Source of the DNA: an uncultured Candidatus Saccharibacteria bacterium
GTDB lineage: Bacteria > Patescibacteriota > Minisyncoccia > UBA9983
Length of the DNA stretch: 64,000 nucleotides
Reading direction: 5' to 3'
Assembly: GCA_964456855.1 (NCBI GenBank)
Contig: CAYWCU010000002.1
Location: 792-64,791 of the forward strand
Shown here: piece after piece, positions 1 through 64,000 of the stretch
Layout of the letters: every line of letters begins with the position of its first letter
How positions within the stretch are numbered: position 1 is the first letter of the stretch
Made by a program: the position numbers and the translations under genes
The notes under the pieces: model-generated
Seen by the model: only the letters and a program-made list of their open reading frames with translations
The model's database searches: none
What the model was told of the DNA's origin: nothing

Positions 1-1019
1 CGAACTATCTTCGGCGTAGTAGTTCCCATTTTACCCAAATCAACTTTAATTTCAGAAATATTCTCCGTCGCCTTTTCAATCAAATCCGCGGAACGCTCCT
101 TGAAATCAATCTTTCCCTCATACATATCCTGAAGCGCTTCATCGGTGGTGGTGGCGCCCCTAAGCATCATCCGCTTTCTCGCTTGAAGTATTGATCTTAT
201 CGCCCCTCTTCTTATAGCTCTAACCCTTTTTCCGATACTCGTATCTTCCCCCATTGATTCCGTGGAGAAAATGGTATCTTCAAGAAGATTCAGTTTTTCC
301 GACATAATTCCTTTCAACTTTTCCTTCAAAACGGGGTTCTCAATTTTATCAATTCGTTCTGAGCGGCGTTCAATCTGCCTCTTCATTCGCTCCATTCTCT
401 CGTTCATTAATTTCTCAACCTCCGCTCCGGAAATTAACCCTTTTTCCTTCTGCTTCATTAAAATCGCCTGGCGTTTTTTGGCAAATTCGTAAATATTTTT
501 CAAGGATTTTTCCGTTCTCTCTTTTATCTTTTTCGGAGCATCCTTCAAAAGCATATTCTCCATCACTCTCTGACTGTTCAGCGAAAGATTTTCCATCTTC
601 TTCAGCAAGGGGCCCGCCTTTTTATTTTCGGCGTTAAACCTCTCAAGCGCGCCGTGCGCCTTGTCAATTCTATTTACAACATCATTCTCAAGCCTTTCAA
701 TAACATCCTTCCTTTGCGGGTCCTTCTCGGAAACCTCCTTTAATTCCGCCAATCTTTCGTTGGCAACCTCAGTGGCGACTTCCGCCCTTTTCAGAGGGTT
801 AAAGAAAAAGAAATTGACGCGCGCCCAATCTCCGAACCTGTCCAGAAAATAAAACGGGCTCAACGGAGTAAGACCGGCACTCGGTAAAGTATCCGCCACC
901 GCAACAGTTGGCAAAGTGCTCGTGGCATCCGCACTCGTGGCGGTATGAGCCAACGCGCTCCCCGCGCCCATAAACGCGAAGCCGATAATAAAAGCCATAA
1001 TGGTTTTTTTGTTCATCAT
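1..1019 (-). CDS. secreted DUF5667-like coiled-coil protein, partial (3' end lies outside the window)
   Basis: Reverse-strand ATG at 1019-1017. Signal peptide MMNKKTIMAFIIGFAFMGAGSALA, then the LSPFYFLDRFGDW motif typical of CPR DUF5667 proteins and a long K/E-rich coiled coil. Missing from the ORF track because it is truncated by the window edge. Confidence 0.55.
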   Translation of the reverse strand, partial: MMNKKTIMAFIIGFAFMGAGSALAHTATSADATSTLPTVAVADTLPSAGLTPLSPFYFLDRFGDWARVNFFFFNPLKRAEVATEVANERLAELKEVSEKDPQRKDVIERLENDVVNRIDKAHGALERFNAENKKAGPLLKKMENLSLNSQRVMENMLLKDAPKKIKERTEKSLKNIYEFAKKRQAILMKQKEKGLISGAEVEKLMNERMERMKRQIERRSERIDKIENPVLKEKLKGIMSEKLNLLEDTIFSTESMGEDTSIGKRVRAIRRGAIRSILQARKRMMLRGATTTDEALQDMYEGKIDFKERSADLIEKATENISEIKVDLGKMGTTTPKIV

Positions 1020-1113
1020 TTTTTTATGCTAAAAACTTACAAATAATAAAAATCTTATAGACCTTCATTAATTATACCCCACTTGAGAATTTTCCCCACA
1101 AACTTATCCACAT

Positions 1114-1155
1114 CTACAATCCACCGCCACCGAAACCGGGTTTCGGTGGATTGTA
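1114..1155. repeat. REP-like palindromic element, family A (copy 1)
   Basis: Perfect hairpin ...aatccaccg(ccaccg)aaaccgggtttcggtggatt... with a 12-13 bp stem. Essentially the same palindrome recurs at 19746-19774. Confidence 0.6.
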
Positions 1156-1294
1156 GAATATAAGCAAAAGAAATCCACCGAAGCCGTCCGCCTTCCTCAA
1201 TGACCGCAAACAATAAATCCGGGAAAAATAAAAACGGCATCATAATGAATTCCAGCCTAAACCAAAATCTTCCCGCATCAGCCATTGAACCATT

Positions 1295-2154
1295 AAACCG
1301 ACAACGGTTGTCGGTTTTGTCCTCCCCACCGACAACCGTTGTCGGTGGGGAGGATTTTCTGCTATAATATAAAAATAATGTTAAGAAAAGACAAATTCGT
1401 TCCGGGGCACTACTACCATATCTACAACAGAACTATTCTCAACATCCCTGAATTCAAAAAGTACGATAACGCAGAAAGGTTAGCGCAGGCTTTTTTGCTC
1501 GCCAATTCAACAAAATCCACTGAGGCATTCCAATTTTTGAGGAACAATAAGAATGCCACCACGGCGGACGCGCTAGAAATTGCCGAGTCGGGCGAAAAAT
1601 TAGTAGATATTTTGTCCTACGCCATAATGCCAAACCACTATCACCTTTTGCTAAAAGAAGCAAAAGAAAAAGGTGTCAGCGATTTCGTCCACAAATGCAA
1701 TATCTCAATCGCCAAATACATAAATATTAAAAATGAAAGAAAGGGTCCCCTCTTTGACGGTCTCTTCCGGTCCAAACATATTTCTTCAAACGAATACTTG
1801 CTTCATCTTTCACTTTATATTCACCTCAACCCTATGGATTTTATTATTGGGAAGGAATGGCGTGAGCATAAAACGAAGAATTGGGAGGATGCAAAAAGGG
1901 AGTTGTTAAAATACCCATGGTCAAGTTTAAATTTTTTTCTGGCAAATCAGGACGATAAAATTTTATCCGGCACAGAGATAATACAAGAACAATTTAAAGG
2001 ACCGGGGGAGTATGGAATGTTTCTGCGAGAATGGTCAGAAGATCAGACAACAAAGGAAGCCGGTGAATTGTTTATTGATTAAATTGCCAACAAACCGCTA
2101 AACCGACAACGGTTGTCGGTTCTGTCGCTTCCACCGACAACGGTTGTCGGTTTT
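1295..2154 (+). mobile_element. IS200/IS605-like or RAYT-type unit: Y1 HUH transposase flanked on each side by a pair of palindromic hairpins
   Basis: Hairpins aaaccgacaacggttgtcggtttt (1295-1318), ccccaccgacaaccgttgtcggtgggg (1324-1350), 2101-2121 and 2131-2154 (ccaccgacaacggttgtcggtttt) bracket the transposase ORF. Confidence 0.6.
1378..2082 (+). CDS. IS200-like / REP-associated tyrosine (Y1, HUH) transposase
   Basis: GHYYHIYNR and MPNHYHLLL (HuH) motifs of the Y1_Tnp/IS200 family. The start was moved to ATG 1378 because the track start 1339 lies inside the hairpin. TATAAT at 1362-1367. Confidence 0.7.
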   Translation: MLRKDKFVPGHYYHIYNRTILNIPEFKKYDNAERLAQAFLLANSTKSTEAFQFLRNNKNATTADALEIAESGEKLVDILSYAIMPNHYHLLLKEAKEKGVSDFVHKCNISIAKYINIKNERKGPLFDGLFRSKHISSNEYLLHLSLYIHLNPMDFIIGKEWREHKTKNWEDAKRELLKYPWSSLNFFLANQDDKILSGTEIIQEQFKGPGEYGMFLREWSEDQTTKEAGELFID

Positions 2155-2168
2155 AGCAAAAGCACCAC

Positions 2169-2198
2169 TTGACACCTTTTGACACTTTCTGTAAACTG
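2169..2198 (+). promoter_or_regulatory. candidate sigma70-type promoter (TTGACA-N18-TAAACT) for the HTH gene
   Basis: ttgaca at 2169-2174 (second ttgaca at 2179-2184) and taaact at 2193-2198, just upstream of ATG 2205. Confidence 0.3.
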
Positions 2199-2204
2199 AC
2201 GAAT

Positions 2205-2453
2205 ATGGCTGAAGAAATTAAACGAAACGCAGTTTACACCACAGCGGAGACGCGAGAACTGCTCAAGATAAGCGACAGCACCATCAAACGCCTGCTCAAA
2301 AACGGACTGATACGAGCGAACAAGGTCGGCGGGCAATACAGAATAATGGGGAAAGAAATTTTGCGCCTTATCTCGCCCGAGGTTGAAAAACAAGCGGTAG
2401 TGTCTTATTTAAACCTCAAAAAGAAAGTTGTGAATAAAATCAACAAATGGTAA
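2205..2453 (+). CDS. excisionase-family / MerR-like helix-turn-helix DNA-binding protein
   Basis: YTTAETRELLKISDSTIKRLLKNGLIRANKVGGQYRI matches the HTH_17 excisionase-type DNA-binding domain. The gene lies immediately after the transposase unit. Confidence 0.55.
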   Translation: MAEEIKRNAVYTTAETRELLKISDSTIKRLLKNGLIRANKVGGQYRIMGKEILRLISPEVEKQAVVSYLNLKKKVVNKINKW

Positions 2454-2470
2454 AACAAAGTTGAAAGTTT

Positions 2471-3289
2471 ATGAAACTAACCATAATCAAGCCTAAAAAA
2501 ACTTTCAGCTGGGAAGATTTCAGGGAAATCTGGCGATACAAAGAGTTGCTGTATTTTTTTACGTGGAAAGACTTCAAGGTGAGATACAAACAAACCGCTA
2601 TTGGGGTTTTGTGGGCGGTTTTTCAGCCGTTTATGACAATGGTGGTTTTTACCATATTCTTCGGCAGACTCGCCAAAATGCCGTCCGACGGCATCCCCTA
2701 CCCGATATTCGTCTACGCCGGATTATTATTTTGGCAATTCTTCTCTTCTGCCCTGACACAAACAAGCAGTTCACTAATCAGCAACGCCAACATAATCACA
2801 AAAGTTTATTTCCCTCGCTTAATACTCCCGATATCTGGAGTATTAACCAAATTCGTTGATTTTTTTATTGCCGCGATTATTTTAGTGGGTATGATGGTGT
2901 ATTATGGATATACTCCAAGTTTGATTGGTATGTTAATAATGCCATTGCTTCTGTTCATAACTTTTATGGCAGCGGTCGGAGGGGGGCTTTTTCTGGCATC
3001 CATCAATGTTAAATACCGAGATGTCAGATATGTTCTGCCCTATTTTATCCAAATGATGCTTTTTGTGACACCCGTTATTTACCCGGCGAGCATTGCCGGC
3101 AAATACTCCTGGATATTGGCGCTAAACCCAATGACCGGAGTCATCAAAGCGGTAAGGGCGGGTCTTTTCGGCAACGCGCCGATTAACTGGGACCTTCTGG
3201 GGATTTCCCTCGTTGCCGTTTCAATTTTATTTGTCATAGGTGTGATATTTTTCAAGAAAACAGAAAGGTATTTCGCGGATATAGTTTAA
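2471..3289 (+). CDS. wzm: ABC-2 type polysaccharide/O-antigen export permease (Wzm/TagG family)
   Basis: Six predicted TM helices and the typical Wzm N-terminus (KELLYFFTWKDFKVRYKQTAIGVLWAVFQP). Confidence 0.8.
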   Translation: MKLTIIKPKKTFSWEDFREIWRYKELLYFFTWKDFKVRYKQTAIGVLWAVFQPFMTMVVFTIFFGRLAKMPSDGIPYPIFVYAGLLFWQFFSSALTQTSSSLISNANIITKVYFPRLILPISGVLTKFVDFFIAAIILVGMMVYYGYTPSLIGMLIMPLLLFITFMAAVGGGLFLASINVKYRDVRYVLPYFIQMMLFVTPVIYPASIAGKYSWILALNPMTGVIKAVRAGLFGNAPINWDLLGISLVAVSILFVIGVIFFKKTERYFADIV

Positions 3290-3332
3290 AATAAAAAATT
3301 TACAAGCTTCAAAAACTTTTGATCAATTTATT

Positions 3333-3722
3333 ATGAAAAATTTTGATGAGTGGAACAAAAATAAAAAAGACACCAATTGCCAAAAAAATAGGTTGTATTT
3401 TCGTGACGGTGAAATTTGGTGGATAAAACTTGGTGTTAACATCGGCTATGAACTAGATGGTAAAAGCAGTGATTTTACACGCCCGGTATTAATTCTTAAA
3501 AAATACAACAAGTACTCTTTTCTTGCCGTGCCCCTGACTAGTAAGATTAAATTGGGTTTATATTATTTTTCGGTTGGTAATGTTGACGGAAAAGACGCAG
3601 TGGCGATTTTATCTCAACTGAGAAACATAGATAGTTTGCGGTTGGTAAACAAAGTGGGTGTTATCAATAAGAATATATTGGGGGAAATTAAAAAAGCCGT
3701 CAAAAAGGCAAATTCTCTTTAA
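3333..3722 (+). CDS. MazF/PemK-family endoribonuclease toxin-like protein (solitary)
   Basis: Alignable to the MazF fold: GEIWWIKLGVNIGYELDGKSSDFTRPVLIL ... AVPLTSK ... RLVNKVGVINKNILGEI (compare E. coli MazF GDLIWVDF..GSEQAGHRPAVVLS..CVPCTTQ). Paralog of 21034-21456. No antitoxin ORF is evident. Confidence 0.55.
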   Translation: MKNFDEWNKNKKDTNCQKNRLYFRDGEIWWIKLGVNIGYELDGKSSDFTRPVLILKKYNKYSFLAVPLTSKIKLGLYYFSVGNVDGKDAVAILSQLRNIDSLRLVNKVGVINKNILGEIKKAVKKANSL

Positions 3723-3803
3723 CGGTTTTTTATTTCTCCTCGCCGGAGCGAGGCGAGCCCTAAGGCCATCTATATTAAATATACTAACAACTATAATAAA
3801 ATT

Positions 3804-5081
3804 ATGCAAGAACCAATTATTGAAGTAAAAAATATATCAAAAAAATACAATATCACCCACCAGCGGGGCGGTTATGTCGCGTTGCGGGATGTACTGACGG
3901 AAATCGCCAAAAAACCATTGTCGTTCCTTAAACATAAGGCAAAAGCGGCGATTGGTATGGAGACCAAAGAGGAATTCTGGGCGCTCAAAGACATTAATTT
4001 CACAGTGGAAAAGGGCGAAGCAATCGGTATTATCGGCGCGAATGGCGCCGGAAAATCCACACTTTTAAAAATATTATCGCGAATTACTCCTCCCACAACC
4101 GGGGAAATCAGAATGAAAGGCAAGGTCGCCTCCCTGCTTGAAGTGGGGACGGGGTTCCACCCCGAACTCACGGGGCGAGAAAACATTTTCCTGAACGGCG
4201 CGATTTTGGGAATGACAAAAAAAGAAATCGCGGAAAAATTTAACAACATAGTGAAATTTTCCGGCATCGGGAAATTCCTGGACACTCCAGTAAAAAGATA
4301 CTCTTCTGGAATGTATGTCCGCCTTGCCTTCGCCGTCGCCGCCCATATGGAGCCGGACATCTTAATAGTTGACGAGGTCTTAGCGGTTGGCGATGCTGAA
4401 TTTCAGAAAAAATGTTTGGGGAAAATGGATGAAGTAACAAAAACCGCCGGCAGAACAATTCTTTTCGTCAGTCACAATATGGCAGCGATGCAAAATTTAT
4501 GCAAGAGATGCATACTATTGGAAGATGGAAAAATAAAAATGATTGGAGAGACGAAGGAGGTTATAGCTGAGTATTTAAATAAGAATGCTACTTCCAATAA
4601 AATAGTTTTTGAATACCCAAAAGATGAAAAAATGGATGCTCAAATCTTAAAAATTGAAATCAAAAATATTAGAGATAAAACTGTGTCAAATATTAAGTGT
4701 GGCGAGGAATGGAAAATAAATATAACATATCAAATAAAAAAAATATGCCATAGAACAATCGTAGCTCTAGAATTTTTCTCCAATAATGAAACGATGTTTT
4801 ATCTTACAACTGATAATGATGAGCTACATTATATGCAGGATAAAAAAATTGGCATATACAGTACTGAACTTATAATTCCAAAACATTTCCTCAATCCTGG
4901 AAATTATCGTTTGGCACTATCTATTCAGTCTCCAGGACAGGTAGAATATGATGGTATAAAAAATATTTTTATACAAATTAATCCTGATGAATATGGCATT
5001 AAAAACCATTATTTTAATGGAAAATACATGGGATTTTTATCTGTCATAATTCCATGGAAGACAAAAATGATTAATCAATGA
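3804..5081 (+). CDS. wzt: ABC transporter ATP-binding protein for polysaccharide export (Wzt/TagH-like) with a C-terminal extension
   Basis: Walker A GANGAGKST, signature YSSGM, Walker B ILIVDE. About 170 aa C-terminal beta-rich extension as in Wzt carbohydrate-binding domains. Confidence 0.85.
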   Translation: MQEPIIEVKNISKKYNITHQRGGYVALRDVLTEIAKKPLSFLKHKAKAAIGMETKEEFWALKDINFTVEKGEAIGIIGANGAGKSTLLKILSRITPPTTGEIRMKGKVASLLEVGTGFHPELTGRENIFLNGAILGMTKKEIAEKFNNIVKFSGIGKFLDTPVKRYSSGMYVRLAFAVAAHMEPDILIVDEVLAVGDAEFQKKCLGKMDEVTKTAGRTILFVSHNMAAMQNLCKRCILLEDGKIKMIGETKEVIAEYLNKNATSNKIVFEYPKDEKMDAQILKIEIKNIRDKTVSNIKCGEEWKINITYQIKKICHRTIVALEFFSNNETMFYLTTDNDELHYMQDKKIGIYSTELIIPKHFLNPGNYRLALSIQSPGQVEYDGIKNIFIQINPDEYGIKNHYFNGKYMGFLSVIIPWKTKMINQ

Positions 5082-6301
5082 AAATTAAAATGTATTTTAT
5101 TAAAAAAATAATAAAACATCTGCTTAATAGAATGGGGTATGAAATTATTAGTGGAAATAGGATATTTATTAAAAATTATTTTAAAACTGATTACACAAAA
5201 AACGTATTAATTTCATATATTACAAATCCTTTTGTTACAGGTATCAAACTAAACCACACAAATTCTGTAGAGTGCCTTCAGATAGCTAAGATTTTTAATA
5301 AGCTGGCTTACAATATTGATGTAATTGATTTCAATAATGAAACCATCAAAATTAACTACACGAAATATGATGTGATTTTTGGATTTGGTGATCCTTTAGA
5401 AAAAAGTTTCTATGATTGCAACGCAAACGAAAGAACAACTATTCTTTATGGTACGGGCTGCCATTCTGATTTACAAAATAAAGCTACGTTAAATAGATTA
5501 TGTGAGGTTTTTCATAAAAAAGATGCTTATATTCCTAAATCTGCTAGGATTGTTAATAAAACCTGGGTATTACAAAAATCCTTTTCATCTGGAATAATTA
5601 GTTTAGGAAATAATTTTGTTAAAGATACATATAAAGAACATTATAAAGGAAGTGGAAAGATAATATCTATACCGGCAAGCTTTCATAAAACCTATAATAT
5701 TGACTTGAGTAAGAAAAACTACGCAGAAGCAAAGAGACACTTTCTTTGGTTTGGCAGTTCCGGCTCAATACATAAGGGACTGGATATATTATTAGAGATA
5801 TTTAAAAATAGAAAAAATATCGTTTTACACGTGTGCGGGGCAAATCCAGATGAAGAACAATTTAATGAAATATATGATGAATACTTATCTAAAACACCAA
5901 ATATAATAAATCATGGTTTTGTAGATATTAAATCTGATGATTTCATACAAATTATGAATACCTGCGGATACGTATTATTCCCAACAGCCAGTGAAGGAGG
6001 GTCTCCCTCCGTATTAACAACAATGGGAAATGGTGGGCTTATTCCTATTATCTCTGAAGCAAGCGGCTTAGATTTAAAAGATTTTGGTTTTATATTTAAT
6101 AATTTGCGAAGGGAAACTATTGAATCAATGATTGAAAAAGTCTTACAATTATCAAATGAGGAAATGCGTACAAGAAGTAGACAATCGTTAGAATTTACGA
6201 ATGAATACCATTCTTTAAAAAACTATTCCAAAAAGATGGGACTGGCTATAAAAGATATTTTAAAGATGGAGAATAAACCTACACAACAATATAAAAATTA
6301 A
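5078..6301 (+). CDS. glycosyltransferase, GT4-like (GT-B fold)
   Basis: C-terminal FLWFGSSGSIHKGLDILLE ... FPTASEGGSPSVLTTMGNGGLIPII, a GT-B retaining-type C-domain. The start overlaps the wzt stop (ATGA). Very AT-rich. Confidence 0.6.
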   Translation: MKIKMYFIKKIIKHLLNRMGYEIISGNRIFIKNYFKTDYTKNVLISYITNPFVTGIKLNHTNSVECLQIAKIFNKLAYNIDVIDFNNETIKINYTKYDVIFGFGDPLEKSFYDCNANERTTILYGTGCHSDLQNKATLNRLCEVFHKKDAYIPKSARIVNKTWVLQKSFSSGIISLGNNFVKDTYKEHYKGSGKIISIPASFHKTYNIDLSKKNYAEAKRHFLWFGSSGSIHKGLDILLEIFKNRKNIVLHVCGANPDEEQFNEIYDEYLSKTPNIINHGFVDIKSDDFIQIMNTCGYVLFPTASEGGSPSVLTTMGNGGLIPIISEASGLDLKDFGFIFNNLRRETIESMIEKVLQLSNEEMRTRSRQSLEFTNEYHSLKNYSKKMGLAIKDILKMENKPTQQYKN

Positions 6302-6311
6302 CCACTAAAAT

Positions 6312-7088
6312 ATGAACTGTAAAATCTGTAACAATCAATCAAAATTCTTCCTGAAAAATAAAGCACTGAATAAATACGATGCTGAACTTTTTCAATGTGA
6401 AAGCTGTGGTTTTATACAAACAAAAAACCCTCACTGGCTTAACGAGGCATATAAAAGCGCTATTTCTCAAACAGACACTGGCTTGGTCGCAAGGAACATA
6501 AACCTAAGCAACCTAACAGAAAAAATAATCAAACAAAATTTTGATTATAATAAAAGATTTATTGATTATGGCGGAGGATACGGTTTATTCGTTAGATTAA
6601 TGAGAGACAAGGGTTTTAATTTTTACAGACAAGACTCTTATTGCGAGAATCTATTCGCACAACATTTTGATACAAATGGTTTAAAAAATAATGATGAAAA
6701 ATTTGAATTATTAACAACTTTTGAAGTTTTCGAGCATCTTGAAAACCCCGCTGAAGAAGTGAAGAAAATGCTTGAATTTTCAGACTCAATCCTTTTTTCC
6801 ACCGAATTGCAGCCGCAAGACATAAAAAACCAAGAAGATTGGTGGTATTTTTCGCCGGAAAGTGGGCAACACATTTCTTTCTACACAAAAAAATCCCTTG
6901 AAGAACTGGCAAAAAAATTTGATCTTGATTTATACACAGACAATACAAGGCTTCATTTGTTAACAAAAAAACAACTTGAACCATCGCCGTTTGTTGAAAA
7001 AAACCCAGTTTGTATTACAAAATTAAAAGAAAATTATCAAATCTTATTCTGCCCAAAAATGAAACTTCAATTAAACTTGCTGGTTTGA
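6312..7088 (+). CDS. class I SAM-dependent methyltransferase with an N-terminal Cys4 zinc ribbon
   Basis: CKICN...CESCG zinc ribbon, then DYGGGYGLF (motif I) and TFEVFEHLENP. Confidence 0.6.
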   Translation: MNCKICNNQSKFFLKNKALNKYDAELFQCESCGFIQTKNPHWLNEAYKSAISQTDTGLVARNINLSNLTEKIIKQNFDYNKRFIDYGGGYGLFVRLMRDKGFNFYRQDSYCENLFAQHFDTNGLKNNDEKFELLTTFEVFEHLENPAEEVKKMLEFSDSILFSTELQPQDIKNQEDWWYFSPESGQHISFYTKKSLEELAKKFDLDLYTDNTRLHLLTKKQLEPSPFVEKNPVCITKLKENYQILFCPKMKLQLNLLV

Positions 7089-7100
7089 CCCAACAAGACC

Positions 7101-8300
7101 GTGAACATATTAAGGAAATTGCAAAAAATGATTAAAATTAAACAAAAAATATCAAATTTTATATTTTCTCCAGAAGTAATCACAAAACTACTCAAACCCT
7201 TTCTTTATTTTAAAAAAAGAAAGAAAGGTGAAATTAAAAAAATACTTATTGTAAGGCTGGACGATATTGGCGATTTGGTATTGACGACACCCCTCATACG
7301 AGAGTTAAAAAGGGCGCACCCTGAAGCAAAAATAGATCTCATTATAAAAACAGAAATTGCCAACCTGTTTGAAATTTGTCCTTACTTGGAAAATGTAATT
7401 CCCTTCAAATGGAGCGGCTATCTAAATATGTTAAAATTCGTGAAAAATAACCTCTGGGGAAAAAAATATGATTTGGCGATAATGCCAAGGTGGGATACCG
7501 ACCTAAAAAAGGCCTCGCTTATGGCATATTTAAGCAATTCCCCGAGAAGAATTGGTTATTCTGAAAAAAACAATAATGACAAAGCGGTAAAAAACAAGAA
7601 CTACGATTTGTTTTTTACCGAAACAATATTGGACAAAACCCTGAAACATGAGGTTGAGAGAAATCTGAAGATATTGAAATATTTAAAAATCAAACCCCGG
7701 TCAAGCAATCTTGAATTGTGGACGAATAAAAACGATGAAATGGCGGTGGGAAGCATACTGGAAGAAAACCAGCTCACAAACAAAAAAATTGCCGCATTGG
7801 GCATAGGGGCAGCGCAGAACAAAAGAATTTGGGCGTTAAAAAATTATGAATTAATCGCCAAGTGGCTGGGAGAAAATCTTGGTTTCAAAATAATAATCAT
7901 TGGAGGGGGGGAAGATTTTGAGGCGGGAGAAATGCTAAAAAGCGGAAACAAGGAAATAATAAACCTCGCCGGAAAAACCTCACTGAGGGAAACCTTCGCA
8001 ATCCTAAAGAAAAGCTCTTTATATGTTGGAAATGATTCCGGGCCTATGCACATATCGGCGGCGACGGGAATACCTACAATTGAAATATCGTGCCACCCAT
8101 TAAAAGGGTTAAAAGAACACGCAAACTCGCCGGAAAGATTTCGCCCGTGGATGAAAAAATATTCAATTGTCCAACCCACTGAAATACTTCATCCGTGCTA
8201 CAATTCATGTATAATGAATAAAGCGCACTGCATAAACTTAATCACTATCAAGCAAGCGCAAGAGAAAATACTTGAAGTGATAAAAGAAAATAATTTATGA
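7101..8300 (+). CDS. glycosyltransferase family 9 (heptosyltransferase-like)
   Basis: KKILIVRLDDIGDLVLTTPLIRELKRAHPEAKIDLI and GNDSGPMHISAATGIPTI are GT9 hallmarks. The true start may be 7128 (MIKIKQ). Confidence 0.75.
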   Translation: MNILRKLQKMIKIKQKISNFIFSPEVITKLLKPFLYFKKRKKGEIKKILIVRLDDIGDLVLTTPLIRELKRAHPEAKIDLIIKTEIANLFEICPYLENVIPFKWSGYLNMLKFVKNNLWGKKYDLAIMPRWDTDLKKASLMAYLSNSPRRIGYSEKNNNDKAVKNKNYDLFFTETILDKTLKHEVERNLKILKYLKIKPRSSNLELWTNKNDEMAVGSILEENQLTNKKIAALGIGAAQNKRIWALKNYELIAKWLGENLGFKIIIIGGGEDFEAGEMLKSGNKEIINLAGKTSLRETFAILKKSSLYVGNDSGPMHISAATGIPTIEISCHPLKGLKEHANSPERFRPWMKKYSIVQPTEILHPCYNSCIMNKAHCINLITIKQAQEKILEVIKENNL

Positions 8301-9229
8301 AATTTTCAATTGTAACTCCCGTTTATAACGGTGAAAAATACATAGCTGAAACCATTGAGAGCGTCCTTTCCCAAAAGGGAGATTTTGAGATTGAGTATAT
8401 TATTATGGACGGGGGTTCAGACGACAAAACCGTTGAAATTATAAAAAAATATGAGGAAAAATTAAAAAATGGATGTTGGGAAACAAAATGCAAAAACATA
8501 TCATTTGGTTGGTTCTCCGAAAGGGACAAAGGGATGTATGACGCAATAAACAAAGGTTTCGCAAAAGCGACGGGTGATGTGTACGCGTGGATAAATTCCG
8601 ATGACATTTATTTACCAGGCGCCTTCGCCGCCATCAGCAAAACGCTCGCGAAATATCCCGAAATTGAATGGATTAAGGGAATCACATCTTTCATAAACGA
8701 AGATTCGACGATTCATGAGGTGGGATTATGTTATTTGTACAATCAACGATGGATTATAAAAGGTATATATGGGAGAAGTGTTTATGTTATACCGCAAGAC
8801 AGCGTGTTTTGGAAATCAGAATTATGGAAAAAAGTTGGTGAAATAAATAATACTTTAAAACTGGCAGGAGATTATTACCTTTGGACATATTTTGCTGAAC
8901 ATACCCCGCTCTATTCATTAAAAGCGTATGTTAGTTGCTTCAGGATACAAGACTACCAACTAAGTAAAAATATTGAACAATACAAAGAAGAGCAACGCGT
9001 ATCATCTCCCCTTATTACCACAGAAGAAAAAATCGCACGGTTGTTTTTTAAGAAAACCAAAAAAATGCCTCTGTTTTTCTATCCCCTTCTTTATGTCGTT
9101 TATAATTTAATATTCAGAAAACAATCACTAGAGGTGATAGAAATCAAAAGAAAAAAACTTGAGAACAACCACATGGGGGCTTATAATAATCCAGTAAAAA
9201 GAAAATCAAAATCATTTATGGTTAGATAA
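8297..9229 (+). CDS. glycosyltransferase family 2
   Basis: FSIVTPVYNGEKYIAETIESVLSQ ... IIMDGGSDDKT ... DAINKG (GT2 DXD region). The start overlaps the GT9 stop. Confidence 0.8.
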   Translation: MKFSIVTPVYNGEKYIAETIESVLSQKGDFEIEYIIMDGGSDDKTVEIIKKYEEKLKNGCWETKCKNISFGWFSERDKGMYDAINKGFAKATGDVYAWINSDDIYLPGAFAAISKTLAKYPEIEWIKGITSFINEDSTIHEVGLCYLYNQRWIIKGIYGRSVYVIPQDSVFWKSELWKKVGEINNTLKLAGDYYLWTYFAEHTPLYSLKAYVSCFRIQDYQLSKNIEQYKEEQRVSSPLITTEEKIARLFFKKTKKMPLFFYPLLYVVYNLIFRKQSLEVIEIKRKKLENNHMGAYNNPVKRKSKSFMVR

Positions 9230-9232
9230 ATT

Positions 9233-10012
9233 ATGAAAAAAACACTAAGAAAACTTCCCTATTACAAACAACTGCGGGCTTACTACAGTATTGCAAGAGG
9301 GGCTTATTCAAATAAATACAACTTTTTCCAAAAGACCGTGCTGTTGAAAAATTTTTTCTCCTACTTGAAAAAATACTCCAAACTGGCCTCAAACAAAAAT
9401 TTTGAATTCAGTTTGGACAACATCTCGCCGCAAATATATGATAATGTCCCCCACTCCCAACAGCTGGATTATGTTTATTTTTATCAAGATACATGGTGCG
9501 CGAAAAAAATCTTTCAAAACAAGCCAGAACACCACTTTGACATCGGTTCAAAGGTTGAAATGGTTGGCATCATATCTCAATTCACGCCAACGACAATGAT
9601 TGATTTGCGGTCACTGGATATCAACTTGCCAAATCTGCAATTCATGAAAGGCGACATCCTCTCTCTGCCGCTCAAAGATAATTCTGTGGAATCATTAAGT
9701 TCCATCTGCGTCATAGAGCATATTGGGCTCGGAAGATATGGTGATCCACTTAACCCTTTTGGCTCGGAAAAAGCAGCGAAAGAAATAAAAAGAGTATTGC
9801 AGAACAAGGGGGATCTCTATATCTCCCTACCTATTGACAATGAAAATAAAACCTATTTTAACGCCCACAGAGCATTTACTCGCAAATATATCTTGGAATT
9901 ATTCTCCCCACTAAAATTGGTTGAAGAAAAATACATCTACAAAAACAAGTTGACGGACAACTATAATTCGGAAAGTGGTTTTGGAACCGGATTATTTTGG
10001 TTTAAAAAATAA
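9233..10012 (+). CDS. DUF268-like SAM-dependent methyltransferase-fold protein
   Basis: DIGSKVEM ... SLPLKDNSVESLSSICVIEHIGLGRYGDPLNPFGSEKAAKEIKRVL resembles the DUF268 / class I methyltransferase family. Confidence 0.5.
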   Translation: MKKTLRKLPYYKQLRAYYSIARGAYSNKYNFFQKTVLLKNFFSYLKKYSKLASNKNFEFSLDNISPQIYDNVPHSQQLDYVYFYQDTWCAKKIFQNKPEHHFDIGSKVEMVGIISQFTPTTMIDLRSLDINLPNLQFMKGDILSLPLKDNSVESLSSICVIEHIGLGRYGDPLNPFGSEKAAKEIKRVLQNKGDLYISLPIDNENKTYFNAHRAFTRKYILELFSPLKLVEEKYIYKNKLTDNYNSESGFGTGLFWFKK

Positions 10013-10017
10013 ACAGT

Positions 10018-10881
10018 ATGATTATAGTTAAATTGCATGGAGGGCTCGGCAATCAAATGTTTCAATACGCCACGGGACGCAGTATTGAAATTACCAGCAA
10101 CACAAAAGTTAAATTTGATTTGTCTTGGTTTAAGCAATTCCCGCAAAGAAAATACGGGCTGGACAAATTCAACACAAAGGTTGATATTGCCAACTTGCTG
10201 GAAATTGCGAGATTGAGAAGGTGGGAGAGGAAAGACGGGCGCCGTTTTTCCCCGCTTGCTCTTTTAAGAAAAAGAGGGGCTATTCACATAAAAGACAGCG
10301 AGTATGCTTCTCAAGAAAAAATATTAAACGCAAGAGATGGTGTATATTTGGACGGACATTGGCAAAGTGAAAAATATTTTGACAAAGTAAAAGACATCAT
10401 CCGCAAAGAATTTATGTTAAAAAATGAACCAAGCGGGCGGTATAAAAACATAGAAACAGAAATCAGAAAAAACAAATCAGTATCCATGCACATCAGAAGA
10501 GGAGATTACACCATGGAAAAAGTTCAAAAAACGCTCGCACTTTGCTCATTAGGATATTATCAAAAAGCAATTCAAAAAATGGCTGAGAAAATTGAAAACC
10601 CAACTTTTTTTATTTTTTCCGACGATATAGAGTGGGTAAAAGAAAATTTAAAAATAGAATATCCAATGGTCTTTGTGAGCAATGACGAATTAAAGGATCA
10701 CGAGGAGCTGATTTTGATGAGCAAATGCGGGCATAATATTATCGCCAACAGCTCCTTCGGATGGTGGGGCGCATGGCTAAACAACAATCCGAATAAAATA
10801 ATTATTACTCCTAAAAAGTGGTTCAAAGACACTTCAAAAAATACAAAAGATTTAATTTCTGAATCTTGGTTAAAATTGTAA
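10018..10881 (+). CDS. alpha-1,2-fucosyltransferase (GT11)
   Basis: N-terminal GGLGNQMFQYA plus HIRRGDY and GHNIIANSSFGWWGAWL motifs are diagnostic of GT11. Confidence 0.85.
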   Translation: MIIVKLHGGLGNQMFQYATGRSIEITSNTKVKFDLSWFKQFPQRKYGLDKFNTKVDIANLLEIARLRRWERKDGRRFSPLALLRKRGAIHIKDSEYASQEKILNARDGVYLDGHWQSEKYFDKVKDIIRKEFMLKNEPSGRYKNIETEIRKNKSVSMHIRRGDYTMEKVQKTLALCSLGYYQKAIQKMAEKIENPTFFIFSDDIEWVKENLKIEYPMVFVSNDELKDHEELILMSKCGHNIIANSSFGWWGAWLNNNPNKIIITPKKWFKDTSKNTKDLISESWLKL

Positions 10882-10883
10882 AT

Positions 10884-11699
10884 TTAATCAACAGATTTTT
10901 TATAATTTTTACTTTCCCAATACTTAAAATCCTTTCTGGGCTTAAGCCCAACAAAAAATTGTATCAAAAAAGCATCTATTGCTCGCATAAAAGAATATTT
11001 GAACCCTCTTTTACCATCCTTGTATAATCTTCTTTTGAAATACAATTTTCTGAATCTATATTGAAAAAACCAAATACCTCTGATACAATGCCCCATAAAA
11101 CTTTTTGTCTTTGGGATTCTTTCAACCTGTAATTCTAATTGCGGGAATATTCGCTGAGGGCGATAAGCATAATGATTCCATCGTTGGCAATGCCAAACAG
11201 GGTAATTAAAATTCATTACTTTGTATGAATGTTCCAAACTTTCATGAACCCTCCCCCTCTCATCAGTTTTATAAAAAATATCTTTGTTGTTTTTTATAAT
11301 TCTCTCGGGATAATCTATTAAATGATTAACATAGTCATCAACTCTCTTTATTTTGGTAACATCTGGATTTTCCTTTTTTAAAAAATTTTTAATGTTACTT
11401 TTGAACTCATTGCTTAATTTTTCGTCCGCGTCCAAAACAATAATAAAATCTTTTGTGGCCTTTTCCATGGCAAAATTTTTGGCTGCACCGTAATGAAAAA
11501 CCCCTTCGGGATGATATTTGTGTAATTTAATATTATTATGTTGTTGGGCGAAATCTTCAATAATTCTTAATATTCCGTCTGATGAACCGGTATCAATAAT
11601 TATAATTTCGTCGGCAAAACCAACCAATGAAGCAAAAAATTCCTTCATCCGCCTTTTTTCATTTTTTACAATTGCACAAACTGAAATTGTTGGCTTCAT
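10884..11699 (-). CDS. glycosyltransferase family 2-like
   Basis: ISVCAIVKNEKRRMKEFFASL ... IIIIDTGSSDG ... VLDADEKL (GT2 N-domain with DxD). Confidence 0.65.
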   Translation of the reverse strand: MKPTISVCAIVKNEKRRMKEFFASLVGFADEIIIIDTGSSDGILRIIEDFAQQHNNIKLHKYHPEGVFHYGAAKNFAMEKATKDFIIVLDADEKLSNEFKSNIKNFLKKENPDVTKIKRVDDYVNHLIDYPERIIKNNKDIFYKTDERGRVHESLEHSYKVMNFNYPVWHCQRWNHYAYRPQRIFPQLELQVERIPKTKSFMGHCIRGIWFFQYRFRKLYFKRRLYKDGKRGFKYSFMRAIDAFLIQFFVGLKPRKDFKYWESKNYKKSVD

Positions 11700-11710
11700 A
11701 AAAATATTTT

Positions 11711-12145
11711 TTATTTAATTAAATTAATAAAAATTTTCCTTCGCGGTTTATAAATTTTGAAAAAGTAAATTTTGTCTTTGACTTCTTTTTTGGAAAATTC
11801 GCCTACCATATCCAATAATTCTTTCTCCTTGTAGCGGTGCTTATGGGTCGGATCTTTTTTCATCAATTTTTTCTTGGACCAATCTTTGTCAACCTTAATA
11901 TCGGCTCTTCCGCCCTTTTTCAAAACCCTGTAAATTTCATCAAAAAATTTCCGCGCCTCGCTCGGGTCAAAATGCTCCACCAAATGCGCCGAATACACTT
12001 CATCAACGCTGTTGTCGCCAAAAGGCAAGTTCAGCGCCGACGCCACGATATCGGGACATGTTTTTTCGTCCAAGTCAACGCCGACAAAACCTTCTCGCTT
12101 ATTGCTTCCGCATCCGATGTCAATTTTTATTTTTTTATTTTCCAT
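11711..12145 (-). CDS. class I SAM-dependent methyltransferase (Methyltransf_11-like)
   Basis: IDIGCGSNKREGFVGVD ... SVDEVYSAHLVEHF ... VLKKGG. Confidence 0.7.
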   Translation of the reverse strand: MENKKIKIDIGCGSNKREGFVGVDLDEKTCPDIVASALNLPFGDNSVDEVYSAHLVEHFDPSEARKFFDEIYRVLKKGGRADIKVDKDWSKKKLMKKDPTHKHRYKEKELLDMVGEFSKKEVKDKIYFFKIYKPRRKIFINLIK

Positions 12146-12208
12146 ATTATAACGGTTAAAAGTTTATAAATTTCAAAGCCGTAAAGCGGAAATAGAAAAT
12201 TATTGATT

Positions 12209-13108
12209 TTAATATTTTACTTTGTAATCTTTCGGCTTTATTTTGTAAAATAAATTAAGCCAGCCGAACAAAACATTAAAAACAATTTTATCTTTCGCGG
12301 ACATTTCTCTTTTCCATTTTTCATCCAATTTTATTTCGTCGCTCTTTGCTTTTATTCTCAGATTAAAATTGCCGCCCGGCTGATAATGGACATTATTTTT
12401 AAACCTTAACATCTCTGGCTCAAAAGGCAATCCCACCCGCCCTAAAATGAATTTCAGAATATTTTTCGGATCTTTGACAAAATCTTCGTATAAAATAAAA
12501 ATATTCGGGATATTTTTATTTCTTTTTTTAACCAACTCTATTTTTATGTTGGTCATCGCCCATCTTTTCATAAAAGCGAAACCTCGCCTGCCCAATTTTA
12601 TGTTTGAATAAGCGACTCCCCTGCCGTCCCTGACCAAATGCAATAATGTGATGTCCAGATCTTCGCTGAATTTAATGATGGCTTCCGCGCGGTCATAATC
12701 CTTGGAAGAGTCAAAGACAACTTTTTTGCCGGAGAACCGCGCTATGTTTTTATAAACCCGTTCCGCCGCGCGGGCGTATTCTCTCGCATCCAATTTCTTT
12801 TCGGATCCGCCGGCGTAATAGAGAAAATTATCGCTGTTCAAAAGAAAATCCGGCTTTCTCCTGTGTGTCGGCGGCAATTTTGAAACATCCACGCCCTCAA
12901 AAACTTTTTGCCAAAATTCGCAATCCTTTATTTCATTCCCGCAGCTGCACAATTCGCCGGAATTCAGATGGTCGCCGTAGTGCGACAGCTCGCCGACGCC
13001 GACAACTTGCGAATGCGAATCCATAACCAAATCCAGCAAGGTGCTGCCAGAATGCCCTTCCCCCGCCAGTATTATTACGGGAATTTTTTTATTATTTTTT
13101 TTCTCCAT
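12209..13108 (-). CDS. sulfotransferase family protein
   Basis: 5'-PSB-like GEGHSGSTLL and 3'-PB-like LLHLVRDGRGV motifs, with a Cys-rich insert. Confidence 0.65.
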   Translation of the reverse strand: MEKKNNKKIPVIILAGEGHSGSTLLDLVMDSHSQVVGVGELSHYGDHLNSGELCSCGNEIKDCEFWQKVFEGVDVSKLPPTHRRKPDFLLNSDNFLYYAGGSEKKLDAREYARAAERVYKNIARFSGKKVVFDSSKDYDRAEAIIKFSEDLDITLLHLVRDGRGVAYSNIKLGRRGFAFMKRWAMTNIKIELVKKRNKNIPNIFILYEDFVKDPKNILKFILGRVGLPFEPEMLRFKNNVHYQPGGNFNLRIKAKSDEIKLDEKWKREMSAKDKIVFNVLFGWLNLFYKIKPKDYKVKY

Positions 13109-14207
13109 AAATCTCCAAATATTTTTTAATAATGTTGTCCCATGACATTTCTTGGCTCCGGCTTACGGCGTTTCGGGACATTCTTTCATATAGCTCAGGA
13201 TCGCTTAATAATCTGATAATTTTCTCCGCGGTATCTTCCGGATTATTCTGTTTCGCCAAAAAGCCGTTAAATCCGTCTTTTATCGCGTCCTCTCCCCCAT
13301 TACCGCAGGAACCGACAACCGGCAAGCCACGCGCGTTCGCTTCAAGATAAACCAATCCAAACCCTTCAAAATTAAACTCGTCGCTCAAGGGGGTTAAGGC
13401 GAAAATTTTTGATTTTGCGTAAAGTTCTTTCAGCTCATTATTGGAAACTTTCCCGAGTAAAACAACATTGCCGCCCAAATCCGAATCCTCAATTATTTTC
13501 TTAATATGGTTTGTATAATCGCCGTCGCTCTGCGAACCCGCTATAAGGTATTTGGCGTCCGGAATCGCCTTGAGGATAATCTTCATCGCCCTGACAATAA
13601 CATCAAACCCTTTTCTTTTTTTCAAAGCTCCGACCCCGATAATTGTATTTTCTTTTTGCCGGACGCCAGACGTCTCTTTGTCCGCGAAATCAACATCCAC
13701 CCCGTTCGGAATGACGATAAAATTCGCCGAACTTAAATTGCCACGCCCCAAAACTGTTTTCCTCGTGTAATCGCTGACGCAAACAACTTTTCGCGCGTTT
13801 TTATAGGCGGCGGTTTGAAAAAATTTGTAAAAAGCCCCGCGCAATGTCTTAACGCCGTAAGAACCGTGAATTGTGATAAAATATCTCGCGCGCGAAATCC
13901 TGGAAAGCAAATAAGCGATGAAAGCGTAGGGCTCAACAAAGCAATGAATTAAATCTATCTTGCCCGCCCTTTTTGTCTTTAACAATATTCTTAACGCATA
14001 CAAGGGCGCCAAAAAATAATTTTTCTTGAAGCTGAGTGGGTTTGGCAGAATTTCAATTTGTTCAATATCGCCATATTCCTCGCTTTTCTTATTGCAAACA
14101 ACGATAACCTTAAACCCATTTTTTATCAGTTGCTTAATAAGAGACAAGGAATAACTCCCCCATCCGCTTTTTTCTCCCAAATAATTTGTAATAATTAAAA
14201 TTTTCAT
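13092..14207 (-). CDS. glycosyltransferase family 4
   Basis: MKILIITNY... GT-B N-domain. C-domain IIGVGALKKRKGFDVIVRAMK ... EGFGLVYLEANARGLPVVGS (E-X7-E motif). Confidence 0.8.
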   Translation of the reverse strand: MKILIITNYLGEKSGWGSYSLSLIKQLIKNGFKVIVVCNKKSEEYGDIEQIEILPNPLSFKKNYFLAPLYALRILLKTKRAGKIDLIHCFVEPYAFIAYLLSRISRARYFITIHGSYGVKTLRGAFYKFFQTAAYKNARKVVCVSDYTRKTVLGRGNLSSANFIVIPNGVDVDFADKETSGVRQKENTIIGVGALKKRKGFDVIVRAMKIILKAIPDAKYLIAGSQSDGDYTNHIKKIIEDSDLGGNVVLLGKVSNNELKELYAKSKIFALTPLSDEFNFEGFGLVYLEANARGLPVVGSCGNGGEDAIKDGFNGFLAKQNNPEDTAEKIIRLLSDPELYERMSRNAVSRSQEMSWDNIIKKYLEIYGEKK

Positions 14208-14296
14208 AATAATATCCAGCTATTTTACGCCATTCAACTTTATAAACTTTCAACTTTCACCCTTATAAACTCAATTATTCTCTCCGCCCTCTTTTT

Positions 14297-14370
14297 CCAC
14301 GCGTAATTCAGGACATCTTCGCGCGCCTGCCTTGCAATTCTATCAGCAAAATCGGGGTTTTGCAAAACTT
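14297..14370. repeat. direct repeat: duplicated 3'-end fragment of the GT4 gene at 15689-16849, left flank of the AbiE cassette
   Basis: cgcctgccttgcaattctatcagcaaaatcggggtt(t/c)tgcaaaac is near-identical at 14322-14368 and 15757-15803, with weaker similarity further upstream. The reverse strand encodes the remnant ...VLQNPDFADRIARQAREDV.... Confidence 0.75.
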
Positions 14371-15062
14371 TATTTTTCATTCTCTAAGCTGAGTTTCAAT
14401 AAAAATATTATGTCAGTTTTCAGGTTTTTCTTTACATCGTCTTTTTGTTTTTCATCCAAAAGTTCGCCCATACCGCTTAAAATATTTTTATTGCTAATCT
14501 GCTCTAATTTTGCGATACTTTTTTTCAGAAATTCACCAAACTCCATACCGGTCCTATCTTTAATTATTTTCTTATTCACGGGCCAATTATTTTTAAGGAA
14601 AAAGTGAACATCATAAATATCCCTGTTGGTTTTTCCTATCCTTTCATACATAGCCACCAATTTATGGGCGAACATATCCTCGCGAACCATCACAAGCATT
14701 GAAATCCCCAGGTATGATTTTAGTTCATACCGCGACCCGAATTTTCTGAGATTTATTTCAATTTTAATGTTTTGGCTTTTTTCTTTATGGGAAACCAGAA
14801 AAAATAAATTGTATCTCTTTTCTCTGGCGTCTTTTATTTTGCCATAGTTTTTGGCAATATCTTTGACTCTCAAAAAAACGATTTCTTTTTTTGATTCGTC
14901 CAGCAAATCAAAATCAAGATCAACTGAAAAACGGTCAAGACCATAAAATAAATAAGCGGCAGTCCCTCCTTTGAAACCCAAAAAGGGAGATATGTCCGTA
15001 TCGGAATAAATATCCTTAAGAATTCTCAGCAATATGTTTTTATGCTCAACTTTATTTAACAT
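14370..15062 (-). CDS. abiEii: AbiEii/AbiGii-family nucleotidyltransferase toxin (type IV toxin-antitoxin / abortive infection)
   Basis: FLGFKGGTAAYLFYGLDRFSVDLDFD is the DUF1814 AbiEii nucleotidyltransferase signature. Overlaps the upstream antitoxin gene by 11 nt. Confidence 0.8.
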   Translation of the reverse strand: MLNKVEHKNILLRILKDIYSDTDISPFLGFKGGTAAYLFYGLDRFSVDLDFDLLDESKKEIVFLRVKDIAKNYGKIKDAREKRYNLFFLVSHKEKSQNIKIEINLRKFGSRYELKSYLGISMLVMVREDMFAHKLVAMYERIGKTNRDIYDVHFFLKNNWPVNKKIIKDRTGMEFGEFLKKSIAKLEQISNKNILSGMGELLDEKQKDDVKKNLKTDIIFLLKLSLENEK

Positions 15063-15621
15063 AAAGAATTTCTTTTATCTTTTTCTCCATTCTTTTGTTT
15101 TTATAAATCGGCAAAATTTCAAAAACTTTGTCCCGATTAAGGGGAGATGGATTGTCAAAATAATAGTCTTTATTTATGTAAAGCGTGTCCAAAAAAGCTC
15201 TCTCTTTTGATGCTATAAAATATTCGCCGGAATTTTTCACCCCCACCTTGTTGGTCAGTATGGCGTCCTTTATTTTTCTAAAAGAATATTTTTGTCCATC
15301 GCATTTTATTTCGCGCGTCAAATAAGATGCGACAAAAATTTGGCTGTGGTGCTGAAAAGTAATCCCTGATTGCCCTAAGACGGTTTCAAAGCTCACATAA
15401 GCCGGAGTATAAATTTTTGTCGCAAGTTCAAATTTGTTATAATTCTTGTCTTTGGCGTAAAAACCACGGCGAATATGATGCAAATCTCCGTTTTTTACAT
15501 AATAGTTAATCCGCACCCTGGCGGCGGCGCCCGCATCTCTCCATAACAAAACAATATCCTTAAAAGAAAAGACTGTTTTGCTTGAACGCAATATTATTGA
15601 AAGATAATCACCTTTTTTCAT
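15052..15621 (-). CDS. abiEi: AbiEi-family antitoxin / transcriptional regulator
   Basis: About 190 aa with an N-terminal winged-helix and a C-terminal AbiEi-type domain. Positioned immediately upstream of and overlapping abiEii. Confidence 0.65.
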   Translation of the reverse strand: MKKGDYLSIILRSSKTVFSFKDIVLLWRDAGAAARVRINYYVKNGDLHHIRRGFYAKDKNYNKFELATKIYTPAYVSFETVLGQSGITFQHHSQIFVASYLTREIKCDGQKYSFRKIKDAILTNKVGVKNSGEYFIASKERAFLDTLYINKDYYFDNPSPLNRDKVFEILPIYKNKRMEKKIKEILYVK

Positions 15622-15688
15622 ATATGTCCCATACGTTAGCTTTAACCTTATATATAGTTTATATTATATATAAACTGCGGTCAACACT

Positions 15689-16849
15689 TTATCTGTTTAC
15701 GAATTCCAAAATCTCTTTTACTCTCTTTTCCCAAGTGTGATTTTGAACATCCTCGCACGCCTGCCTTGCAATTCTATCAGCAAAATCGGGGTTCTGCAAA
15801 ACGCGCGCGATACCCTCCGCGAGTTTCTCAGGGTTATCCGGCTCAACCAATATGGCGTTGTTTTCGTTTAAAATTTCCCTGATGGACGGCATGTCCGAGG
15901 CGACAATCGGCGTTCCGCTCGCCATATATTCAAACAGCTTCATCGGTGAAGTGTAATATTTTGAAATATCCTCTTTCGCGGTATTCGGCAACACGAGGAC
16001 ATCGGCGGCTTTCATCCATATAGGCATTTCTCCGTGAGGGCGATATCCGCCAATCTTTATATTTTCGCGATTCTTAACTCTTGATTTATAGTCATTTATA
16101 TCACTTTCCGTCCCCCCAATCAAATATATCAAGATATTCCCGTTCAAAAATTTTCCGGAATCCACCAAAGTGTCCACGCCTTTCCACGAATATAAATGCC
16201 CAGTGTAAAGAACTATTTTTTTATCCGCCGGCAAATTCAATCTCTCTCTGACTTTTAACTTTTCACTTTCAACTTTAAACTTATTGATGTCCACCCCGTC
16301 CGGCGCGACTAAAATCCTACTTGAATCAAGATTGTATTCTTTGATGTAAAAATCTTTGAGCCCTTGGGTAATGGATATAATGCCTCGGCTTTTTTTAAGA
16401 ACCCGCGCCACCAAAAAGTTTTTTCGAGCGGTGTGCGTTTCCCAAACGAGATTCTTTTTAAAAAAAGACAAATAAGAGAGTGGCAATTCGTCGCGGGAGT
16501 AAATTATATCCGCCTTTTGGAACAAAACATACCAAAAAGCGGAACAAGCGAATGAAAGCGACTGGATTCTAAAGCCGATTTTTCCGAATTTCACCAAATC
16601 CAGCGATGGAATTTTCGTTATCCGGAAATTTTTCTTCACTCCGTAATATTCAAACGGATCCTGTTTGATTTTATTGAACCGCCAAGGCAAAACAAGCTCC
16701 ACCTTTAACTTTTCACTTTCAACTTTTAACTCGGAAAACGCCTCGCACATCTTCATTATCTGAATCCCATGCGCCTTTTCCGTGGGTATTCTTACATTGG
16801 CTATGTAAATTATTTTCACCCCATTAGAAATATTTGTTGCTTTTTTCAT
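15689..16849 (-). CDS. glycosyltransferase family 4
   Basis: GT-B fold with C-domain KKIVLYTGHLYSWKGVD ... EMPIWMKAADVLVLPN ... FEYMASGTPIVASD. Contains two identical 23-nt AAAGTTGAAAGTGAAAAGTTAAA tracts, each encoding KVESEKLK. Confidence 0.8.
   Translation of the reverse strand: MKKATNISNGVKIIYIANVRIPTEKAHGIQIMKMCEAFSELKVESEKLKVELVLPWRFNKIKQDPFEYYGVKKNFRITKIPSLDLVKFGKIGFRIQSLSFACSAFWYVLFQKADIIYSRDELPLSYLSFFKKNLVWETHTARKNFLVARVLKKSRGIISITQGLKDFYIKEYNLDSSRILVAPDGVDINKFKVESEKLKVRERLNLPADKKIVLYTGHLYSWKGVDTLVDSGKFLNGNILIYLIGGTESDINDYKSRVKNRENIKIGGYRPHGEMPIWMKAADVLVLPNTAKEDISKYYTSPMKLFEYMASGTPIVASDMPSIREILNENNAILVEPDNPEKLAEGIARVLQNPDFADRIARQACEDVQNHTWEKRVKEILEFVNR
15729..15803. repeat. direct repeat: intact 3' end of GT4 15689-16849, right flank of the AbiE cassette
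   Basis: See 14297-14370. This copy sits inside the functional GT4 C-terminus (VLQNPDFADRIARQACEDVQNH). Confidence 0.75.
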
Positions 16850-16890
16850 AAACTAATTAAGTTATCTGCCCCGTAAATTTCTAACGGGGT

Positions 16891-17562
16891 TCATTTTGTA
16901 ATTTTAATTAAGTTATCATAATATTCATCATTCTCCCACTCTTTTAGCTTTTTTTCGGGGTATGAAAAATCAGGGATATTTTTAGCAATAATATAAATAT
17001 GCGGAGAAAAAATAGAAGTAAAAATTTTATCCAAAAATTTTATTCCAAACGCAAAAGACCTTATATCCGCTATTTCCCACCCCGCCCGCTCAACCGTGAG
17101 CTCCAAGCTCTTTTTAGTGAAAAAATTAATATGGTTGCTTGCCAACGCCCCTCTGAATTTATTTAATTTAAGCAAACAAATAAATTTGGGAATAACGGGC
17201 ACCCCCAGAATTAATATTGTTTTATCGTCAGAAATTTTTTTCAGCTTAATCAAAAAAGAATGCGGGGATAAAATATGTTCAAATAAATTATTCGCCCAAA
17301 TAACCTCAAATTCTCCGGCTAAATCCACTTTATCAATCAATTCAACATTGCCGTATTTTATATTCAAATTATTGCCCTTCCCATACTCAACCTCTGAACG
17401 GGTTGTCGTAATGCCCGCGCTTCCCTTTCCGAAATTAATTAAATATTCACCATAACCACACCCCAAATCAAAAACTCTTTTATTATTTAGCTTAAATTTT
17501 TTTAAAATCCTGTTAAATGATTTTGATTTTTTTACTTTTTTAAAATGTTCTTGTATTTTCAT
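16891..17562 (-). CDS. class I SAM-dependent methyltransferase
   Basis: VFDLGCGYGEYLINFG (motif I) and IWANNLFEHILSP. Confidence 0.7.
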   Translation of the reverse strand: MKIQEHFKKVKKSKSFNRILKKFKLNNKRVFDLGCGYGEYLINFGKGSAGITTTRSEVEYGKGNNLNIKYGNVELIDKVDLAGEFEVIWANNLFEHILSPHSFLIKLKKISDDKTILILGVPVIPKFICLLKLNKFRGALASNHINFFTKKSLELTVERAGWEIADIRSFAFGIKFLDKIFTSIFSPHIYIIAKNIPDFSYPEKKLKEWENDEYYDNLIKITK

Positions 17563-17594
17563 AAATTTTTACCCCGCTAGAGATGGGATGAGTT

Positions 17595-18194
17595 TTAAAC
17601 GATTTTTAATATAAAGAAATGATGGTATTGGTTTTCCAAAGGAATAAATTCATCCATTATCTTGAAATGCCGTTTAATTATTCTCTTTATTTTTCTTAGC
17701 GGATACCCTCGCTTGCCTATTTCCCAATAATGCACACCGCTTGAGTCGTGCTTAAGAGGCAGCGGAATTTTAACGGCAAGGCGCGCTTCTTTTATCATCG
17801 GGATTTTAAAATTCAATTTTAATTGCGGACCGAAATGCGGGAGAGACAAAACAACATATCTTCCGGCAACTCGCCTTAGCTCAGACAAACTTTTTTCAAA
17901 TTTTTCAAAAGGCAAATGCTCAAGTACTTCGGCGCATAAAACAACATCAAAGCTGTTGTTTTCCAGGGGCATATCATCAACCGAACCGACAATGTCCGGA
18001 TTCAGCTCTTTTTCAATGTCAAAAGTTTTTACTTTGCCGATCTGTTTTTTCAAAACATCAACCACAATACCGTCCCCAGGACCGACAACCAAAACGCTGT
18101 TCGGCTCCAAATCCGCGACAGCCCTAATCTGGTGCCAATAACTGACCCAGCGGCTTTTATGGACATATTTTTTGAAGGAATATTTTTTATTCAT
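17595..18194 (-). CDS. class I SAM-dependent methyltransferase
   Basis: VLVVGPGDGIVVDVL ... FDVVLCAEVLEHLP. Confidence 0.7.
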   Translation of the reverse strand: MNKKYSFKKYVHKSRWVSYWHQIRAVADLEPNSVLVVGPGDGIVVDVLKKQIGKVKTFDIEKELNPDIVGSVDDMPLENNSFDVVLCAEVLEHLPFEKFEKSLSELRRVAGRYVVLSLPHFGPQLKLNFKIPMIKEARLAVKIPLPLKHDSSGVHYWEIGKRGYPLRKIKRIIKRHFKIMDEFIPLENQYHHFFILKIV

Positions 18195-18227
18195 ACATTA
18201 AAAAAATCATTTATTTTTCTAATTGCA

Positions 18228-18893
18228 TTATTCATCGCTATTTTCAGCGCGCTGCCGAGCGCGTATAACAAAAGATAAAGCAAACAAGCTTGGCCATTTT
18301 CTTGCTAAAAACTTGAAAATTAACTTGGTAAATATATTGCTATTGCCAAAACCGTTAAATTGGGCATTTTCTATCTCGTATCCCAGCGCGTCCAGCATTT
18401 TTTTTAATTCTTTAAAGTTAAACCAATAAATATGCCCTTTTTGGGGCGAATTATTCTCAGGGACTTTTCCAAGCAATACTTGCAGACGAGCCGGCATAGA
18501 AGAAAAATTGGGGACGCCGATTATGATATATTTTTTTGAAACTCGCACTATCTCCTTGAGTGTTTTCTTGGGATCAAACAGATGCTCTAAAACATCAAGC
18601 GCCACAACATAGTTAAACGCATTATCGCCATAAGGCAACGGGGTGCTTGAAAAATCATACTGCGCCGCGCGCAATCCTTTTTTATTGGCGAGGCATACGG
18701 CTTCTCTGGACAGATCAAGCCCTTCCCCTTTAATATTTTTTTTATCAAGCAATTCAAGAAGCAACCCGTTTCCGCAACCGACATCAAGGACGGAGCCGCC
18801 GGAAATAAGGCTATACGCCGCCCGATGCCTGAATTCACAAGTTTGGCTTCCTCCTCTCCAAAATTTTTCAGCAAATTTTTTTTCTTGACTCAT
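18228..18893 (-). CDS. class I SAM-dependent methyltransferase
   Basis: VLDVGCGNGLLLELL ... FNYVVALDVLEHLFDP ... IIIGVPN. Confidence 0.75.
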   Translation of the reverse strand: MSQEKKFAEKFWRGGSQTCEFRHRAAYSLISGGSVLDVGCGNGLLLELLDKKNIKGEGLDLSREAVCLANKKGLRAAQYDFSSTPLPYGDNAFNYVVALDVLEHLFDPKKTLKEIVRVSKKYIIIGVPNFSSMPARLQVLLGKVPENNSPQKGHIYWFNFKELKKMLDALGYEIENAQFNGFGNSNIFTKLIFKFLARKWPSLFALSFVIRARQRAENSDE

Positions 18894-19130
18894 TTGAATA
18901 TAATGGAACTGCCACTAAATACTAGGTTTGAGCACAGTCCGTTTTAATTTACTTTTACTTCACTGATTAGTCTTTTAATTAAATTTTTCAGACCGTGATT
19001 TTCGGCAACATACTCCCTCATGCCCTCATCTTTGCCGGATTTTGAAAGCGCGATTGTTTTTTTAAAAAGTTTTCTCATTTTTTCCCTAATGTTATTTTTC
19101 GGCGCGGGGGTCAAGTAATCCAAACCGCAA

Positions 19131-19183
19131 AAACCGGCGGGATGTCAGATAAGCCGAGCATCCCGCCGGTTTTTTCTTTTTCG
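19131..19183. terminator. rho-independent terminator (possibly bidirectional)
   Basis: Hairpin ccggcgggatg-N14-catcccgccgg followed by ttttttcttttt. Lies downstream of the minus-strand gene that ends at 19227. Confidence 0.6.
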
Positions 19184-19226
19184 CAAACTTCCGGACAAAA
19201 ATGCGTTCGGTAAAGCAACCTGTTCA

Positions 19227-19637
19227 TTAGGCTTCTTTTTCCGGACCTTTCTCTTCGTCTTTCTCTTCTCCTTCTTTGGAGTCTTCTTCTTCCGATGGCT
19301 TCTCCACCCCACTTATGATATTGGCAACCTCTTGGTAGATGTCTTTTTCCTCAATGCCGTTTCTCTGTAAAAACTTCTTCGCCTCTGGAGTAATTGCCGT
19401 CGTTCCGTCTTTGGCGACATAAAATGTGTGATGTTCGTCTTTGCCCTTCCCCGAGCAAAAGGCGACAAGATTAAAACCCCCTCCTTCCTTAGGTTTGATT
19501 ACAGAGATTGAATCTATCTTGCCCTCGTTTAACGGTTTTCTCGCCCCTTCCTCAATAGCTCCGGTAATTTCTTTTCCCTTATTCTTCAATGCCGCCAATT
19601 TGGCGAAAGGTCCCTCAAATACTTTTCCAAAATTCAT
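19227..19637 (-). CDS. hypothetical protein with an acidic C-terminal tail
   Basis: 136 aa ORF with a clean stop followed by a terminator. No recognisable domain. Confidence 0.4.
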   Translation of the reverse strand: MNFGKVFEGPFAKLAALKNKGKEITGAIEEGARKPLNEGKIDSISVIKPKEGGGFNLVAFCSGKGKDEHHTFYVAKDGTTAITPEAKKFLQRNGIEEKDIYQEVANIISGVEKPSEEEDSKEGEEKDEEKGPEKEA

Positions 19638-19745
19638 ATTTTTTATATTTTTTATATTTTACCGATAAATAACGACCTGTTAGGACTATAACACAAAAAA
19701 AGAAACTTATAAACACATTTTCCGGACATTTCTCTCACTCGCCCC

Positions 19746-19774
19746 AATCCACCGAAACCGGGTTTCGGTGGATT
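19746..19774. repeat. REP-like palindromic element, family A (copy 2)
   Basis: aatccaccgaaaccgggtttcggtggatt has the same core as 1114-1155. Confidence 0.6.
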
Positions 19775-19827
19775 ACAGGAGGTGTATTTGCGCTTGGTGC
19801 GTGAGAAAAATGCCCGGGAAAATGTTT

Positions 19828-20973
19828 TCATTGATTGAGGACGGAGATGATTTTTTTGATGAAGTTCTCCAAGCCATGGTTCTTAACAACAATCTCCCTC
19901 ATATCCGCAGATATTTTTTCTTTTTCATCGGGATTCAAGTCCATAATAAGTTTTATTTTTCCCGCCAGCGCCTCGGAGTCTTTTTTGGGATACATCAATT
20001 TTTCTTTGTATTCGCCAAGGACTTCCAACAGGGCTTCGTTGCAGGTTAGGATGGGCAGACCGCACGCCATTGCTTCAAGAATCGCCTTGTCCAAACTCCC
20101 TGTATGGCTCATATTAACAAACAAATCGGCTGATTGCAGGCGTGGCGCGATATCTTTGTTTGAGACGGCGCCAGCAAAATTTATAACGCCGGAAAGATTT
20201 TTTCGCGCCACCGTTTCTTTTAAGCCAGTAAGATACTTTTCTTGTTCGGGGAGCCCCGCGGCGCCGACAATATCAACTTTTATCTCCAGCCCGCCCTTTG
20301 TCAAAATTTCAACAGCGTTTATGAGCGTTTCGTAATCCTTCACGGGTGATATTCTTCCGATTGAAATAATTTTGAAAATGCCGTCATTTTTTCGGACTTC
20401 CGGACACGGTTTGAATTTTTCTGTATCAATCCCTTGCCCAACGACTTTTTTCTTTTTTGACGCAAGACGGAACCCGCTTTCAGTTGAGGTAAAAACGATG
20501 TCCGTCATTTTTTCCGCCAATTTCAAACTAGAGGGGACCGAACCGTGGGCATACCAAAGACCGATTTTCTTTCCCGTTAATTTCCAAAAGATTCCGCCCA
20601 AAATTACATAGATTTGATTCATATGGACGAAGACGGCGTCGTAGTTTTTTCGCTCGCGCCAGATGTATTTATAAAAATTAAAGATATACTTTAATTTTTT
20701 AGCAACTGACGGCTGAAAGCTGACGACTGAAAGCTGTTCTTTTCCAAGAGAAAGAACTTTAACCCCAGTACCAGAAAATTCCTTTGAATTTTCGCTACGG
20801 GGCTTCGCATTTCTGGCAGAGAAAAAATCATGTTCGCCCTCTTCCAAACATATGACGGTGATTTTTTCGCAATGCTTGGCGAACTCTTTAACCCATTGAT
20901 GGAAAAACCCCAAAACATCGTCGTTTGGGTCCATTTTTTGTGTGATTATCAATAACTTGACTTTTTTATTCAT
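19828..20973 (-). CDS. glycosyltransferase family 4
   Basis: Start trimmed to MNKKVKLLIITQ (ATG 20973). C-domain ISIGRISPVKDYETLINAV ... GSLDKAILEAMACGLPILT. Contains a CTGACGG/CTGAAAG heptamer tract at 20706-20736. Confidence 0.8.
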   Translation of the reverse strand: MNKKVKLLIITQKMDPNDDVLGFFHQWVKEFAKHCEKITVICLEEGEHDFFSARNAKPRSENSKEFSGTGVKVLSLGKEQLSVVSFQPSVAKKLKYIFNFYKYIWRERKNYDAVFVHMNQIYVILGGIFWKLTGKKIGLWYAHGSVPSSLKLAEKMTDIVFTSTESGFRLASKKKKVVGQGIDTEKFKPCPEVRKNDGIFKIISIGRISPVKDYETLINAVEILTKGGLEIKVDIVGAAGLPEQEKYLTGLKETVARKNLSGVINFAGAVSNKDIAPRLQSADLFVNMSHTGSLDKAILEAMACGLPILTCNEALLEVLGEYKEKLMYPKKDSEALAGKIKLIMDLNPDEKEKISADMREIVVKNHGLENFIKKIISVLNQ

Positions 20974-21033
20974 ATCTATATTATATAAGTATAAATTCCT
21001 TCGGGATCGCCCTGAAAAGGGCATAAATTGGAT

Positions 21034-21456
21034 CTAGGAAAAATCGGCAAGCTTTAGCAGTTTGCCGATTTTTCTTTTCATATTCTCAAAGTCATCCGCA
21101 GAAATCATTCCCAACTTTTTAACCAGTCTTTTTGAATCTATCAGTCTTATTTGAGATAAAATAGCGCTGTTTTTCTTGTTTTTGAGATTGAAATTAAAGT
21201 AAAAAACGCCTGCCTTTTGTTTAGTTGTTAGCGGAACGCATAAAAAAACACTGTTGTTGAATTTCCTCAGCACGACGACGGGTCTGGAAAAATTCTCATT
21301 TTTCCCTTCTTGCTCAAAGCCGATATTTCTCCCAAGGGACGCGTAGAAAATATCCCGTTCTTTGAAAAACACCCGCCGGTCGCGGTCATTCAAGCCCTTT
21401 TTTAATGCGTTCCATTCATCAAATAAATTCATGTTTTTATCATTAGTGTTTGTCAT
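21034..21456 (-). CDS. MazF/PemK-family toxin-like protein, second paralog
   Basis: LFDEWNALKKG ... FSRPVVVLRK ... CVPLTTK ... RLVKKLGMISADDFENM is collinear with the 3333-3722 paralog and with MazF. The start may instead be 21432. Confidence 0.55.
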   Translation of the reverse strand: MTNTNDKNMNLFDEWNALKKGLNDRDRRVFFKERDIFYASLGRNIGFEQEGKNENFSRPVVVLRKFNNSVFLCVPLTTKQKAGVFYFNFNLKNKKNSAILSQIRLIDSKRLVKKLGMISADDFENMKRKIGKLLKLADFS

Positions 21457-21480
21457 CGTTTTTGTCCACTTTTTGGGTAA

Positions 21481-21514
21481 TTATCAGTAACTTGACTTTT
21501 TTATTCATATCTAT
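21481..21514. repeat. duplicated 5' end (first 13 codons, MNKKVKLLIITQK) of the GT4 gene 19828-20973
   Basis: ttatcagtaacttgacttttttattcatatctat versus 20946-20979 ttatcaataacttgacttttttattcatatctat. On the reverse strand it reads MNKKVKLLIITQKVDKNDDKH* and runs into the MazF-like gene start. Confidence 0.75.
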
Positions 21515-21590
21515 GTATAATTATTGCAATCACCACGGGTCAGACATGGATAAGGTTTCGTCCTTATCTAGGACTCCCGGCAAAACATCG

Positions 21591-22106
21591 TCAACTTCGG
21601 TTGGCGATGTTTTGTTTACTTCCGAGCTTCTTCACAAAACCATCCAAAAACAAAAACATACTGTTGTCTTTTAAAACTATTTTTAATAACTTGGAATACC
21701 TTTTGCGAGATGGCACTACTAATTTTCCAAGCTTTTCTTTCTCATTTAAGTATTCCACCAAGCATGCAAAATCCCCGTCACCGCTTACAATTACAGCTTT
21801 ATCAAAATTCGGATACTCAATCATTGTGTGCAAAACAAGTTCAGCGTCAACATTGCCCTTTACGCCCTCGGGATGGTTTTGCACCACGGGTTTAAACACC
21901 ATAACAAAACCCTCTTCTTTTAACTTTTTATATAATTTATCATTCTTTTTTATATACCCGATGAAAAGAAAGGCTTTTTCAACTCCATATTTCTCTTTCA
22001 AATACACGCGAAAGCGGGCAAAATCCAATTTCCAGCCCAAAGACAGTATGCTTAAATTCAAATTCTGGCTGTCTATAAACGCGTAATTTATCTCTTTTTT
22101 GTTCAT
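21591..22106 (-). CDS. NYN-domain (LabA-like) protein
   Basis: AFIDSQNL ... DAELVLHTM ... AVIVSGDGDF match the NYN/LabA PIN-like nuclease domain. Confidence 0.7.
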   Translation of the reverse strand: MNKKEINYAFIDSQNLNLSILSLGWKLDFARFRVYLKEKYGVEKAFLFIGYIKKNDKLYKKLKEEGFVMVFKPVVQNHPEGVKGNVDAELVLHTMIEYPNFDKAVIVSGDGDFACLVEYLNEKEKLGKLVVPSRKRYSKLLKIVLKDNSMFLFLDGFVKKLGSKQNIANRS

Positions 22107-22261
22107 TTTTTTGGTTTGTCCTTTTCATTATATAACAAATACGGATAAATGGAGAGCAAAAAATTGGGCTCCTTTTAATTTCAGTTGCAACATTTTTTAG
22201 GGAAATCGGCGCTTCAATAGGCAAAGCCAAAGTACTGGATCATAAAGAAAGCATCTAGACG

Positions 22262-22993
22262 ATGGGCTTTCTCAGTCTGCTTTGGGGGAGTATTTTTATC
22301 ATCAGTATCGGTTTTATACGGGATGATTTTGTTTTTTCAATGGCATCTCTGCCGACATTCGGGGCGAGAATAGTCATTGAAATAATGCAGATTCATGTGA
22401 TGCTGCTCGCAACGGTAAAGGCCGACAGGAGCACATGGGGATTTCTGCGAATTATTACAATCCCAATACTTCTGACAACGGATATATTCTTGGACTACAA
22501 GATAACGCCACTTCAAATTACCGGAATAGGAATCATAATTTTAAGCCTCATTATTCTTTTTATCAATCACGGCATCAAGAAAAAAGGAATGTGGCTTGTT
22601 TTGTTCACCGCGGTAAACAGCGCCGCCGCAATCTCCCTTTATAAATACGACATTACTCATTTTAATTCCGTGGAGGCTGAGCAAAGCATTATTATACTCA
22701 TTCTGATGGTTTATCTTTTTATAATGGCCGTTTTTGTCGCCAAAGAAAACCCTATTTTATTCTTGAAGAAACCGTTTTTTATTCTTCAATCAATAGCGGG
22801 AGGATTGAGTCCGGCGTTCTTGAGTTTCGCTTATTTGTTCGCCCCCGCTTCAGTCATCACCACGGGCAAGCGTTCATTTTCAATTCTTTGGTCTATGCTT
22901 TCCGGCAATATGTATTTCCATGAAAAAAATTTTTTGATTAAATTTTCCTCATTCACTTTAATCGTCGTTGGGCTTATACTCCTTTTCTTTTAA
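22262..22993 (+). CDS. multi-pass integral membrane protein (possible DMT/EamA-like transporter)
   Basis: About 8 hydrophobic segments and no soluble domain. Confidence 0.45.
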   Translation: MGFLSLLWGSIFIISIGFIRDDFVFSMASLPTFGARIVIEIMQIHVMLLATVKADRSTWGFLRIITIPILLTTDIFLDYKITPLQITGIGIIILSLIILFINHGIKKKGMWLVLFTAVNSAAAISLYKYDITHFNSVEAEQSIIILILMVYLFIMAVFVAKENPILFLKKPFFILQSIAGGLSPAFLSFAYLFAPASVITTGKRSFSILWSMLSGNMYFHEKNFLIKFSSFTLIVVGLILLFF

Positions 22994-23015
22994 GTGAGAT
23001 GTGGAGGAAAAAAGA

Positions 23016-24650
23016 CTATTCCCCTGTCTTTATCATATATGTATCCTTGAGCCGGTAGCCGAGTTTTTTGTAATAGCCGCGAACTCCGACTCCTGAAATG
23101 ACCGCCATTTTTTTAAATCCCGCTTTTCGGGCGATTTTCTCCGCCTCGCCGACAAGGGCTTTGCCCATCCCCATATGCTGACTCTGTTCTCCTTTTTGGG
23201 CGATAGGCGCCAAGCGGCCGTAGGTGTGAAGCTCTCTTATTAAGGCGCTGTTTTTGAGAATATCCGGGATGCCGAGCGAAGTTTCAATTGAATCCGGCAG
23301 AAAGAGCCGGAGGAACGCCGCCAATTTATCCCCTTTTTTGTTTTCAAAGCTTAAAAATATTTCCTTTCCTCCCCAAACGGCATATTCAGTTTTTTTGAGT
23401 TTGAAGTCTTTTAATTTTATCTCATCTTCCCTCACCTCGCGACATCGGATGCACTTGCACTTCCATCTGTTTTTTTCTTGGTCGGAGGCGAGATATTGGC
23501 GCAAGTTTGAAATCTTGCTGCCCGCCGCGATGTAACCCCCCGGAATGTCCCTTATCAGTCTTATTATCCTGACATAAGGCGGGATAATCTTTTTTATTTT
23601 AACCAGAAGGTTGAGAAGCTTTTTTTCGGAGTAAGGTTTATGCTCTCCTTTTTTCCACTTGCCGTAAAGTCCCGCGCTCTTCAAAACAACGCAAGGGTAA
23701 ATCTTGAGCATATCCGGGAAAAAACGCTTGTCCGAAAAAAGTTTTTTGAAAGCCGTCAAATCTTTGGCGGGCGAACTTCCGTAAAGCCCCGGCATCATAT
23801 GATAAACTATTTTGAAGCCGAAGGAGCGCAAAAGCCTTGTTGCCCGAGCCACCGTATCCGTAGAAATTTCTCTTCTGTTCTTTTTCAGTATCTCCTCGTC
23901 CGTGTGCTGAACCCCAATTTCCACTTTGGTCACGCCCAATTCTCTCATGCCTTTCAATTCATCCGCGTTTATGAAATCCGGGCGCGTTTCAACGGACATG
24001 CCGACGATTCTGCATTTCGCCTTTTCATTGATTTTTTGAAGTTCGGCGAGGGTTTTCTCGCCTTTCTTTATCGGGCGCGCGCGCCCGATATTATCGCAAG
24101 CGCGAAAAATCTCGGAAACGAAATTTTCCCGATAGGAACGCTTGTAAAAATTCCAGGTTCCGCCTATGATTATTATTTCCGCCTTGTCCAAGGGGTGCCC
24201 ATTCGCATCTAACGCCTTTAGGCGGGAGATGACCTGCTTATATGGGCTGAAATTGTTTCTGAGCGCCCGCGCCGCCGCCGGTTCAAGAGAGAGATAACTC
24301 TTGGGCATTTTTCGCTCCGTGGGGCAATACAGGCAGTTTCCCGGGCAAGGAAACGGCTTCGTGAGTAAAGAAACGGCAACAATGCCGGAATTGCTTTTGG
24401 TTTTTCTTTTTCTCAACAGTCGCTCCAACGCCGGCGATTTTTTCTCCCCTTCTTTATCGGTCATTTCTCTGTAAAGGGCAAGGACTTCGGCGTTTGTGGG
24501 GAGAGGAAGGGTCTTGTATTTCGCCGATGTTCCTCTGTAGTTAATTTTCTTTTTTATTTTCAAAAGACGGCCGGAGAACTTCTCGTCAAGAACCATCCGC
24601 CTTTTCAACTTTTCCAGATCGTCCTCTGTTTTTATTGAATCAAAAATCAT
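23016..24650 (-). CDS. elp3: Elp3-like radical SAM + GNAT protein (tRNA wobble-uridine carboxymethyl modification enzyme homolog)
   Basis: Radical SAM CPGNCLYCP cluster motif, central Elp3-type domain, and C-terminal GNAT fold (HMGMGKALVGEAEKIARKAGFKKMAVISGVGVRGYYKKLGY). The start was set to internal ATG 24650 because the track start 24716 would overlap the divergent neighbour. Confidence 0.8.
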   Translation of the reverse strand: MIFDSIKTEDDLEKLKRRMVLDEKFSGRLLKIKKKINYRGTSAKYKTLPLPTNAEVLALYREMTDKEGEKKSPALERLLRKRKTKSNSGIVAVSLLTKPFPCPGNCLYCPTERKMPKSYLSLEPAAARALRNNFSPYKQVISRLKALDANGHPLDKAEIIIIGGTWNFYKRSYRENFVSEIFRACDNIGRARPIKKGEKTLAELQKINEKAKCRIVGMSVETRPDFINADELKGMRELGVTKVEIGVQHTDEEILKKNRREISTDTVARATRLLRSFGFKIVYHMMPGLYGSSPAKDLTAFKKLFSDKRFFPDMLKIYPCVVLKSAGLYGKWKKGEHKPYSEKKLLNLLVKIKKIIPPYVRIIRLIRDIPGGYIAAGSKISNLRQYLASDQEKNRWKCKCIRCREVREDEIKLKDFKLKKTEYAVWGGKEIFLSFENKKGDKLAAFLRLFLPDSIETSLGIPDILKNSALIRELHTYGRLAPIAQKGEQSQHMGMGKALVGEAEKIARKAGFKKMAVISGVGVRGYYKKLGYRLKDTYMIKTGE

Positions 24651-24672
24651 ATAATTGGTTATACCATAAACA

Positions 24673-25374
24673 ATGAAAGAAGAGTTGGCAAGAAAAATAA
24701 TGGAGGATTCCGCCACCGGCTACGAAAAAATAGCCGAGCAGTTTTCGCGCACCAGATCTTCTTTTTGGAAGGAGCTTGATTTCATCAAAGAAGAAGTGAA
24801 AGGGGGCGACAAAATTCTTGACTTGGGATGCGGAAACGGAAGGCTTTACGAATTTTTGAAAGAGAAAAAGATTGAATACACCGGCGTTGATTCCTCGGAA
24901 AGGCTTTTGGAGTTGGCGAGAAAAAAATACGGGACGGAAGCGAAATTCATAAGGGGCGATGCCCTGAACCTTCCGTTCGCGAACGAGTCCTTTGATAAAA
25001 TAATTTCCATCGCCGTCCTTCATCACATTCCGTCCGAAAAATGGCGGAAAAAGTTTCTGGATGAAGCATGGCGTGTCCTAAAAAAAGACGGGGTTCTCAT
25101 TCTTTCGGTTTGGAATATGAGGCAAAAAAAATACGCTCCCCTTCTCGTGAAATATGCGTTTCTGAAAATCGCCGGGCTTTCACCGCTTGATTTCGGAGAT
25201 GTGCGTCTTGGGTGGAACGGGGAAAAAAATGTTCGCTTCGTCCACGCCTTCGGAAAAAGAGAATTGAGAAAACTGCTGGAGAAGAGCGGGTTTGCGATAA
25301 AAAAACTTTCGGCGGTCCGAAGAAAAAGCGGGCAAGGGAACCTTCTTGCTATAGCTGAAAAAAGAGAAAATTAA
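24673..25374 (+). CDS. Trm9-like class I SAM methyltransferase
   Basis: ILDLGCGNGRL (motif I), NESFDKIISIAVLHHIPS (Trm9/ALKBH8-type AV(I/L)HH), VLKKDGVLILSVWN. Divergently adjacent to elp3. Confidence 0.6.
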   Translation: MKEELARKIMEDSATGYEKIAEQFSRTRSSFWKELDFIKEEVKGGDKILDLGCGNGRLYEFLKEKKIEYTGVDSSERLLELARKKYGTEAKFIRGDALNLPFANESFDKIISIAVLHHIPSEKWRKKFLDEAWRVLKKDGVLILSVWNMRQKKYAPLLVKYAFLKIAGLSPLDFGDVRLGWNGEKNVRFVHAFGKRELRKLLEKSGFAIKKLSAVRRKSGQGNLLAIAEKREN

Positions 25375-25420
25375 AAAGAGGGACGCGGCGCGCCCCTCAA
25401 AGAATGTTCTCTTTTATTTT

Positions 25421-25960
25421 TCAAAAAAACCTTTTGAACCACCCATTTTTGTTTTTTAATTTTCCTTTTCCAAGGTCTTCCAGCAGGGATATCTCACTTT
25501 CATAAAATATCCCGTTTTTTTTATACCATCTGGCACTTCCTCCATAATCGAAGTCCGTGCCAGCTACTAGAGAATATGCCGTCACTATTTCATATCCGTT
25601 AGCGACGGCTGACTCTGCCGTCGCCTTCACGCAACAGTCAGCGTAGATTCCCGTTAACAACAGGGTATCCACCCCCATATAATGAAGATGCCTGGAAAAC
25701 TCACTGCACTCAAACCCGTCCCAGCCGGATTTAAGAAAGAGTTTTCTCCGGCATTCCGGCACTCTTTCTATTTTTTTCTCAAGTGTCCGGACTGTGTCTC
25801 CATAGCCGGCATATTCCACAACGACAAGGGGAATCTCCCCCCCCACGCATAATTCCTTAATGACCATTATGCTTGCCTTGAGGATTCTTTTTGCATCCTT
25901 TTTTGCTATGTGACGCAAAAAACGCGCCTGCATATCTATCAGAACGACCGCCAGCTTCAT
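25421..25960 (-). CDS. isochorismatase-family cysteine hydrolase
   Basis: LAVVLIDMQ (Asp) and LLLTGIYADCCV (catalytic Cys). Confidence 0.75.
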   Translation of the reverse strand: MKLAVVLIDMQARFLRHIAKKDAKRILKASIMVIKELCVGGEIPLVVVEYAGYGDTVRTLEKKIERVPECRRKLFLKSGWDGFECSEFSRHLHYMGVDTLLLTGIYADCCVKATAESAVANGYEIVTAYSLVAGTDFDYGGSARWYKKNGIFYESEISLLEDLGKGKLKNKNGWFKRFF

Positions 25961-26068
25961 TTCAGACCTCCCAAATTATTTATTTTTCAAGATGCTTGTT
26001 TTCTTCACCATTCTCACACATCTTATCGCGTTTGTCAATCTTGCCACCCAGATTTTGCATAAACAAAT

Positions 26069-27168
26069 TTATCGGGAGCATTTTTCCCAGTCTTTTTTCG
26101 TTTGTTCCAGATATTCGTTTTTACCGAGAAAATTAAAGAGTGTGTTTTCGGCGCTCAGGGCGAGATTCGTCCGCAAAACCCTATCGCCAATCAACTTTAA
26201 AAGAGATTCCTCAAGTTTTTTCGCGTTCCCGACAGGAACGACAAGCCCGCTGTATCCGTCTTTTATTATTTCCCCCGCGATTCCGACATCCGTCATCACT
26301 ACAGGACAATTCGCCACCATCGCTTCAATGACGGTCCTTCCGTATCCCTCGTAATTTGAGGTGAGTAGAAAAAGGTCGGCGGTTTTATAGAAAGAAGCCA
26401 AATCGTCCGTCCAGTTTTCAAAAACGACGTTCGCTTTCAGTTTTCGGCTTTCAGCTTTCAGCTTGTTTTTTTCCGGACCGTCCCCGACTATAATCAGCCC
26501 GGTTTCGGGATATTGCTTGATGACGCCCTTCATCGCCTTAATCGCCATCCCGATGTTTTTCTCTTTCGTGAGCCGGCTCGCCATTAAAATAATGAAGTCA
26601 AATTGCGGATATTTTTCACGCAAGTTTGTTTTAACGGGCGCCTTTTTTATTTTTTCAACATCAACGAAAATAGGAAGAATGCTGACGGCTGACGGCTGAC
26701 GTCTTTCAAAGATTCTTTGATTCTTTGAGAAACAACACGAACTCAATCGGCGTATCTTAAGGAAAAATGGTAAACCAAAAAACGCAGAAAATTTTTCAGA
26801 GATTCTTTTCTGAACCAAGGGCTTGAAAAATCAGTGTGAATTTGCGCTTGAAATTTCGCCTTAAACTTGATTTTTAAAGCCAGTGCCAAAAGGTTCGTCA
26901 TCGCGTCTTGGGAAGTTACCAAAAATTTTCCGCTCTTCAAGAAATTTTTGGCGATTTTGTAACCTTGGACGAAATACAAAAAATTAAAACGGCTGTTCGT
27001 GGGATAAACCCAAGTGTTGCCAGAAATTCGCTCGGCTTTGAAACCCGGCTTCGTATAAACGATAATCCGCAATTCTTCGGTCAACTTTCCGTATTCAACC
27101 ATCCAGGACCGAACATCGGACCCTTCTTGAAAAATATTCTTATCCAAACTGAGCATTAAAACTTTCAT
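26069..27168 (-). pseudogene. GT4 glycosyltransferase, tandem copy 1, disrupted by an in-frame TGA and a frameshift and read as two ORFs
   Basis: N-frame ...SLRYAD-TGA-VRVVSQRIKESLKDV then a shift of frame at the (CTGACGG)x3 tract 26681-26701 into ...VSILPIFVDVEKI... FDFIILMASRLTKEKN ... EGYGRTVIEAM. Copy 2 carries the same lesions. Confidence 0.65.
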
Positions 27169-27200
27169 TGTTTTATTGGTATTATAATAAACATTATAAC
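26213..27200. repeat. ~1 kb tandem duplication, copy 1 (matches 28991-29965)
   Basis: The encoded ORFs are identical or near-identical between copies (for example the 78 aa and 141 aa ORFs). A few substitutions, such as KAERISGNTWVYPT versus EPKQISGNTWAYPT. Confidence 0.85.
26681..26701. repeat. heptanucleotide tandem repeat (CTGACGG)x3 inside the GT4 coding sequence, at the frameshift position
   Basis: gctgacggctgacggctgacg. The identical tract is at 29460-29480 in copy 2. Adding one 7-nt unit would restore the reading frame. Confidence 0.8.
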
Positions 27201-27392
27201 AGATTATCCGGCAAAAGCGCCTCGACGTGCGGCTATAAGTTTAATATGTATTATTGGATATGAAATCTATCATTGAAGAAGCAAAAAGTTTTCCGCATTT
27301 TATTTTAGATTTTCTTTAACTCTGATATGCTATACTCTAACAAAGGTCGGGTATCTATATTTATTATTTAAATTAAGAATTATTTAGTAAAT

Positions 27393-27959
27393 ATGCAAAA
27401 CATAATTACTCCCAAAAACTTGTTTACTTTGGCAATACTAGGATTTGTCGCCGTTTTCATTGTTCTGCCACTTACAACTCATGCATACTCGTACAGTGGG
27501 CAAAAGTGGTCAGGGACTACCGTATCAGTAGATGTTTCTGATCCATCATGGCCTAGCGCATGGATTTCTCCGCTCGCAAGTGCAATAAATGCGTGGAATG
27601 CAGCATCATCACCTTTCGCGTTTAATTCCGCCGCGACAGGTCATCAGTTCAAAACTTCAGCAAGTGGTGTAGGTAATCCTCTTGCTGTAACCGCTCGGAC
27701 TCCGTTGTCGGGTAACCCTATTACTGACATGGACACTACATTTAACACATCATATCCTTGGTCCACAAGCGGAGGCTCCAGTGCATACGACGTTCAAAAT
27801 GTCGCAACACATGAATTGGGGCATTGGTTGAGATTGCTTGATCTTTACGGTAGCGGGGACACAGAGGCAACAATGTACTACTCTGTATCTACTGGAGAAA
27901 TAAAGAAAAGATCGCTTGAAACCGATGATTTGGACGGCATTAATTATATTTACCCTTAA
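27393..27959 (+). CDS. secreted zinc metalloprotease, snapalysin/matrixin-like metzincin
   Basis: Signal peptide. HELGHWLRLLD (HExxHxxxxxD as in M7 snapalysin), a Met-turn ATMYY, and C-terminal DLDGINYIYP. GC content is higher than in flanking DNA. Confidence 0.6.
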   Translation: MQNIITPKNLFTLAILGFVAVFIVLPLTTHAYSYSGQKWSGTTVSVDVSDPSWPSAWISPLASAINAWNAASSPFAFNSAATGHQFKTSASGVGNPLAVTARTPLSGNPITDMDTTFNTSYPWSTSGGSSAYDVQNVATHELGHWLRLLDLYGSGDTEATMYYSVSTGEIKKRSLETDDLDGINYIYP

Positions 27960-27982
27960 GCCGGTAAAATTACTAAAAAAGT

Positions 27983-28588
27983 ATGAATAAACAAAATAAA
28001 TTCGTTATATTGCTCGTACTTGGAGTTCTCGCGGTCGGATTTGTAGGTGGCGGTATCGCTTATGTAAATCATCCCCAATCCGAGATTACAAAGACAACTA
28101 TTGATGCCTTATTGGCTTCCATCACTTCTGACGAATTGGTCAAGCAGTCAAATGGCGCAGTGCTCGGGACAGTGACAAATCTTAAGGTGGAGAAAATTCC
28201 TTCAAATATTCGACCAGGGAAAGAAGATATCGTGACTAACGCGACGATTAAAGTTGAAAAATATCTCTACAATCCCGAACAATTAACATCGGATGAACTT
28301 ATAGTACAGGTTGTCGGTGGTGTACTGAGAAGCGAAAGCATGAGCGCAGAAGAGTCTCCGTCATTCAAGATTGGTGATCGGGTTGTGGTATTCTTGTATA
28401 AAAAAGACAAGAGTCAGAGTGTATACACGGTCTATGGTTGGGCGCAGGGTAAGTATACCGTCGACAATAACGGCATTGTAGCTGTTGGAAACGAGTCCAT
28501 CTTTCTACGAGATGTTTTTGGGAAAGAACACATGACGCTTAATGAATTTGAAAACTCAGTTGCGTCGATCGTCTCGAAAATTCAGTAA
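27983..28588 (+). CDS. secreted or membrane-anchored hypothetical protein, co-oriented partner of the metalloprotease
   Basis: N-terminal TM/signal segment FVILLVLGVLAVGFVGGGIAYV, beta-rich, no known domain. Separated from the protease gene by 23 nt. Confidence 0.4.
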   Translation: MNKQNKFVILLVLGVLAVGFVGGGIAYVNHPQSEITKTTIDALLASITSDELVKQSNGAVLGTVTNLKVEKIPSNIRPGKEDIVTNATIKVEKYLYNPEQLTSDELIVQVVGGVLRSESMSAEESPSFKIGDRVVVFLYKKDKSQSVYTVYGWAQGKYTVDNNGIVAVGNESIFLRDVFGKEHMTLNEFENSVASIVSKIQ

Positions 28589-28825
28589 CCAACTTCAAAT
28601 AATAACACGCCTCAAGTAAAAATTATCCTAAAGGAAAGAGTCCAGGGGAATAAGCTTGATAAGGCGGTTATGCCAGTCTGGTAAAATTTCTTAAAGAACG
28701 CGGAAAGATAAGGATAATATTATCTCCTCACGCCAAAAATCTTTACTCAATTATTCTTAAAAGAACTGATGGTCCCGTTGCGAACTTAAAAGACCAAAAT
28801 CTATTTTGCAGACTAAAAAAGAAAA

Positions 28826-28868
28826 AGACCCCAGTGCGGACAAAATCGCACGGGGTCTTTTTCATGCA
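28826..28868. terminator. hairpin plus T-tract terminator (reads as a terminator on both strands)
   Basis: gaccccagtgcggacaaaatcgcacggggtc flanked by T/A runs. Downstream of GT4 copy 2 on the minus strand. Confidence 0.45.
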
Positions 28869-28955
28869 TGTTTTTTTCATATTTTCCAAGTATTCGTTTT
28901 TGCTGGGAAGATTAAGAAGAGTATTCTCAGCGCTCAACGCGAGGCTTGTCCGCAG

Positions 28956-29947
28956 TCACTTGTCGCCCGCCATCCTCAGGATAGCCTCTTCCAGTTTTTT
29001 CGCGTTCCCGACAGGAACGACAAGCCCGCTGTATCCGTCTTTTATTATTTCCCCCGCGATTCCGACATCCGTCATCACTACAGGACAATTCGCCACCATC
29101 GCTTCAATGACGGTCCTTCCGTATCCCTCGTAATTTGAGGTGAGTAGAAAAAGGTCGGCGGTTTTATAGAAAGAAGCCAAATCGTCCGTCCAGTTTTCAA
29201 AAACGACGTTCGCTTTCAGTTTTCGGCTTTCAGCTTTCAGCTTGTTTTTTTCCGGACCGTCCCCGACTATAATCAGCCCGGTTTCGGGATATTGCTTGAT
29301 GACGCCCTTCATCGCCTTAATCGCCATCCCGATGTTTTTCTCTTTCGTGAGCCGGCTCGCCATTAAAATAATGAAGTCAAATTGCGGATATTTTTCACGC
29401 AAGTTTGTTTTAACGGGCGCCTTTTTTATTTTTTCAACATCAACGAAAATAGGAAGAATGCTGACGGCTGACGGCTGACGTCTTTCAAAGATTCTTTGAT
29501 TCTTTGAGAAACAACACGAACTCAATCGGCGTATCTTAAGGAAAAATGGTAAACCAAAAAACGCAGAAAATTTTTCAGAGATTCTTTTCTGAACCAAGGG
29601 CCTGAAAAATCCGTGTGAATCTGCGCTTGAAATCCCGCCTTAAACTTGATTTTTAAAGCCAGCGCCAAAAGGTTCGTCATCGCGTCTTGGGAAGTTACCA
29701 GAAACCTTTCACCCTTCAAAAGTTTTTTGGCGATTTTATAGGCCCGCCCGAAATATAAAAAATTAAAACGGCTGTTTGTGGGATAAGCCCAGGTGTTGCC
29801 GGAAATTTGCTTAGGCTCAAAACCCGGCTTTGTATACACGATAATCCTCAATTCATCGGTCAGTTTGCCATATTCAACCATCCAAGACCGAACATCGGAC
29901 CCTTCTTGAAAAATATTCTTATCCAAACTGAGCATTAAAACTTTCAT
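28956..29947 (-). pseudogene. GT4 glycosyltransferase, tandem copy 2, with the same TGA and frameshift plus a degraded C-terminus
   Basis: Same lesions as copy 1. The C-terminal end diverges (EEAILRMAGDK*), with a frame-shifted remnant of the ...SAENTL.NL..KNEYLE... tail in ORF 28743-28937. Confidence 0.65.
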
Positions 29948-29965
29948 TTGTGTTATTGGTATTAT
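28991..29965. repeat. ~1 kb tandem duplication, copy 2
   Basis: See 26213-27200. Confidence 0.85.
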
Positions 29966-30084
29966 AGCAAAATTTTGCCTGAAAATACCCGTTGCACTAA
30001 ACTAGTTAAACAAAAACCGCCATATGTCTGTACACATTACAAAATCACATTGAACTTAAGCCATAAATCCTGTATAATGTTGGT

Positions 30085-30966
30085 GTGTGGAACGAACGAC
30101 AAAAATTTATTCCCATGAGTAGAAAGAAAGAAAAAACAGACCCCACAAAAGATTCCCCGAGGGAAGGGCTGGAGATGTATTTTTCTCCTGATATTTCCGC
30201 AAAATTCGCGGAGCTGGAGCAGAATGAAAAAAATTACAGAGTGTCCGCGATACTGGATAATATTATAGTCAAAGAATTAGAGAACCTTAAAGAACCGGTA
30301 TTCGCGGCTGAATTGGGCGGTGGAGCCCATCTGGACAGATATCATAATTTCTTCAATAAAATATTGAAAGAACCGGGGGGGCGCATTGATTGGGTGGACA
30401 TATCCCCTTGTATGTTGGATTTGGCGAAAAAATACCTTGCAGACAAGAAATACGCGAACAGGAAGGGAGTGATAAAATTCATAAAAAACGACATTTCAGA
30501 ATACTTGCGCGAAATGAAGGATGAAACACTTGATCTCTCCATAATGAAATACACAATTGATCACATAAAAAATCTTGAGGGGTTTTTTGAACTTTTGTCA
30601 AAAAAGTTAAAAAAAGGAGGAAAACTGATATCCACGGCGGATAACCTCAATCCGGAACTCAAGAGTTATTCAACAAACGCTCGGTTTCTTTATAATGGTA
30701 AGGAATTTCCGGACGATGAAACGAGGACGCTTAAGGACGGCGACAGCTTCACTATTAAATTTTTCAAAGTTTCCGGCGAGCCGGAATCAGGGTATTTGAA
30801 AGGGGCGGAAACGGTAAAATACTATCATTCTCCGGAAAAAATCTCCGCACTGGCAAAAAAATTCAACTTTGACATCTTTTTGGGAGATTGGAGTAAAATC
30901 TCCGATGACGATGGGCGAGTGGGGGAAAATATGGACCAAGATATATTGATATTGACAAAAAAATAG
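30085..30966 (+). CDS. SAM-dependent methyltransferase-like protein
   Basis: AAELGGGAHLDRY (motif I-like), RIDWVDISPCML, LKKGGKLIS. The start may be MSRKKEK at 30115. Confidence 0.45.
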   Translation: MWNERQKFIPMSRKKEKTDPTKDSPREGLEMYFSPDISAKFAELEQNEKNYRVSAILDNIIVKELENLKEPVFAAELGGGAHLDRYHNFFNKILKEPGGRIDWVDISPCMLDLAKKYLADKKYANRKGVIKFIKNDISEYLREMKDETLDLSIMKYTIDHIKNLEGFFELLSKKLKKGGKLISTADNLNPELKSYSTNARFLYNGKEFPDDETRTLKDGDSFTIKFFKVSGEPESGYLKGAETVKYYHSPEKISALAKKFNFDIFLGDWSKISDDDGRVGENMDQDILILTKK

Positions 30967-31067
30967 AATCCGCGTTTCGTTTTGGTCTTTATCTCACCAC
31001 GTCCGACTCCCATCTCCGCAACTCAAACCGATTTTGAATATTTTTTAAATTCGCAATTTTTTTAATT

Positions 31068-31520
31068 TCAAATCTCTCCCCTTTCTACTATTAAAATATC
31101 CAGATTATGAAAATCTTCGGCCGTTTCCTTCAGGATTTTTCTCACCTTTTCTTTGTCCAATCCGACGATGCCGGATCCCAAAAGCGGAACAGCGACAGAG
31201 TGAAGTCCTTCTTTCCCACAGAACTCAAGCGCTTTTCTCCAGGCATTTTCCAATCTTGAGTAGGAAATTATCTCGCGAGTATTCCACACTATCGTAGGAA
31301 TATGAATCACTTTTTTGGCGGGCAGATTTCCAGCCGATGTAACGGCAAATTCTCCCAAAGGACAAAAACCGATTGCCCGACTTTCCTTTTTCAACTCATC
31401 TCCCGCGGTGCGGGCGATAGCCAACGCCACTCCGCCACCATGCTCCAATTCGGCATTGGCGGCGTTCACAATCACGTCAGTGTTCATTTTTACAATATTC
31501 CCTTTTACAAACTTAACCAT
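31068..31520 (-). CDS. macro domain protein (O-acetyl-ADP-ribose deacetylase / YmdB-like)
   Basis: GNIVKMNTDVIVNAANAELEHGGGVALAI ... SVAVPLLGSGIVGL. Confidence 0.8.
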   Translation of the reverse strand: MVKFVKGNIVKMNTDVIVNAANAELEHGGGVALAIARTAGDELKKESRAIGFCPLGEFAVTSAGNLPAKKVIHIPTIVWNTREIISYSRLENAWRKALEFCGKEGLHSVAVPLLGSGIVGLDKEKVRKILKETAEDFHNLDILIVERGEI

Positions 31521-31549
31521 TTTAAAATTTGGGTACCCTTTTGGGGCTT

Positions 31550-32719
31550 TTATTCGTCCGAAGTCGGTGTTTTTATTTTTTTAAAAATCGCGACCAAATC
31601 CTCCAACATTCTTTCTTTGCCGAACTCTCCGACTTTTTGCCCGGCGTTTCGGATGATTTCATTTCTCAATTTCAGGTCGTCGCGCAATTCAAATATCGCC
31701 TTTTTCAGTTCCTCTTTATCGCCATACTCAACCAGAAACCCGTTTTCTTTATCTGTTATCATTTCCGGATTTCCTCCGATATCCGTGGTTATGACGGGAA
31801 TACCGAGAGCCATCGCTTCAAGCAATTGATGCGAAAAGCCCTCATATCCCGTGTTGAGAACAAAAACATCCCCGGCGCGAAGCAGGAGAAGCAGTTCCTC
31901 TTGGGGCAATTGACCGAGCAAAAAAACATTCTTTCGCAAACCGTAATTAGCAATGACCGTTTCCAACGCTTCCCGGTCTGGACCGGAACCGATTATAAAA
32001 AATTTCGCGGATGGAATTTCCTTTAAGATTTTCGGCATAATTCCAATGAGCGTTTTGAAACCTTTCCATGGGACAAGCCGCCCGGCGGAAATAATCAAAA
32101 AGTCATCAGCTTTCAGCTGTCGGTTGTCAGCTATTTTTTTCCGCGCGTCCTCTTTGCTTACTTCTAGTTTCGGCGCGTTGAAAGCATTATGGATAACTTT
32201 TATTTTATCCCCGTTTATTGCCCAGCTCGCGACTATTTTTTTCAAATATTCACTCGGCGTAATGATTTTCTCCGCTTGCCGAGCAACCCACCTTTCAATT
32301 TTTCTCCTCAATTCAGTGAGCCAATCAAACCTCCTTTCTTGAAACTCCTCCAAGCTGATAAAGCGGTTTCTGTTTGAAAATTCATGCGAAGATCCGCTTT
32401 GCATATATTGTTCCCAAGCGTAATCGCCAACAATCTTCAAGATAAATTTCTTCCGCAGGAGCTTCGCGGCAATCGCTGCCGGCAAACCAACGCTCACAGG
32501 ATCCTGGGCGAACACAATATCCGCTTCGCGCGCGCGATTCAAAACCTTAAAAAAATAAGAGAAATGCCGAATGATTTTCGGCAGTCGCCTTACTTTACCG
32601 AAACTCAAAATTTCAACCTCCATCCCCTTTTTCGGCAATTCGTCGAAAAGCAGTTTTGAATATGTCGCCGGTCCCCCTATGTCGGGTGGATAAATGCCGG
32701 TTGCGATTAAAATCCTCAT
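31550..32719 (-). CDS. glycosyltransferase family 4
   Basis: MRILIATGIYPPDIGGPATY... N-domain and FLIISAGRLVPWKGFKTLIG ... EGFSHQLLEAMALGIPVITTDIGG C-domain. Heptamer tract at 32105-32130. Confidence 0.85.
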   Translation of the reverse strand: MRILIATGIYPPDIGGPATYSKLLFDELPKKGMEVEILSFGKVRRLPKIIRHFSYFFKVLNRAREADIVFAQDPVSVGLPAAIAAKLLRKKFILKIVGDYAWEQYMQSGSSHEFSNRNRFISLEEFQERRFDWLTELRRKIERWVARQAEKIITPSEYLKKIVASWAINGDKIKVIHNAFNAPKLEVSKEDARKKIADNRQLKADDFLIISAGRLVPWKGFKTLIGIMPKILKEIPSAKFFIIGSGPDREALETVIANYGLRKNVFLLGQLPQEELLLLLRAGDVFVLNTGYEGFSHQLLEAMALGIPVITTDIGGNPEMITDKENGFLVEYGDKEELKKAIFELRDDLKLRNEIIRNAGQKVGEFGKERMLEDLVAIFKKIKTPTSDE

Positions 32720-32765
32720 ATATTTTGATGATAATACAATTAAAGGCTATTATCAATTGATAATT
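32612..32765. repeat. ~150 bp direct repeat, copy 1: 5' end plus promoter region of GT4 31550-32719
   Basis: ttcaacctccatcccctttttcggcaattcgtcgaaaagcagttttgaatatgtcgccggtccccctatgtcgggtggataaatgccggttgcgattaaaatcctcata... recurs at 33978-34128. Confidence 0.85.
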
Positions 32766-32976
32766 TTTACTTGACTATGGCAATAGATTGATATAGTTTT
32801 GAATCATGAAGTTTTTTCATAAAAATATTTCAATCAATTGGTGGAGCTCATTTCTTTCTGGAGAAGTGAGTTTTGCGCGCTTTTGATAATTTTTTATCTG
32901 AATTTAAGTTTGTAAAACCCGCTTCTCAAGGCGGGCGTTTTATTAAAACGCAAAGTTCTTTAAAAATAAGGAGGAA

Positions 32977-33762
32977 ATGGTTATGTCAAACGCAATTGAT
33001 TGGAGGCGCATTGAGAAAGCCCTGCTACAGCAAGCGCGCGCTATTGGCGCTGAAAAAAGCAGGGTTAAAGAAATTATTTTGCAATTATCTCAATTGGTTG
33101 AAGTCTGCGGAGAATTTTCGAGAAACAGAAGGATGCTTGTTCGGTTGGGTAGAATTTTTCTGGAGCAAAATCCGATTATATTTGCTCCGTGTTGCCCGGA
33201 CTACACCTGTGAAAAAGGACATTATGATTTTCAGGGGCTAAATGAAGGAGTTTCCTTGGCAACAAGGAAACAAATTAAATTTTTAGAAAAAATAGTGGGG
33301 ATTATTCCACAAGCAAAACCGGTTCTTCTTATCTCGGATCTGGATTCAGATAATGAATCCATTCTTAAAGCCGTGAGGAAAACCAAACAAGAATTTGGTT
33401 TTTGCGTAAAAAGCTCATTAGAAGCCACTCGCGGAGTAATTGAAAATCTTGGGTGGGAGGCAGAGCTTATGACTGTAAAATTTCCTTCTTGGCGCTTCGC
33501 GGAGAAGGAAATTATTGAATGGCTACGTCAAAGTGAGAAGTTTAAAGAGCGTTTGGTTTTAGAGAGCGTGAGGGGCTCGAGACTAACATTAAACCGCGCG
33601 GAAAGATTAAACCGCGCCGAAAGAAATGCTTCTCAATTTGTTGTTCTTGGGAGATTGGCTACCAAGAACAACGCGATTATTTGCGACACAACCACCGGGA
33701 TAATGTCCTGGTATCTGCAAACAGAGGCTGCCATCCTTTGTAATCCAATTAATATTTATTAA
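32977..33762 (+). CDS. hypothetical protein (Cys-containing CCPDYTC motif, no recognised domain)
   Basis: 261 aa ORF with a strong RBS (aaggagg) 8 nt upstream. Bracketed by the 150 bp direct repeats. Confidence 0.45.
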   Translation: MVMSNAIDWRRIEKALLQQARAIGAEKSRVKEIILQLSQLVEVCGEFSRNRRMLVRLGRIFLEQNPIIFAPCCPDYTCEKGHYDFQGLNEGVSLATRKQIKFLEKIVGIIPQAKPVLLISDLDSDNESILKAVRKTKQEFGFCVKSSLEATRGVIENLGWEAELMTVKFPSWRFAEKEIIEWLRQSEKFKERLVLESVRGSRLTLNRAERLNRAERNASQFVVLGRLATKNNAIICDTTTGIMSWYLQTEAAILCNPINIY

Positions 33763-33929
33763 AGATGAATAAAAGCTCGGAATAATAAAATATTCCGAGC
33801 TTATTTTTTATGGCAAAAACTAAAAAATATTAAACTTTTTTGATTGCTTCCATAAGCTCGGAAAACTGCTCCTGTGCAAAATGCCCTCTGTTTTCAAAAA
33901 AAGGAGAAATCTCTCAAACTAAAGTTTTC

Positions 33930-34128
33930 ATTCTGAATATTTTGCGTTTTGTTTTGATGACATGGTTGAAGCAATCACTTCAACCTCCATCCCCTTTTTC
34001 GGCAATTCGTCGAAAAGCAGTTTTGAATATGTCGCCGGTCCCCCTATGTCGGGTGGATAAATGCCGGTTGCGATTAAAATCCTCATATGTTGTAATAATA
34101 ATACAGTTAAAGGTCTTTATCAATTAGT
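33930..34128 (-). pseudogene. duplicated 5' fragment of the GT4 gene (remnant MRILIATGIYPPDIGGPATYSKLLFDELPKKGMEVEV...), direct repeat copy 2
   Basis: Reverse strand from ATG 34087 reproduces the first ~40 codons of GT4 31550-32719, then diverges and stops. Confidence 0.7.
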
Positions 34129-34145
34129 TTTATCAAAATAAAATA

Positions 34146-34373
34146 ATGGAAAAAACAAATGAATCTCCAAAGCGGGATGCCGAAGAAAATGAACCTATAG
34201 AGAACAGGCTGTCACTGACCGATAGAGAAAGATTTTTGGAGTTGAGAGAAGCATTCAAAACTATCATTAAGAATTCAAACATCAGCGAGATACTTGACGA
34301 TCCGGAAACAAATCAGTTAACCAAGGAGCTGAAAGAACTGGTTAAAAAAGCCGAAAGCAGAGGAGGAAAATAA
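34146..34373 (+). CDS. small acidic hypothetical protein
   Basis: 75 aa ORF. No homology recognised. Confidence 0.25.
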   Translation: MEKTNESPKRDAEENEPIENRLSLTDRERFLELREAFKTIIKNSNISEILDDPETNQLTKELKELVKKAESRGGK

Positions 34374-34454
34374 ATCAGCCAATCGTTCCAGAGCCCGAGG
34401 GGAAAATTTATGTTCCGAACAAAAAGAAAGGGGCGCGTGAAGACAAACGCCATT

Positions 34455-35678
34455 TTAACTTAGAATTTTGCCGAAAACTTTTTCGCGCATATCCTTGGCG
34501 ATTAAATTCCAGTCGTATTTTTCAAAGGCGAGCTTTTTCGCGTTGGCAAGCGTCCGCGCGGTTTGCTCTGGATTGTCCAGTATTTTTTTAACCGCCTCGG
34601 CGATTCCCTTCGGGTCGCGCGGATTGACGGCCCAGCCGGTCGGCTCCTTGTCCGGATTTCGTTCGGAGTCAAAAAGAAAATCAGCGATGCCCCCTTCTTG
34701 CGTTGCTATCACCGGCAAGCCTGCCGCCATCGCTTCAATGAACGAATTGCCCATTCCCTCGGAAAGGGACGGGCGGATGAATATGTCCGTGGCGGCGAGA
34801 TATTTCGGTAATTCTTTGTGGTCAACAAGTCCCAAGAAAATAACCCTGTCCGCGACACCCTCGTCTTTCGCCAACTTTTTGAGCGCTTCCAAATCCGGCC
34901 CACTTCCCAAAACGATAAACTTTATCCGCCGCGGCGGATCCGGCAAGTGTTTAAGTGATTTAATAACATCGTCAACGGCGTTCTTTTTCACCAAACGCGA
35001 GGTCGTGATTAAATATTTGTCACTCGCTTTTTTGCCCAGTTTATTTTTCAACTCACTCAATTCTTCTTCCGAATACTCCCGCGCGAAACGCTCCGTATCC
35101 ACTCCGTTCGGAACAATTTCAAGCGAACCTTTGAACCCCATATCGCGCGCCCATTTGCCGAGATAAGTTGAAATTGCCTGAATCAAATCCGCCTTAACAA
35201 ATACCATTTTAAAAAAAGGATACACCGCTCGTATTCTCCATCTTTCGGTTATATGAGAAATAGAATCCCCTTCCTGCAGAGTAAGGAGAAACGGGATGTT
35301 CCGTTTATAAAAAATTTTAAAAAATACCGCGGGAAATCCGGCGTAAGACATTATGGACCAAACAGCGTCATACTTGTTTTGCCTGTAAAGTTTAACTGCC
35401 TTAAAAAACGCGAGGAACGGATAAAACACTTTGGAGAAATACATAGGAAATTTAACAAGATCTTCCATTGAAGGGCTTTTTCGGGCAAAGCCGATTCTGC
35501 ACACATTCACATTTCCGATTTTTTCAAACTTGGGAAGGCTACTGTCAAAACGCAGAGTTACCATATCAAATTGAATATCGTCCGGACTGATTCGGTCCGT
35601 AATTTCTTTAACAGCCACTTCCGCTCCGCCGATGAAGGGATGATAAGCGATTGAGAATATAAGGATTTTCTTGGTCAT
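34455..35678 (-). CDS. glycosyltransferase family 4
   Basis: ILIFSIAYHPFIGGAEVAV ... YLITTSRLVKKNAVDDVIK ... EGMGNSFIEAMAAGLPVIAT. Confidence 0.85.
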   Translation of the reverse strand: MTKKILIFSIAYHPFIGGAEVAVKEITDRISPDDIQFDMVTLRFDSSLPKFEKIGNVNVCRIGFARKSPSMEDLVKFPMYFSKVFYPFLAFFKAVKLYRQNKYDAVWSIMSYAGFPAVFFKIFYKRNIPFLLTLQEGDSISHITERWRIRAVYPFFKMVFVKADLIQAISTYLGKWARDMGFKGSLEIVPNGVDTERFAREYSEEELSELKNKLGKKASDKYLITTSRLVKKNAVDDVIKSLKHLPDPPRRIKFIVLGSGPDLEALKKLAKDEGVADRVIFLGLVDHKELPKYLAATDIFIRPSLSEGMGNSFIEAMAAGLPVIATQEGGIADFLFDSERNPDKEPTGWAVNPRDPKGIAEAVKKILDNPEQTARTLANAKKLAFEKYDWNLIAKDMREKVFGKILS

Positions 35679-35698
35679 TTGCTATATAATACAATGAA

Positions 35699-36868
35699 AT
35701 GAAGGATGAATCAAAGAAAAAAGTTTTATATATCATCACGAAATCCGTGTGGGCGGGAGCGAGCAAGTATACTCACGACTTGGCGGTTTCATTGCCAAAG
35801 GACAAATACGCCCCGATAGTTGCCGCGGGCGGAAGAGGCGCGATGGCGGAAAAAATCATCTCAGCCGATATTCCCTATTTTGAAATCAAATCTTTTCAGC
35901 GAGATGTGAGTATGTTCAAAGACATTTTCGCTTTTTTGGAAATCCTCTCTTTGTTTTTTAAAATCAAGCCGGATGTGGTTCATGTTTCAAGCGCCAAGGC
36001 GGGCGGTATTGCCGGAGTGGCGGTTTTCGCTTACAAACTTTTCACTTCTCGTTTTTCGGTTGTCGCTTGTTTTACCGTCCACGGATGGACATTCAACGAA
36101 CCTCGTCCGCGGTGGCAAACCACGCTGATAAAGATTTTTTCCAAATTGACCTGCCTTTTTTACGGCAAGATTATTTGCGTTTCGGAACACGATTACGATG
36201 TTGCCCTGAAGAACAGAATTACTTCTGAGAAGAAAATGGTTGTCATCCGCAATGGAATAAAACCGGAAGAATATGATTTCCTGCCCAAGGAAGAAGCGCG
36301 AAAAGCCATCAGTCACCACTTGGAAGCCGAGCTTCCAAGTGGTGCTTGGGTTGGAACGATAGGAGAGTTTACGAAAAACAAAGGGCACCTGTTTTTGATT
36401 GAAGCAATCAAAAAGCTATCGGCTGTCGGCTGTCGGCTGTCGGCCGTTTTAATCGGTTTTGACGGCGGAGAAAAAAGAAATTTGGAATCGCAAATCAAAA
36501 ACGGCGGGCTAAGCGATAAAGTTTTTTTGATTGAGGGTCTGCCGGACGCCGCCAAATACCTGAAAGCGTTTGATGTTTTTGTTCTCCCCTCCCTCAAAGA
36601 GGGCTTGCCTTACGTTTTGCTTGAAGCTGGACTGGCAGGGCTTCCGATTGTCGCGTCAAATGTCGGAGGCATTCCTGAAATCGTTGAAAATGGAAAAACC
36701 GGCATTTTGACAAGCCCCGCGGACGGACTCGCGGACGCGATTAAAGAACTTATTGAAAACCCGGAGATGCGGAACAAACTCTCCGTCGCCGCGCGCGAAA
36801 AAATTCTCCAAGATTTCTCTTTTAAAAAAATGCTCGCGGAAACCGTCCGCCTGTACGGAAACGGCTGA
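35699..36868 (+). CDS. glycosyltransferase family 4
   Basis: VGTIGEFTKNKGHLFLIEAIKKL ... EGLPYVLLEAGLAGLPIVASNVGGIPEIV. Contains the (GCTGTCG)x4 heptamer tract 36415-36446 encoding LSAVGCRLSAV. Confidence 0.85.
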   Translation: MKDESKKKVLYIITKSVWAGASKYTHDLAVSLPKDKYAPIVAAGGRGAMAEKIISADIPYFEIKSFQRDVSMFKDIFAFLEILSLFFKIKPDVVHVSSAKAGGIAGVAVFAYKLFTSRFSVVACFTVHGWTFNEPRPRWQTTLIKIFSKLTCLFYGKIICVSEHDYDVALKNRITSEKKMVVIRNGIKPEEYDFLPKEEARKAISHHLEAELPSGAWVGTIGEFTKNKGHLFLIEAIKKLSAVGCRLSAVLIGFDGGEKRNLESQIKNGGLSDKVFLIEGLPDAAKYLKAFDVFVLPSLKEGLPYVLLEAGLAGLPIVASNVGGIPEIVENGKTGILTSPADGLADAIKELIENPEMRNKLSVAAREKILQDFSFKKMLAETVRLYGNG

Positions 36869-36995
36869 AAAACAGCCCTATTGTTATCTTCCACAGCATT
36901 TTATCGAGATAAAACTTTTCTTGTCTTCCGAAGAAAAAGATGTTAGGAATAAATTAAGGAGAACATTAAAATTTTATTAAAAAAGGAGGTGACAT

Positions 36996-37571
36996 TTGAA
37001 CAAGAGGAAAAAGGTTCTTATTGGTTCAGGCATTGCGAGTTTCCTTGTCTTGATGTTTTTCGGCGCCACCGGAACCTTGCAAAATTTCCTGAAAGATTTT
37101 TTTTATTTTCTTTTGGGGAATACGGAAAAAATTTCCCAAAATGCCGGCGCCTATATTTTAATCGCAATTGCTGTTCAAATCGCCGTTGATTTGGCAATAC
37201 TGAGCATGGCGAATGAATCAATATCGTCCCCGGAATACGATACTCTGTCGTACGCAAAAATAATCTGGTACTCCTCTCAGGAAGAAATCATATTCAGGTG
37301 GGCTCTGATATGGATAATAGCGTTAAACCCTCTTTCAACGGTATGGTTCTACTTTATACTGTTGGGGAGCAACCTTGTTTGGACGATATTACACATTCCA
37401 AACTTCAAAGAAGAAAAATTGGCGACGGGGGTGTTGGGGCTGACGAATATTTTTATTTTCGGTCTTCTTGCCTGGTTTTTATTCATCAAGTTCGGAATAT
37501 TGGCGGCAATCGCCGCTCATATTTTAGTCAATGTAATATACAAAAAGCTGAACAAAATGTCACGAGAATAG
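36996..37571 (+). CDS. CPBP-family intramembrane glutamic metalloprotease (CAAX protease / Abi PF02517)
   Basis: EEIIFRWAL (EExxxR), TILHIP (FxxxH-like) and AAHILVN (HxxxN) motifs within TM helices. Confidence 0.7.
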   Translation: MNKRKKVLIGSGIASFLVLMFFGATGTLQNFLKDFFYFLLGNTEKISQNAGAYILIAIAVQIAVDLAILSMANESISSPEYDTLSYAKIIWYSSQEEIIFRWALIWIIALNPLSTVWFYFILLGSNLVWTILHIPNFKEEKLATGVLGLTNIFIFGLLAWFLFIKFGILAAIAAHILVNVIYKKLNKMSRE

Positions 37572-37674
37572 AAGGGATGAAATTTTCCGCTTTGAGGCTT
37601 TCGTTTTTCGTCAATTTTCATATTGGTGATGATGTTTAATGGGTATATAACTTTAACAGGAGAATTCAACAAAT

Positions 37675-37700
37675 AAAGCGCGGCAAAGCCGCGCTTTTAA
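37675..37700 (+). terminator. rho-independent terminator
   Basis: agcgcggc-aaa-gccgcgct followed by tttaaaatt. Confidence 0.5.
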
Positions 37701-37763
37701 AATTGGCGCGTATTGGCGGCAAGAAACTGGAAATTCGGCTTGTTTTAAGGTAGTATTCAATGA

Positions 37764-39569
37764 ATGGAGGCAAAAAATATAAGAAATTTCAGCATAATAG
37801 CTCACATTGACCACGGGAAATCCACTTTGGCGGACAGGATTTTGGAATTGACCGGCACCATTGAAAAGAGGAAAATGCAGGAGCAGATTTTGGACCAAAT
37901 GGAATTGGAACGCGAAAGAGGAATCACGATTAAAATGCAGCCCGTGCGAATGAACTATCAGCTATCAGCTATCAGCTATCAGCTTAACCTGATTGACACC
38001 CCCGGGCATATTGATTTTTCTTACGAAGTTTCCCGCGCCTTGAAAGCCGTTGAAGGAGCCGTTCTTTTGGTGGATGCCACCCAGGGCGTGCAGGCGCAGA
38101 CAATCAGCAACGTGGAAATGGCGAAGTCAATGGGGCTGACAGTTATTCCCGTTCTTAATAAAATGGACCTTCCTTCCGCGAACGCCGAAGAATCCAGAGA
38201 GGAAATAAAACGGCTGTTGGAAGGAGAAGGCGCGGAAGAAATAAAAATAATGGAAATATCCGCAAAAACGGGACAAGGCGTGAAAGAACTGCTAGAGGAA
38301 ATAATCGCGCGCGTTCCTCCCCCGAAATACGAATACAAGGACAGGCCGAGGGCGCTTATTTTTGATTTTGAATATTCAAACCACCAAGGGGTAATCGTTT
38401 ACGCGAGAATTATGGACGGAAAAATCAAAAAAGGAGATGAGCTCATCCTCTCTCAAACGAAAGAAAAATTCATTGTCGGAGAAGTGGGAATATTCAGCCC
38501 GCAGAAAAAATCTTGTGATGAATTATCCGCCGGGGAAATAGGATATATAGTAACCAATGTTAAAAAACCGAGTATCGCCGCCGTCGGAGATACTCTTGTT
38601 TCGCCGACCAACCCCCTCCCTCCTTTGCCCGGATATTGCAAACCGAAACCAGTCGTTTGGGCGAGTGTTTATCCTGATTCGCAAAATGATTTTAACAACC
38701 TTCGCCAGGCATTGGAACGCTTAAGACTTTCGGACAGTTCCCTCGCCTTTGAGGAAGAAACGAGTGGCGCTTTGGGAAGAGGTTTCCGCTGTGGTTTCCT
38801 CGGAATGCTTCATCTTGAAATAATAACCGAACGGCTTAGGCGCGAATTCAATTTAAACATTATTATCGCCGCTCCAACCATCAGCTATAAAATCCTTTTC
38901 ACGGACGGAACTGAGAAAGAAATATATTCACCCACTTTTTTCCCGGACGAAAACAGGATAAAGAAAATTTTTGAACCTTGGGTTGATATGGAAATTATGA
39001 GCCCGCCCGAAAAACTCGGGCCAGTGATGCAGCTTCTGCACGAACACGAGGCGGAAGTCGGAGAAATGAAGCAATTCGGAAATCACCGGACAATTCTAAA
39101 CGTGAAAATGCCGTTACGGGAACTGATGAGGGGTTTTTTTGACGAACTCAAAAGCGCGACAGCCGGCTACGCATCATTGAATTATAAAATTAATGAAATG
39201 CGGGAAGCTCCAGTCGGCGGAATACTAAAAATGGAGGTGCTTGTCGCCGAAGAGCCGGTGCCGGCCTTCGCGCGAATCGTAAGTAAAAAGCGCGTGCAGA
39301 AAGAAGCGGAAGAAACGGTGGAGAAATTGAAAAATATTCTTCCCCGGACGCTTTTTTCAATCAAAATTCAGGCGAAAGCCATGGGCAAAATACTGGCATC
39401 AAGATCGCTAACGGCAATGAAAAAAAATGTTACCGCTCATCTTTACGGAGGGGATATAACGAGAAAAATGAAATTGAGAGAGAAACAAAAAAGAGGAAAG
39501 AAGCGTATGAAAGAAATGGGAAAAGTTAACATTCCTCAAGAAGTGTTTGTGAAAATGGTTCAAAAATAA
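37764..39569 (+). CDS. lepA: translation elongation factor 4 (LepA)
   Basis: NFSIIAHIDHGKSTLADR, DTPGHIDFSYEVSRAL, NKMDLP, the LepA-specific C-terminal domain, 601 aa. Contains a (CTATCAG)x4 heptamer tract at 37955-37986 encoding YQLSAISYQL. Confidence 0.95.
   Translation: MEAKNIRNFSIIAHIDHGKSTLADRILELTGTIEKRKMQEQILDQMELERERGITIKMQPVRMNYQLSAISYQLNLIDTPGHIDFSYEVSRALKAVEGAVLLVDATQGVQAQTISNVEMAKSMGLTVIPVLNKMDLPSANAEESREEIKRLLEGEGAEEIKIMEISAKTGQGVKELLEEIIARVPPPKYEYKDRPRALIFDFEYSNHQGVIVYARIMDGKIKKGDELILSQTKEKFIVGEVGIFSPQKKSCDELSAGEIGYIVTNVKKPSIAAVGDTLVSPTNPLPPLPGYCKPKPVVWASVYPDSQNDFNNLRQALERLRLSDSSLAFEEETSGALGRGFRCGFLGMLHLEIITERLRREFNLNIIIAAPTISYKILFTDGTEKEIYSPTFFPDENRIKKIFEPWVDMEIMSPPEKLGPVMQLLHEHEAEVGEMKQFGNHRTILNVKMPLRELMRGFFDELKSATAGYASLNYKINEMREAPVGGILKMEVLVAEEPVPAFARIVSKKRVQKEAEETVEKLKNILPRTLFSIKIQAKAMGKILASRSLTAMKKNVTAHLYGGDITRKMKLREKQKRGKKRMKEMGKVNIPQEVFVKMVQK
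37955..37986. repeat. heptanucleotide tandem repeat (CTATCAG)x4 within lepA
   Basis: ctatcagctatcagctatcagctatcagctta, in frame. Confidence 0.85.
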
Positions 39570-39635
39570 CCAAGAAAAAATGTTGGGGAAATGGCGTAAA
39601 AAGCCTTTTTTGGGTTTATCCACAGGCGAAACCTG

Positions 39636-40772
39636 TTGATAAAAAAACAAGAGGAGTATAATGGAAGTATGAACAAGGGAAAGGCAGAGAAAACAACAAA
39701 GAAAAAACGACCCAGCGCCATTAAGCTCGCGCGAAGCGCGAAGAATCCGATAATTTCTCCAAGAGGAGAAAATGTATGGGAAAACAGACAGACTCTTAAC
39801 CCAGGAGCAATCTTATTGTCCGGCAAAATTCATATTCTTTACAGAGCGATGGGAGACGATTGGCTTTCCCGTTTGGGATACGCCTCTTCCAAAGACGGCG
39901 TTACGATTGACGAACGATTGCTTTACCCAGCCTATGAACATAAAATTTCTCGTCCCGGCTTCAGTTTTTATTCTTGCTCATCGGGAGGCAGTTTCGGAGG
40001 CATTGAAGACCCCCGCCTTATTCGCGTGGGGAATGAAGATACCATACATATGATTTATACCGCTTGCGACGGAGGATTGCGAGTGGGTTTGACTTCTATA
40101 AAAGTGGATGATTTTCTCCAAAAGAAATGGAATTGGAAATCATCCAAAATAATTTCCAAACCGGGAGAGGTTCACAAAAACTGGGTTATTTTCCCAGAAA
40201 AAATAAAAGGAAAATACGCCATTCTTCATAGCATAAGTCCGGAGATTTTGGTGGATTATGTTGATGACTTGGATTTTAAAGACGGAGCGTATATTGAGAG
40301 TTTATGCGGGAACAGATTATATATGGAGGGGGCGAAAAGAATCAACTGCTGGGATAATTGGGTGAGAGGGGCGGGGGCACCGCCGATTAAGACTCGGCTT
40401 GGCTGGCTTCTCCTTTATCAGGCGATGGAGGAAAAAAGCCCTGATAAATTCAAAGTCGGAGCGATGGTTCTTGATTTGAAAGATCCAACCAAAATCCTTT
40501 ATCGCGCCAAAGAGCCTATCCTTGAACCCAAGGAAGCTTACGAAAATAACGGCTTTAAGTCGGGCGTGGTTTATGTGACCGGAGCGGTCGTAAAAAACGG
40601 CGAGCTCTTGGTTTATTACGGCGCCTCGGATAGTTATGTCGGTCTCGCCAAAGCCAATTTGGAAGAATTTTTGAAAGCGCTTTCAAAAGAGAAAAAATCA
40701 AAACCAAAACTCAAATCAAAGAAGAATGATGAGAAGACGAAGACGGAAAAAAAGAAAGGGAAGGTCAAATAA
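39636..40772 (+). CDS. GH130-family glycoside phosphorylase/hydrolase-like protein with a Lys-rich C-terminal tail
   Basis: KNPIISPRGENVWENRQTLNPGAILLSGKIHILYRAMGDD ... GIEDPRLIR ... GAPPIKTRLGWLLLYQAM (GH130/DUF377 beta-propeller). Tail KEKKSKPKLKSKKNDEKTKTEKKKGKVK. Confidence 0.75.
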   Translation: MIKKQEEYNGSMNKGKAEKTTKKKRPSAIKLARSAKNPIISPRGENVWENRQTLNPGAILLSGKIHILYRAMGDDWLSRLGYASSKDGVTIDERLLYPAYEHKISRPGFSFYSCSSGGSFGGIEDPRLIRVGNEDTIHMIYTACDGGLRVGLTSIKVDDFLQKKWNWKSSKIISKPGEVHKNWVIFPEKIKGKYAILHSISPEILVDYVDDLDFKDGAYIESLCGNRLYMEGAKRINCWDNWVRGAGAPPIKTRLGWLLLYQAMEEKSPDKFKVGAMVLDLKDPTKILYRAKEPILEPKEAYENNGFKSGVVYVTGAVVKNGELLVYYGASDSYVGLAKANLEEFLKALSKEKKSKPKLKSKKNDEKTKTEKKKGKVK

Positions 40773-40773
40773 T

Positions 40774-42696
40774 ATGATTATTGAAAGGTATAAAAAAAAT
40801 CCGATACTGACGCCGAACAGCGACCAATCGTGGGAGGCGGAGGCTGTCTTTAATGGTTGTCCGGCTGTAAAGGGTGATAAAACCTTTCTCCTTTACCGCG
40901 CCATTTCTCTCCCCCATTATCATATGGTGGCAAAAACAAGACTTACCGTTTCAGACATCGGAATCGCGGAAAGCAAAGATGGCATCAATTTTACAAACCG
41001 AAGAAGATTCATTATTCCGGAACAGGAATGGGAAAAATTCGGATGCGAAGACCCTCGGGTAACAAAACTGGGCAGTAAGTATTATATCTTTTACACGGCT
41101 CTTTCAGGGTGGCCGCCAAACGCGGAGAGCATCAAAGTAGGACTCGCCATCAGCAAGGACTTGGAGACAATATCCGAGAAACACCTCGTTACACCCTTTA
41201 ACGCCAAGGCAATGGCACTTTTTCCCGAAAAGATTAACGGAAAAATATGGGCGGTTTTGACGGCAAACACCGACCAACCCCCGGCAAAAGTGTGCCTCGC
41301 CTCTTTCAACAAAGAGGAAGACATTTATTCCGAGAAACTCTGGAGCAAATGGTATCAAAATATTGATAAACACGCATTGCCGCTTCAAAGACGACCGCAA
41401 GATCTGGTTGAGGTCGGCGCTCCGCCGATAAAAACAAAATGGGGATGGCTTTTGATTTATTCTCACATCAAAAATTACTATTCAGACAAGAGACTTTTCG
41501 GAATAGAAGCGGTGTTGCTTGATTTGAAAAATCCGCGCAAAATCATCGCTCAAACCGACTTCCCCTTTCTTTATCCGGAAGAATATTACGAAAAACACGG
41601 CATGGTGCCGAATGTCATTTTTCCATCAGGGGCATTGTTGAAAAAAAACAGAATTTTCCTTTATTATGGGTCAGCCGACACCAGTTGCTCATTGGCTTTT
41701 ATTGAAGCGAAAGCCTTTATTGAAAAATTCGTTAAAAAGGACATCGTCTTGACGAAATTGAAAAGGGCAAAGGGAAACCCGATTATAATTCCGAATGAAA
41801 ACCACCCGTGGGAAGCGAAAGCGACCTTTAATCCCGCGGCAATCTACCTTGGCGGGGATGTTCACATCCTCTATAGAGCGATGGGAGAGGAAAACACTTC
41901 CGTCTTCGGCTACGCTCGGAGCCGGGATGGTGTTCACATTGATTACCGTTCGGAAGAACCCGCCTATGTTCCAAGAGAGCCGTTTGAAGAGAAACTCCAG
42001 CCGGGAGGAAATTCGGGCTGCGAAGATCCTCGCCTCGTAAAACTGGGAAATAAAATATATGTATTCTACACCGCCTATGATGGGAAAAATCCTCCGCGCG
42101 TAGCTTTAAGTTGGATTACCTCAACCGATTTTCTGAAGCAAAAATGGAACTGGTCCCGTCCAACCCTTATTTCCCCTCCCGGTATTGACGACAAAGACTC
42201 GGCGATGTTTCCGGAAAAAATCAAAGGTAAATATTTGATAATTCATCGCAGTGGAGACGATATTGACCTTTCTTTCAATAAAAGTTTGGAATTTGACGGA
42301 ACCCACTGGCTGGAAGAATACCGCTGGCTGATGCCGAGAAGAGGGTGGTGGGACTCCAGAAGGGTGGGGATTGCCGCTTCTCCGATTAAAACCGCCACCG
42401 GATGGCTCCTGCTTTACCACGGGATTTCTGAAGACGACGGAGTTTACCGCGTCGGAGCGGTGCTCACCGATTTACGCGATCCTATAAAAATCATCAGCCG
42501 CACGGATTATCCGATTTTTGAACCGGAAGCCGATTATGAAAAGGAGGGGTTGGTCAATAATGTTGTTTTTCCTTGCGGGGCGGCGCTAATCGGCAAAGAA
42601 CTGTTTGTTTATTACGGAGCAGCCGACAAAGTAACGGGTGTGGCGTCGGTAAACATTAATAAGCTTCTTGATATCCTTAAATTATGCAAATGCTAA
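40774..42696 (+). CDS. protein with two tandem GH130 domains
   Basis: Two copies of the NPI(L/I)xP..xxWEAxAxFN...LYRA...CEDPR...GAPPIKT..GWLL(I/L)Y pattern. The start was set to MIIERYKKNPIL (40774) rather than the Arg-rich track start 40726. Confidence 0.75.
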   Translation: MIIERYKKNPILTPNSDQSWEAEAVFNGCPAVKGDKTFLLYRAISLPHYHMVAKTRLTVSDIGIAESKDGINFTNRRRFIIPEQEWEKFGCEDPRVTKLGSKYYIFYTALSGWPPNAESIKVGLAISKDLETISEKHLVTPFNAKAMALFPEKINGKIWAVLTANTDQPPAKVCLASFNKEEDIYSEKLWSKWYQNIDKHALPLQRRPQDLVEVGAPPIKTKWGWLLIYSHIKNYYSDKRLFGIEAVLLDLKNPRKIIAQTDFPFLYPEEYYEKHGMVPNVIFPSGALLKKNRIFLYYGSADTSCSLAFIEAKAFIEKFVKKDIVLTKLKRAKGNPIIIPNENHPWEAKATFNPAAIYLGGDVHILYRAMGEENTSVFGYARSRDGVHIDYRSEEPAYVPREPFEEKLQPGGNSGCEDPRLVKLGNKIYVFYTAYDGKNPPRVALSWITSTDFLKQKWNWSRPTLISPPGIDDKDSAMFPEKIKGKYLIIHRSGDDIDLSFNKSLEFDGTHWLEEYRWLMPRRGWWDSRRVGIAASPIKTATGWLLLYHGISEDDGVYRVGAVLTDLRDPIKIISRTDYPIFEPEADYEKEGLVNNVVFPCGAALIGKELFVYYGAADKVTGVASVNINKLLDILKLCKC

Positions 42697-43055
42697 ACAA
42701 AACAAAACAATCAAAGGAGTTTGAGTTGGTTAAAAAACCGTGGGGCGCTTACTTGATTTTGGAAAAACATCCGGACTATTGGATTAAAAAACTTTTTGTA
42801 AATGAGGGGGAAGAATTAAGCCTTCAAAGCCATAAAGAAAGAGATGAAATATGGATGGTTCTAAGAGGAAAAATTGACGCCCTGAGGGGAAGCAAACACT
42901 TTATCCTGAAAGAAGGAGATTTCATAAAAATAAACAAAAGGGAAAAGCACAGGATTCTCGGCCTGAAAAAATCATGTGTTATGGAGGTGGCTTTTGGGAG
43001 ACCAAGAGAAAGAGACATTATCCGTTATAAAGATAAATACGGCAGGATTAAATAA
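42684..43055 (+). CDS. cupin-domain protein (mannose-6-phosphate isomerase type II C-terminal cupin-like)
   Basis: KPWGAYLIL ... GEELSLQSHKERDEIWMVLRG ... GDFIKINKREKHRILG. Confidence 0.7.
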   Translation: MQMLNKTKQSKEFELVKKPWGAYLILEKHPDYWIKKLFVNEGEELSLQSHKERDEIWMVLRGKIDALRGSKHFILKEGDFIKINKREKHRILGLKKSCVMEVAFGRPRERDIIRYKDKYGRIK

Positions 43056-43213
43056 TCGCGAGAATGGGCGGAAAAGCGCCCAAAGAACTAAAAAAGAGGG
43101 GCGATTAAGAAAAGAACCATACCGACTACAGCGAGAAGGCTCACCGCCGTCCAGATAAATTGGTATCTTCTTTTTTGCCTTTTTGTTTTCATAAAAGTTA
43201 TAATACTCCTTAT

Positions 43214-43603
43214 ATGCGAGAATTTCAAGAGAGAAAAAAAATACAAAAAAAAATCTTTTCACCTTTTGCGCTTGCGGCTCTTTTAATTCTCTTTCTTTTT
43301 TTGACCGTCTCAACGGCAAAAATGTATTTAAAGAGAAGAGCGGCGGCGGAAAAAAACAGAATAACCGAACGGCAACTTGTTGAAATCAAAGAAAAGAACG
43401 CGGAAATGAAAAAAGAAATAGAGCGCCTGCGAAGCGATTTTGGGAAGGAAGCGGAAATACGGAAAAAATTTAATGTTCAAAAACCGGGCGAGAAAGTAAT
43501 TGTGATAGTGGACAAAGTGCCGGAAAAAGATAAAATAAATCCAGAGAAAAAAGAGAGCGGTTTTTTCTCGGGCATTTTCAGAGCGATAAAAAATATATTT
43601 TAG
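43214..43603 (+). CDS. FtsB/DivIC-like septum formation initiator (TM + coiled coil)
   Basis: Single TM FALAALLILFLFLTV followed by a coiled coil (QLVEIKEKNAEMKKEIERLRSDF). Start at ATG 43214. Confidence 0.5.
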   Translation: MREFQERKKIQKKIFSPFALAALLILFLFLTVSTAKMYLKRRAAAEKNRITERQLVEIKEKNAEMKKEIERLRSDFGKEAEIRKKFNVQKPGEKVIVIVDKVPEKDKINPEKKESGFFSGIFRAIKNIF

Positions 43604-43676
43604 CGGGATTAGTTTAGTGGCAGAATACGACCTTCCCAAGGTTGAGGCACGGGTTCGATTCCCGTATCCCGCACCA
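43603..43676 (+). tRNA. tRNA-Gly (anticodon CCC)
   Basis: Cloverleaf with acceptor GCGGGAT/ATCCCGC, D-arm GTTT-AGTGGCA-GAAT, anticodon arm CGACC-TTCCCAA-GGTTG, T-arm ACGGG-TTCGATT-CCCGT, discriminator A and encoded CCA. Aligns to bacterial tRNA-Gly. Confidence 0.85.
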
Positions 43677-43696
43677 GAATAGAACTCGTCCGCGCC

Positions 43697-43805
43697 ACTC
43701 TCGCCTCGCTCTACTCGGCGAGCCACAAAAAAACAAAATTTGCCTTTTCACCACAGGCACTGCGTTTTGTATTCAATCTTGAACAAAACGGGAGCCTTTT
43801 TCAAA
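43697..43805. repeat. left terminal inverted repeat of the island
   Basis: gccactctcgcctcgctctactcggcgagcc ... ttcaccacaggcactgcgttttgtattcaatc ... gaacaaaacgggagccttt matches the reverse complement of 48300-48432. Confidence 0.7.
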
Positions 43806-43968
43806 AAAAATTGGGGGGCGAAAAAAAGGATAAAAACGCAAAGGCAAAATTTTGGTTTTTGTGGATTCGCTATGAGTGTTATTAAAGAAAGTAGTTTTTT
43901 GAAAATGTTAGAATATGTTATACTATCAGAATAGTAGAAAGAGAATATATTTTTTATCTAAAATACTT

Positions 43969-44166
43969 ATGTCCAACATTTCAAAAAATTTACGAAAAGC
44001 AAGAGAGAAAAAAGGTTTGTCGCAGGAGCGATTGGCACGGTTGGCAGATGTTGCTAATAACACCATAATCAAACTTGAGGCGGGCAAAAATCAAAATCCC
44101 ACGCTGGATACTTTGCAAAAAGTATCCAGAGCATTAGAAATGAGTGTTGATAATTTAATTAAATAA
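43969..44166 (+). CDS. XRE-family HTH transcriptional regulator (candidate controller C-protein)
   Basis: LRKAREKKGLSQERLARLADVANNTIIKLEAGKNQNPTLDTLQKVSRAL is a Cro/CI-type HTH. Located 4 nt upstream of the nuclease gene. Confidence 0.7.
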   Translation: MSNISKNLRKAREKKGLSQERLARLADVANNTIIKLEAGKNQNPTLDTLQKVSRALEMSVDNLIK

Positions 44167-44170
44167 TATT

Positions 44171-45052
44171 ATGACAAACAAAACATTAGATAAAAAAGAA
44201 GCAATAAAGTCTATAGTTAGAACAGCTGTCGAAGCTTACGCAACAGGATTTCAAGCTCGGCACGAAGGCGAGATTGATAACCCCAATGGAGTTATCAATA
44301 TGAAAATTCATAATGTTTTTATTGCCGCACTTGGTAAAGATATTCAATATTATTCTGCTCTCGTGCGTTCTCTTGATAGTTCGCTTGGAAACATGCTTGA
44401 GGGAATGGCTATAAATATTGCAAAACTTTTTTACGAAGTAAACAAAAGTGTTGAAGGAAATTTATATCCAGAACAAACATCAAAAATTGCTGAATTGTTA
44501 GAAGCATACAAAAATACAAAAAATCCTCTCAAGCCATTACTTTCACATTATGATGAAATACGAAAAATAAAACCTAACCCAAAATCTAAAATTCAAACCA
44601 AAGTCCATGTTAGCGATTATTATTTAATTGATAAAGAAACAAACACTCATCACTTGATTGAATTAAAAATTGGCGGAGATTTAGATAATAAAAAAGCGCG
44701 TTCTGAAAAAGAAGCAATTTTTGAGCAATATGCGATATTGTCAAACTCTTTAGATAAAAATGCAAAAATAAAAGCGCACTTCGCAACTGCTTATAATAGA
44801 TTTGGAGAAAATAGCGAATGGAAACAAGGAAGAGTTTTACAATTCTTTTCAAAAGACGAACTTTTGATTGGAAAAGATTTTTGGAATTTTGTTTGCAAGT
44901 CTGATGATGGTTATGATTTAGTTTTGGGTGTGTATAAAGAGGCAGTGAAAAATTTAAAATATAAAAAAGTTGATGATAATTTACATATTTTTGAAGAATT
45001 TAACAACATATCTTATTTTTTCAACAATAAATTTGAACCAATAACTATATAA
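44171..45052 (+). CDS. putative PD-(D/E)xK restriction endonuclease-like protein
   Basis: VSDYYLID ... HLIELKIGG fits a D...(D/E)xK nuclease core. The gene sits between an XRE C-protein-like gene and a methylase remnant. No close family assignment is possible by eye. Confidence 0.4.
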   Translation: MTNKTLDKKEAIKSIVRTAVEAYATGFQARHEGEIDNPNGVINMKIHNVFIAALGKDIQYYSALVRSLDSSLGNMLEGMAINIAKLFYEVNKSVEGNLYPEQTSKIAELLEAYKNTKNPLKPLLSHYDEIRKIKPNPKSKIQTKVHVSDYYLIDKETNTHHLIELKIGGDLDNKKARSEKEAIFEQYAILSNSLDKNAKIKAHFATAYNRFGENSEWKQGRVLQFFSKDELLIGKDFWNFVCKSDDGYDLVLGVYKEAVKNLKYKKVDDNLHIFEEFNNISYFFNNKFEPITI

Positions 45053-45059
45053 AAATAAT

Positions 45060-45710
45060 ATGACAAAAGTTGAAGCAATAAAAAAATTACTTGAAGATAA
45101 CGGAGGCATCGCCACTTGGGAGATTATTTATAATGAAATTGAAAAATATTACCCAACAGCAAAAGTGTCTCGAGAGTGGCAAGCAGGAATTCGCGGTGTT
45201 TTATATCGTGAAATTAAAAACAATAGAACTTTTAAGAAAATAGGAGAAGGGACTTTTGCTCTTTTAGATTATGATGAAAGTAGTTTAATTCTTCCAGAGG
45301 AAAAATTAGAAGGTAAAACAACAACAAAAGATGTCATTACAAAAATAAGGATTGGTCAAGCACAATTTAGAAAGAAATTGATTTTAAGTTTGAAAAGATG
45401 TCCTATTACAAAAATTGATGATCCCAGAATATTGAACGCAAGTCATATAAAACCATGGGTAATGTCAGACAATAAAGAAAGATTAGATACAAAAAATGGT
45501 TTTCTGTTTAGTCCAACTTTTGATAAATTGTTTGATAGAGGATTTATAACATTTTCAAATAACAAAGAAATTATAATTTCTGTAACACTTGCACAAAAAA
45601 ATATTGATAGATTAAATATATTTTCAGGACAACGATTTGAAGATTTGCCAGTTGCTGGTAGAGAAGAATATTTAGAGTACCACCGAAATAAGATTTTTTT
45701 GCATGCTTAG
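45060..45710 (+). CDS. HNH endonuclease (HNH_2-type) with an N-terminal winged-helix-like domain
   Basis: CPITKIDDPRILNASHIKPW ... NGFLFSPTFDKLFDRGFITF is the HNH_2 motif region. Confidence 0.6.
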   Translation: MTKVEAIKKLLEDNGGIATWEIIYNEIEKYYPTAKVSREWQAGIRGVLYREIKNNRTFKKIGEGTFALLDYDESSLILPEEKLEGKTTTKDVITKIRIGQAQFRKKLILSLKRCPITKIDDPRILNASHIKPWVMSDNKERLDTKNGFLFSPTFDKLFDRGFITFSNNKEIIISVTLAQKNIDRLNIFSGQRFEDLPVAGREEYLEYHRNKIFLHA

Positions 45711-45723
45711 TAATATATAACTT

Positions 45724-46551
45724 ATGAAAAAAGAATTTATCGTAAAAAATGTAAATATAAATTTTTTCTCTCAAAAAGAGGAAGATTTTATTTCGCTGAC
45801 TGATATTGCGAAATACAAGAACGCAGAAGCCCCTGCTGATGTGGTAAAAAATTGGCTTAGATCAAAAAATACCATTGAATTTCTTGGTTTTTGGGAAAAA
45901 ATTAATAATCCAAATTTTAAACTGGTCGAATTTGACCAGTTTTGGAAAAATGCTGGAACAAATGCTTTTGTTCTTTCTCCTAGCAAGTGGATAAGCACCA
46001 CAAACGCGATTGGTCTTATTTCAAAATCTGGAAGAAATGGTGGAACTTTTGCTCACAAAGATATTGCTTTTAAATTTGCATCTTGGATTTCTGCAGAATT
46101 TGAGTTGTATATAATTAAAGAATTTCAAAGACTTAAAGAAGATGAAAATGAACGATTACTACTTGGTTGGGATGCAAAACGAACACTAACAAAAATAAAT
46201 TATAAAATTCATACTGATGCGATAAAAAAGCATATTATTCCTCAATTAGTCACAAAAAAGGAAACTAAATTTATTTATGCAAATGAAGCCGATGTTTTAA
46301 ATGTCGCTCTTTTTGGAATGACAGCCAAACAATGGCGAGAGAAAAACAAAGGCAAAAAAGGTAATGTCCGTGATGAAGCAAATGTATATCAACTTGTTTG
46401 TTTGGCTAATTTGGAAAGTATGAATGCCGAACTTATTCGACAAGGAATTTCACAACCTGAAAGATTGAAACAATTAAATAAAATAGCAATTATTCAAATG
46501 CAGTCACTTGTTGAAAATAAAACTGTTAAAAAACTTTCATCTAGAAATTAA
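45724..46551 (+). CDS. KilA-N domain protein (phage-associated)
   Basis: ISLTDIAKYKN ... VKNWLRSKNTIEFLGFWE ... GTFAHKDIAFKFASWIS has KilA-N/APSES-like domain features. Confidence 0.6.
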   Translation: MKKEFIVKNVNINFFSQKEEDFISLTDIAKYKNAEAPADVVKNWLRSKNTIEFLGFWEKINNPNFKLVEFDQFWKNAGTNAFVLSPSKWISTTNAIGLISKSGRNGGTFAHKDIAFKFASWISAEFELYIIKEFQRLKEDENERLLLGWDAKRTLTKINYKIHTDAIKKHIIPQLVTKKETKFIYANEADVLNVALFGMTAKQWREKNKGKKGNVRDEANVYQLVCLANLESMNAELIRQGISQPERLKQLNKIAIIQMQSLVENKTVKKLSSRN

Positions 46552-46572
46552 GGATGTTTAATTTAAAAATAA

Positions 46573-46851
46573 ATGAAAGATACAGATTGGATTTTTGGAC
46601 TTTGCAAAGGCAAAGAAAGATTGAAAGATGAAAATGGAATAAAAGCACACCCTACACAAAAACCGCTAAAACTCATTCAGCAAGTTTTGCTTTCTGCAAG
46701 TAATAAGGGCGACATAGTTTTTGACCCATTTATGGGAAGTGGCACAACTGCGATTGTTGCCGAAGCACTTGGGCGAAAATGGTTTGGAATTGAGAAAGAT
46801 AAAAAATATGTCGCACTTGCCGAAAAAAGAATAGAATTTATAAAAAAATAA
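46573..46851 (+). pseudogene. C-terminal fragment of a beta-class N6A/N4C DNA methyltransferase (orphan remnant)
   Basis: HPTQKPLKLIQQVL ... FDPFMGSGTTAIVAEALGRKWFGIEKD contains the HPTQKP and FxGSGTT (motif I) elements. The DPPY catalytic region is missing because the ORF is only 92 aa. Confidence 0.7.
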
Positions 46852-46853
46852 TT

Positions 46854-47894
46854 ATGACAGAAGATTTTCCAAATTTAGATATCTATAGAAAAATCTTTAC
46901 TTTTCATGACTCTATTGTGAATAGAATTGTTTCAAGAGAAAGTAGTTGGCTTGAATTTAAAGAATCATTTAACTGGGGCTCTAAGGATAGATATGCAAAA
47001 AGTATAGCCGCTTTTGCCAATAATAAAGGTGGTTATATCGTATTTGGAATAAAAGATTTACCTCGTGATTTAGTTGGATTGCAAAGTAAAAATTTTGAAA
47101 CAATTGACGAAGCAAAAATAACAGACTACCTAAATAGTGTTTTTGCGCCAGAAATAATATTTAGTAAATTTGTAATAAAACTAAAATCTAAAGAAATTGG
47201 TATTTTACAAATTTTAGAAACTACTAACAAACCGTTAGTTTGTCTGAAAAATGACGGTGTGTTAAAAGAGGCAGAAATATATTATCGTTATAATTCAAGA
47301 AGTGAAAAAATAAAGTATCCAGAACTTATAGAATTATTTGAGCAAGTAAGAAAAGACGAGAGAAAAAGTTGGATGGAACATTTTGAAAAGATATCGAAAA
47401 TTGGTCCAGAAAATACTGCAATATTTGATACCATTAGCGGTAAAATAAGTGGTAAAAGTGGTACGCTTATTATAGATAAAAAACTTATCCCAAAATTAAA
47501 ATTTATTAACGAAGGAAAGTTTCGTGAGCATGGTAAACCTGTACTGAAATTAGTCGGTAGTGTAAAACCAGTCCTTATGACCAATAAAGCTAACAATGTT
47601 GGATTTCAGATAACGAATGATTTAAGAGCTCCAAAAGTTAGACTTGTCGAAGAAGAAATATTAAAAACAAAATATCCGTTTGACTATAATGAGCTCACAA
47701 TGAAATTGATTGCGAGATATGCTGATTTTGTACGAAATGCCAAATATCATAAATTACGAAAACGATTTATGAAAAATGAGAATTTATGTAAGACGCGATA
47801 TCTTGACCCAAAAAATTTAAAGGGTAGTAAAAAAGATTTTTATAGTCCTAAAATAATACAAGGATTTGATAAACATTATCAAAAGAGAAAATAA
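46854..47894 (+). CDS. AlbA_2 (Schlafen-like, PF04326) domain protein
   Basis: ESSWLEFKESFNWGSKDRYAKSIAAFANNKGGYIVFGIKD is the AlbA_2 signature. Long C-terminal region of unknown function. Confidence 0.55.
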   Translation: MTEDFPNLDIYRKIFTFHDSIVNRIVSRESSWLEFKESFNWGSKDRYAKSIAAFANNKGGYIVFGIKDLPRDLVGLQSKNFETIDEAKITDYLNSVFAPEIIFSKFVIKLKSKEIGILQILETTNKPLVCLKNDGVLKEAEIYYRYNSRSEKIKYPELIELFEQVRKDERKSWMEHFEKISKIGPENTAIFDTISGKISGKSGTLIIDKKLIPKLKFINEGKFREHGKPVLKLVGSVKPVLMTNKANNVGFQITNDLRAPKVRLVEEEILKTKYPFDYNELTMKLIARYADFVRNAKYHKLRKRFMKNENLCKTRYLDPKNLKGSKKDFYSPKIIQGFDKHYQKRK

Positions 47895-48299
47895 AGGGAG
47901 CAATGCTTGCGCGCGCATTGGGTGGGTGGGGCAAGCGCAATATGATTTGCTTGTGCTATCCGTTGCGTGATAGCACAATCCTTTTTCTTTTTTCTTTCCT
48001 TACAACTCACACAAAACTATAACCGAAGCCACTGAGCGAGCCACGAGAACACCGAGCAGGCATTACGAACGAAGTGAGTAGCCATGCGAGGTGTTTCTCG
48101 TTGGCGAGTGTACTCTCAAGTTACCACAATCGTAGCGCCACAGTTCGCAAAGGAATGGAAAAATGGCGAGTGTGTTGCGTAAGCAACAAAACTTGTTTTA
48201 ACGAGCCATTTTGGAATGACTGTAGCGAACCCGAACGACAAAACCATTTCCTTACCTTTCTTTCTTTTTCGGTGGAGGGGTCTGGGGAGGAGCCGAACA

Positions 48300-48432
48300 A
48301 CAAATTGAAAGGCTCCCGTTTTGTTCAAAAGGCGTTTAGCCGATTGAATACAAAACGCAGTGCCTGTGGTGAAATTTTGGTTTTGGTCGGGCGGCTCGCC
48401 GAGTGGAGCGAGGCGAGAGTGGCACGGTCGTA
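48300..48432. repeat. right terminal inverted repeat of the island, within a GC-rich structured non-coding stretch (47895-48640)
   Basis: Reverse complement gccactctcgcctcgctccactcggcgagcc ... ttcaccacaggcactgcgttttgtattcaatc ... gaacaaaacgggagccttt. Confidence 0.7.
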
Positions 48433-48576
48433 TTGCAGGAGTTACCACTAAACTCTCCTAGCGGAGAGAGTGGTCAGAATTACCACAGGCTCTCGCCGTG
48501 GAGAGCGTGCCGTCGCAACGGCACGCATTAGACAGCACGCACTCCGCGCGTTCCTCTTTGTTAATACGATTTGTTT

Positions 48577-48633
48577 TGAAAATAGGTTCGGATTTGGTAA
48601 AATAGAGGCACCAGAACAGAACTCGTCCGCCTT
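48577..48633. repeat. attR-like degenerate copy of the tRNA-Gly 3' half plus downstream 17 nt
   Basis: ataGGTTCGGATTtggtaaaatagagGCACCAGAACAGAACTCGTCCGC versus the tRNA end acGGGTTCGATTcccgtatcccGCACCAGAATAGAACTCGTCCGC. Confidence 0.6.
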
Positions 48634-48756
48634 TGGCGGGCTTTTTCTATTCTGGTGTGTTTATTGTACCAATATCAAACTTTCGGATTTTTAACTTTTC
48701 ATGGGTAGGGCGGGCTAAAAACGAAAAAGGAGCTCTTTGCGGAGCTCCTTTTGGTT

Positions 48757-49107
48757 TTACTTTTTTTTGATTATCTCATCAATGCCGTCCTTGCGGACAC
48801 TGATGAGTTCGCGTTCTATTTTAACCATGCGCTCTATTATATCAAGCGCAAGGCAAACCGGGACTTCTTTCGTCAACTTGAACTTGTGGACCATATACAC
48901 CGGACCGACAAGTCTATGAAAGATATAGACTCCCCTTTCCGGAGAATTGTCAGCAAACACGCTGACACTAACTTCCCCCAGTTTCATATCTTTGTTAAGG
49001 AATTCGGGTCTTCCCTGCGCCCGAACCTCTAAAACGTTCTTTCCGAATATTGCATAGAGGATGGCATGCCTGCCTTCCTCTATAGCCTCAAATCCTAATT
49101 CTTCCAT
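48757..49107 (-). CDS. hypothetical protein
   Basis: 116 aa ORF in a codon-plausible frame downstream of glmS. No domain recognised. Confidence 0.35.
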   Translation of the reverse strand: MEELGFEAIEEGRHAILYAIFGKNVLEVRAQGRPEFLNKDMKLGEVSVSVFADNSPERGVYIFHRLVGPVYMVHKFKLTKEVPVCLALDIIERMVKIERELISVRKDGIDEIIKKK

Positions 49108-49236
49108 CTTTTCTCCTCCCTTTTATTTCGCGCCTTCTTCAACGCGATTTTTAAAATTCAATGCATTGCCTGCCGCTAATATCGCACACTGGCAGATAAA
49201 AATCAAGAAGAATCGCACGGCTTCCATTCCAACCGC

Positions 49237-51063
49237 TTATTCCACGGTTACGGACTTTGCAAGATTTCTCGGCTTATCCACATCCAACCCTTTTAAAACC
49301 GCCATATGATACGCGAACAACTGCAAAGGAATCGCCGCCAAAATTGGGCTGAGCGGCTCAATCGTTTCTGGAACATAAATGACATCGCCCGCCACTGATT
49401 TTATTTTTTCATCTCCTTCCGTGGCGACCGCGATAATCCTCCCGCCCCGACATCTTATCTCCTCCATATTGCTTATGTTTTTTTCGTAAACGGAATCTTT
49501 AAGACAAATAAACATTGTCGGAAAATCATCGTCTATGAGGGCGATGGAGCCGTGTTTCATTTCTCCGGAAGGCATTCCTTCGGCGTGGATGTAAGAAAGT
49601 TCTTTCAGTTTAAGCGCGCCTTCCAGAGCTGTCGCGACATTGTATTTTCTCCCCAAGTAAAGAAAGTTTTTTGCCTTGATATGTTTTTCGGCTATTTTTT
49701 TAATTTCCCCGCTCAATTCCAATATCTTTTTTATTTTTTCCGGGATGAGAAGCAATTCGTTCAGGATGTCTTTCGCCTTCGCGAAGGTCATTTCCCTTTG
49801 CCTGCCGAAATAAACGGACAACAACGCCATTATCGCCGTCTGCGATGTAAAAGCCTTGGTTGAGGCGACCGACATTTCAAGCCCGATACGATTATGGACA
49901 CAGGCGTCAAGTTCGCGCGCTATAGTGGAGCCGAGGACATTGACCACGCCGAGCGTCGTGGCTCCTCTTTTCTTCCCTTCCCTCAGAGCCGCCAGCGTGT
50001 CCGCCGTTTCTCCGGACTGGCTGATTGCCAACAGAAGGGTGTCTTTGCCGATAACGGGAGTTCGGTAACGGAATTCCGAGGCGTAATCCACCTTGCTTGG
50101 AACACCCGCCATTTCCTCAAACATATATTCTCCGACCAATCCGGCATGCATAGCGGTTCCGCAAGCGACAATGGCAATTTCGCGCGCGGAGCGCGCCGTT
50201 TCAGTAAAAGCGTCAAATTCTTCAAAAATAGCTTCCCCTTTCTCCGAATCTATGCGACCCCTAACGCTGTTTAAAATTGCCTCAGGCTGTTCAAAAATTT
50301 CTTTGAGCATAAAATGAGGAAATCCTTTCTTTTCCGCCTCGCCCGAATCCCAATCTATTTTCCGTGGCTCTTTGGATATCTCAGCACCGAGAACATCAAG
50401 AATCTTCAAGCCGTTCTTCCTTATTTCCACAACCTCCCCGTCGTCAAGATAAATAACTTCCCTCGCCCGGGAGATTATGGCGGAAATATCCGAGGCGATT
50501 ATCGTTTCTCCGTCCCCCAGTCCGATGACAAGCGGACTGCCCATTTTCGCCGCCATAATTTTTTCCGGAAAATCTTCATGGATAAAAACAATGGCATAGG
50601 CCCCTTTGAGCATTTTTAACGCTTTCCGCATGGCAATGAACGGATTGGCTTCATGGGTGTCTTCAATCAAATGAGCAATCACTTCCGTGTCCGTTTGGGA
50701 CTTAAAAATATGCCCTTTCGCCTCCAGTTCTTCTTTTAATCTTTTGTAGTTTTCAATAATGCCATTATGCGCCAGCCAAATTTTTCCAGAACAATCGGAA
50801 TGAGGATGAGCGTTAATCTCGTTTGCCTCCCCGTGAGTCGCCCAACGGGTGTGCGCTATTCCCAAATCAGCCCTCCTTTCTTTGCCACCCAATTTTTTTT
50901 CCAGATTGGCTATTTTCCCGACCGCCTTCACGCATTCAATTCCGCCGGTCAAACGCAAAGCCACTCCAGAAGAATCATATCCTCGGTATTCCAAACGCTT
51001 AAGCCCGTCAATCAAGGCGGGCAATGCGTCATTTTTTCCCAAATATCCGACTATTCCGCACAT
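49237..51063 (-). CDS. glmS: glutamine--fructose-6-phosphate aminotransferase (isomerizing)
   Basis: N-terminal MCGIVGY (Cys nucleophile), a glutaminase domain and two SIS domains, ending ...AKSVTVE. Start set to ATG 51063. Confidence 0.95.
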   Translation of the reverse strand: MCGIVGYLGKNDALPALIDGLKRLEYRGYDSSGVALRLTGGIECVKAVGKIANLEKKLGGKERRADLGIAHTRWATHGEANEINAHPHSDCSGKIWLAHNGIIENYKRLKEELEAKGHIFKSQTDTEVIAHLIEDTHEANPFIAMRKALKMLKGAYAIVFIHEDFPEKIMAAKMGSPLVIGLGDGETIIASDISAIISRAREVIYLDDGEVVEIRKNGLKILDVLGAEISKEPRKIDWDSGEAEKKGFPHFMLKEIFEQPEAILNSVRGRIDSEKGEAIFEEFDAFTETARSAREIAIVACGTAMHAGLVGEYMFEEMAGVPSKVDYASEFRYRTPVIGKDTLLLAISQSGETADTLAALREGKKRGATTLGVVNVLGSTIARELDACVHNRIGLEMSVASTKAFTSQTAIMALLSVYFGRQREMTFAKAKDILNELLLIPEKIKKILELSGEIKKIAEKHIKAKNFLYLGRKYNVATALEGALKLKELSYIHAEGMPSGEMKHGSIALIDDDFPTMFICLKDSVYEKNISNMEEIRCRGGRIIAVATEGDEKIKSVAGDVIYVPETIEPLSPILAAIPLQLFAYHMAVLKGLDVDKPRNLAKSVTVE

Positions 51064-51286
51064 AAGCGATAATTTAAACAATGCTCTGTTGTCTTCAGAT
51101 TAACACTTTAGCAAGCTTCGGGCAATAAAGAATTTCAGAGCTCGTCCTTATTATTTTTGTGAATGCATAAGTTCACTAACATATGGCACTCTTCTAAAAA
51201 GAAGAGAAATGAAGAAATAAAGGGGACCTGTTATTCGGTCTCCTTTTTAAATTGCTCAAAAAAGCGAAATAGTATAAAATAGGGAT

Positions 51287-52237
51287 ATGCTTATCGCAAA
51301 TGAAAAAGAAATGGAAGAGTTTCTGAGCAAGCTCAAATCAGAGTTTAAGTTTTATGATGAAAAAAACGAGGCTCCGCGAGGAGGAATGAATTTTAAAAGA
51401 CATTTTTTCCCGGCCAGACAAGAAACTTTCTCAAAAACGGAAGCGGGCGGAATTGTAACCCCCGAGGCTCCCGAAGAATTTATTGTTTTCGGCTTAAATC
51501 TTCCCGACCTTGAGGCACTCACCTATTTTGACGAGATAATGAAAAACCCAAACGAAGATTTTTATTATCTCAGAAACAGAGAGCGGTCAATTGTTATCGG
51601 GTTAATTCAAGAGGAGATTGACGCGCAACCGGGAGGAGATATTATTTTTCAAGATATCGGTGGCGGACGATATAAGGTTTGGCAAAATACGGACAAAGGG
51701 AAAGATTTGATTAAAAAACACAAAAAGTTTTTTGAAGAAGTTGAGGACGATAACAAGAAAAACGCCCCGCAAATCCCGGAAAACAAATCACTGGGTGAGT
51801 GGTCGCAGTCAATGCGCGCGCTACTTGTTGACCCAGAGCTTTTGGCGAAAGCGGTGGAATGGTCGCATGACCATCCGATTTGGGATGAACTTGGAAAAAG
51901 GTGCTTGGGATGCGGGATTTGCACCTATGTCTGCCCCATCTGCTATTGCTTCTCAATTGAAGACAGTGTCGGGCTGGACGGCAGTTGCAAGCGATGCAGA
52001 AAGTGGGACGCGTGCACGCTTCCCGAGTTCGCGAAAATCACCGGGGGACACAGTTTCCGCCCGACGATAAAGGAGAGATATTATAACTGGTTTTACCATA
52101 AGTTTGTCAGGGCGTATAATGAATATGGGAGATCGCAATGTGTGGGGTGCGGTCGGTGCAAAAAATTCTGCCCGGCAAGTATTGATATTTACGAGGTGTT
52201 GTCTGTAATTTTAAAAGATTATAAGAATAGTCGGTAG
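51287..52237 (+). CDS. 4Fe-4S dicluster protein, sulfhydrogenase beta (HydB) / AsrA-like
   Basis: CLGCGICTYVCP and CVGCGRCKKFCP ferredoxin motifs in the C-terminal third. Confidence 0.6.
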   Translation: MLIANEKEMEEFLSKLKSEFKFYDEKNEAPRGGMNFKRHFFPARQETFSKTEAGGIVTPEAPEEFIVFGLNLPDLEALTYFDEIMKNPNEDFYYLRNRERSIVIGLIQEEIDAQPGGDIIFQDIGGGRYKVWQNTDKGKDLIKKHKKFFEEVEDDNKKNAPQIPENKSLGEWSQSMRALLVDPELLAKAVEWSHDHPIWDELGKRCLGCGICTYVCPICYCFSIEDSVGLDGSCKRCRKWDACTLPEFAKITGGHSFRPTIKERYYNWFYHKFVRAYNEYGRSQCVGCGRCKKFCPASIDIYEVLSVILKDYKNSR

Positions 52238-52268
52238 CCGGTATGTCGGTGGCCAAACAAAAAAACAG

Positions 52269-52934
52269 ATGAGTTTTGAAAAAACCGAATTTGAATCCAA
52301 GCCAAAGATTGAGATTGAGGAAAGTTTCCGCGAATTCCTCCCCGAGGAATTCGCGAACGACCCAATGGGTTATTTTGAAAAAGAAGGCGAGAAAATAAAA
52401 AAAGGGGAAATAAAGTATGCGGAAGAAGGCAGAATCCGAGAAGATCCGACATGCGTAAAAGATCTACCCACATGGACGGGCAAAAAGGGATCCGAATTAC
52501 GCGCGGTGGGGAAAAAAGTGAACATAATAAAAGGACAAGTGGGCAGAACAGGCAATCCTTTCCATGAATACGAGGTGATGAAGATTGTTGACGAGTTGGG
52601 CTTGCCTTGCGCGAGACCGATATTAAAAGCGAAGCAAGGAGAAAATTACTTGATTATAACGGAAAAAATCCCGGGCACGCGTTGGACGGAAAGAGACCTT
52701 TTGAAATTAAAATCAGAATTGAAGCAAGAGGGTTATTCAGATGAAGACATTGAAGACTTAAAGGAGCAGGCCGAAAAACAAATGGAAGAAATGAAGAAAA
52801 AATTTGCCGAGATGGGAATCATGCGCAAATGGAAACTGAATGACATGGTTTTTGACATAGATATTAAGAACAAGAGGATTAGAAAAATAACGCCAACCGA
52901 CTGGGAACGCACCGAAATTATAAAAGACCGATAG
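52269..52934 (+). CDS. hypothetical protein with a degenerate protein-kinase-like (RIO/Kdo-kinase-like N-lobe) fold
   Basis: NIIKG...EYEVMKIVDELGLP...NYLIITEKIPG resembles a kinase N-lobe and hinge. The catalytic-loop position reads WKLNDMVFDI instead of HxDLxxxN. Confidence 0.3.
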   Translation: MSFEKTEFESKPKIEIEESFREFLPEEFANDPMGYFEKEGEKIKKGEIKYAEEGRIREDPTCVKDLPTWTGKKGSELRAVGKKVNIIKGQVGRTGNPFHEYEVMKIVDELGLPCARPILKAKQGENYLIITEKIPGTRWTERDLLKLKSELKQEGYSDEDIEDLKEQAEKQMEEMKKKFAEMGIMRKWKLNDMVFDIDIKNKRIRKITPTDWERTEIIKDR

Positions 52935-52999
52935 AGTCAATGGTAGCTAGCGGGATTAGCTGATAGTGACCAGCTAAATAGCTTGTAGAAAAAAATATT

Positions 53000-53827
53000 A
53001 TGAACAACATTTACGAACCACAATTAGTTAAAATAACAAAGATTGAAGAACAGTCGCCGACCGTGAAGTTGTTTCGGCTGGAAAAAATTGACGGCAAATT
53101 TAAAAAAGACGAAGACGGGCTCGTTTTCCGACCGGGGCAGTTCGTGATGGTCGGACAAATCGGATACGGCGAGTCGCCACTTGGTCCCCTTTCTTCTCCC
53201 TATGAGGATAAATATATTGAAATCGCAGCGCGCAAGGCGGGAACCGTGACGAGTTATCTGCACTCACTGAAGGAGGGTGATGAAATCACTCTTCGCGGAC
53301 CGCTCGGGAACGGATTTCCTCTGGAATTTATGGAGGGCAAGGATGTTGTGTGCGCCACAGGGGGATGCGGAATTCCTCCGATTGCCGCTCTTGTTGAATA
53401 TATGGTTGAAAACAAAGAAAAATTCGGGAGAATTTATGTGCTTTACGGAGCGAAAACTCCCGATGAATTGTTGATGAGAGAGAAAATGAAAGATTGGGAA
53501 AAAGAAGGCGTAAAAATAATTTTAACGATAGACAAACCGAATAAAAACTGGAAGGGTCCCGTCGGTTTTGTAACGGATTTGGTCAAAGAGATAGAAGTTG
53601 ACGAAGTGAACGCGGTCGCCACAATGTGCGGTCCGGGACCGATGGTCGGAGCCTTGGAAAAGGTTTTGCGGCCACTCGGAATTTCCGACAGAAGAATCTT
53701 CGTCAGTATGGAAAGAAAAATGCAGTGCGGAGTCGGCAAATGCCAGCACTGCACCACCGGCAAAAAATATGTTTGCCTTGACGGTCCGGTGTTTAATTAT
53801 GATGAAATAGAGAATAATAAAGATTAG
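53000..53827 (+). CDS. FAD/NAD(P)-binding oxidoreductase with a C-terminal 2Fe-2S cluster, sulfhydrogenase gamma (HydG) / PyrK-like
   Basis: RPGQFVMV, GGCGIPP (NAD-binding), C-terminal CGVGKCQHC. Confidence 0.7.
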   Translation: MNNIYEPQLVKITKIEEQSPTVKLFRLEKIDGKFKKDEDGLVFRPGQFVMVGQIGYGESPLGPLSSPYEDKYIEIAARKAGTVTSYLHSLKEGDEITLRGPLGNGFPLEFMEGKDVVCATGGCGIPPIAALVEYMVENKEKFGRIYVLYGAKTPDELLMREKMKDWEKEGVKIILTIDKPNKNWKGPVGFVTDLVKEIEVDEVNAVATMCGPGPMVGALEKVLRPLGISDRRIFVSMERKMQCGVGKCQHCTTGKKYVCLDGPVFNYDEIENNKD

Positions 53828-53895
53828 TAATTATGGGTTTCCGCCCAAGGCGGATGCTCATAATTTAACAATTCACCCGCGGTGAATTAAAAATT

Positions 53896-54651
53896 ATGGC
53901 AAAACCAAAAATAGCAATATATGATTTTACGGACTGCGAAGGATGCGAGGTAAAACTCGTTTCTTTGAGGGAGCGACTTTTGGCACTTGAACAAAAGATA
54001 GACATCGTAAACTGGAGATTGGGACAGGAGCATTTTGAACCAGGTCCTTACGACATTACGATTATAGAGGGCACGCCCATTCACAAAAACGAAATCACTT
54101 TATTGAAAGAGTTGCGCGAAAATTCAAAGGTTTTGGTGGCGCTCGGAGCCTGCGCCGCCTTGGCGGGGATCCCCGGCATAATGCCGGAAAAAGACAGGAA
54201 GATTTGGTACGAGAAAATTTATTCTTCGCAATACAAACCGGTGGGAGTGGACGCGGTGCCTCTGTCCGCCTATGTGGATGTTGATTTCGCCATTCACGGA
54301 TGTCCGGTTGACGAGGACGAGGTGGTGAGAGTTTTTGAAGAATTGCTCGCCGGAAAGACGCCAAGTTACCGAGGGTTCTCCGTTTGTTTTGACTGCAAAC
54401 AGGCGGGCAATCCGTGCAGAATAGCGGAAGAAAAAAAGCCGTGTATGGGTCCGATTACCCAAGGAGGATGCAAAGCGATTTGCGTTTCCGGCGGCTCGCC
54501 ATGCTACGGATGCTTCGGAATCCGCGAGGAGGCGAACATTCCCTCGCTTGTAAAAATATTGAAAAAAATCGCGGACAAAGAAACCGTTGAACGATATCTC
54601 ACAATGTTCCACAGCAGAACTCCGGAAATCAAAGAACATTTGAAAAAATAA
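53896..54651 (+). CDS. NiFe-hydrogenase small-subunit-like protein (HydD/MvhG-like)
   Basis: KIAIYDFTDCEGCEV, GACAALAGIPG, HGCPVDEDE, and a C-terminal Cys cluster CKQAGNPC...CMGPITQGGCKAICVSGGSPCYGCFG. Confidence 0.65.
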   Translation: MAKPKIAIYDFTDCEGCEVKLVSLRERLLALEQKIDIVNWRLGQEHFEPGPYDITIIEGTPIHKNEITLLKELRENSKVLVALGACAALAGIPGIMPEKDRKIWYEKIYSSQYKPVGVDAVPLSAYVDVDFAIHGCPVDEDEVVRVFEELLAGKTPSYRGFSVCFDCKQAGNPCRIAEEKKPCMGPITQGGCKAICVSGGSPCYGCFGIREEANIPSLVKILKKIADKETVERYLTMFHSRTPEIKEHLKK

Positions 54652-54768
54652 AAAATCTAAAAAATTGTCCCCCCTTGATTAAACCGCCTAAAAAGAGTAA
54701 GAATTAAGAGAGGATTCAGCACCCTGACAAATAAATCCCACCAAGTGGAATGAATAGAGGGGGAAAAA

Positions 54769-54975
54769 TTGGTAACAATAAGGAACAAAAAGGCGAAAAG
54801 GATAATCAGAGAAACAGGTTATCTGCATGATTGTATTGTGCAGGGAGACCTTGATTTGTCCGATTTTGATGAAGTGAAAATAGAATATGTAGTAATAAGA
54901 GGAGATTTGAAGGTGCGACAAGCCGGATTGTGTCTTCATTTTTGCGAAATATCGGGGAATCTGCATCTCAAATAG
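54769..54975 (+). CDS. small hypothetical protein (TTG start), paralog of 55033-55365
   Basis: Shared pattern TG.L.DC.V.G.L.LSDF plus repeated G(D/N)L motifs. Both genes have a conserved ~45 nt leader (aaaaagagtaagaattaagagagRattcagcacMctgacaa) upstream. Confidence 0.4.
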   Translation: MVTIRNKKAKRIIRETGYLHDCIVQGDLDLSDFDEVKIEYVVIRGDLKVRQAGLCLHFCEISGNLHLK

Positions 54976-55032
54976 TGCTCAAAAAGAGTAAGAATTAAGA
55001 GAGAATTCAGCACACTGACAATTCCATAGGAG

Positions 55033-55365
55033 GTGGAAATGGGAACCATAAACAGCGAGGAAGCAAAAAAGAGGATCTCAAAGACAGGGCGCTTGGCGGA
55101 CTGCTCCGTTAATGGAAATCTGAATCTCTCAGATTTCCATTATATCAAGAAAATTGTCTTAACGGACGTGACTGTCAATGGAAACCTAACGGTCGGGTCA
55201 AAGGGCCTCTATCTTTATTACACAAAGATAGAGGGGGACATATACCTTGAAGAAAAGGAGATGGATTACTTTGAGTCATTTTACTCAAAGTGCAAAATTC
55301 TCTTTTTGGAGGGGGTGCGGGTGAAGAGCCTGCATTTAAAAATGAGAATAAAGAATATAATGTAA
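55033..55365 (+). CDS. small hypothetical protein, paralog of 54769-54975
   Basis: Strong RBS aggaggtggaaATG. Repeated GNLNLSDF / GNLTVGSKGL units suggest a short beta-solenoid. Confidence 0.45.
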   Translation: MEMGTINSEEAKKRISKTGRLADCSVNGNLNLSDFHYIKKIVLTDVTVNGNLTVGSKGLYLYYTKIEGDIYLEEKEMDYFESFYSKCKILFLEGVRVKSLHLKMRIKNIM

Positions 55366-55440
55366 AACAAAAAGTCGGCGCGATTAGCCGACTTTTTTTA
55401 ATCTTATTTATTTTATCCGGTCGCGACAATGCCAACTGTT

Positions 55441-56358
55441 CTATTTTTTCCGTTCCTGAAATTTATACATCGTGACCAGCAACGGAGAGGCGAGAAATAC
55501 CGATGAATAAGTTCCGGCTGCGACTCCTATGATAAGCGCCAATGAAAAGAATTTCGTTGTTTCGCCCCCAAAGAAGAATACCGCCCCCAAGACGAGCAAT
55601 ACTGTCAACGAGGTGTTAATTGAACGAGTGAGCGTTTGGTGAACACTAACACTAACTGTGTCTTCAAAACCGTCGCCTATCTTTCTGTGCAGGTTCTCGC
55701 GAACCCTGTCAAAGACGACAATTGTGTCGTGAACTGAAAAACCTAAAATGGTAAGGAGCGCCGTTACAAACAAAACATCCACCTCCGCTCCAAAATATTT
55801 CCCTAAAATGGCAAACACTCCGAGTGGCAACATTACATCGTGGAAAAGCGCCACAATCGCCATTAAGCCGTATTTGAACGAAGAAACAGGTCTTGAAACA
55901 CTGCGGAAAACAAAGGCGATATAGAGGATAATCATCAAGACCACCAAGGCGATGGCAATCCATGATTTTTGGCGAAGTTCCTTGCCTATGACCGGACCGA
56001 TTGAATCAAAACGAAGTTCCTTCAGTTGGGTTTTTCCCGAGGCTTCGGCTCCGGAGTTCCCGAGACGAAGCGCCACCAAGAGTTTCTGGTGCTCGTCATT
56101 GCTAAGATTTTTTGAACGAATAATCAAACCATTTTCTCCCGTAGGTTGAACAATGGCGTTTTCCAAATTAATATTGGTCAATTCCTGTTTAATTATTGAT
56201 ACATCAGGTCTTGGGCTTTGATACTCAATTTCCACAAGCGAACCGCCGGTAAAATCAATACCCCAATTGAGTCCGAAGTAAAAAACTGAAAATATGCTGG
56301 CGAAAACAAAGATTCCCGAGATAGTGTACCAAATTTTTCTGTGTTTGATGATATTCAT
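55441..56358 (-). CDS. secF: protein translocase subunit SecF
   Basis: SecF topology and the SecD/SecF C-terminal TM bundle (LLTILGFSVHDTIVVFDRVREN). Confidence 0.9.
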   Translation of the reverse strand: MNIIKHRKIWYTISGIFVFASIFSVFYFGLNWGIDFTGGSLVEIEYQSPRPDVSIIKQELTNINLENAIVQPTGENGLIIRSKNLSNDEHQKLLVALRLGNSGAEASGKTQLKELRFDSIGPVIGKELRQKSWIAIALVVLMIILYIAFVFRSVSRPVSSFKYGLMAIVALFHDVMLPLGVFAILGKYFGAEVDVLFVTALLTILGFSVHDTIVVFDRVRENLHRKIGDGFEDTVSVSVHQTLTRSINTSLTVLLVLGAVFFFGGETTKFFSLALIIGVAAGTYSSVFLASPLLVTMYKFQERKK

Positions 56359-56363
56359 TTTTT

Positions 56364-57683
56364 TTAATTTCTAATTCCGCTTCCCATTAAAAATCGGCTG
56401 AATTTGTTATCTCCTTTAATTCCCAATGCCAACAAAAAAGTTCTGGAGATGGTAATCGCGGAAAACATACTGACTAAAACTCCAATTCCCAAAGTGAGCG
56501 CAAATCCTTTAACCATACTTGTTCCCATCCAATAAAGGATAGTGGCGGAAATCAAACTAGAGGCGTTTGAATCGCGTATGGAAAGCCACGCGCGGGAAAA
56601 TCCTTCGGTTATTGCGGCTGAAAAAGATTTTCCTTCCTGACGCTCCTCTTTCATTCGCTCAAAAATAAGGATATTGGCATCAACGGCCATACCGACGGAA
56701 AGAATAAATCCGGCAATTCCGGCGGAAGTAAGAGTAACGGGGATGAGTTTGAATATCGCCAAAACCAATATAGTATAAATCGCCAACGCCAGAACGGAAA
56801 TCAATCCGGGGAGGCGATACCAAAGAATAAGGAATATCGCCACTAAAATAATACCGTAAATTCCCGCCCTAATTCCTTTAAAAAGTATCTTCTCTCCGAG
56901 AGTCGGTCCAACGCTTTGTTGAGAAATAAGGGCGATGGGAACCGGGAGAGCTCCGGAATTTAAACGCTGAACCATAGTCTTGGCTTCTTTCGCCGTAAAC
57001 TGCCCTGTAATTTGAGCTTTTCCCCCCGTAATCTCATCTCTTATTACCGGGGTGGTTATCGGGACGCCGTCCAAAAATATAGCCAGTTTCTTGCCAATGT
57101 TGTTTTTTGTTATCTTGGCAAAAAGTTCCGCTCCTTTTTTATTAAAATCAAGAGTAACATAAGGTTCAAATGTCGTCTGGTTAAAATCAAGACGGGCTTT
57201 GCTTAAAAATCTTCCGGTCAACCCGGTCGGCAAAAAGACTTTATTGATGTCCGATCCTTCGGCAGCTTTAACATTCGGATTTTCCAGACGGAATTCAAGA
57301 AAAGGGGTTTCTCCTATCATTTTAATCGCTTGATTGACATTCGTAACACCCGGCAATTCAATGATAAGCCGCTGTTCCCTCTGCCCCACCGTCTTTAGAA
57401 TTCCCTTTTCCTCAACCTGCACCAAAGGTTCGGCGACACCGAAAAGATTGACGCGTCTTTCAATAACATCCCGCAACCCTTCCATCGCCCCGGAAATTTC
57501 AGCCGGCTTTATGGCGGACACATCGGCTCTGTAAACCAAATGGACTCCTCCCTGAAGGTCAAGTCCGAGTTTAAACGGCTTGGAAAATACTGAATTCGGA
57601 TTAACCGTATGCAAAATATCAAAATAGCCGACAATGATGCCGGTTAAAATAAGAAAAACCGCAATAATCCTGTATTTGGCCAT
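56364..57683 (-). CDS. secD: protein translocase subunit SecD
   Basis: GLDLQGGVHLVY..., periplasmic domains, C-terminal TM bundle (MAVDANILIFERMKEE). Confidence 0.9.
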   Translation of the reverse strand: MAKYRIIAVFLILTGIIVGYFDILHTVNPNSVFSKPFKLGLDLQGGVHLVYRADVSAIKPAEISGAMEGLRDVIERRVNLFGVAEPLVQVEEKGILKTVGQREQRLIIELPGVTNVNQAIKMIGETPFLEFRLENPNVKAAEGSDINKVFLPTGLTGRFLSKARLDFNQTTFEPYVTLDFNKKGAELFAKITKNNIGKKLAIFLDGVPITTPVIRDEITGGKAQITGQFTAKEAKTMVQRLNSGALPVPIALISQQSVGPTLGEKILFKGIRAGIYGIILVAIFLILWYRLPGLISVLALAIYTILVLAIFKLIPVTLTSAGIAGFILSVGMAVDANILIFERMKEERQEGKSFSAAITEGFSRAWLSIRDSNASSLISATILYWMGTSMVKGFALTLGIGVLVSMFSAITISRTFLLALGIKGDNKFSRFLMGSGIRN

Positions 57684-58024
57684 TTCAATATATGTTACGC
57701 CATTTTCTTTTTTTTTGCAAACTCAATAATCCACTTTAACGCCCAACGCTCGGGTAATACGACACCGGAGATAAAATTGATAAAAAATATCAACAATTTT
57801 TCTCTCGCGAAACATTAAAGCGACAAAAGCCCTCAATAAAGGCGTTCTGCGGAAAAACAACGCGCGCCAAACTACTCCGATTTCCCGACAAAAGGATTAG
57901 GGCAAAAAAACCATTCATTTCCATAATTTCTTCCATTTCTTTTTCCGGTTGTCCTCTTTTTCAATTCAGACGGTCTCCCGATTAAACTGTCGTATTCTCT
58001 TTTAAATATCTGGGGTTTTAATGC

Positions 58025-58840
58025 CTATTTGTTTAATTCCACTAAATTTTTGAAGACCATCGCTACCGTAAGGGGTCCAACTCCTCCCGGAACGGGTGTG
58101 AAGAAAAACGCCTTTTCCTCCACGGCCGAATCAACATCACCCACAAGACAGCCGTCTTTCACGGCTGTCCCGGCATCAATAATCGTAACTCCATTTTTTA
58201 CCATATCCAGAGAAATCAGTCCCGGCTTTCCCGTTCCGCTCACAATTATATCGGCTTCTTTAATGTGCTTTAAAATATCCCCGCTGTTTGCCCTGAGAAC
58301 GGAAACAGTGGCGCCGTGATTTATAAGCCAGACGGCACTCGGTTTGCCGACGAGTTCTCCGGCGCCGACTACGACGGCGTTTTTCCCGGAAGGGTCAAGA
58401 CCGCATCTGCCGAGAATTTCTTTTACAGCTCCAGCGACGGGAGGCAAAACATTTTCAATACCGGCGACAAAACGCCCTATTGCCAACGAAGACAAAACAT
58501 CAACGTCTTTGTCCCCGGGTATGGAATCAAGAACGCTTCGTTGATTAATGTGAGAGGGCAAGGGAAGTTGGACGATAACGCCGTTATTCTTTCCTTCTCT
58601 GCATATTTGAGACACTTTTTGGCTGAGTTCGGCAGTCGCCACTTTTAAAGGAAAACCATAAAAATTAACTTCTATTCCGAGGTCTTCGGCGAATTTTTGT
58701 TTCTGCCGAACAAACCTCGCCGAAACTTCATCTTCTCCAACTTGAACAATGCCGATTGCCAATTTTTTGCCGGAATTTTGAAGTCTTTCTTTAAGACTTT
58801 CTTTTATTTCTTCAGCTATTTGTTTTCCTTCAATTATCAT
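58025..58840 (-). CDS. folD: bifunctional methylenetetrahydrofolate dehydrogenase / methenyl-THF cyclohydrolase
   Basis: MIIEGKQIAEEI..., VVVGAGELVGKP, TPVPGGVGPLTVAM. Confidence 0.95.
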   Translation of the reverse strand: MIIEGKQIAEEIKESLKERLQNSGKKLAIGIVQVGEDEVSARFVRQKQKFAEDLGIEVNFYGFPLKVATAELSQKVSQICREGKNNGVIVQLPLPSHINQRSVLDSIPGDKDVDVLSSLAIGRFVAGIENVLPPVAGAVKEILGRCGLDPSGKNAVVVGAGELVGKPSAVWLINHGATVSVLRANSGDILKHIKEADIIVSGTGKPGLISLDMVKNGVTIIDAGTAVKDGCLVGDVDSAVEEKAFFFTPVPGGVGPLTVAMVFKNLVELNK

Positions 58841-58844
58841 GGTT

Positions 58845-60041
58845 TTATGATTTTAATATTTTATCTATTCGCCGGGCTATTCTCTTCATATCATTTTCCT
58901 TCATTCCCGCAGTCGTAACCGCCGGGGAACCGAGACGAATTCCGGAAGGATTATTCGGTTTGCGGGTATCGTAAGGTATGGCGTTTTTATTCACGATTAT
59001 TCCCTCTTTCTCCAATTTTATTTGCGCCTGAGCTCCGGACAGGCGCAAATATTCTCCCTCAACTTTTTTCCCCCATACGTCCACCAAAAACAAATGAGTG
59101 TCCGTTCCTCCGGAAATAATTCTCCACCCGAGTTTTTTCAATTCCGCGGACAACGCTTTGGCGTTTTTAACAACTTGCCGGGCGTATTTTTTAAAGGAAG
59201 GAGCGGATGCCTCCCGCAAAGCGACGGCTATGGCGGCAATCTGGTTGATATGGGGACCTCCCTGAACACCAGGGAAGACCGCTTTATCCACTTTTAAAGA
59301 AAGTTCCCCGCGAGAGAATATCATCGCCCCTCTTGGACCTCTTAATGTCTTATGCGTAGTAGTCATAACGACATCCGCCAACTCTTTCCCTTTTTTGCCA
59401 TAAAATGGCGAGGGGTGCTGTCCTGTGGACACCAAACCGGCTATATGAGAAATATCCGCCAAAAGATAGGCGCCGACCGAATCCGCTATTTCACGGAATT
59501 TTCCGAAATCAATCTCTCGCGAATACGCTGTCGCTCCGGCGATAATAATGACCGGTTTTTCTTTTTTCGCTATTTCCAAAATCTTTTTATAATCAAGCCT
59601 TTCCGTTTTTTCGTCAACTCCGTAAGAAATTTGCTTCCAAAATTTTCCGCTAATGGACATTTTTTGTCCGTGCGTGAGATGTCCTCCCATTTTAAGGGAC
59701 ATGCCCATAATTTTTCCGCCTTTTGGAACAAGCGCCAAAAAAATGGCGAGATTCGCCGGCGATCCGGAATACGGTTGAACATTTACGCTCCATTTTTCCC
59801 TGTCAAGACCAAAGAGCTTGAGGGCGCGTCTTTGGCAGAGAGTCTCAACCTCATCAACAACCTCGTTTCCTCCGTAATATCTCTTGCCGGGATAACCCTC
59901 GGAGTATTTGTTAACGAAAACGGAGCCAAGAGCCTTGAGTGTTTCTTCGGAGACAAAATTCTCGGAGGCGATAAGATTGATAACCCTTTTTTGCCTTCTT
60001 TTTTCTTTTTTTATCAGATTCTCAATTTTCAAGTCTTTCAT
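58845..60041 (-). CDS. glyA: serine hydroxymethyltransferase
   Basis: INLIASENFVSEE ... YSEGYPGKRYYGG ... TTHKTLRGPRGAMIF (PLP Lys). Confidence 0.95.
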   Translation of the reverse strand: MKDLKIENLIKKEKRRQKRVINLIASENFVSEETLKALGSVFVNKYSEGYPGKRYYGGNEVVDEVETLCQRRALKLFGLDREKWSVNVQPYSGSPANLAIFLALVPKGGKIMGMSLKMGGHLTHGQKMSISGKFWKQISYGVDEKTERLDYKKILEIAKKEKPVIIIAGATAYSREIDFGKFREIADSVGAYLLADISHIAGLVSTGQHPSPFYGKKGKELADVVMTTTHKTLRGPRGAMIFSRGELSLKVDKAVFPGVQGGPHINQIAAIAVALREASAPSFKKYARQVVKNAKALSAELKKLGWRIISGGTDTHLFLVDVWGKKVEGEYLRLSGAQAQIKLEKEGIIVNKNAIPYDTRKPNNPSGIRLGSPAVTTAGMKENDMKRIARRIDKILKS

Positions 60042-60108
60042 TATTTTTATTGTAGCCGAATTCTCTTTTTTTTTCCATTAAAACTAAAAGTTTGATATAA
60101 TAAAAACA

Positions 60109-60651
60109 ATGAGAATAAACGCAAAGAAAGGATTTACGCTGATTGAGTTGCTGGTGGTTATCGCCATCATAGGGTTGCTTTCCAGTATCGTTATGGTGTC
60201 GTTGCGTAAAGCGAGAATGAAGGCGCGGGACGCGCAAAGGATTGAGAATTTAAGTCAAATGCGAACGGCGATTGAATCTTACGCCAATGACCATGGAAAA
60301 TATCCGCCAACTCCTTACTATAGAAACTATTATTCAAGCACGGACGAAAGTTCATGGAATGAATTTCAAAACTTATTGAAACCTTATCTGTCAAAGCTTC
60401 CCAAAGACCCCGTCAATAACGGTAACCCAGAGATTACCGGCAATTATTCTTATTTCTATCAATCCAACAGCTTTCTTGGAGAATATGACCTGATAACGCA
60501 ACTTGAAAACAAAGACAATGGAAATCGCTGCGAATTAAAGTGTTGGAGATATCACAGTAGCGGATCGCCGGAAGCGTCATGGTGCAAAGGGAGCCCTTTG
60601 TGCGGAAGCCCTTCGTGGCCAAACAGCCCCTACATCTACGCGGACCATTGA
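60109..60651 (+). CDS. type IV pilin / pseudopilin with prepilin N-terminal cleavage-methylation domain, tandem paralog 1
   Basis: KKGFTLIELLVVIAIIGLL (class III signal with Gly-Phe cleavage site and Glu+5). TATAAT at 60096-60101. Confidence 0.85.
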   Translation: MRINAKKGFTLIELLVVIAIIGLLSSIVMVSLRKARMKARDAQRIENLSQMRTAIESYANDHGKYPPTPYYRNYYSSTDESSWNEFQNLLKPYLSKLPKDPVNNGNPEITGNYSYFYQSNSFLGEYDLITQLENKDNGNRCELKCWRYHSSGSPEASWCKGSPLCGSPSWPNSPYIYADH

Positions 60652-60691
60652 TTTCACGCTCAAAAACGAAAAGTTTGATATAATAAAAACA

Positions 60692-61243
60692 ATGAGAATA
60701 AACGCAAAGAAAGGATTTACGCTGATTGAGTTGCTGGTGGTTATCGCCATCATAGGGTTGCTTTCCAGTATCGTTATGGTGTCGTTGCGCAAAGCGCGGA
60801 TGAAAGCGCGGGACGCGCAAAGGATTGAGGATTTAAGTCAAATGCGAACGGCGATTGAATCTTACGCCAACGACCATGGAAAATATCCCCCACCTCCGCC
60901 ATTCAGTAGCTTCGCTTCCAGCGCCACCCCCTCTCAGTGGAACTACCTTCAAAATTTGTTGAAACCTTATTTGCCGAAGCTCCCCAAAGATCCTATCAAT
61001 AATAACGCCGAAACTTACATAACGGGAAACTATTCATATCTTTATTTGGTTAGCGGTGTCAACAGAACAAACTATGATTTGATAACGCAATTTGAGGATA
61101 AGAACAATGAAAACCGTTGCGAATTAAAATGCTGGAGGCGTTATAGCCTAGAGGTGGCAGAAAAGCCGACATGGTGCCAGGGTAATCCCCTCTGTGCCCC
61201 GCCACGAGGAGTATCCAGTCCATATATATACGCGAATCACTAG
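60692..61243 (+). CDS. type IV pilin / pseudopilin, tandem paralog 2
   Basis: N-terminal ~75 aa are near-identical to paralog 1 (2 substitutions, N47D and M28L), including the upstream 40 nt. The C-terminal half diverges but keeps CELKCWR ... C..PLC Cys pairs. Confidence 0.85.
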   Translation: MRINAKKGFTLIELLVVIAIIGLLSSIVMVSLRKARMKARDAQRIEDLSQMRTAIESYANDHGKYPPPPPFSSFASSATPSQWNYLQNLLKPYLPKLPKDPINNNAETYITGNYSYLYLVSGVNRTNYDLITQFEDKNNENRCELKCWRRYSLEVAEKPTWCQGNPLCAPPRGVSSPYIYANH

Positions 61244-61245
61244 TT

Positions 61246-62391
61246 TTACACTTCCAAGAATCTTTCGTCAAAATCCTTTCTACTCGCGGAACGGCCATAA
61301 CGGCGCATACCCATTAAAATACCCAGTCCCGCGAAAACAGTAATCATATGAGACCCTCCATAACTCATAAAGGGCAAGGTGATGCCGGTAACGGGCATCA
61401 TTCCAATGTTCATTCCAATATGAATGATAAAATGCGACATCAAAAAAATCGCCAAACCCATCCCGAAGAGGGATTCAAAATTTGTTTGCCCCAGAAATGA
61501 AATTTTCAATATCCTCCAAATAATAATTCCGAAAAAAATAAAAATAAAGGCTACACCGACAAGCCCCCATTCTTCTGCAAAAGCGGCAAAAATGAAATCA
61601 GTCTGATGTTCCGGCAAAAATTCAAGCCGGCTTTGCGTTCCAAGCCCTATACCTTTCCCGAGAACCTGGCCCGATCCGACAGCAATCATTGATTGGTAGG
61701 CGTTGTAACCCGATCCTCGGACATCCCTCAAGGGATGTAAAAAAGTCAAAACTCTTTCTTTTTGATAGGGCTTGAAAACAAAAAACCAAGAGGCGCCGAA
61801 AATCAAAGAGAAGAGCAAAAAAACAAGCAAAAGATGTTTTTTGCTTACACCGGAAACGACTATCATCCCAAGCCAGATAAAAAAAAGAATGATTGCCGAA
61901 CCAAAATCGGGCTGGAGAAAAACAAGAATGGCGGGAATAAAAACATAAAAACCGGAAACGATGATGTGGCGAATATTTCCAATCTCAACATGTCGCCGGG
62001 AAAAATATTTTGCCAAAATAAGAATAGTGAGAAGTTTGACCAAATCGGAAGGCTCAATGGAAAAAAATGATAAAGAAATCCATGAAGCCGCGCCTCGCAC
62101 CGTTTTTCCCAAAACCAAAAGGACTGCCAAAACGCCAACCATAACCCCCCAGTAAAGAGCCAGTGTTTCACCCCTGCGTAAAAAACGCCAATCAACCCTG
62201 CTGAATAAAAAAAACACCAGAAAAGAAATTCCTATCCAGATTAATTGGCGATTAAAAAAATAATCCCCTCCGGAAGACATTCCTCTTCCCAGCTCACGCA
62301 TTGTAATAAGCCCTCCCGCCAAAAGCGGGAGAGTGGATAAAAAGAGAATCCAGTCTATGTCCGGCAAACGCGAAAATAAATTACTTTTCAT
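61246..62391 (-). CDS. SEDS-family peptidoglycan glycosyltransferase (RodA/FtsW)
   Basis: 10-TM profile with SEDS motifs (GASWISLSFFSIEPSDLVK ... PEHQTDFIFAAFAEEWGLVG). Confidence 0.85.
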   Translation of the reverse strand: MKSNLFSRLPDIDWILFLSTLPLLAGGLITMRELGRGMSSGGDYFFNRQLIWIGISFLVFFLFSRVDWRFLRRGETLALYWGVMVGVLAVLLVLGKTVRGAASWISLSFFSIEPSDLVKLLTILILAKYFSRRHVEIGNIRHIIVSGFYVFIPAILVFLQPDFGSAIILFFIWLGMIVVSGVSKKHLLLVFLLFSLIFGASWFFVFKPYQKERVLTFLHPLRDVRGSGYNAYQSMIAVGSGQVLGKGIGLGTQSRLEFLPEHQTDFIFAAFAEEWGLVGVAFIFIFFGIIIWRILKISFLGQTNFESLFGMGLAIFLMSHFIIHIGMNIGMMPVTGITLPFMSYGGSHMITVFAGLGILMGMRRYGRSASRKDFDERFLEV

Positions 62392-63142
62392 GAGTCAAAT
62401 TAACCCTCAAAAAGATATGGCTTGAAACCGCTTTTTTTTCAAAAGGGGTGGGCCAAGTGAAAACAACAGGATAAGCAGAGTTTCCTTCTATGGATTTTAT
62501 TTTAGTTGAACTTACCGCCATAACACTTCCATCTTTATCATAAAGAACGGCCACCGCGAAAACCCCCTCAACCGGGAAAATTGATGTGTTGCTTATTTCC
62601 GCGCTCAGCCGGGGGAATGGAAGAGGAGTAAAACTTTTACTTGACACGACAATTTGAGGAATTTTCGTTTCTATTTTTTCCCACTTCAAATTTTTATTGA
62701 ATTCCACGAAGGCTTTTACTGGGAAACGTTTTCCAACATCTATGTTCGTTTCAAAAAAAACATATTCCCCTCCGGGGTTGATAAAGGTTTCTCCTTCGCG
62801 GACGGCGACAAGTATGTTTTTTCTGTCATAAAGTTTAATCTTATAATTGACAAGAGGAAGAGCTAAAGACAAATTTGGATTTTTTACAAGGACCGCCGCC
62901 TCGTATTTTCCATTATCAAGTTTAAACACTTTGCTCCAAACCACAATAATATCCCTTACCCGCCCCAAGCAGGCCTGACAAGGACCCCCGCAATCAATAC
63001 CCTCTTCGGCTTGATTCTGTTTTCCATCAGAACAACTCGGTTTATTGAGAGATATAAAAATCAAAAACAGCCCCGCGACAATAATCAGAATAAAAGCGGA
63101 AAGAAAGGTAAGCTGTTTTTTAACAGTCCATGGTATAGCCAT
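62381..63142 (-). CDS. membrane-anchored hypothetical protein (N-terminal TM, extracytoplasmic beta-rich domain)
   Basis: TM LTFLSAFILIIVAGLFLIFI then CSDGKQ...CGGPCQAC. Overlaps the rodA/ftsW start by 11 nt. Confidence 0.45.
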   Translation of the reverse strand: MAIPWTVKKQLTFLSAFILIIVAGLFLIFISLNKPSCSDGKQNQAEEGIDCGGPCQACLGRVRDIIVVWSKVFKLDNGKYEAAVLVKNPNLSLALPLVNYKIKLYDRKNILVAVREGETFINPGGEYVFFETNIDVGKRFPVKAFVEFNKNLKWEKIETKIPQIVVSSKSFTPLPFPRLSAEISNTSIFPVEGVFAVAVLYDKDGSVMAVSSTKIKSIEGNSAYPVVFTWPTPFEKKAVSSHIFLRVNLTHEK

Positions 63143-63199
63143 TGTTCTATTATAACACGAAATAAATTTAGAATCTCATACAATAAAAGTGGTTTTCCG

Positions 63200-63961
63200 T
63201 TATCGTTCATACAGGGTTGTAATTGGCATTAGTTCATTTTTCTGTTCAATTCTCTTTGAAACAATTTTGCCATGTTTCTTGAAAACTCTGAATGCTTTGG
63301 CGGATTTCTTGGAAGTTATAACCCTGTATTTATCATCAATAAATTCAATGGCGCAATTGTTATCAATGGCAATACCCATACCGCCAATTTTTTGAATCAT
63401 CTTACGAAAATGATTTTTTCTGAGAACACCAAAAGTTTGGCTGTTATAATGAGGACAGTGAATTCCCTTAATAAAACCTAAGCCACGGACATTAATGTAT
63501 TCCCATTTTTTGGGGTTGTAGAACGACATAGAATCACTATGCCCTGAATCAAACCAACATATTGAGCCGGCGCTGAGTCCGCAAAGTACAGTACCTTTTC
63601 CCCAAGCCGTCCCGAGGAGTTTATCAACGCCGAGATGCCTCCAAAGTTTCATCATTTTAAGTGTGTTTCCACCTCCAACATAAATAATGTCTGCACCAAG
63701 TATTTTATTTTTAATTGCTTTTGGCGATGGCGTTTCTTTGATTAGATAAAGAACATCGGTTTTACAGCCCAATTTCTTGCCAAAGTATTTTTCCACACCC
63801 TTATAATAATTTTCACTGTCCGAACTTGCCGTTGGAATAAATAATAACTTTGGGTGTTTTTTTTGCGCCAATCTAATTATTTCTCTATCTATCGCAAAGG
63901 TTTTAAAGTTTTTGATTCCATCGCCTCCAACTGCAACTATTTTTTTAATTATTTTTGTCAT
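63200..63961 (-). CDS. peptidase S51 family protein (dipeptidase E / cyanophycinase-like)
   Basis: ADIIYVGGGNTLKMM and LCGLSAGSICWF (catalytic Ser) motifs. Confidence 0.7.
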   Translation of the reverse strand: MTKIIKKIVAVGGDGIKNFKTFAIDREIIRLAQKKHPKLLFIPTASSDSENYYKGVEKYFGKKLGCKTDVLYLIKETPSPKAIKNKILGADIIYVGGGNTLKMMKLWRHLGVDKLLGTAWGKGTVLCGLSAGSICWFDSGHSDSMSFYNPKKWEYINVRGLGFIKGIHCPHYNSQTFGVLRKNHFRKMIQKIGGMGIAIDNNCAIEFIDDKYRVITSKKSAKAFRVFKKHGKIVSKRIEQKNELMPITTLYER

Positions 63962-64000
63962 AATCCTTGTTATGTTCCCTGTAGGACAGAAATTTGGTGC

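Follow-up and report, generated by a model that had tools for sequence, protein, structure and literature searches.

A recombinase-less restriction-gene island at a tRNA-Gly gene as a probable member of a hitherto unnoticed mobile cassette family of Patescibacteria

Staphylococcal SCC elements are moved by the large serine recombinases CcrAB or CcrC, and their recombinase-less derivatives are called pseudo-SCC. Cis-mobilizable elements (CIMEs) are what remains of integrative elements after loss of the integrase, with the att sites retained. In pneumococci, the DpnII cassette, an example of the C-controlled Type II restriction-modification (R-M) systems that have a pair of methylases, combines a D12-class methylase (DpnM) with an N6_N4-class methylase (DpnA), and the alternative DpnI cassette occupies the same locus. 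We analyzed a 64,000-nucleotide stretch of DNA from an uncultured Candidatus Saccharibacteria bacterium (referred to as the window), in which an island of about 5 kb with six cargo genes lies downstream of tRNA-Gly(CCC). Our verdict is that the island is a serine-recombinase cassette resembling a recombinase-less pseudo-SCC. As with SCC, the elements concerned are cassettes inserted at a conserved gene's 3' end, with direct repeats, terminal inverted repeats, a large serine recombinase, and variable cargo that includes R-M systems; tandem and decayed, recombinase-less copies exist. Unlike SCC, which targets rlmH, they reside in Patescibacteria and target the 3' ends of many different tRNA genes, their arms are 0.2 to 0.7 kb of conserved structured noncoding DNA with an outward promoter, and their putative recombinase lies outside the arm-bounded cargo with its own 110- to 150-nt inverted repeats. 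The window copy is CIME-like in that it retains both junction repeats, lacks a recombinase, and would at best be movable in trans. However, its left junction is damaged, the outer arm and half of a palindrome being deleted, which makes mobilization in trans doubtful. The DpnII cassette finds its counterpart in a related locus (L006), whose ancestral order is C (regulator), R (restriction gene), D12 methylase, N6_N4 methylase, with alternative cassettes between conserved flanks, although R in the window is of the TdeIII/HinfI family (PF09520) and not of the DpnII family.

The tRNA-Gly(CCC) gene (positions 43603 to 43676, forward strand, as are all features below unless noted; ARAGORN; Rfam tRNA, 67 bits) ends in GCACCA, and these 6 nt open the left junction repeat, GCACCAGAATAGAACTCGTCCGC (43671 to 43693; GCACCA plus 17 nt). 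The right copy, identical at 22 of 23 positions (single mismatch, T>C), lies at 48608 to 48630; the initial annotation had recognized the repeat at the tRNA 3' end and had placed its right copy 3 nt too high. Just these two copies occur in the 64 kb, and matches appeared in 0 of 100 shuffles. Other features that had been pointed out were also recovered, namely, the resemblance of the sequence ahead of the right repeat to a degenerate tRNA T-arm and the AT richness of the cargo (GC content of 0.24 to 0.35, versus 0.40 to 0.55 in the flanks). The proposal of a foreign island inserted site specifically at the tRNA-Gly 3' end is supported. Three further assemblies of the same organism were 100% identical, and gene order differed in the only syntenic relative (L102). 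Searches with exact empty-site patterns gave no match for an empty tRNA-Gly site, no circular junction of the element was found, and no recombinase was present in the window, where tblastn with the serine recombinase of a relative gave no match.

The cargo is framed by GC-rich noncoding DNA that is a conserved chassis; other open reading frames (ORFs) of this DNA had no Pfam match. Imperfect inverted repeats of about 115 bp bound the cargo, as had been described. Positions 43687 to 43799 pair with 48308 to 48430 through three blocks of 38, 33, and 21 nt (92, 100, and 100% identity, respectively), with a 13-nt insertion in the right arm (blastn, 77% over 129 columns; E value, 8e-25). The left arm remnant (43687 to 43872, no strand assigned) comprises the 38-nt block, a hairpin insertion (43746 to 43799), and a conserved module (43795 to 43872) that stands ahead of the first cargo gene, and it lacks the outer ~190 nt of a full arm. 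Arm modules were 88 to 95% identical in L020, L021, L066, L085, and L092. Beyond the last cargo gene, a conserved GC-rich structured noncoding module (47895 to 48310), found once per element, is 79 to 86% identical in L006, L020, L033, L063, L085, L035, and L068 and has no Rfam match. In this module, 97.5% of cells were paired, and compensatory changes altered both sides of 14 pairs, compared with 5.8 +/- 1.4 in shuffles; a separate analysis gave z = -5.7. The right arm (48308 to 48611) consists of the inverted-repeat blocks (48308 to 48430) and an outer module (48431 to 48611) that terminates in the conserved end sequence of the family; its coverage by other loci climbs to 107 at 48560 to 48619. 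A predicted outward-facing sigma-70-like promoter (48576 to 48603; TTGAAA, 16-nt spacer, TGgTAAAAT) overlaps an exactly conserved 25-mer (48580 to 48604), and in intact relatives the predicted promoter aims into the recombinase gene. The right junction repeat sits within a 50-bp imperfect palindrome (48608 to 48657), which also scores as an intrinsic terminator (48625 to 48650) and adjoins arms in L006, L106, L085, and others. We read the palindrome as a recombination site or as a recombinase module that has collapsed; it (48609 to 48657) could also simply be the native tRNA terminator, which would count against the reading that we prefer below.

The terminal 25-mer occurred exactly in 108 stretches (82 from metagenomes and 26 from genomes) of many Patescibacteria classes, a sample that is biased by having been gathered with this exact 25-mer. 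In 10 loci, two inverted, outward-facing copies flank 1.2 to 7.2 kb of variable, often defense-related, cargo; sister elements carry a Type III R-M system with PIN, an AlwI R-M system with AAA_13, Shedu with an R-M system, or an ART toxin. L062 and L089 share the arm and 3.4 kb at 98.8% identity and differ immediately outside. We assign the island to a hitherto unnoticed Patescibacteria family of putatively mobile cassettes, intact members of which possess a large serine recombinase. At least 16 relatives have this gene directly outside the arm, with tRNA-Leu, tRNA-Lys, or another tRNA gene on its far side; it is 62 to 100% identical to the L043 recombinase (tblastn) and encodes Resolvase, Recombinase, and Zn_ribbon domains. 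In L067, inverted repeats of 150 nt (99.3% identical) surround the recombinase gene, and in L040 the recombinase ORF continues over the junction into the arm. L007, a relative that carries the R and HNH genes, combines a tRNA-Ser gene with inverted arm modules and a stretch homologous to the recombinase. In relatives, the 17 nt of the left repeat open a post-tRNA repeat that runs on into the serine recombinase gene, 3' end first; in L085, the tRNA-Leu end GGCACCA is followed by GAATAGAACTTGTCCGCC. The initial annotation had described the island as having no integrase, which is true of the window copy, whereas intact relatives with the same chassis encode a large serine recombinase.

The window lacks this gene because of a deletion of ~2 kb at the left junction. 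Positions 43659 to 43693 align to the L085 tRNA-Leu end and repeat, and positions 43680 to 43749 align to the interior of the L085 arm; in L085, the two aligned positions are ~2,040 nt apart. The left junction matches the layout of the relatives with ~2 kb taken out, and a short direct repeat (CTCRTCCGC) marks either end of the deletion. We favor, with a probability of roughly 60%, the reading that the island derives from an integrative cassette element family of Patescibacteria and that this copy, its recombinase deleted, is probably immobile. Intact members consist of the tRNA 3' end, a ~110- to 150-nt repeat, a recombinase gene converging on the tRNA, the repeat inverted, a conserved noncoding arm, the variable cargo, and the second arm inverted. 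We infer that the serine recombinase moves the element and where the crossover takes place: insertion would target tRNA genes at their GCACC(A) end. The arm terminus itself has a degenerate T-arm followed by GCACC(A), and its outward promoter reads into the recombinase gene. In the window, deletion between the short direct repeats CTCGTCCGC and CTCATCCGC took out everything from within the first repeat to the outer part of the left arm, including the recombinase and the second repeat, and the apparent attL arose because the deletion joined the tRNA-Gly trailer to the left-arm interior. Several observations count against this reading: neither an empty tRNA-Gly site nor a circular junction was found, a tRNA or recombinase adjoins only about a third of arm ends, and the 23-nt repeat is long for serine recombinases, whose sites usually share only 2 bp. 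The recombinase could also be a separate element targeting the arm end, because it is located outside the arm-bounded segment.

With considerably lower probability, the arms may be portable homology or regulatory or structural DNA (promoter, terminator, possibly a large structured RNA) rather than recombinase sites. Patescibacteria would then trade cassettes through uptake of DNA and homologous recombination between conserved arms, and the recombinase units would be independent elements merely preferring GCACCA-ending arm termini and tRNA ends. In favor of this reading are arms that are 85 to 100% conserved across classes around wholly different cargo, gene-sized swaps that break at gene boundaries, the 110- to 150-nt inverted repeats that the recombinase units have of their own, the conserved base pairing of the 47895 to 48310 module, and arm ends that often act as promoters immediately ahead of host genes such as tyrS, tsaD, or tRNA-His. 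However, similarity ends abruptly at one nucleotide, after ..GCAC, in 91 distinct contexts, which suggests site-specific breakage over homologous exchange; the contiguity of recombinase ORF and arm in L040 and the single copy in 64 kb also speak against it. We consider it unlikely that a tyrosine integrase made a classical tRNA island via a 23-bp att core and was lost without trace, the arms and serine recombinases being unrelated neighbors. An identity of 23 bp is typical of tyrosine integrases, and the direct repeat that takes in the tRNA 3' end, the degenerate T-arm ahead of the right copy, and the AT-rich cargo all speak for such an island, but a survey of ~110 related loci for recurrent ORFs turned up no such enzyme, the window has none either, the 17 nt that follow GCACCA are found again beside arm ends and beside other tRNAs (Leu and Val) with a serine recombinase, and the deletion junction accounts for the left copy. 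A nonautonomous transposon (MITE-like or casposon-like) mobilized in trans by a putative transposase is very improbable: terminal inverted repeats end in a conserved ~45 nt, ten inverted pairs flank cargo, and an IS200/IS605 TnpA remnant adjoins one end in L106/L011, but the arm end truncates that fragment instead of framing it, paired ends lack target-site duplications, copy number is low, and neither a transposase nor Cas1 was present in any cargo examined.

The cargo is a mosaic of predicted anti-phage genes built by whole-gene swaps, and profile searches (Pfam and PADLOC) recovered all six genes that had been claimed. The first encodes an XRE/HTH_3 regulator of the C-protein type (43915 to 44166, start probably at 43969; HTH_3, 4.7e-15; PADLOC control-protein models), 95% identical (tblastn) to the gene that opens the L063 element, whose R-M system differs; the regulator is common to the island and an AlwI-type element. 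The restriction gene that forms the second part encodes an intact Type II endonuclease of the TdeIII/HinfI family (44171 to 45052; PF09520 RE_TdeIII, 3.8e-36), 17% identical to R.EcoO109I (PDB 1wtd), a PD-(D/E)xK Type IIP restriction endonuclease. In a structure model of moderate confidence (mean pLDDT, 67), its C-terminal ~37 aa, a replaced tail, are predicted to be disordered. The gene is under strong purifying selection (dN/dS, 0.03 to 0.06), though without a linked methylase, and the coexistence of an intact nuclease with a truncated methylase, earlier described as a paradox, is real. The 92-aa 3' remnant of a beta-class N6/N4 DNA methylase (46573 to 46851) covers only positions 144 to 221 of the 221-position N6_N4_Mtase profile and equals residues 167 to 259 of the intact 259-aa second methylase of L006 (96% identity). 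It lacks the catalytic DPPY motif, and the DPPY-containing part is absent from the whole window. Truncation of the same methylase is nested, leaving 221 aa in L119 and 142 aa in L007. Both methylases are gone in the window, and R has been retained.

The HNH gene (45060 to 45710; Pfam HNH_2, 8e-11; PADLOC HNH, 1.6e-28) sits in the slot of the D12-class methylase; together with the KilA-N gene, it took the place of that methylase and of two-thirds of the second one, counted from its 5' end. Its HARE-HTH-like N-domain (a weak match, 0.002) shares 67% identity with the N-domain of an NmeDI_C-type nuclease from L119, and the HNH protein is likely to be a Type IV-like restriction enzyme that reads modification. 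The KilA-N protein (45724 to 46551; Pfam KilA-N, 5.9e-22) belongs at full length to PDC-S22, a candidate family in PADLOC (4.3e-132; profile positions 5 to 275 of 281), 86% identical in L121. As a single gene with an N-terminal KilA-N domain in a defense context, it resembles BstA, a prophage abortive-infection protein with such a domain (10.1101/2020.07.13.199331), but no BstA model matched it, and PDC-S22 has only candidate status. The terminal slot holds the AlbA_2/Schlafen-like gene (46854 to 47894; Pfam SLFN_AlbA_2, 4.5e-23), whose product, with residues 244 to 345 at its C terminus matching PADLOC PDC-S19 (1.2e-31), is one of the ~348-aa proteins of a stand-alone family commonly found in Patescibacteria (710 homologues).

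The suggestion that HNH, KilA-N, and AlbA_2 form one defense module did not hold. They are independently swappable units, with HNH accompanying the restriction gene, and the cargo genes may act as independent defense units. In L007, the HNH gene follows R without KilA-N or AlbA_2, and the order R-HNH-KilA-N recurs in L121, where the contig stops within the KilA-N gene. AlbA_2 relatives have Fic and MazE genes as neighbors without HNH or KilA-N, and KilA-N relatives were found alone on two viral contigs.

The tRNA-Gly(CCC) gene at 43603 to 43676 (ARAGORN and Rfam) is intact, and the DNA is foreign from 43677 onward, which places the insertion directly at the tRNA 3′ end. The 23-mer GCACCAGAATAGAACTCGTCCGC at 43671 to 43693 recurs at 48608 to 48630 with 22 of 23 nt conserved (a single T>C change). 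These are the only copies in the 64-kb window, and no match was found in any of 100 shuffles. The direct repeat that the initial annotation read as attL and attR is thus present, but its right-hand copy had been placed 3 nt too high. Imperfect inverted repeats were recovered around the cargo, as had been described, in the form of three aligned blocks (38 nt at 92% identity, and 33 and 21 nt at 100%) spanning 43687 to 43799 and 48308 to 48430, the right arm being longer by a 13-nt insertion. The AT richness of the cargo was likewise evident (GC content of 0.24 to 0.35 inside and 0.40 to 0.55 outside). A search of metagenome and genome contigs for the exact pattern of an empty site (tRNA T-arm and acceptor joined to the right flank) gave no matches. 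The sole syntenic relative, locus L102, was ruled out as an empty-site relative, since its gene order diverges after a 116-aa gene; no empty tRNA-Gly site was recovered. No circular junction was found, and an exact look-up of the left flanking protein returned no record. Three further public assemblies of the same organism carry the island at 100% identity. The contigs of these assemblies end at the perfect 33-nt inverted repeat (positions 43749 and 48345) and, elsewhere in the island, at 47936 (a Logan contig) and 47059 (an NCBI contig). Because no repeat of at least 31 nt occurs at either of the latter positions, these two contig ends may reflect strain heterogeneity within the island.

The GC-rich frame of the island is shared with other loci. 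In a blastn comparison with the related locus L006, homology extended beyond the restriction gene (R) and the methylase remnant to the GC-rich segments at 47894 to 48312 and 48378 to 48623 (84 to 89%). The counterpart of 48378 to 48623 lies on both sides of the L006 cassette, forming inverted repeats (arms) of approximately 400 bp that end beside a tRNA-Leu. Invariant in these arms is a 25-mer, AAATAGGTTCGGATTTGGTAAAATA, located at 48580 to 48604 and previously taken for a degenerate T-arm. The window has one copy, and exact matches were obtained in 82 metagenome stretches and 26 GTDB genome contigs, among the latter MAGs labelled Saccharibacteria, Uhrbacteria, Ryanbacteria, Zambryskibacteria, Jacksonbacteria, Liptonbacteria, Campbellbacteria, Doudnabacteria, Paceibacteria, and others. 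Viral contigs contained neither the 25-mer (0 matches in IMG/VR) nor the inverted-repeat block (0 matches). When the loci, a biased sample gathered with one exact 25-mer, were aligned on it, similarity always stopped past GCAC, with 91 different sequences beyond. Ten loci carry two outward-facing copies of the 25-mer, 1.2 to 7.2 kb apart. Examples of the cargo between such paired arms are a Type III restriction-modification (R-M) system accompanied by a PIN protein in L020; in L063, an AlwI R-M system that has two methylases plus AAA_13; Shedu and an R-M system in L085; an ART toxin in L067; and transporters or metabolic genes in L068, L107, L021, and L071. No transposase or integrase was detected in paired-arm cargo.

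A hairpin-forming insertion of approximately 55 to 67 nt is present in both window arms (43746 to 43799 and 48308 to 48374) and in neither arm of L006 or L020, which means that the two arms of one element evolve in concert. In another pair of loci, an arm and 3.4 kb of inner DNA are 98.8% identical (L062, 8990 to 12450; L089, 2303 to 5749), with the breakpoint exactly at the arm end; outside this shared arm lies tRNA-Thr(TGT) in one locus and unrelated DNA in the other.

The sequence that leads into a large serine recombinase gene was among the commonest outside the arm end. The protein of locus L043 (554 aa) has Resolvase, Recombinase, and Zn_ribbon_recom domains, and in at least 16 loci tblastn placed recombinases 62 to 100% identical to it immediately beyond the arm. 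The gene lies at the tRNA-proximal edge in L043, L085, L067, L071, and others and is absent from the window. After removal of duplicate flanks, 90 distinct arm ends with at least 60 nt of outward flank remained: the recombinase was found at 12, a convergent tRNA within 160 nt at another 13, and a fragment resembling the recombinase 3′ end abutting 13. The recurrent layout, present in L043, L067, L071, and L085, consists of a tRNA (Leu, Lys, and others) ending in GCACC(A), a 110- to 150-nt repeat, the recombinase gene converging on the tRNA, the same repeat inverted, an arm, the cargo, and the second arm. The two recombinase-flanking repeats of L067 are 99.3% identical over 150 nt. In L085, the sequence past the tRNA-Leu (GGCACCA followed directly by GAATAGAACTTGTCCGCCTTTGGCGGGC) corresponds to the putative att core and palindrome of the window. 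In L040 (3508 to 5079, minus strand), the recombinase open reading frame (ORF) crosses the junction and ends in the 25-mer, 13 codons into the arm (SSFVV, then RLFYQIRTYFQNR and the stop). The recombinase 3′ end can therefore directly adjoin the arm end, an arrangement that an attP-like site would show before recombination. The 25-mer thus encodes protein on one strand and resembles a promoter on the other. The same ORF in L043 runs on antisense through the tRNA-Leu. The cassette of L007, a relative with R and HNH genes, is surrounded by inverted arm-like modules; this locus also has a tRNA-Ser and a stretch of recombinase homology in which no gene is called. The inverted repeats formed by the arm termini, and a 50-bp imperfect palindrome at 48609 to 48657, may relate to the inverted half-sites and palindromic att sites expected of a serine-integrase element.

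Alignment to L085 also accounts for the window junctions. On the left, the sequence runs from tRNA-Gly through CCAGAATAGAACTCGTCCGC directly into GCCACTCTCGCC. In L085, the counterpart of the first part is the tRNA plus repeat, and that of the second is the arm interior, where ACCTCATCCGC precedes GCCACTCTCGCC. Approximately 2,040 nt separate these two positions in L085, an interval that holds the recombinase, the inverted copy of the repeat, the outer arm, and what remains of the first repeat. The window sequence is what results if the DNA between two short direct repeats, CTCGTCCGC and CTCATCCGC, is deleted, an event that would also have removed the recombinase. The right copy of the 23-mer equals the arm end (GCACCA) plus the first 17 nt of the recombinase-flanking repeat. 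The attL/attR reading was thus right in kind, in that the junctions are site specific at the tRNA end; the enzyme behind them was most likely a serine recombinase, lost by deletion.

A more far-reaching reading, to which we give a probability of only about one in four, is that the arms and the large serine recombinase constitute a cassette platform spread horizontally across Patescibacteria. When circular, it would resemble the 2-micron plasmid in having two inverted (arm plus att) repeats that separate a recombinase segment from one with the cargo. Such a platform could enter the chromosome at nearly any tRNA 3′ end, undergo inversion, and swap its defense cargo. The process would depend on the GC-rich module of approximately 0.4 to 0.7 kb, with its compensatory base-pair changes, as a large structured RNA or cis-acting DNA element of a new kind. 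We infer both the crossover position and the role of the arms. The recombinase unit could be part of the element or could itself be a separate element that targets GCACCA ends. A casposon or MITE reading was rejected on the grounds of no target-site duplication (paired-end flanks differ), no transposase, and low copy number (one copy in the 64-kb window). An IS200/IS605 or RAYT origin of the arms was also discarded, the TnpA-like ORF of L106 (2117 to 2392; the same sequence as L011; containing KERFPILKKHYWGTDSLWSAGYFVSTVG) being a 5′-truncated remnant that directly abuts a short arm end and not a framed transposase. That ORF lies inside a 1.2-kb "empty" pair of inverted arm ends beside a tRNA-Val.

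If the model of a chassis moved by a serine recombinase holds, one conserved non-coding chassis with such a recombinase would explain the movement of R-M, Shedu, toxin, and candidate defense genes between very distant CPR lineages. The 25-mer would serve as a sequence tag for locating such islands, and a set of natural serine recombinases targeting tRNA 3′ ends and a candidate new structured RNA or DNA element would be added. The closest known analogues are the SCC cassettes of staphylococci, with their recombinase-less pseudo-SCC derivatives, and the integrase-less CIMEs. Unlike these, the present family has a serine recombinase that would take tRNA 3′ ends as targets and lies outside the arm-bounded cargo; has long, conserved, structured arms with a predicted outward promoter; and is spread across Patescibacteria. 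Full-text literature searches returned no description of this chassis, and to our knowledge the mobile elements and defense islands of Patescibacteria (CPR) have barely been characterized.

The inner module (47895 to 48310) occurs once per element and has conserved base pairing. In its alignment, 97.5% of cells were paired, and 14 pairs had changed on both sides, versus 5.8 ± 1.4 in shuffles and 1 to 3 in slid controls. Alignment folding was better on the plus strand (−80 versus −60 kcal/mol). With Rfam 15, only the tRNA was detected in 43000 to 49500 at an E value of ≤1, the inner module and arms having no match, and no arm match was obtained for 20 related loci. One related contig, L037, carries a full-length LOOT RNA (RF03000; 79.6 bits; 3156 to 3274, minus strand) approximately 2.6 kb from its arm end. 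The arm end itself contains a predicted sigma-70-like promoter facing outward (TTGAAA, a 16-nt spacer, and TGgTAAAAT), and the palindrome past it scores as a terminator. In the window (48610 to 48650), a terminator-like hairpin comes within approximately 15 nt after this promoter, which if active in this copy would give only a hairpin RNA of approximately 40 nt. The palindrome may represent either the terminator native to this site or what is left of a collapsed recombinase module. To its right (48653 to 48676), there is weak evidence of another inverted arm end, the third, in a decayed state; 10 of 500 shuffles scored as high.

Pfam, PADLOC, and NCBIfam profiles recovered all six cargo products of the initial annotation. 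These are a C-protein-type HTH_3 regulator (C; 43969 to 44166; Pfam HTH_3 and PADLOC control-protein models), a TdeIII/HinfI-family restriction endonuclease (R; 44171 to 45052; PF09520, E value of 3.8e-36), an HNH_2 nuclease with a weak HARE-HTH N-domain (45060 to 45710; Pfam and PADLOC HNH), a KilA-N protein (45724 to 46551), a 92-aa ORF (46573 to 46851) matching only positions 144 to 221 of the 221-position N6_N4_Mtase profile, and an AlbA_2 protein (46854 to 47894) with its Pfam domain at the N terminus. The KilA-N protein is a full-length match to the PADLOC candidate PDC-S22 (E value of 4.3e-132; profile positions 5 to 275 of 281), and a defense precedent for KilA-N exists in BstA (10.1101/2020.07.13.199331). 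The C-terminal approximately 100 aa of the AlbA_2 protein match PDC-S19 over part of its length only (residues 244 to 345 against positions 228 to 328 of 330). Possible ORFs within the GC-rich parts of the island had no Pfam match. The window copy lacks an integrase, as had been noted: none was found by Pfam, by tblastn with the recombinase of a relative, or by Pfam on the remaining ORFs.

The suggestion that HNH, KilA-N, and AlbA_2 form one undescribed module was not supported. HNH follows R both with KilA-N (L121) and without it (L007). No fetched R-containing locus has an AlbA_2 homolog. AlbA_2 constitutes a stand-alone family of approximately 348 aa (710 matches, mostly in Patescibacteria), and in L123 to L126 its neighbors are Fic and MazE genes, HNH and KilA-N being absent. 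KilA-N relatives (57 to 61% identical) occur in two viral contigs without HNH or AlbA_2. The window C shares 95% identity with the first gene of the AlwI-type element L063; with the C of L006, identity falls to 39%, even though the R of that locus is 97% identical. The cargo is therefore a mosaic of gene-sized units. In this it resembles defense islands in general, and the island itself is ordinary, a decayed mosaic defense cassette. On the cargo side, it is like C-controlled two-methylase R-M cassettes that other defense genes have invaded.

R has more than 2,700 homologs, hundreds of them at 70 to 97% identity from Patescibacteria metagenomes. In L006 the cassette is intact: C and R (275 aa) are followed by methylases of the D12 class (374 aa) and the N6_N4 type (259 aa) and by an AAA_13 protein. 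The 92-aa ORF of the window corresponds to residues 167 to 259 of the 259-aa methylase (96% identity) and carries the FDPFMGSGTT motif; DPPY, at residues 31 to 34 of the intact protein, is missing. It is thus a truncated beta-class methylase, as proposed, and not a complete small protein. No trace of the missing parts of either L006 methylase, or of any other DNA methylase, was detected in the 64 kb (tblastn with 10 methylase queries). Three relatives have related cassettes. In L007, C and R are followed by HNH_2, a pair of small ORFs, a methylase remnant of 142 aa, and a DUF4238 gene. In L119, R is accompanied by a HARE-HTH/NmeDI_C nuclease and a methylase remnant of 221 aa that begins exactly past DPPY. 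In L121, R (82% identical), HNH_2, and KilA-N keep the order of the window. A nuclease with a HARE-HTH-like N-domain has thus replaced the first methylase; this domain is 67% identical over 77 aa between the window HNH and the L119 NmeDI_C proteins. The gene after R in L119 (1451 to 2170) joins the N-domain type of the window HNH to a different nuclease domain, a domain swap in one slot. The second methylase was cut back to three different points in the window, L007, and L119, and the end of R was rewritten at one same place, past YK.

The R core is nevertheless under strong purifying selection, with dN/dS ratios of 0.06 against L007 (dS, 0.95) and 0.03 against L006 (dS, 0.38). The corresponding values against L007 were 0.14 for HNH (dS, 1.77) and 0.056 for the methylase remnant (dS, 1.69). 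Identification of R as a nuclease was upheld by its Pfam match, by catalytic residues D149, E164, and K166, which are intact and invariant in 18 homologs, and by an EcoO109I-like fold in a predicted model; a sequence search of the PDB gave no match. The paradox of a seemingly intact nuclease beside a truncated methylase is thus real and recurrent. Site avoidance was ruled out as an explanation by site counts in the window: GANTC was counted 160 times, or 0.79 of the expected number, the ratio for GGNCC was 0.80, and no 4- to 6-mer is absent, so the genome is not free of plausible R sites. R could be tolerated through an unlinked methylase or kept silent. From knowledge of the HARE-HTH domain, we take the HARE-HTH nuclease to be a modification-dependent, Type IV-like enzyme, whose arrival would be incompatible with the methylases. 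The recurrent retention of R without a linked methylase is a separate puzzle concerning R-M decay or re-use, alongside that of the structured arms of the family. In the host DNA (1 to 43676 and 48660 to 64000), four-base palindromes are strongly underrepresented (observed/expected ratios of 0.10 for TCGA, 0.20 for GGCC, 0.26 for ACGT, 0.31 for GATC, and 0.45 for GTAC), which suggests long exposure to four-cutter restriction systems.

Follow-up and report, generated by a model that had tools for sequence, protein, structure and literature searches.

A Patescibacteria Group 3b [NiFe]-Hydrogenase Locus in Which hydB, hydG, and hydD Lie without an Adjoining Large-Subunit Gene

RESULTS

We analyzed a 64,000-nucleotide stretch of Patescibacteria DNA, here called the window, in which hydrogenase subunit genes are followed by two small open reading frames (ORFs) and a convergent secF-secD unit (Table 1). 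An earlier note on this DNA had assigned the subunit genes as beta, gamma, and delta; the ORF coordinates that it gave for hydB, a 221-amino-acid (221-aa) ORF, hydG, and hydD were all confirmed. In a Pfam profile search, HydB matched PF17179 (Fer4_22) at 8.5e-30, and in NCBIfam it matched sulfhydrogenase HydB (1.6e-43), ShyB (6e-37), and its homolog AsrA (4.5e-31). HydG has FAD_binding_6 (PF00970), NAD_binding_1 (PF00175), and DHODB_Fe-S_bind (PF10418) domains; it matched the NCBIfam hydrogenase gamma family at 9e-64 and is homologous to AsrB (7e-62). HydD matched PF01058 (Oxidored_q6) at 2e-20 and the NCBIfam families ShyD (1.3e-48) and HydD (1.8e-44). Scores were far under the NCBIfam equivalog cut-offs for Pyrococcus (149 versus 750, 176 versus 650, and 166 versus 460 bits), so that the window proteins are distant homologs matched at the family level only. 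At that level, the three assignments were right. Cysteine ligands for three Fe-S clusters are present in the HydD small subunit: all 12 cluster-ligand cysteines (C14, C17, C86, C136, C164, C167, C174, C183, C192, C196, C203, and C206) fall in invariant columns of an alignment of 28 sequences.

The small ORFs between hydD and secF are paralogs with 41% identity, as the earlier note had proposed. Both are open in L012, the 97% relative of the window, where ORF A has a 67% ortholog; ORF A had no Pfam, PHROG, or PADLOC match. The 33-nt repeat occurs twice in the window, against a chance expectation of none. The hairpin that follows ORF B has an 11-bp stem bordered on either strand by runs of A and T, and no comparable terminator was found directly 3′ of hydD. 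The small ORFs are probably passengers in the hyd unit. Elsewhere in the window, an ORF-poor stretch at 47.9-48.8 kb was searched for RNA genes and gave no Rfam match, even at E <= 1.

Table 1. Features of the hydrogenase locus and its surroundings (positions in the window)
Feature	Coordinates	Strand	Description
lepA ... divIC	37764..43600	+	Synteny anchor, conserved 5′ of CPR hyd operons
hydB	51287..52237	+	Beta subunit, AsrA-like, two [4Fe-4S] motifs
Recently exchanged tract	52251..52908	.	98.3% nt identity to L012; ~85% in both flanks
221-aa protein-kinase-like-fold gene	52269..52934	+	Lineage-specific insertion between hydB and hydG
hydG	53000..53827	+	Gamma subunit: FAD, NAD(P), [2Fe-2S]
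hydD	53896..54651	+	Delta subunit ([NiFe] small subunit) of 'hyd1' type; 251 aa
33-nt repeat, copy 1	54690..54722	+	Lies 5′ of ORF A
Small ORF A, 68 aa	54769..54975	+	Paralog of ORF B
33-nt repeat, copy 2	54981..55013	+	Lies 5′ of ORF B
Small ORF B, 110 aa	55033..55365	+	Paralog of ORF A
Bidirectional intrinsic-terminator hairpin	55369..55397	.	Shared end of the hyd and convergent secDF units
secF-secD	55441..57683	-	Convergent; occupies the hydA-hypC place of relatives (rearrangement junction)

No [NiFe] large-subunit gene or hyp gene was found anywhere in the 64 kb. The motifs RxCGxCxxxH and DPCxxCxxH were absent from all six frames, and tblastn of the window with two CPR HydA proteins and HypC gave zero matches; the earlier note was therefore right that hydA is locally absent. 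Nor was any remnant of hydA or hypC found in the 790 bp 3′ of hydD. A search with the window's proteins returned copies of only 9-21 kb, and none reached beyond the window.

The window subunits are 65-97% identical to those of dozens of Patescibacteria operons, and approximately 70 related loci in Patescibacteria have hydB-hydG-hydD-hydA together with hyp genes. In all but 4 or 5 of the ~70 related loci that could be judged, hydA follows hydD and hypC is nearby. The closest relatives, L013 (93% for HydD) and L014 (92%), have hydA 3′ of hydD, and hyp genes adjoin hydA in L091, L105, L014, and L092. The hydD-secF junction of the window was also found in L006 and in L012, which likewise has no local hydA, and two other lineages, L062 and L074, are without hydA for 6-10 kb after hydD. 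In L062, hydB is apparently gone as well. In a HydG-plus-HydD tree, L006 falls outside the clade formed by the window, L012, L013, and L014; the shared junction is thus older than it appears, or arose twice, or the hyd genes recombined. Upstream of hydB, lepA-divIC is present in L006, L008, L010, L014, L015, and L104. Both the window and L006 retain this synteny, so that the change is confined to the downstream junction. A simple inversion of the hydBGD block, an idea taken from the position of secDF upstream of hydB in L021, was rejected on the same grounds.

We compared the window with L012 for selection on the locus. The dN/dS ratio was 0.043 for hydB, 0.056 for hydG, and 0.021 for hydD, with dS at 0.89-0.96; this constraint equals that on secD and secF and is tighter than that on folD and glyA. 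Conservation within the locus is highest in HydD, at 97% amino acid identity. We conclude that hydB, hydG, and hydD are under very strong purifying selection in the window's lineage. These values bear on a reading of hydB, hydG, and hydD as the decaying remains of an operon from which hydA was deleted, which the local absence of hydA and hypC, and the seeming loss of hydB in L062, might suggest. However, the frames are intact, all cofactor motifs are kept, and the arrangement persists in L012 and L006. With dN/dS of 0.02-0.06 over a dS of ~0.9 decay is effectively refuted, and we regard it as extremely improbable.

The earlier note had offered, as one possibility, that the large subunit is encoded elsewhere. 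This was supported by the metagenome-assembled genome (MAG) that holds L006 (GCA_054018655.1). Its contig 12 has the order hydB-hydG-IVP-hydD and then, across the junction, secF-secD, and its contig 1 carries murD′-HD-murC′-hydA-hypD-hypE-hypF-hypC without hydB, hydG, or hydD. The HydA motifs there are intact (RICGVCPIAH and DPCITCSVH). The link between the two contigs rests on MAG binning and is supported by composition: in a tetranucleotide comparison of 87 loci, each contig matches the other best (r = 0.97).

For the window itself, the data consist of co-occurring candidate hydA loci with matched divergence. HydA P0194 lies within NUDIX-murC′-hydA-hypC-...-hypD-hypE on VAPB010720562.1, from a sibling assembly of VAPA01, which carries the window's operon. 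Its 94% twin, P0313, is on Ga0063293_10044459, in the same metagenome as L012 (Ga0063293_10017066). For hydA, L091 and L096 differ with a dS of 0.96 and an omega of 0.035, matching the divergence between the window and L012, and the candidate locus L091 carries a murC′ whose orthologs stand immediately before hydA in L013, L016, L092, and L105. The ORF upstream of NUDIX in the candidate locus is an unrelated Ser/Thr-rich ORF and not hydD; since L091 and L096 extend only 200-370 bp upstream of NUDIX, a more distant hydD is conceivable there. A metagenome scan with HydA P0194 found no longer contig for the NUDIX-murC′-hydA locus. L091 and the window have matching source patterns (NCBI plus Logan, with longest contigs of 74.6 and 67.9 kb), and their tetranucleotide similarity (r = 0.93, rank 23 of 87) is nondiscriminating. 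Complete operons are also present in other CPR organisms of the same project (L099). Taken together, the sibling assemblies, source patterns, and matching divergence suggest, circumstantially, that L091 belongs to the window's own genome. A hydA with matching phylogeny probably exists outside the window.

The other possibility raised in the earlier note was a repurposed complex. On this reading, the large subunit would be truly absent, and HydB-HydG-HydD would work without HydA as an NAD(P)H:acceptor oxidoreductase, perhaps one that reduces polysulfide or sulfur. The model offered for this is the AsrAB-related beta-gamma module of the Pyrococcus sulfhydrogenase, in which the sulfur-reductase activity resides. 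The homology of HydB and HydG to AsrA and AsrB, the lack of hydA and hyp genes in the 64 kb and of hydA past hydD in L062 and L074, and a purifying selection which indicates that the genes have some function all fit such a role. However, HydD docks onto the large subunit and wires it electrically, and it is this protein that is the most conserved and has kept all its cluster-ligand cysteines. Moreover, both hydBGD loci with no local hydA co-occur with hydA-hyp loci that are intact and under selection, and one such hydA-hyp locus shares a MAG with the L006 locus. Repurposing is unneeded to explain the locus, and we consider it unlikely.

The 221-aa ORF matched no Pfam or NCBIfam family (the best Pfam match, Kdo, had an E value of 0.038, under the cut-off), had no relatives among solved structures in a PDB profile search by sequence, and, as a candidate phage or defense gene, had no PHROG or PADLOC match. 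Its AlphaFold2 model (pLDDT, 89; pTM, 0.83) was compared with the PDB by using Foldseek. The best 50 matches were all kinases, RIO, or APH proteins, with a probability of ~1.0 and TM scores of only 0.40-0.49. A bilobal kinase-like fold is thus predicted with confidence for the gene inserted between the beta and gamma genes, as the earlier note had held. Its description as degenerate and pseudokinase-like was right only in part: K88, E100, D192, and D211 are invariant across 39 sequences of the family, which does not suggest a dead enzyme, and they may correspond to the beta3-Lys, alphaC-Glu, catalytic-loop Asp, and metal-binding Asp. In predicted fold, and perhaps in the invariant Lys, Glu, Asp, and Asp, the protein is similar to small atypical protein-kinase-like enzymes (RIO, Bud32, and APH/choline-kinase-like), and we take its TDWE motif to resemble the IDWE/IDFE motif of APH/ChoK-type kinases. 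It differs from all of these in its low TM scores, a glycine-rich loop that is not obvious, and the lack of any significant sequence match. The family (71 homolog clusters; 167 representatives in an exhaustive search) is restricted to CPR and occurs as stand-alone proteins of ~220 aa, as the C-terminal domain of proteins of 900-1600 aa, and fused to a HATPase_c domain.

We asked whether this protein belongs to the hydrogenase. The gene is on the same strand as hydB and hydG, with gaps of 31-65 bp and no terminator, and is therefore probably cotranscribed with them. This position, the invariance of catalytic-type residues, and retention in both the window and L012 would suit a lineage-specific regulator or accessory protein, for example, a kinase acting on a subunit or on a small-molecule ligand. 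However, only 2 of ~80 hyd operons (the window and L012) have the gene, and in L003 and L005 its homologs stand away from any hydrogenase gene, as members of the family usually do; it is not a conserved accessory subunit. Unrelated genes (those for an amidohydrolase, a methyltransferase, MazG, 23S-rRNA-IVP proteins, and Mur ligases) take the same or nearby positions in other operons, and such inserts are common in CPR hyd operons. The gene also lies in a recently exchanged tract (11 mismatches to L012 in 658 nt): its dS is 0.045, compared to 0.89-0.96 for hydB, hydG, and hydD, and a dN/dS of 0.69 was obtained from very few changes. We consider a regulatory or accessory role unlikely. Likewise unlikely is a broader proposal, that the family comprises undescribed, CPR-restricted minimal kinase-like enzymes that are active, mobile by recombination, one of which was recruited here into a hydrogenase transcript and controls activity or assembly. 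We conclude that the 221-aa gene is a recent insertion unrelated to the hydrogenase and a passenger in the operon.

DISCUSSION

We consider it likely that hydB, hydG, and hydD in the window are one part of a CPR 'hyd1' group 3b [NiFe]-hydrogenase operon that a rearrangement has split. The catalytic gene and the maturation genes probably moved together to a different place in the genome. The ancestral order in the subclade would have been lepA-divIC-...-hydB-hydG-hydD-(murD′-murC′)-hydA-hypC/D/E/F. In the window's lineage, the break would fall directly after hydD, where the two small ORFs and convergent secF-secD now stand, and a murC′-hydA-hypC-hypD-hypE block would have its own locus beyond the 64 kb. 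HydA would be matured by the Hyp proteins and then join HydD, the two being made from separate transcripts. Electrons would pass between NAD(P)(H) at HydG (FAD, 2Fe-2S), the Fe-S clusters of HydB and HydD, and the NiFe site, and a fermentative cell could in this way shed reductant as H2 or perhaps, from polysulfide, as H2S.

Group 3b hydrogenases of CPR bacteria, and the variability of their gene neighborhoods, have been described before (PMC7304191, PMC10811913), and Jaffe et al. noted that the beta and gamma genes are sometimes nonadjacent (2020; PMC7304191). The window matches the 'hyd1' operons (HyhBGSL/HydBGDA; Jaffe et al., 2020, PMC7304191; Valentin-Alvarado et al., 2024, PMC10811913) in its beta, gamma, and ~250-aa small-subunit genes, in their order, and in the upstream lepA-divIC synteny. 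In contrast to them, its hydD has no adjoining large-subunit or hyp genes, which probably occupy a separate locus, and an extra kinase-like gene lies between hydB and hydG. Sulfhydrogenases I and II of Pyrococcus furiosus (HydBGDA/ShyBCDA) share the four-subunit architecture and gave the best NCBIfam matches of the three window proteins; the window's host, however, is bacterial and mesophilic, and the homologs are distant. Anaerobic sulfite reductase AsrAB is related through AsrA and AsrB, whereas the window has no gene for AsrC (siroheme) and has an Oxidored_q6 hydrogenase small subunit instead. The specific twist at this locus is the break between the small- and large-subunit genes; our literature searches found nothing specific describing such splits.

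The findings call for caution in annotation. Because the catalytic and maturation genes can occupy a second locus, a CPR hydBGD without hydA should not be equated with a lost or repurposed hydrogenase, nor with an absence of H2 metabolism. Small- and large-subunit genes of a [NiFe]-hydrogenase need not share a transcript, and CPR hyd operons tolerate many unrelated inserts. For CPR-specific biology, the kinase-like family offers a modest lead; if a member had indeed been recruited here, it would control a hydrogenase whose small and large subunits come from separate loci.

Hydrogenase genes of the window

The open reading frames (ORFs) of the hyd locus lie exactly where the earlier note had placed them, and family scans support its assignment of beta, gamma, and delta subunits. 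The HydB-like protein (316 aa) has a C-terminal Fer4_22 dicluster domain and matches the sulfhydrogenase beta subunit HydB (1.6e-43), ShyB, and also AsrA. The HydG-like protein (275 aa) has FAD_binding_6, NAD_binding_1, and DHODB-type [2Fe-2S] domains and matches hydrogenase gamma (9e-64) and AsrB, and the HydD-like protein (251 aa) belongs to the Oxidored_q6 small subunits, with matches to ShyD (1.3e-48) and HydD. All of these scores are far under the Pyrococcus equivalog cutoffs; hence, the three proteins are family-level homologs only. HydD is known to dock to the large subunit and to connect it electrically with the remaining subunits. The 12 cysteines of HydD that ligate the three small-subunit clusters occupy invariant alignment columns. 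The absence of a large subunit from the window was borne out: all frames of the 64 kb lack L1 and L2 motifs, tblastn searches of the window with HydA and HypC queries from CPR detected nothing, and the 790-bp hydD-secF interval showed no hydA or hypC remnant by tblastn.

The genes from hydB to hydD, including the inserted gene for a 221-aa protein (orf221), are separated by gaps of 31 to 68 bp. The sole strong terminator is a bidirectional hairpin 3′ of the second of two small ORFs that follow hydD, so the transcription unit plausibly includes both. These ORFs, described in the earlier note as paralogous, are real genes: they are 41% identical, and both frames are open in a relative. They contain repeated units of the GDLxL/GNLxL type, and one 33-nt sequence occurs upstream of each. 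Both are kept in L012 (a locus with 97% HydD identity to the window, from "Ca. Campbellbacteria" SZUA-82) and have no family match.

Gene order in related loci

All of the closest proteins are encoded in metagenome-assembled genomes (MAGs) of Patescibacteria/CPR (Campbellbacteria, Paceibacterota, and Terrybacteria). Loci were collected from species-representative genomes with a HydD alignment, and their neighboring genes were tallied by tblastn. Nearly all of ~70 judgeable loci have hydB-hydG-hydD-hydA with hypC nearby. This includes the closest relatives, L013 and L014 (93% and 92% HydD identity), in which hydA is adjacent; in L014, hypC, hypD, hypE, and hypF lie directly 3′ of hydA. Only the window, L012, L006 (85%), L062, and the archaeal locus L074 lack hydA 3′ of hydD, and in the first three of these, convergent secF-secD follows hydD instead. 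In L062 (JAHISW010000048.1), the order is hydG-hydD-pilM...PrsW-leuS, with hydB not detectable; in L074 (CAZPLO010000004.1), hydB-hydG-hydD is followed by convergent larA and then by 10 kb without hydA. Upstream synteny of lepA and divIC is conserved, in the window as elsewhere. In the window, lepA and divIC are separated by two tandem GH130 (mannooligosaccharide phosphorylase-like) genes, whereas divIC directly follows lepA in relatives.

In a tree of HydG and HydD, L006 falls outside a 100%-supported clade of the window, L012, L013, and L014. Thus, the gene tree conflicts with gene order, since L006 shares the hydD-secF junction with the window, whereas L013 and L014 keep hydA. LepA did not resolve the window, L006, and L014, which formed a three-way split. 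Either the junction had a single origin with later discordance (through a shift of rate or of GC in L006 or through hyd gene recombination) or it arose twice.

Selection on hydB, hydG, and hydD

Synonymous divergence between the window and L012, both without a local hydA, is near 0.9. The corresponding dN/dS values are 0.043 for hydB, 0.056 for hydG, and 0.021 for hydD, as low as those of secD and secF (0.03 to 0.05) and below those of folD and glyA (0.11 to 0.15); hydD is the most constrained gene of the locus. We concluded that hydB, hydG, and hydD are not decaying.

Location of hydA

We searched for hydA with the closest available HydA as the query. HydA protein P0217 is encoded on a 268-kb contig (JBPLYR010000001.1) of GCA_054018655.1, the MAG that also holds L006. 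On its own contig (contig 12), L006 has the order hydB-hydG-IVP-hydD and then secF-secD; the P0217 contig reads aminotransferase-murD′-HD-murC′-hydA-x-hypD-hypE-<hypF-<hypC-grx...PrsW-leuS; here, the RICGVCPIAH and DPCITCSVH motifs are intact, and hydB, hydG, and hydD are absent. Both contigs have unusually high GC (0.505 and 0.519), and they are mutual best tetranucleotide matches among 87 loci (r = 0.97).

A second hydA gene, encoding P0194, lies at locus L091 on VAPB010720562.1 in the order NUDIX-murC′-hydA-hypC-DUF3977-x-hypD-hypE. This assembly is a sibling of VAPA01, which carries an exact copy of the window operon. P0313, which is 94% identical to P0194 and has the same gene context, is encoded on Ga0063293_10044459, from the same metagenome as L012 (Ga0063293_10017066). 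The P0194 and P0313 hydA loci differ with a dS of 0.96 and an omega of 0.035, mirroring the divergence of hydB, hydG, and hydD between the window and L012. Evidence that L091 belongs to the window's own genome is circumstantial, and tetranucleotide comparison of L091 with the window did not discriminate. Searches for longer versions of the two contigs yielded none. Together, these loci support the proposal of the earlier note that the large subunit is encoded elsewhere. Its other proposal, a repurposed complex, is unlikely.

The NUDIX gene is preceded not by hydD but by the end of an unrelated ORF rich in Ser and Thr. The murC-like gene beside hydA is orthologous to the murC′ directly upstream of hydA in L013, L016, L092, and L105. 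This orthology implies that hydD-murD′-murC′-hydA was the ancestral order in the subclade and that the break occurred between hydD and the mur genes. Genes for MurD- and MurC-like ligases recur within CPR hydrogenase gene sets or immediately 5′ of such genes, in the hydD-hydA or the hydG-hydD interval; in L105, a class IV aminotransferase gene is their neighbor.

The kinase-like gene orf221

The product of orf221 has no Pfam or NCBIfam family. Its homologs form 71 clusters, all from CPR, and an exhaustive profile search yielded 167 representatives. The domain forms the C terminus of many 900- to 1,600-aa proteins that have no other Pfam domain and is fused once, in P0328, to a HATPase_c (histidine-kinase-like ATPase) domain. 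An AlphaFold2 model was confident (pLDDT, 89; pTM, 0.83), and all top Foldseek matches in the PDB were protein-kinase-like (Wee1, CDC7, RIO2, EphA3, and APH), at TM scores of only 0.40 to 0.49. The earlier note had described a degenerate kinase-like fold. The structural matches uphold the fold, but K88, E100, D192, and D211 (the last in a PTDWERT motif) are invariant, with putative catalytic roles. The protein thus resembles a kinase-like enzyme that is minimal and possibly active, more than it does a degenerate kinase.

No hydrogenase genes adjoin the homologs in a 917-kb genome and on a 103-kb contig, and orf221 lies inside a hyd operon only in the window and L012. Hence, orf221 does not encode an accessory subunit of the hydrogenase. 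Between the window and L012, the orf221 segment has 11 DNA differences (98.3% identity), against ~85% identity in the flanks, and dS is 0.045 versus ~0.9. This pattern indicates that the single gene was laterally exchanged or underwent gene conversion recently, independently of the operon. Different passenger genes, encoding an amidohydrolase, a methyltransferase, MazG, 23S-rRNA-IVP four-helix proteins, and Mur ligases, occupy these or neighboring junctions in other CPR hyd operons. A 120-aa "23S rRNA intervening sequence protein" (PF05635, a four-helix bundle) is encoded between hydG and hydD in three relatives and is absent from the window.

Other features of the window

A tRNA-Gly(CCC) gene is followed by a low-GC (~0.30) island of ~4.9 kb encoding a TdeIII-type restriction endonuclease, an HNH nuclease, a KilA-N protein, a truncated N4/N6 DNA methylase, and a Schlafen/AlbA_2 protein. 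A 23-nt direct repeat (22 of 23 positions identical), which begins within the 3′ end of the tRNA gene, bounds the island and looks like a pair of att sites; no integrase was seen. The distal end includes ~850 bp that are ORF-poor and of higher GC; Rfam gave no match to this stretch, even at an E value of ≤1. Elsewhere, two type IV pilin-like genes (N_methyl motif) lie side by side; the N-terminal ~45 residues that they encode are identical before the sequences diverge, which looks like a recent tandem duplication.

Features of the window and of related loci (L numbers) and proteins (P numbers)
Feature	Locus	Coordinates	Remark
Tandem GH130 genes	Window	39636-42696
tRNA-Gly(CCC)	Window	43603-43676
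tRNA and island	Window	43603-48630
Direct repeats	Window	43671-43693; 48608-48630
ORF-poor stretch	Window	47900-48750
hydB	Window	51287-52237
orf221	Window	52269-52934
orf221 segment compared	Window; L012	52251-52908; 460-1120
hydG	Window	53000-53827
hydD	Window	53896-54651
Tandem small ORFs and upstream repeats	Window	54690-55365	68 and 110 aa
Terminator hairpin	Window	55369-55397
Pilin-like genes	Window	60109-60651; 60692-61243
PF05635 gene	L012	2073-2438
PF05635 gene	L006	7613-7978
PF05635 gene	L015	9618-9980
Mur ligase genes	L013	5042-7629
Mur ligase genes	L016	736-3353
Mur ligase genes	L104	5520-6926
Mur ligase genes	L105	2569-6006
Mur ligase gene	L091	821-2116
Large proteins with orf221 domain			Among P0393-P0452

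Comparison with known hydrogenases

Group 3b [NiFe]-hydrogenases of CPR bacteria are already well described (PMC7304191, PMC10811913). Jaffe et al. (2020) defined a "hyd1" clade with beta, gamma, and ~250-aa small subunits, in which gene context varies and the beta and gamma genes are sometimes nonadjacent (PMC7304191). Valentin-Alvarado et al. (2024) modeled a four-subunit complex and discussed hydrogenase versus sulfhydrogenase roles (PMC10811913). The hydrogenase of the window is a member of the hyd1 clade, and its only unusual points relative to CPR hyd1 are the split between the small- and large-subunit genes and the kinase-like passenger gene.
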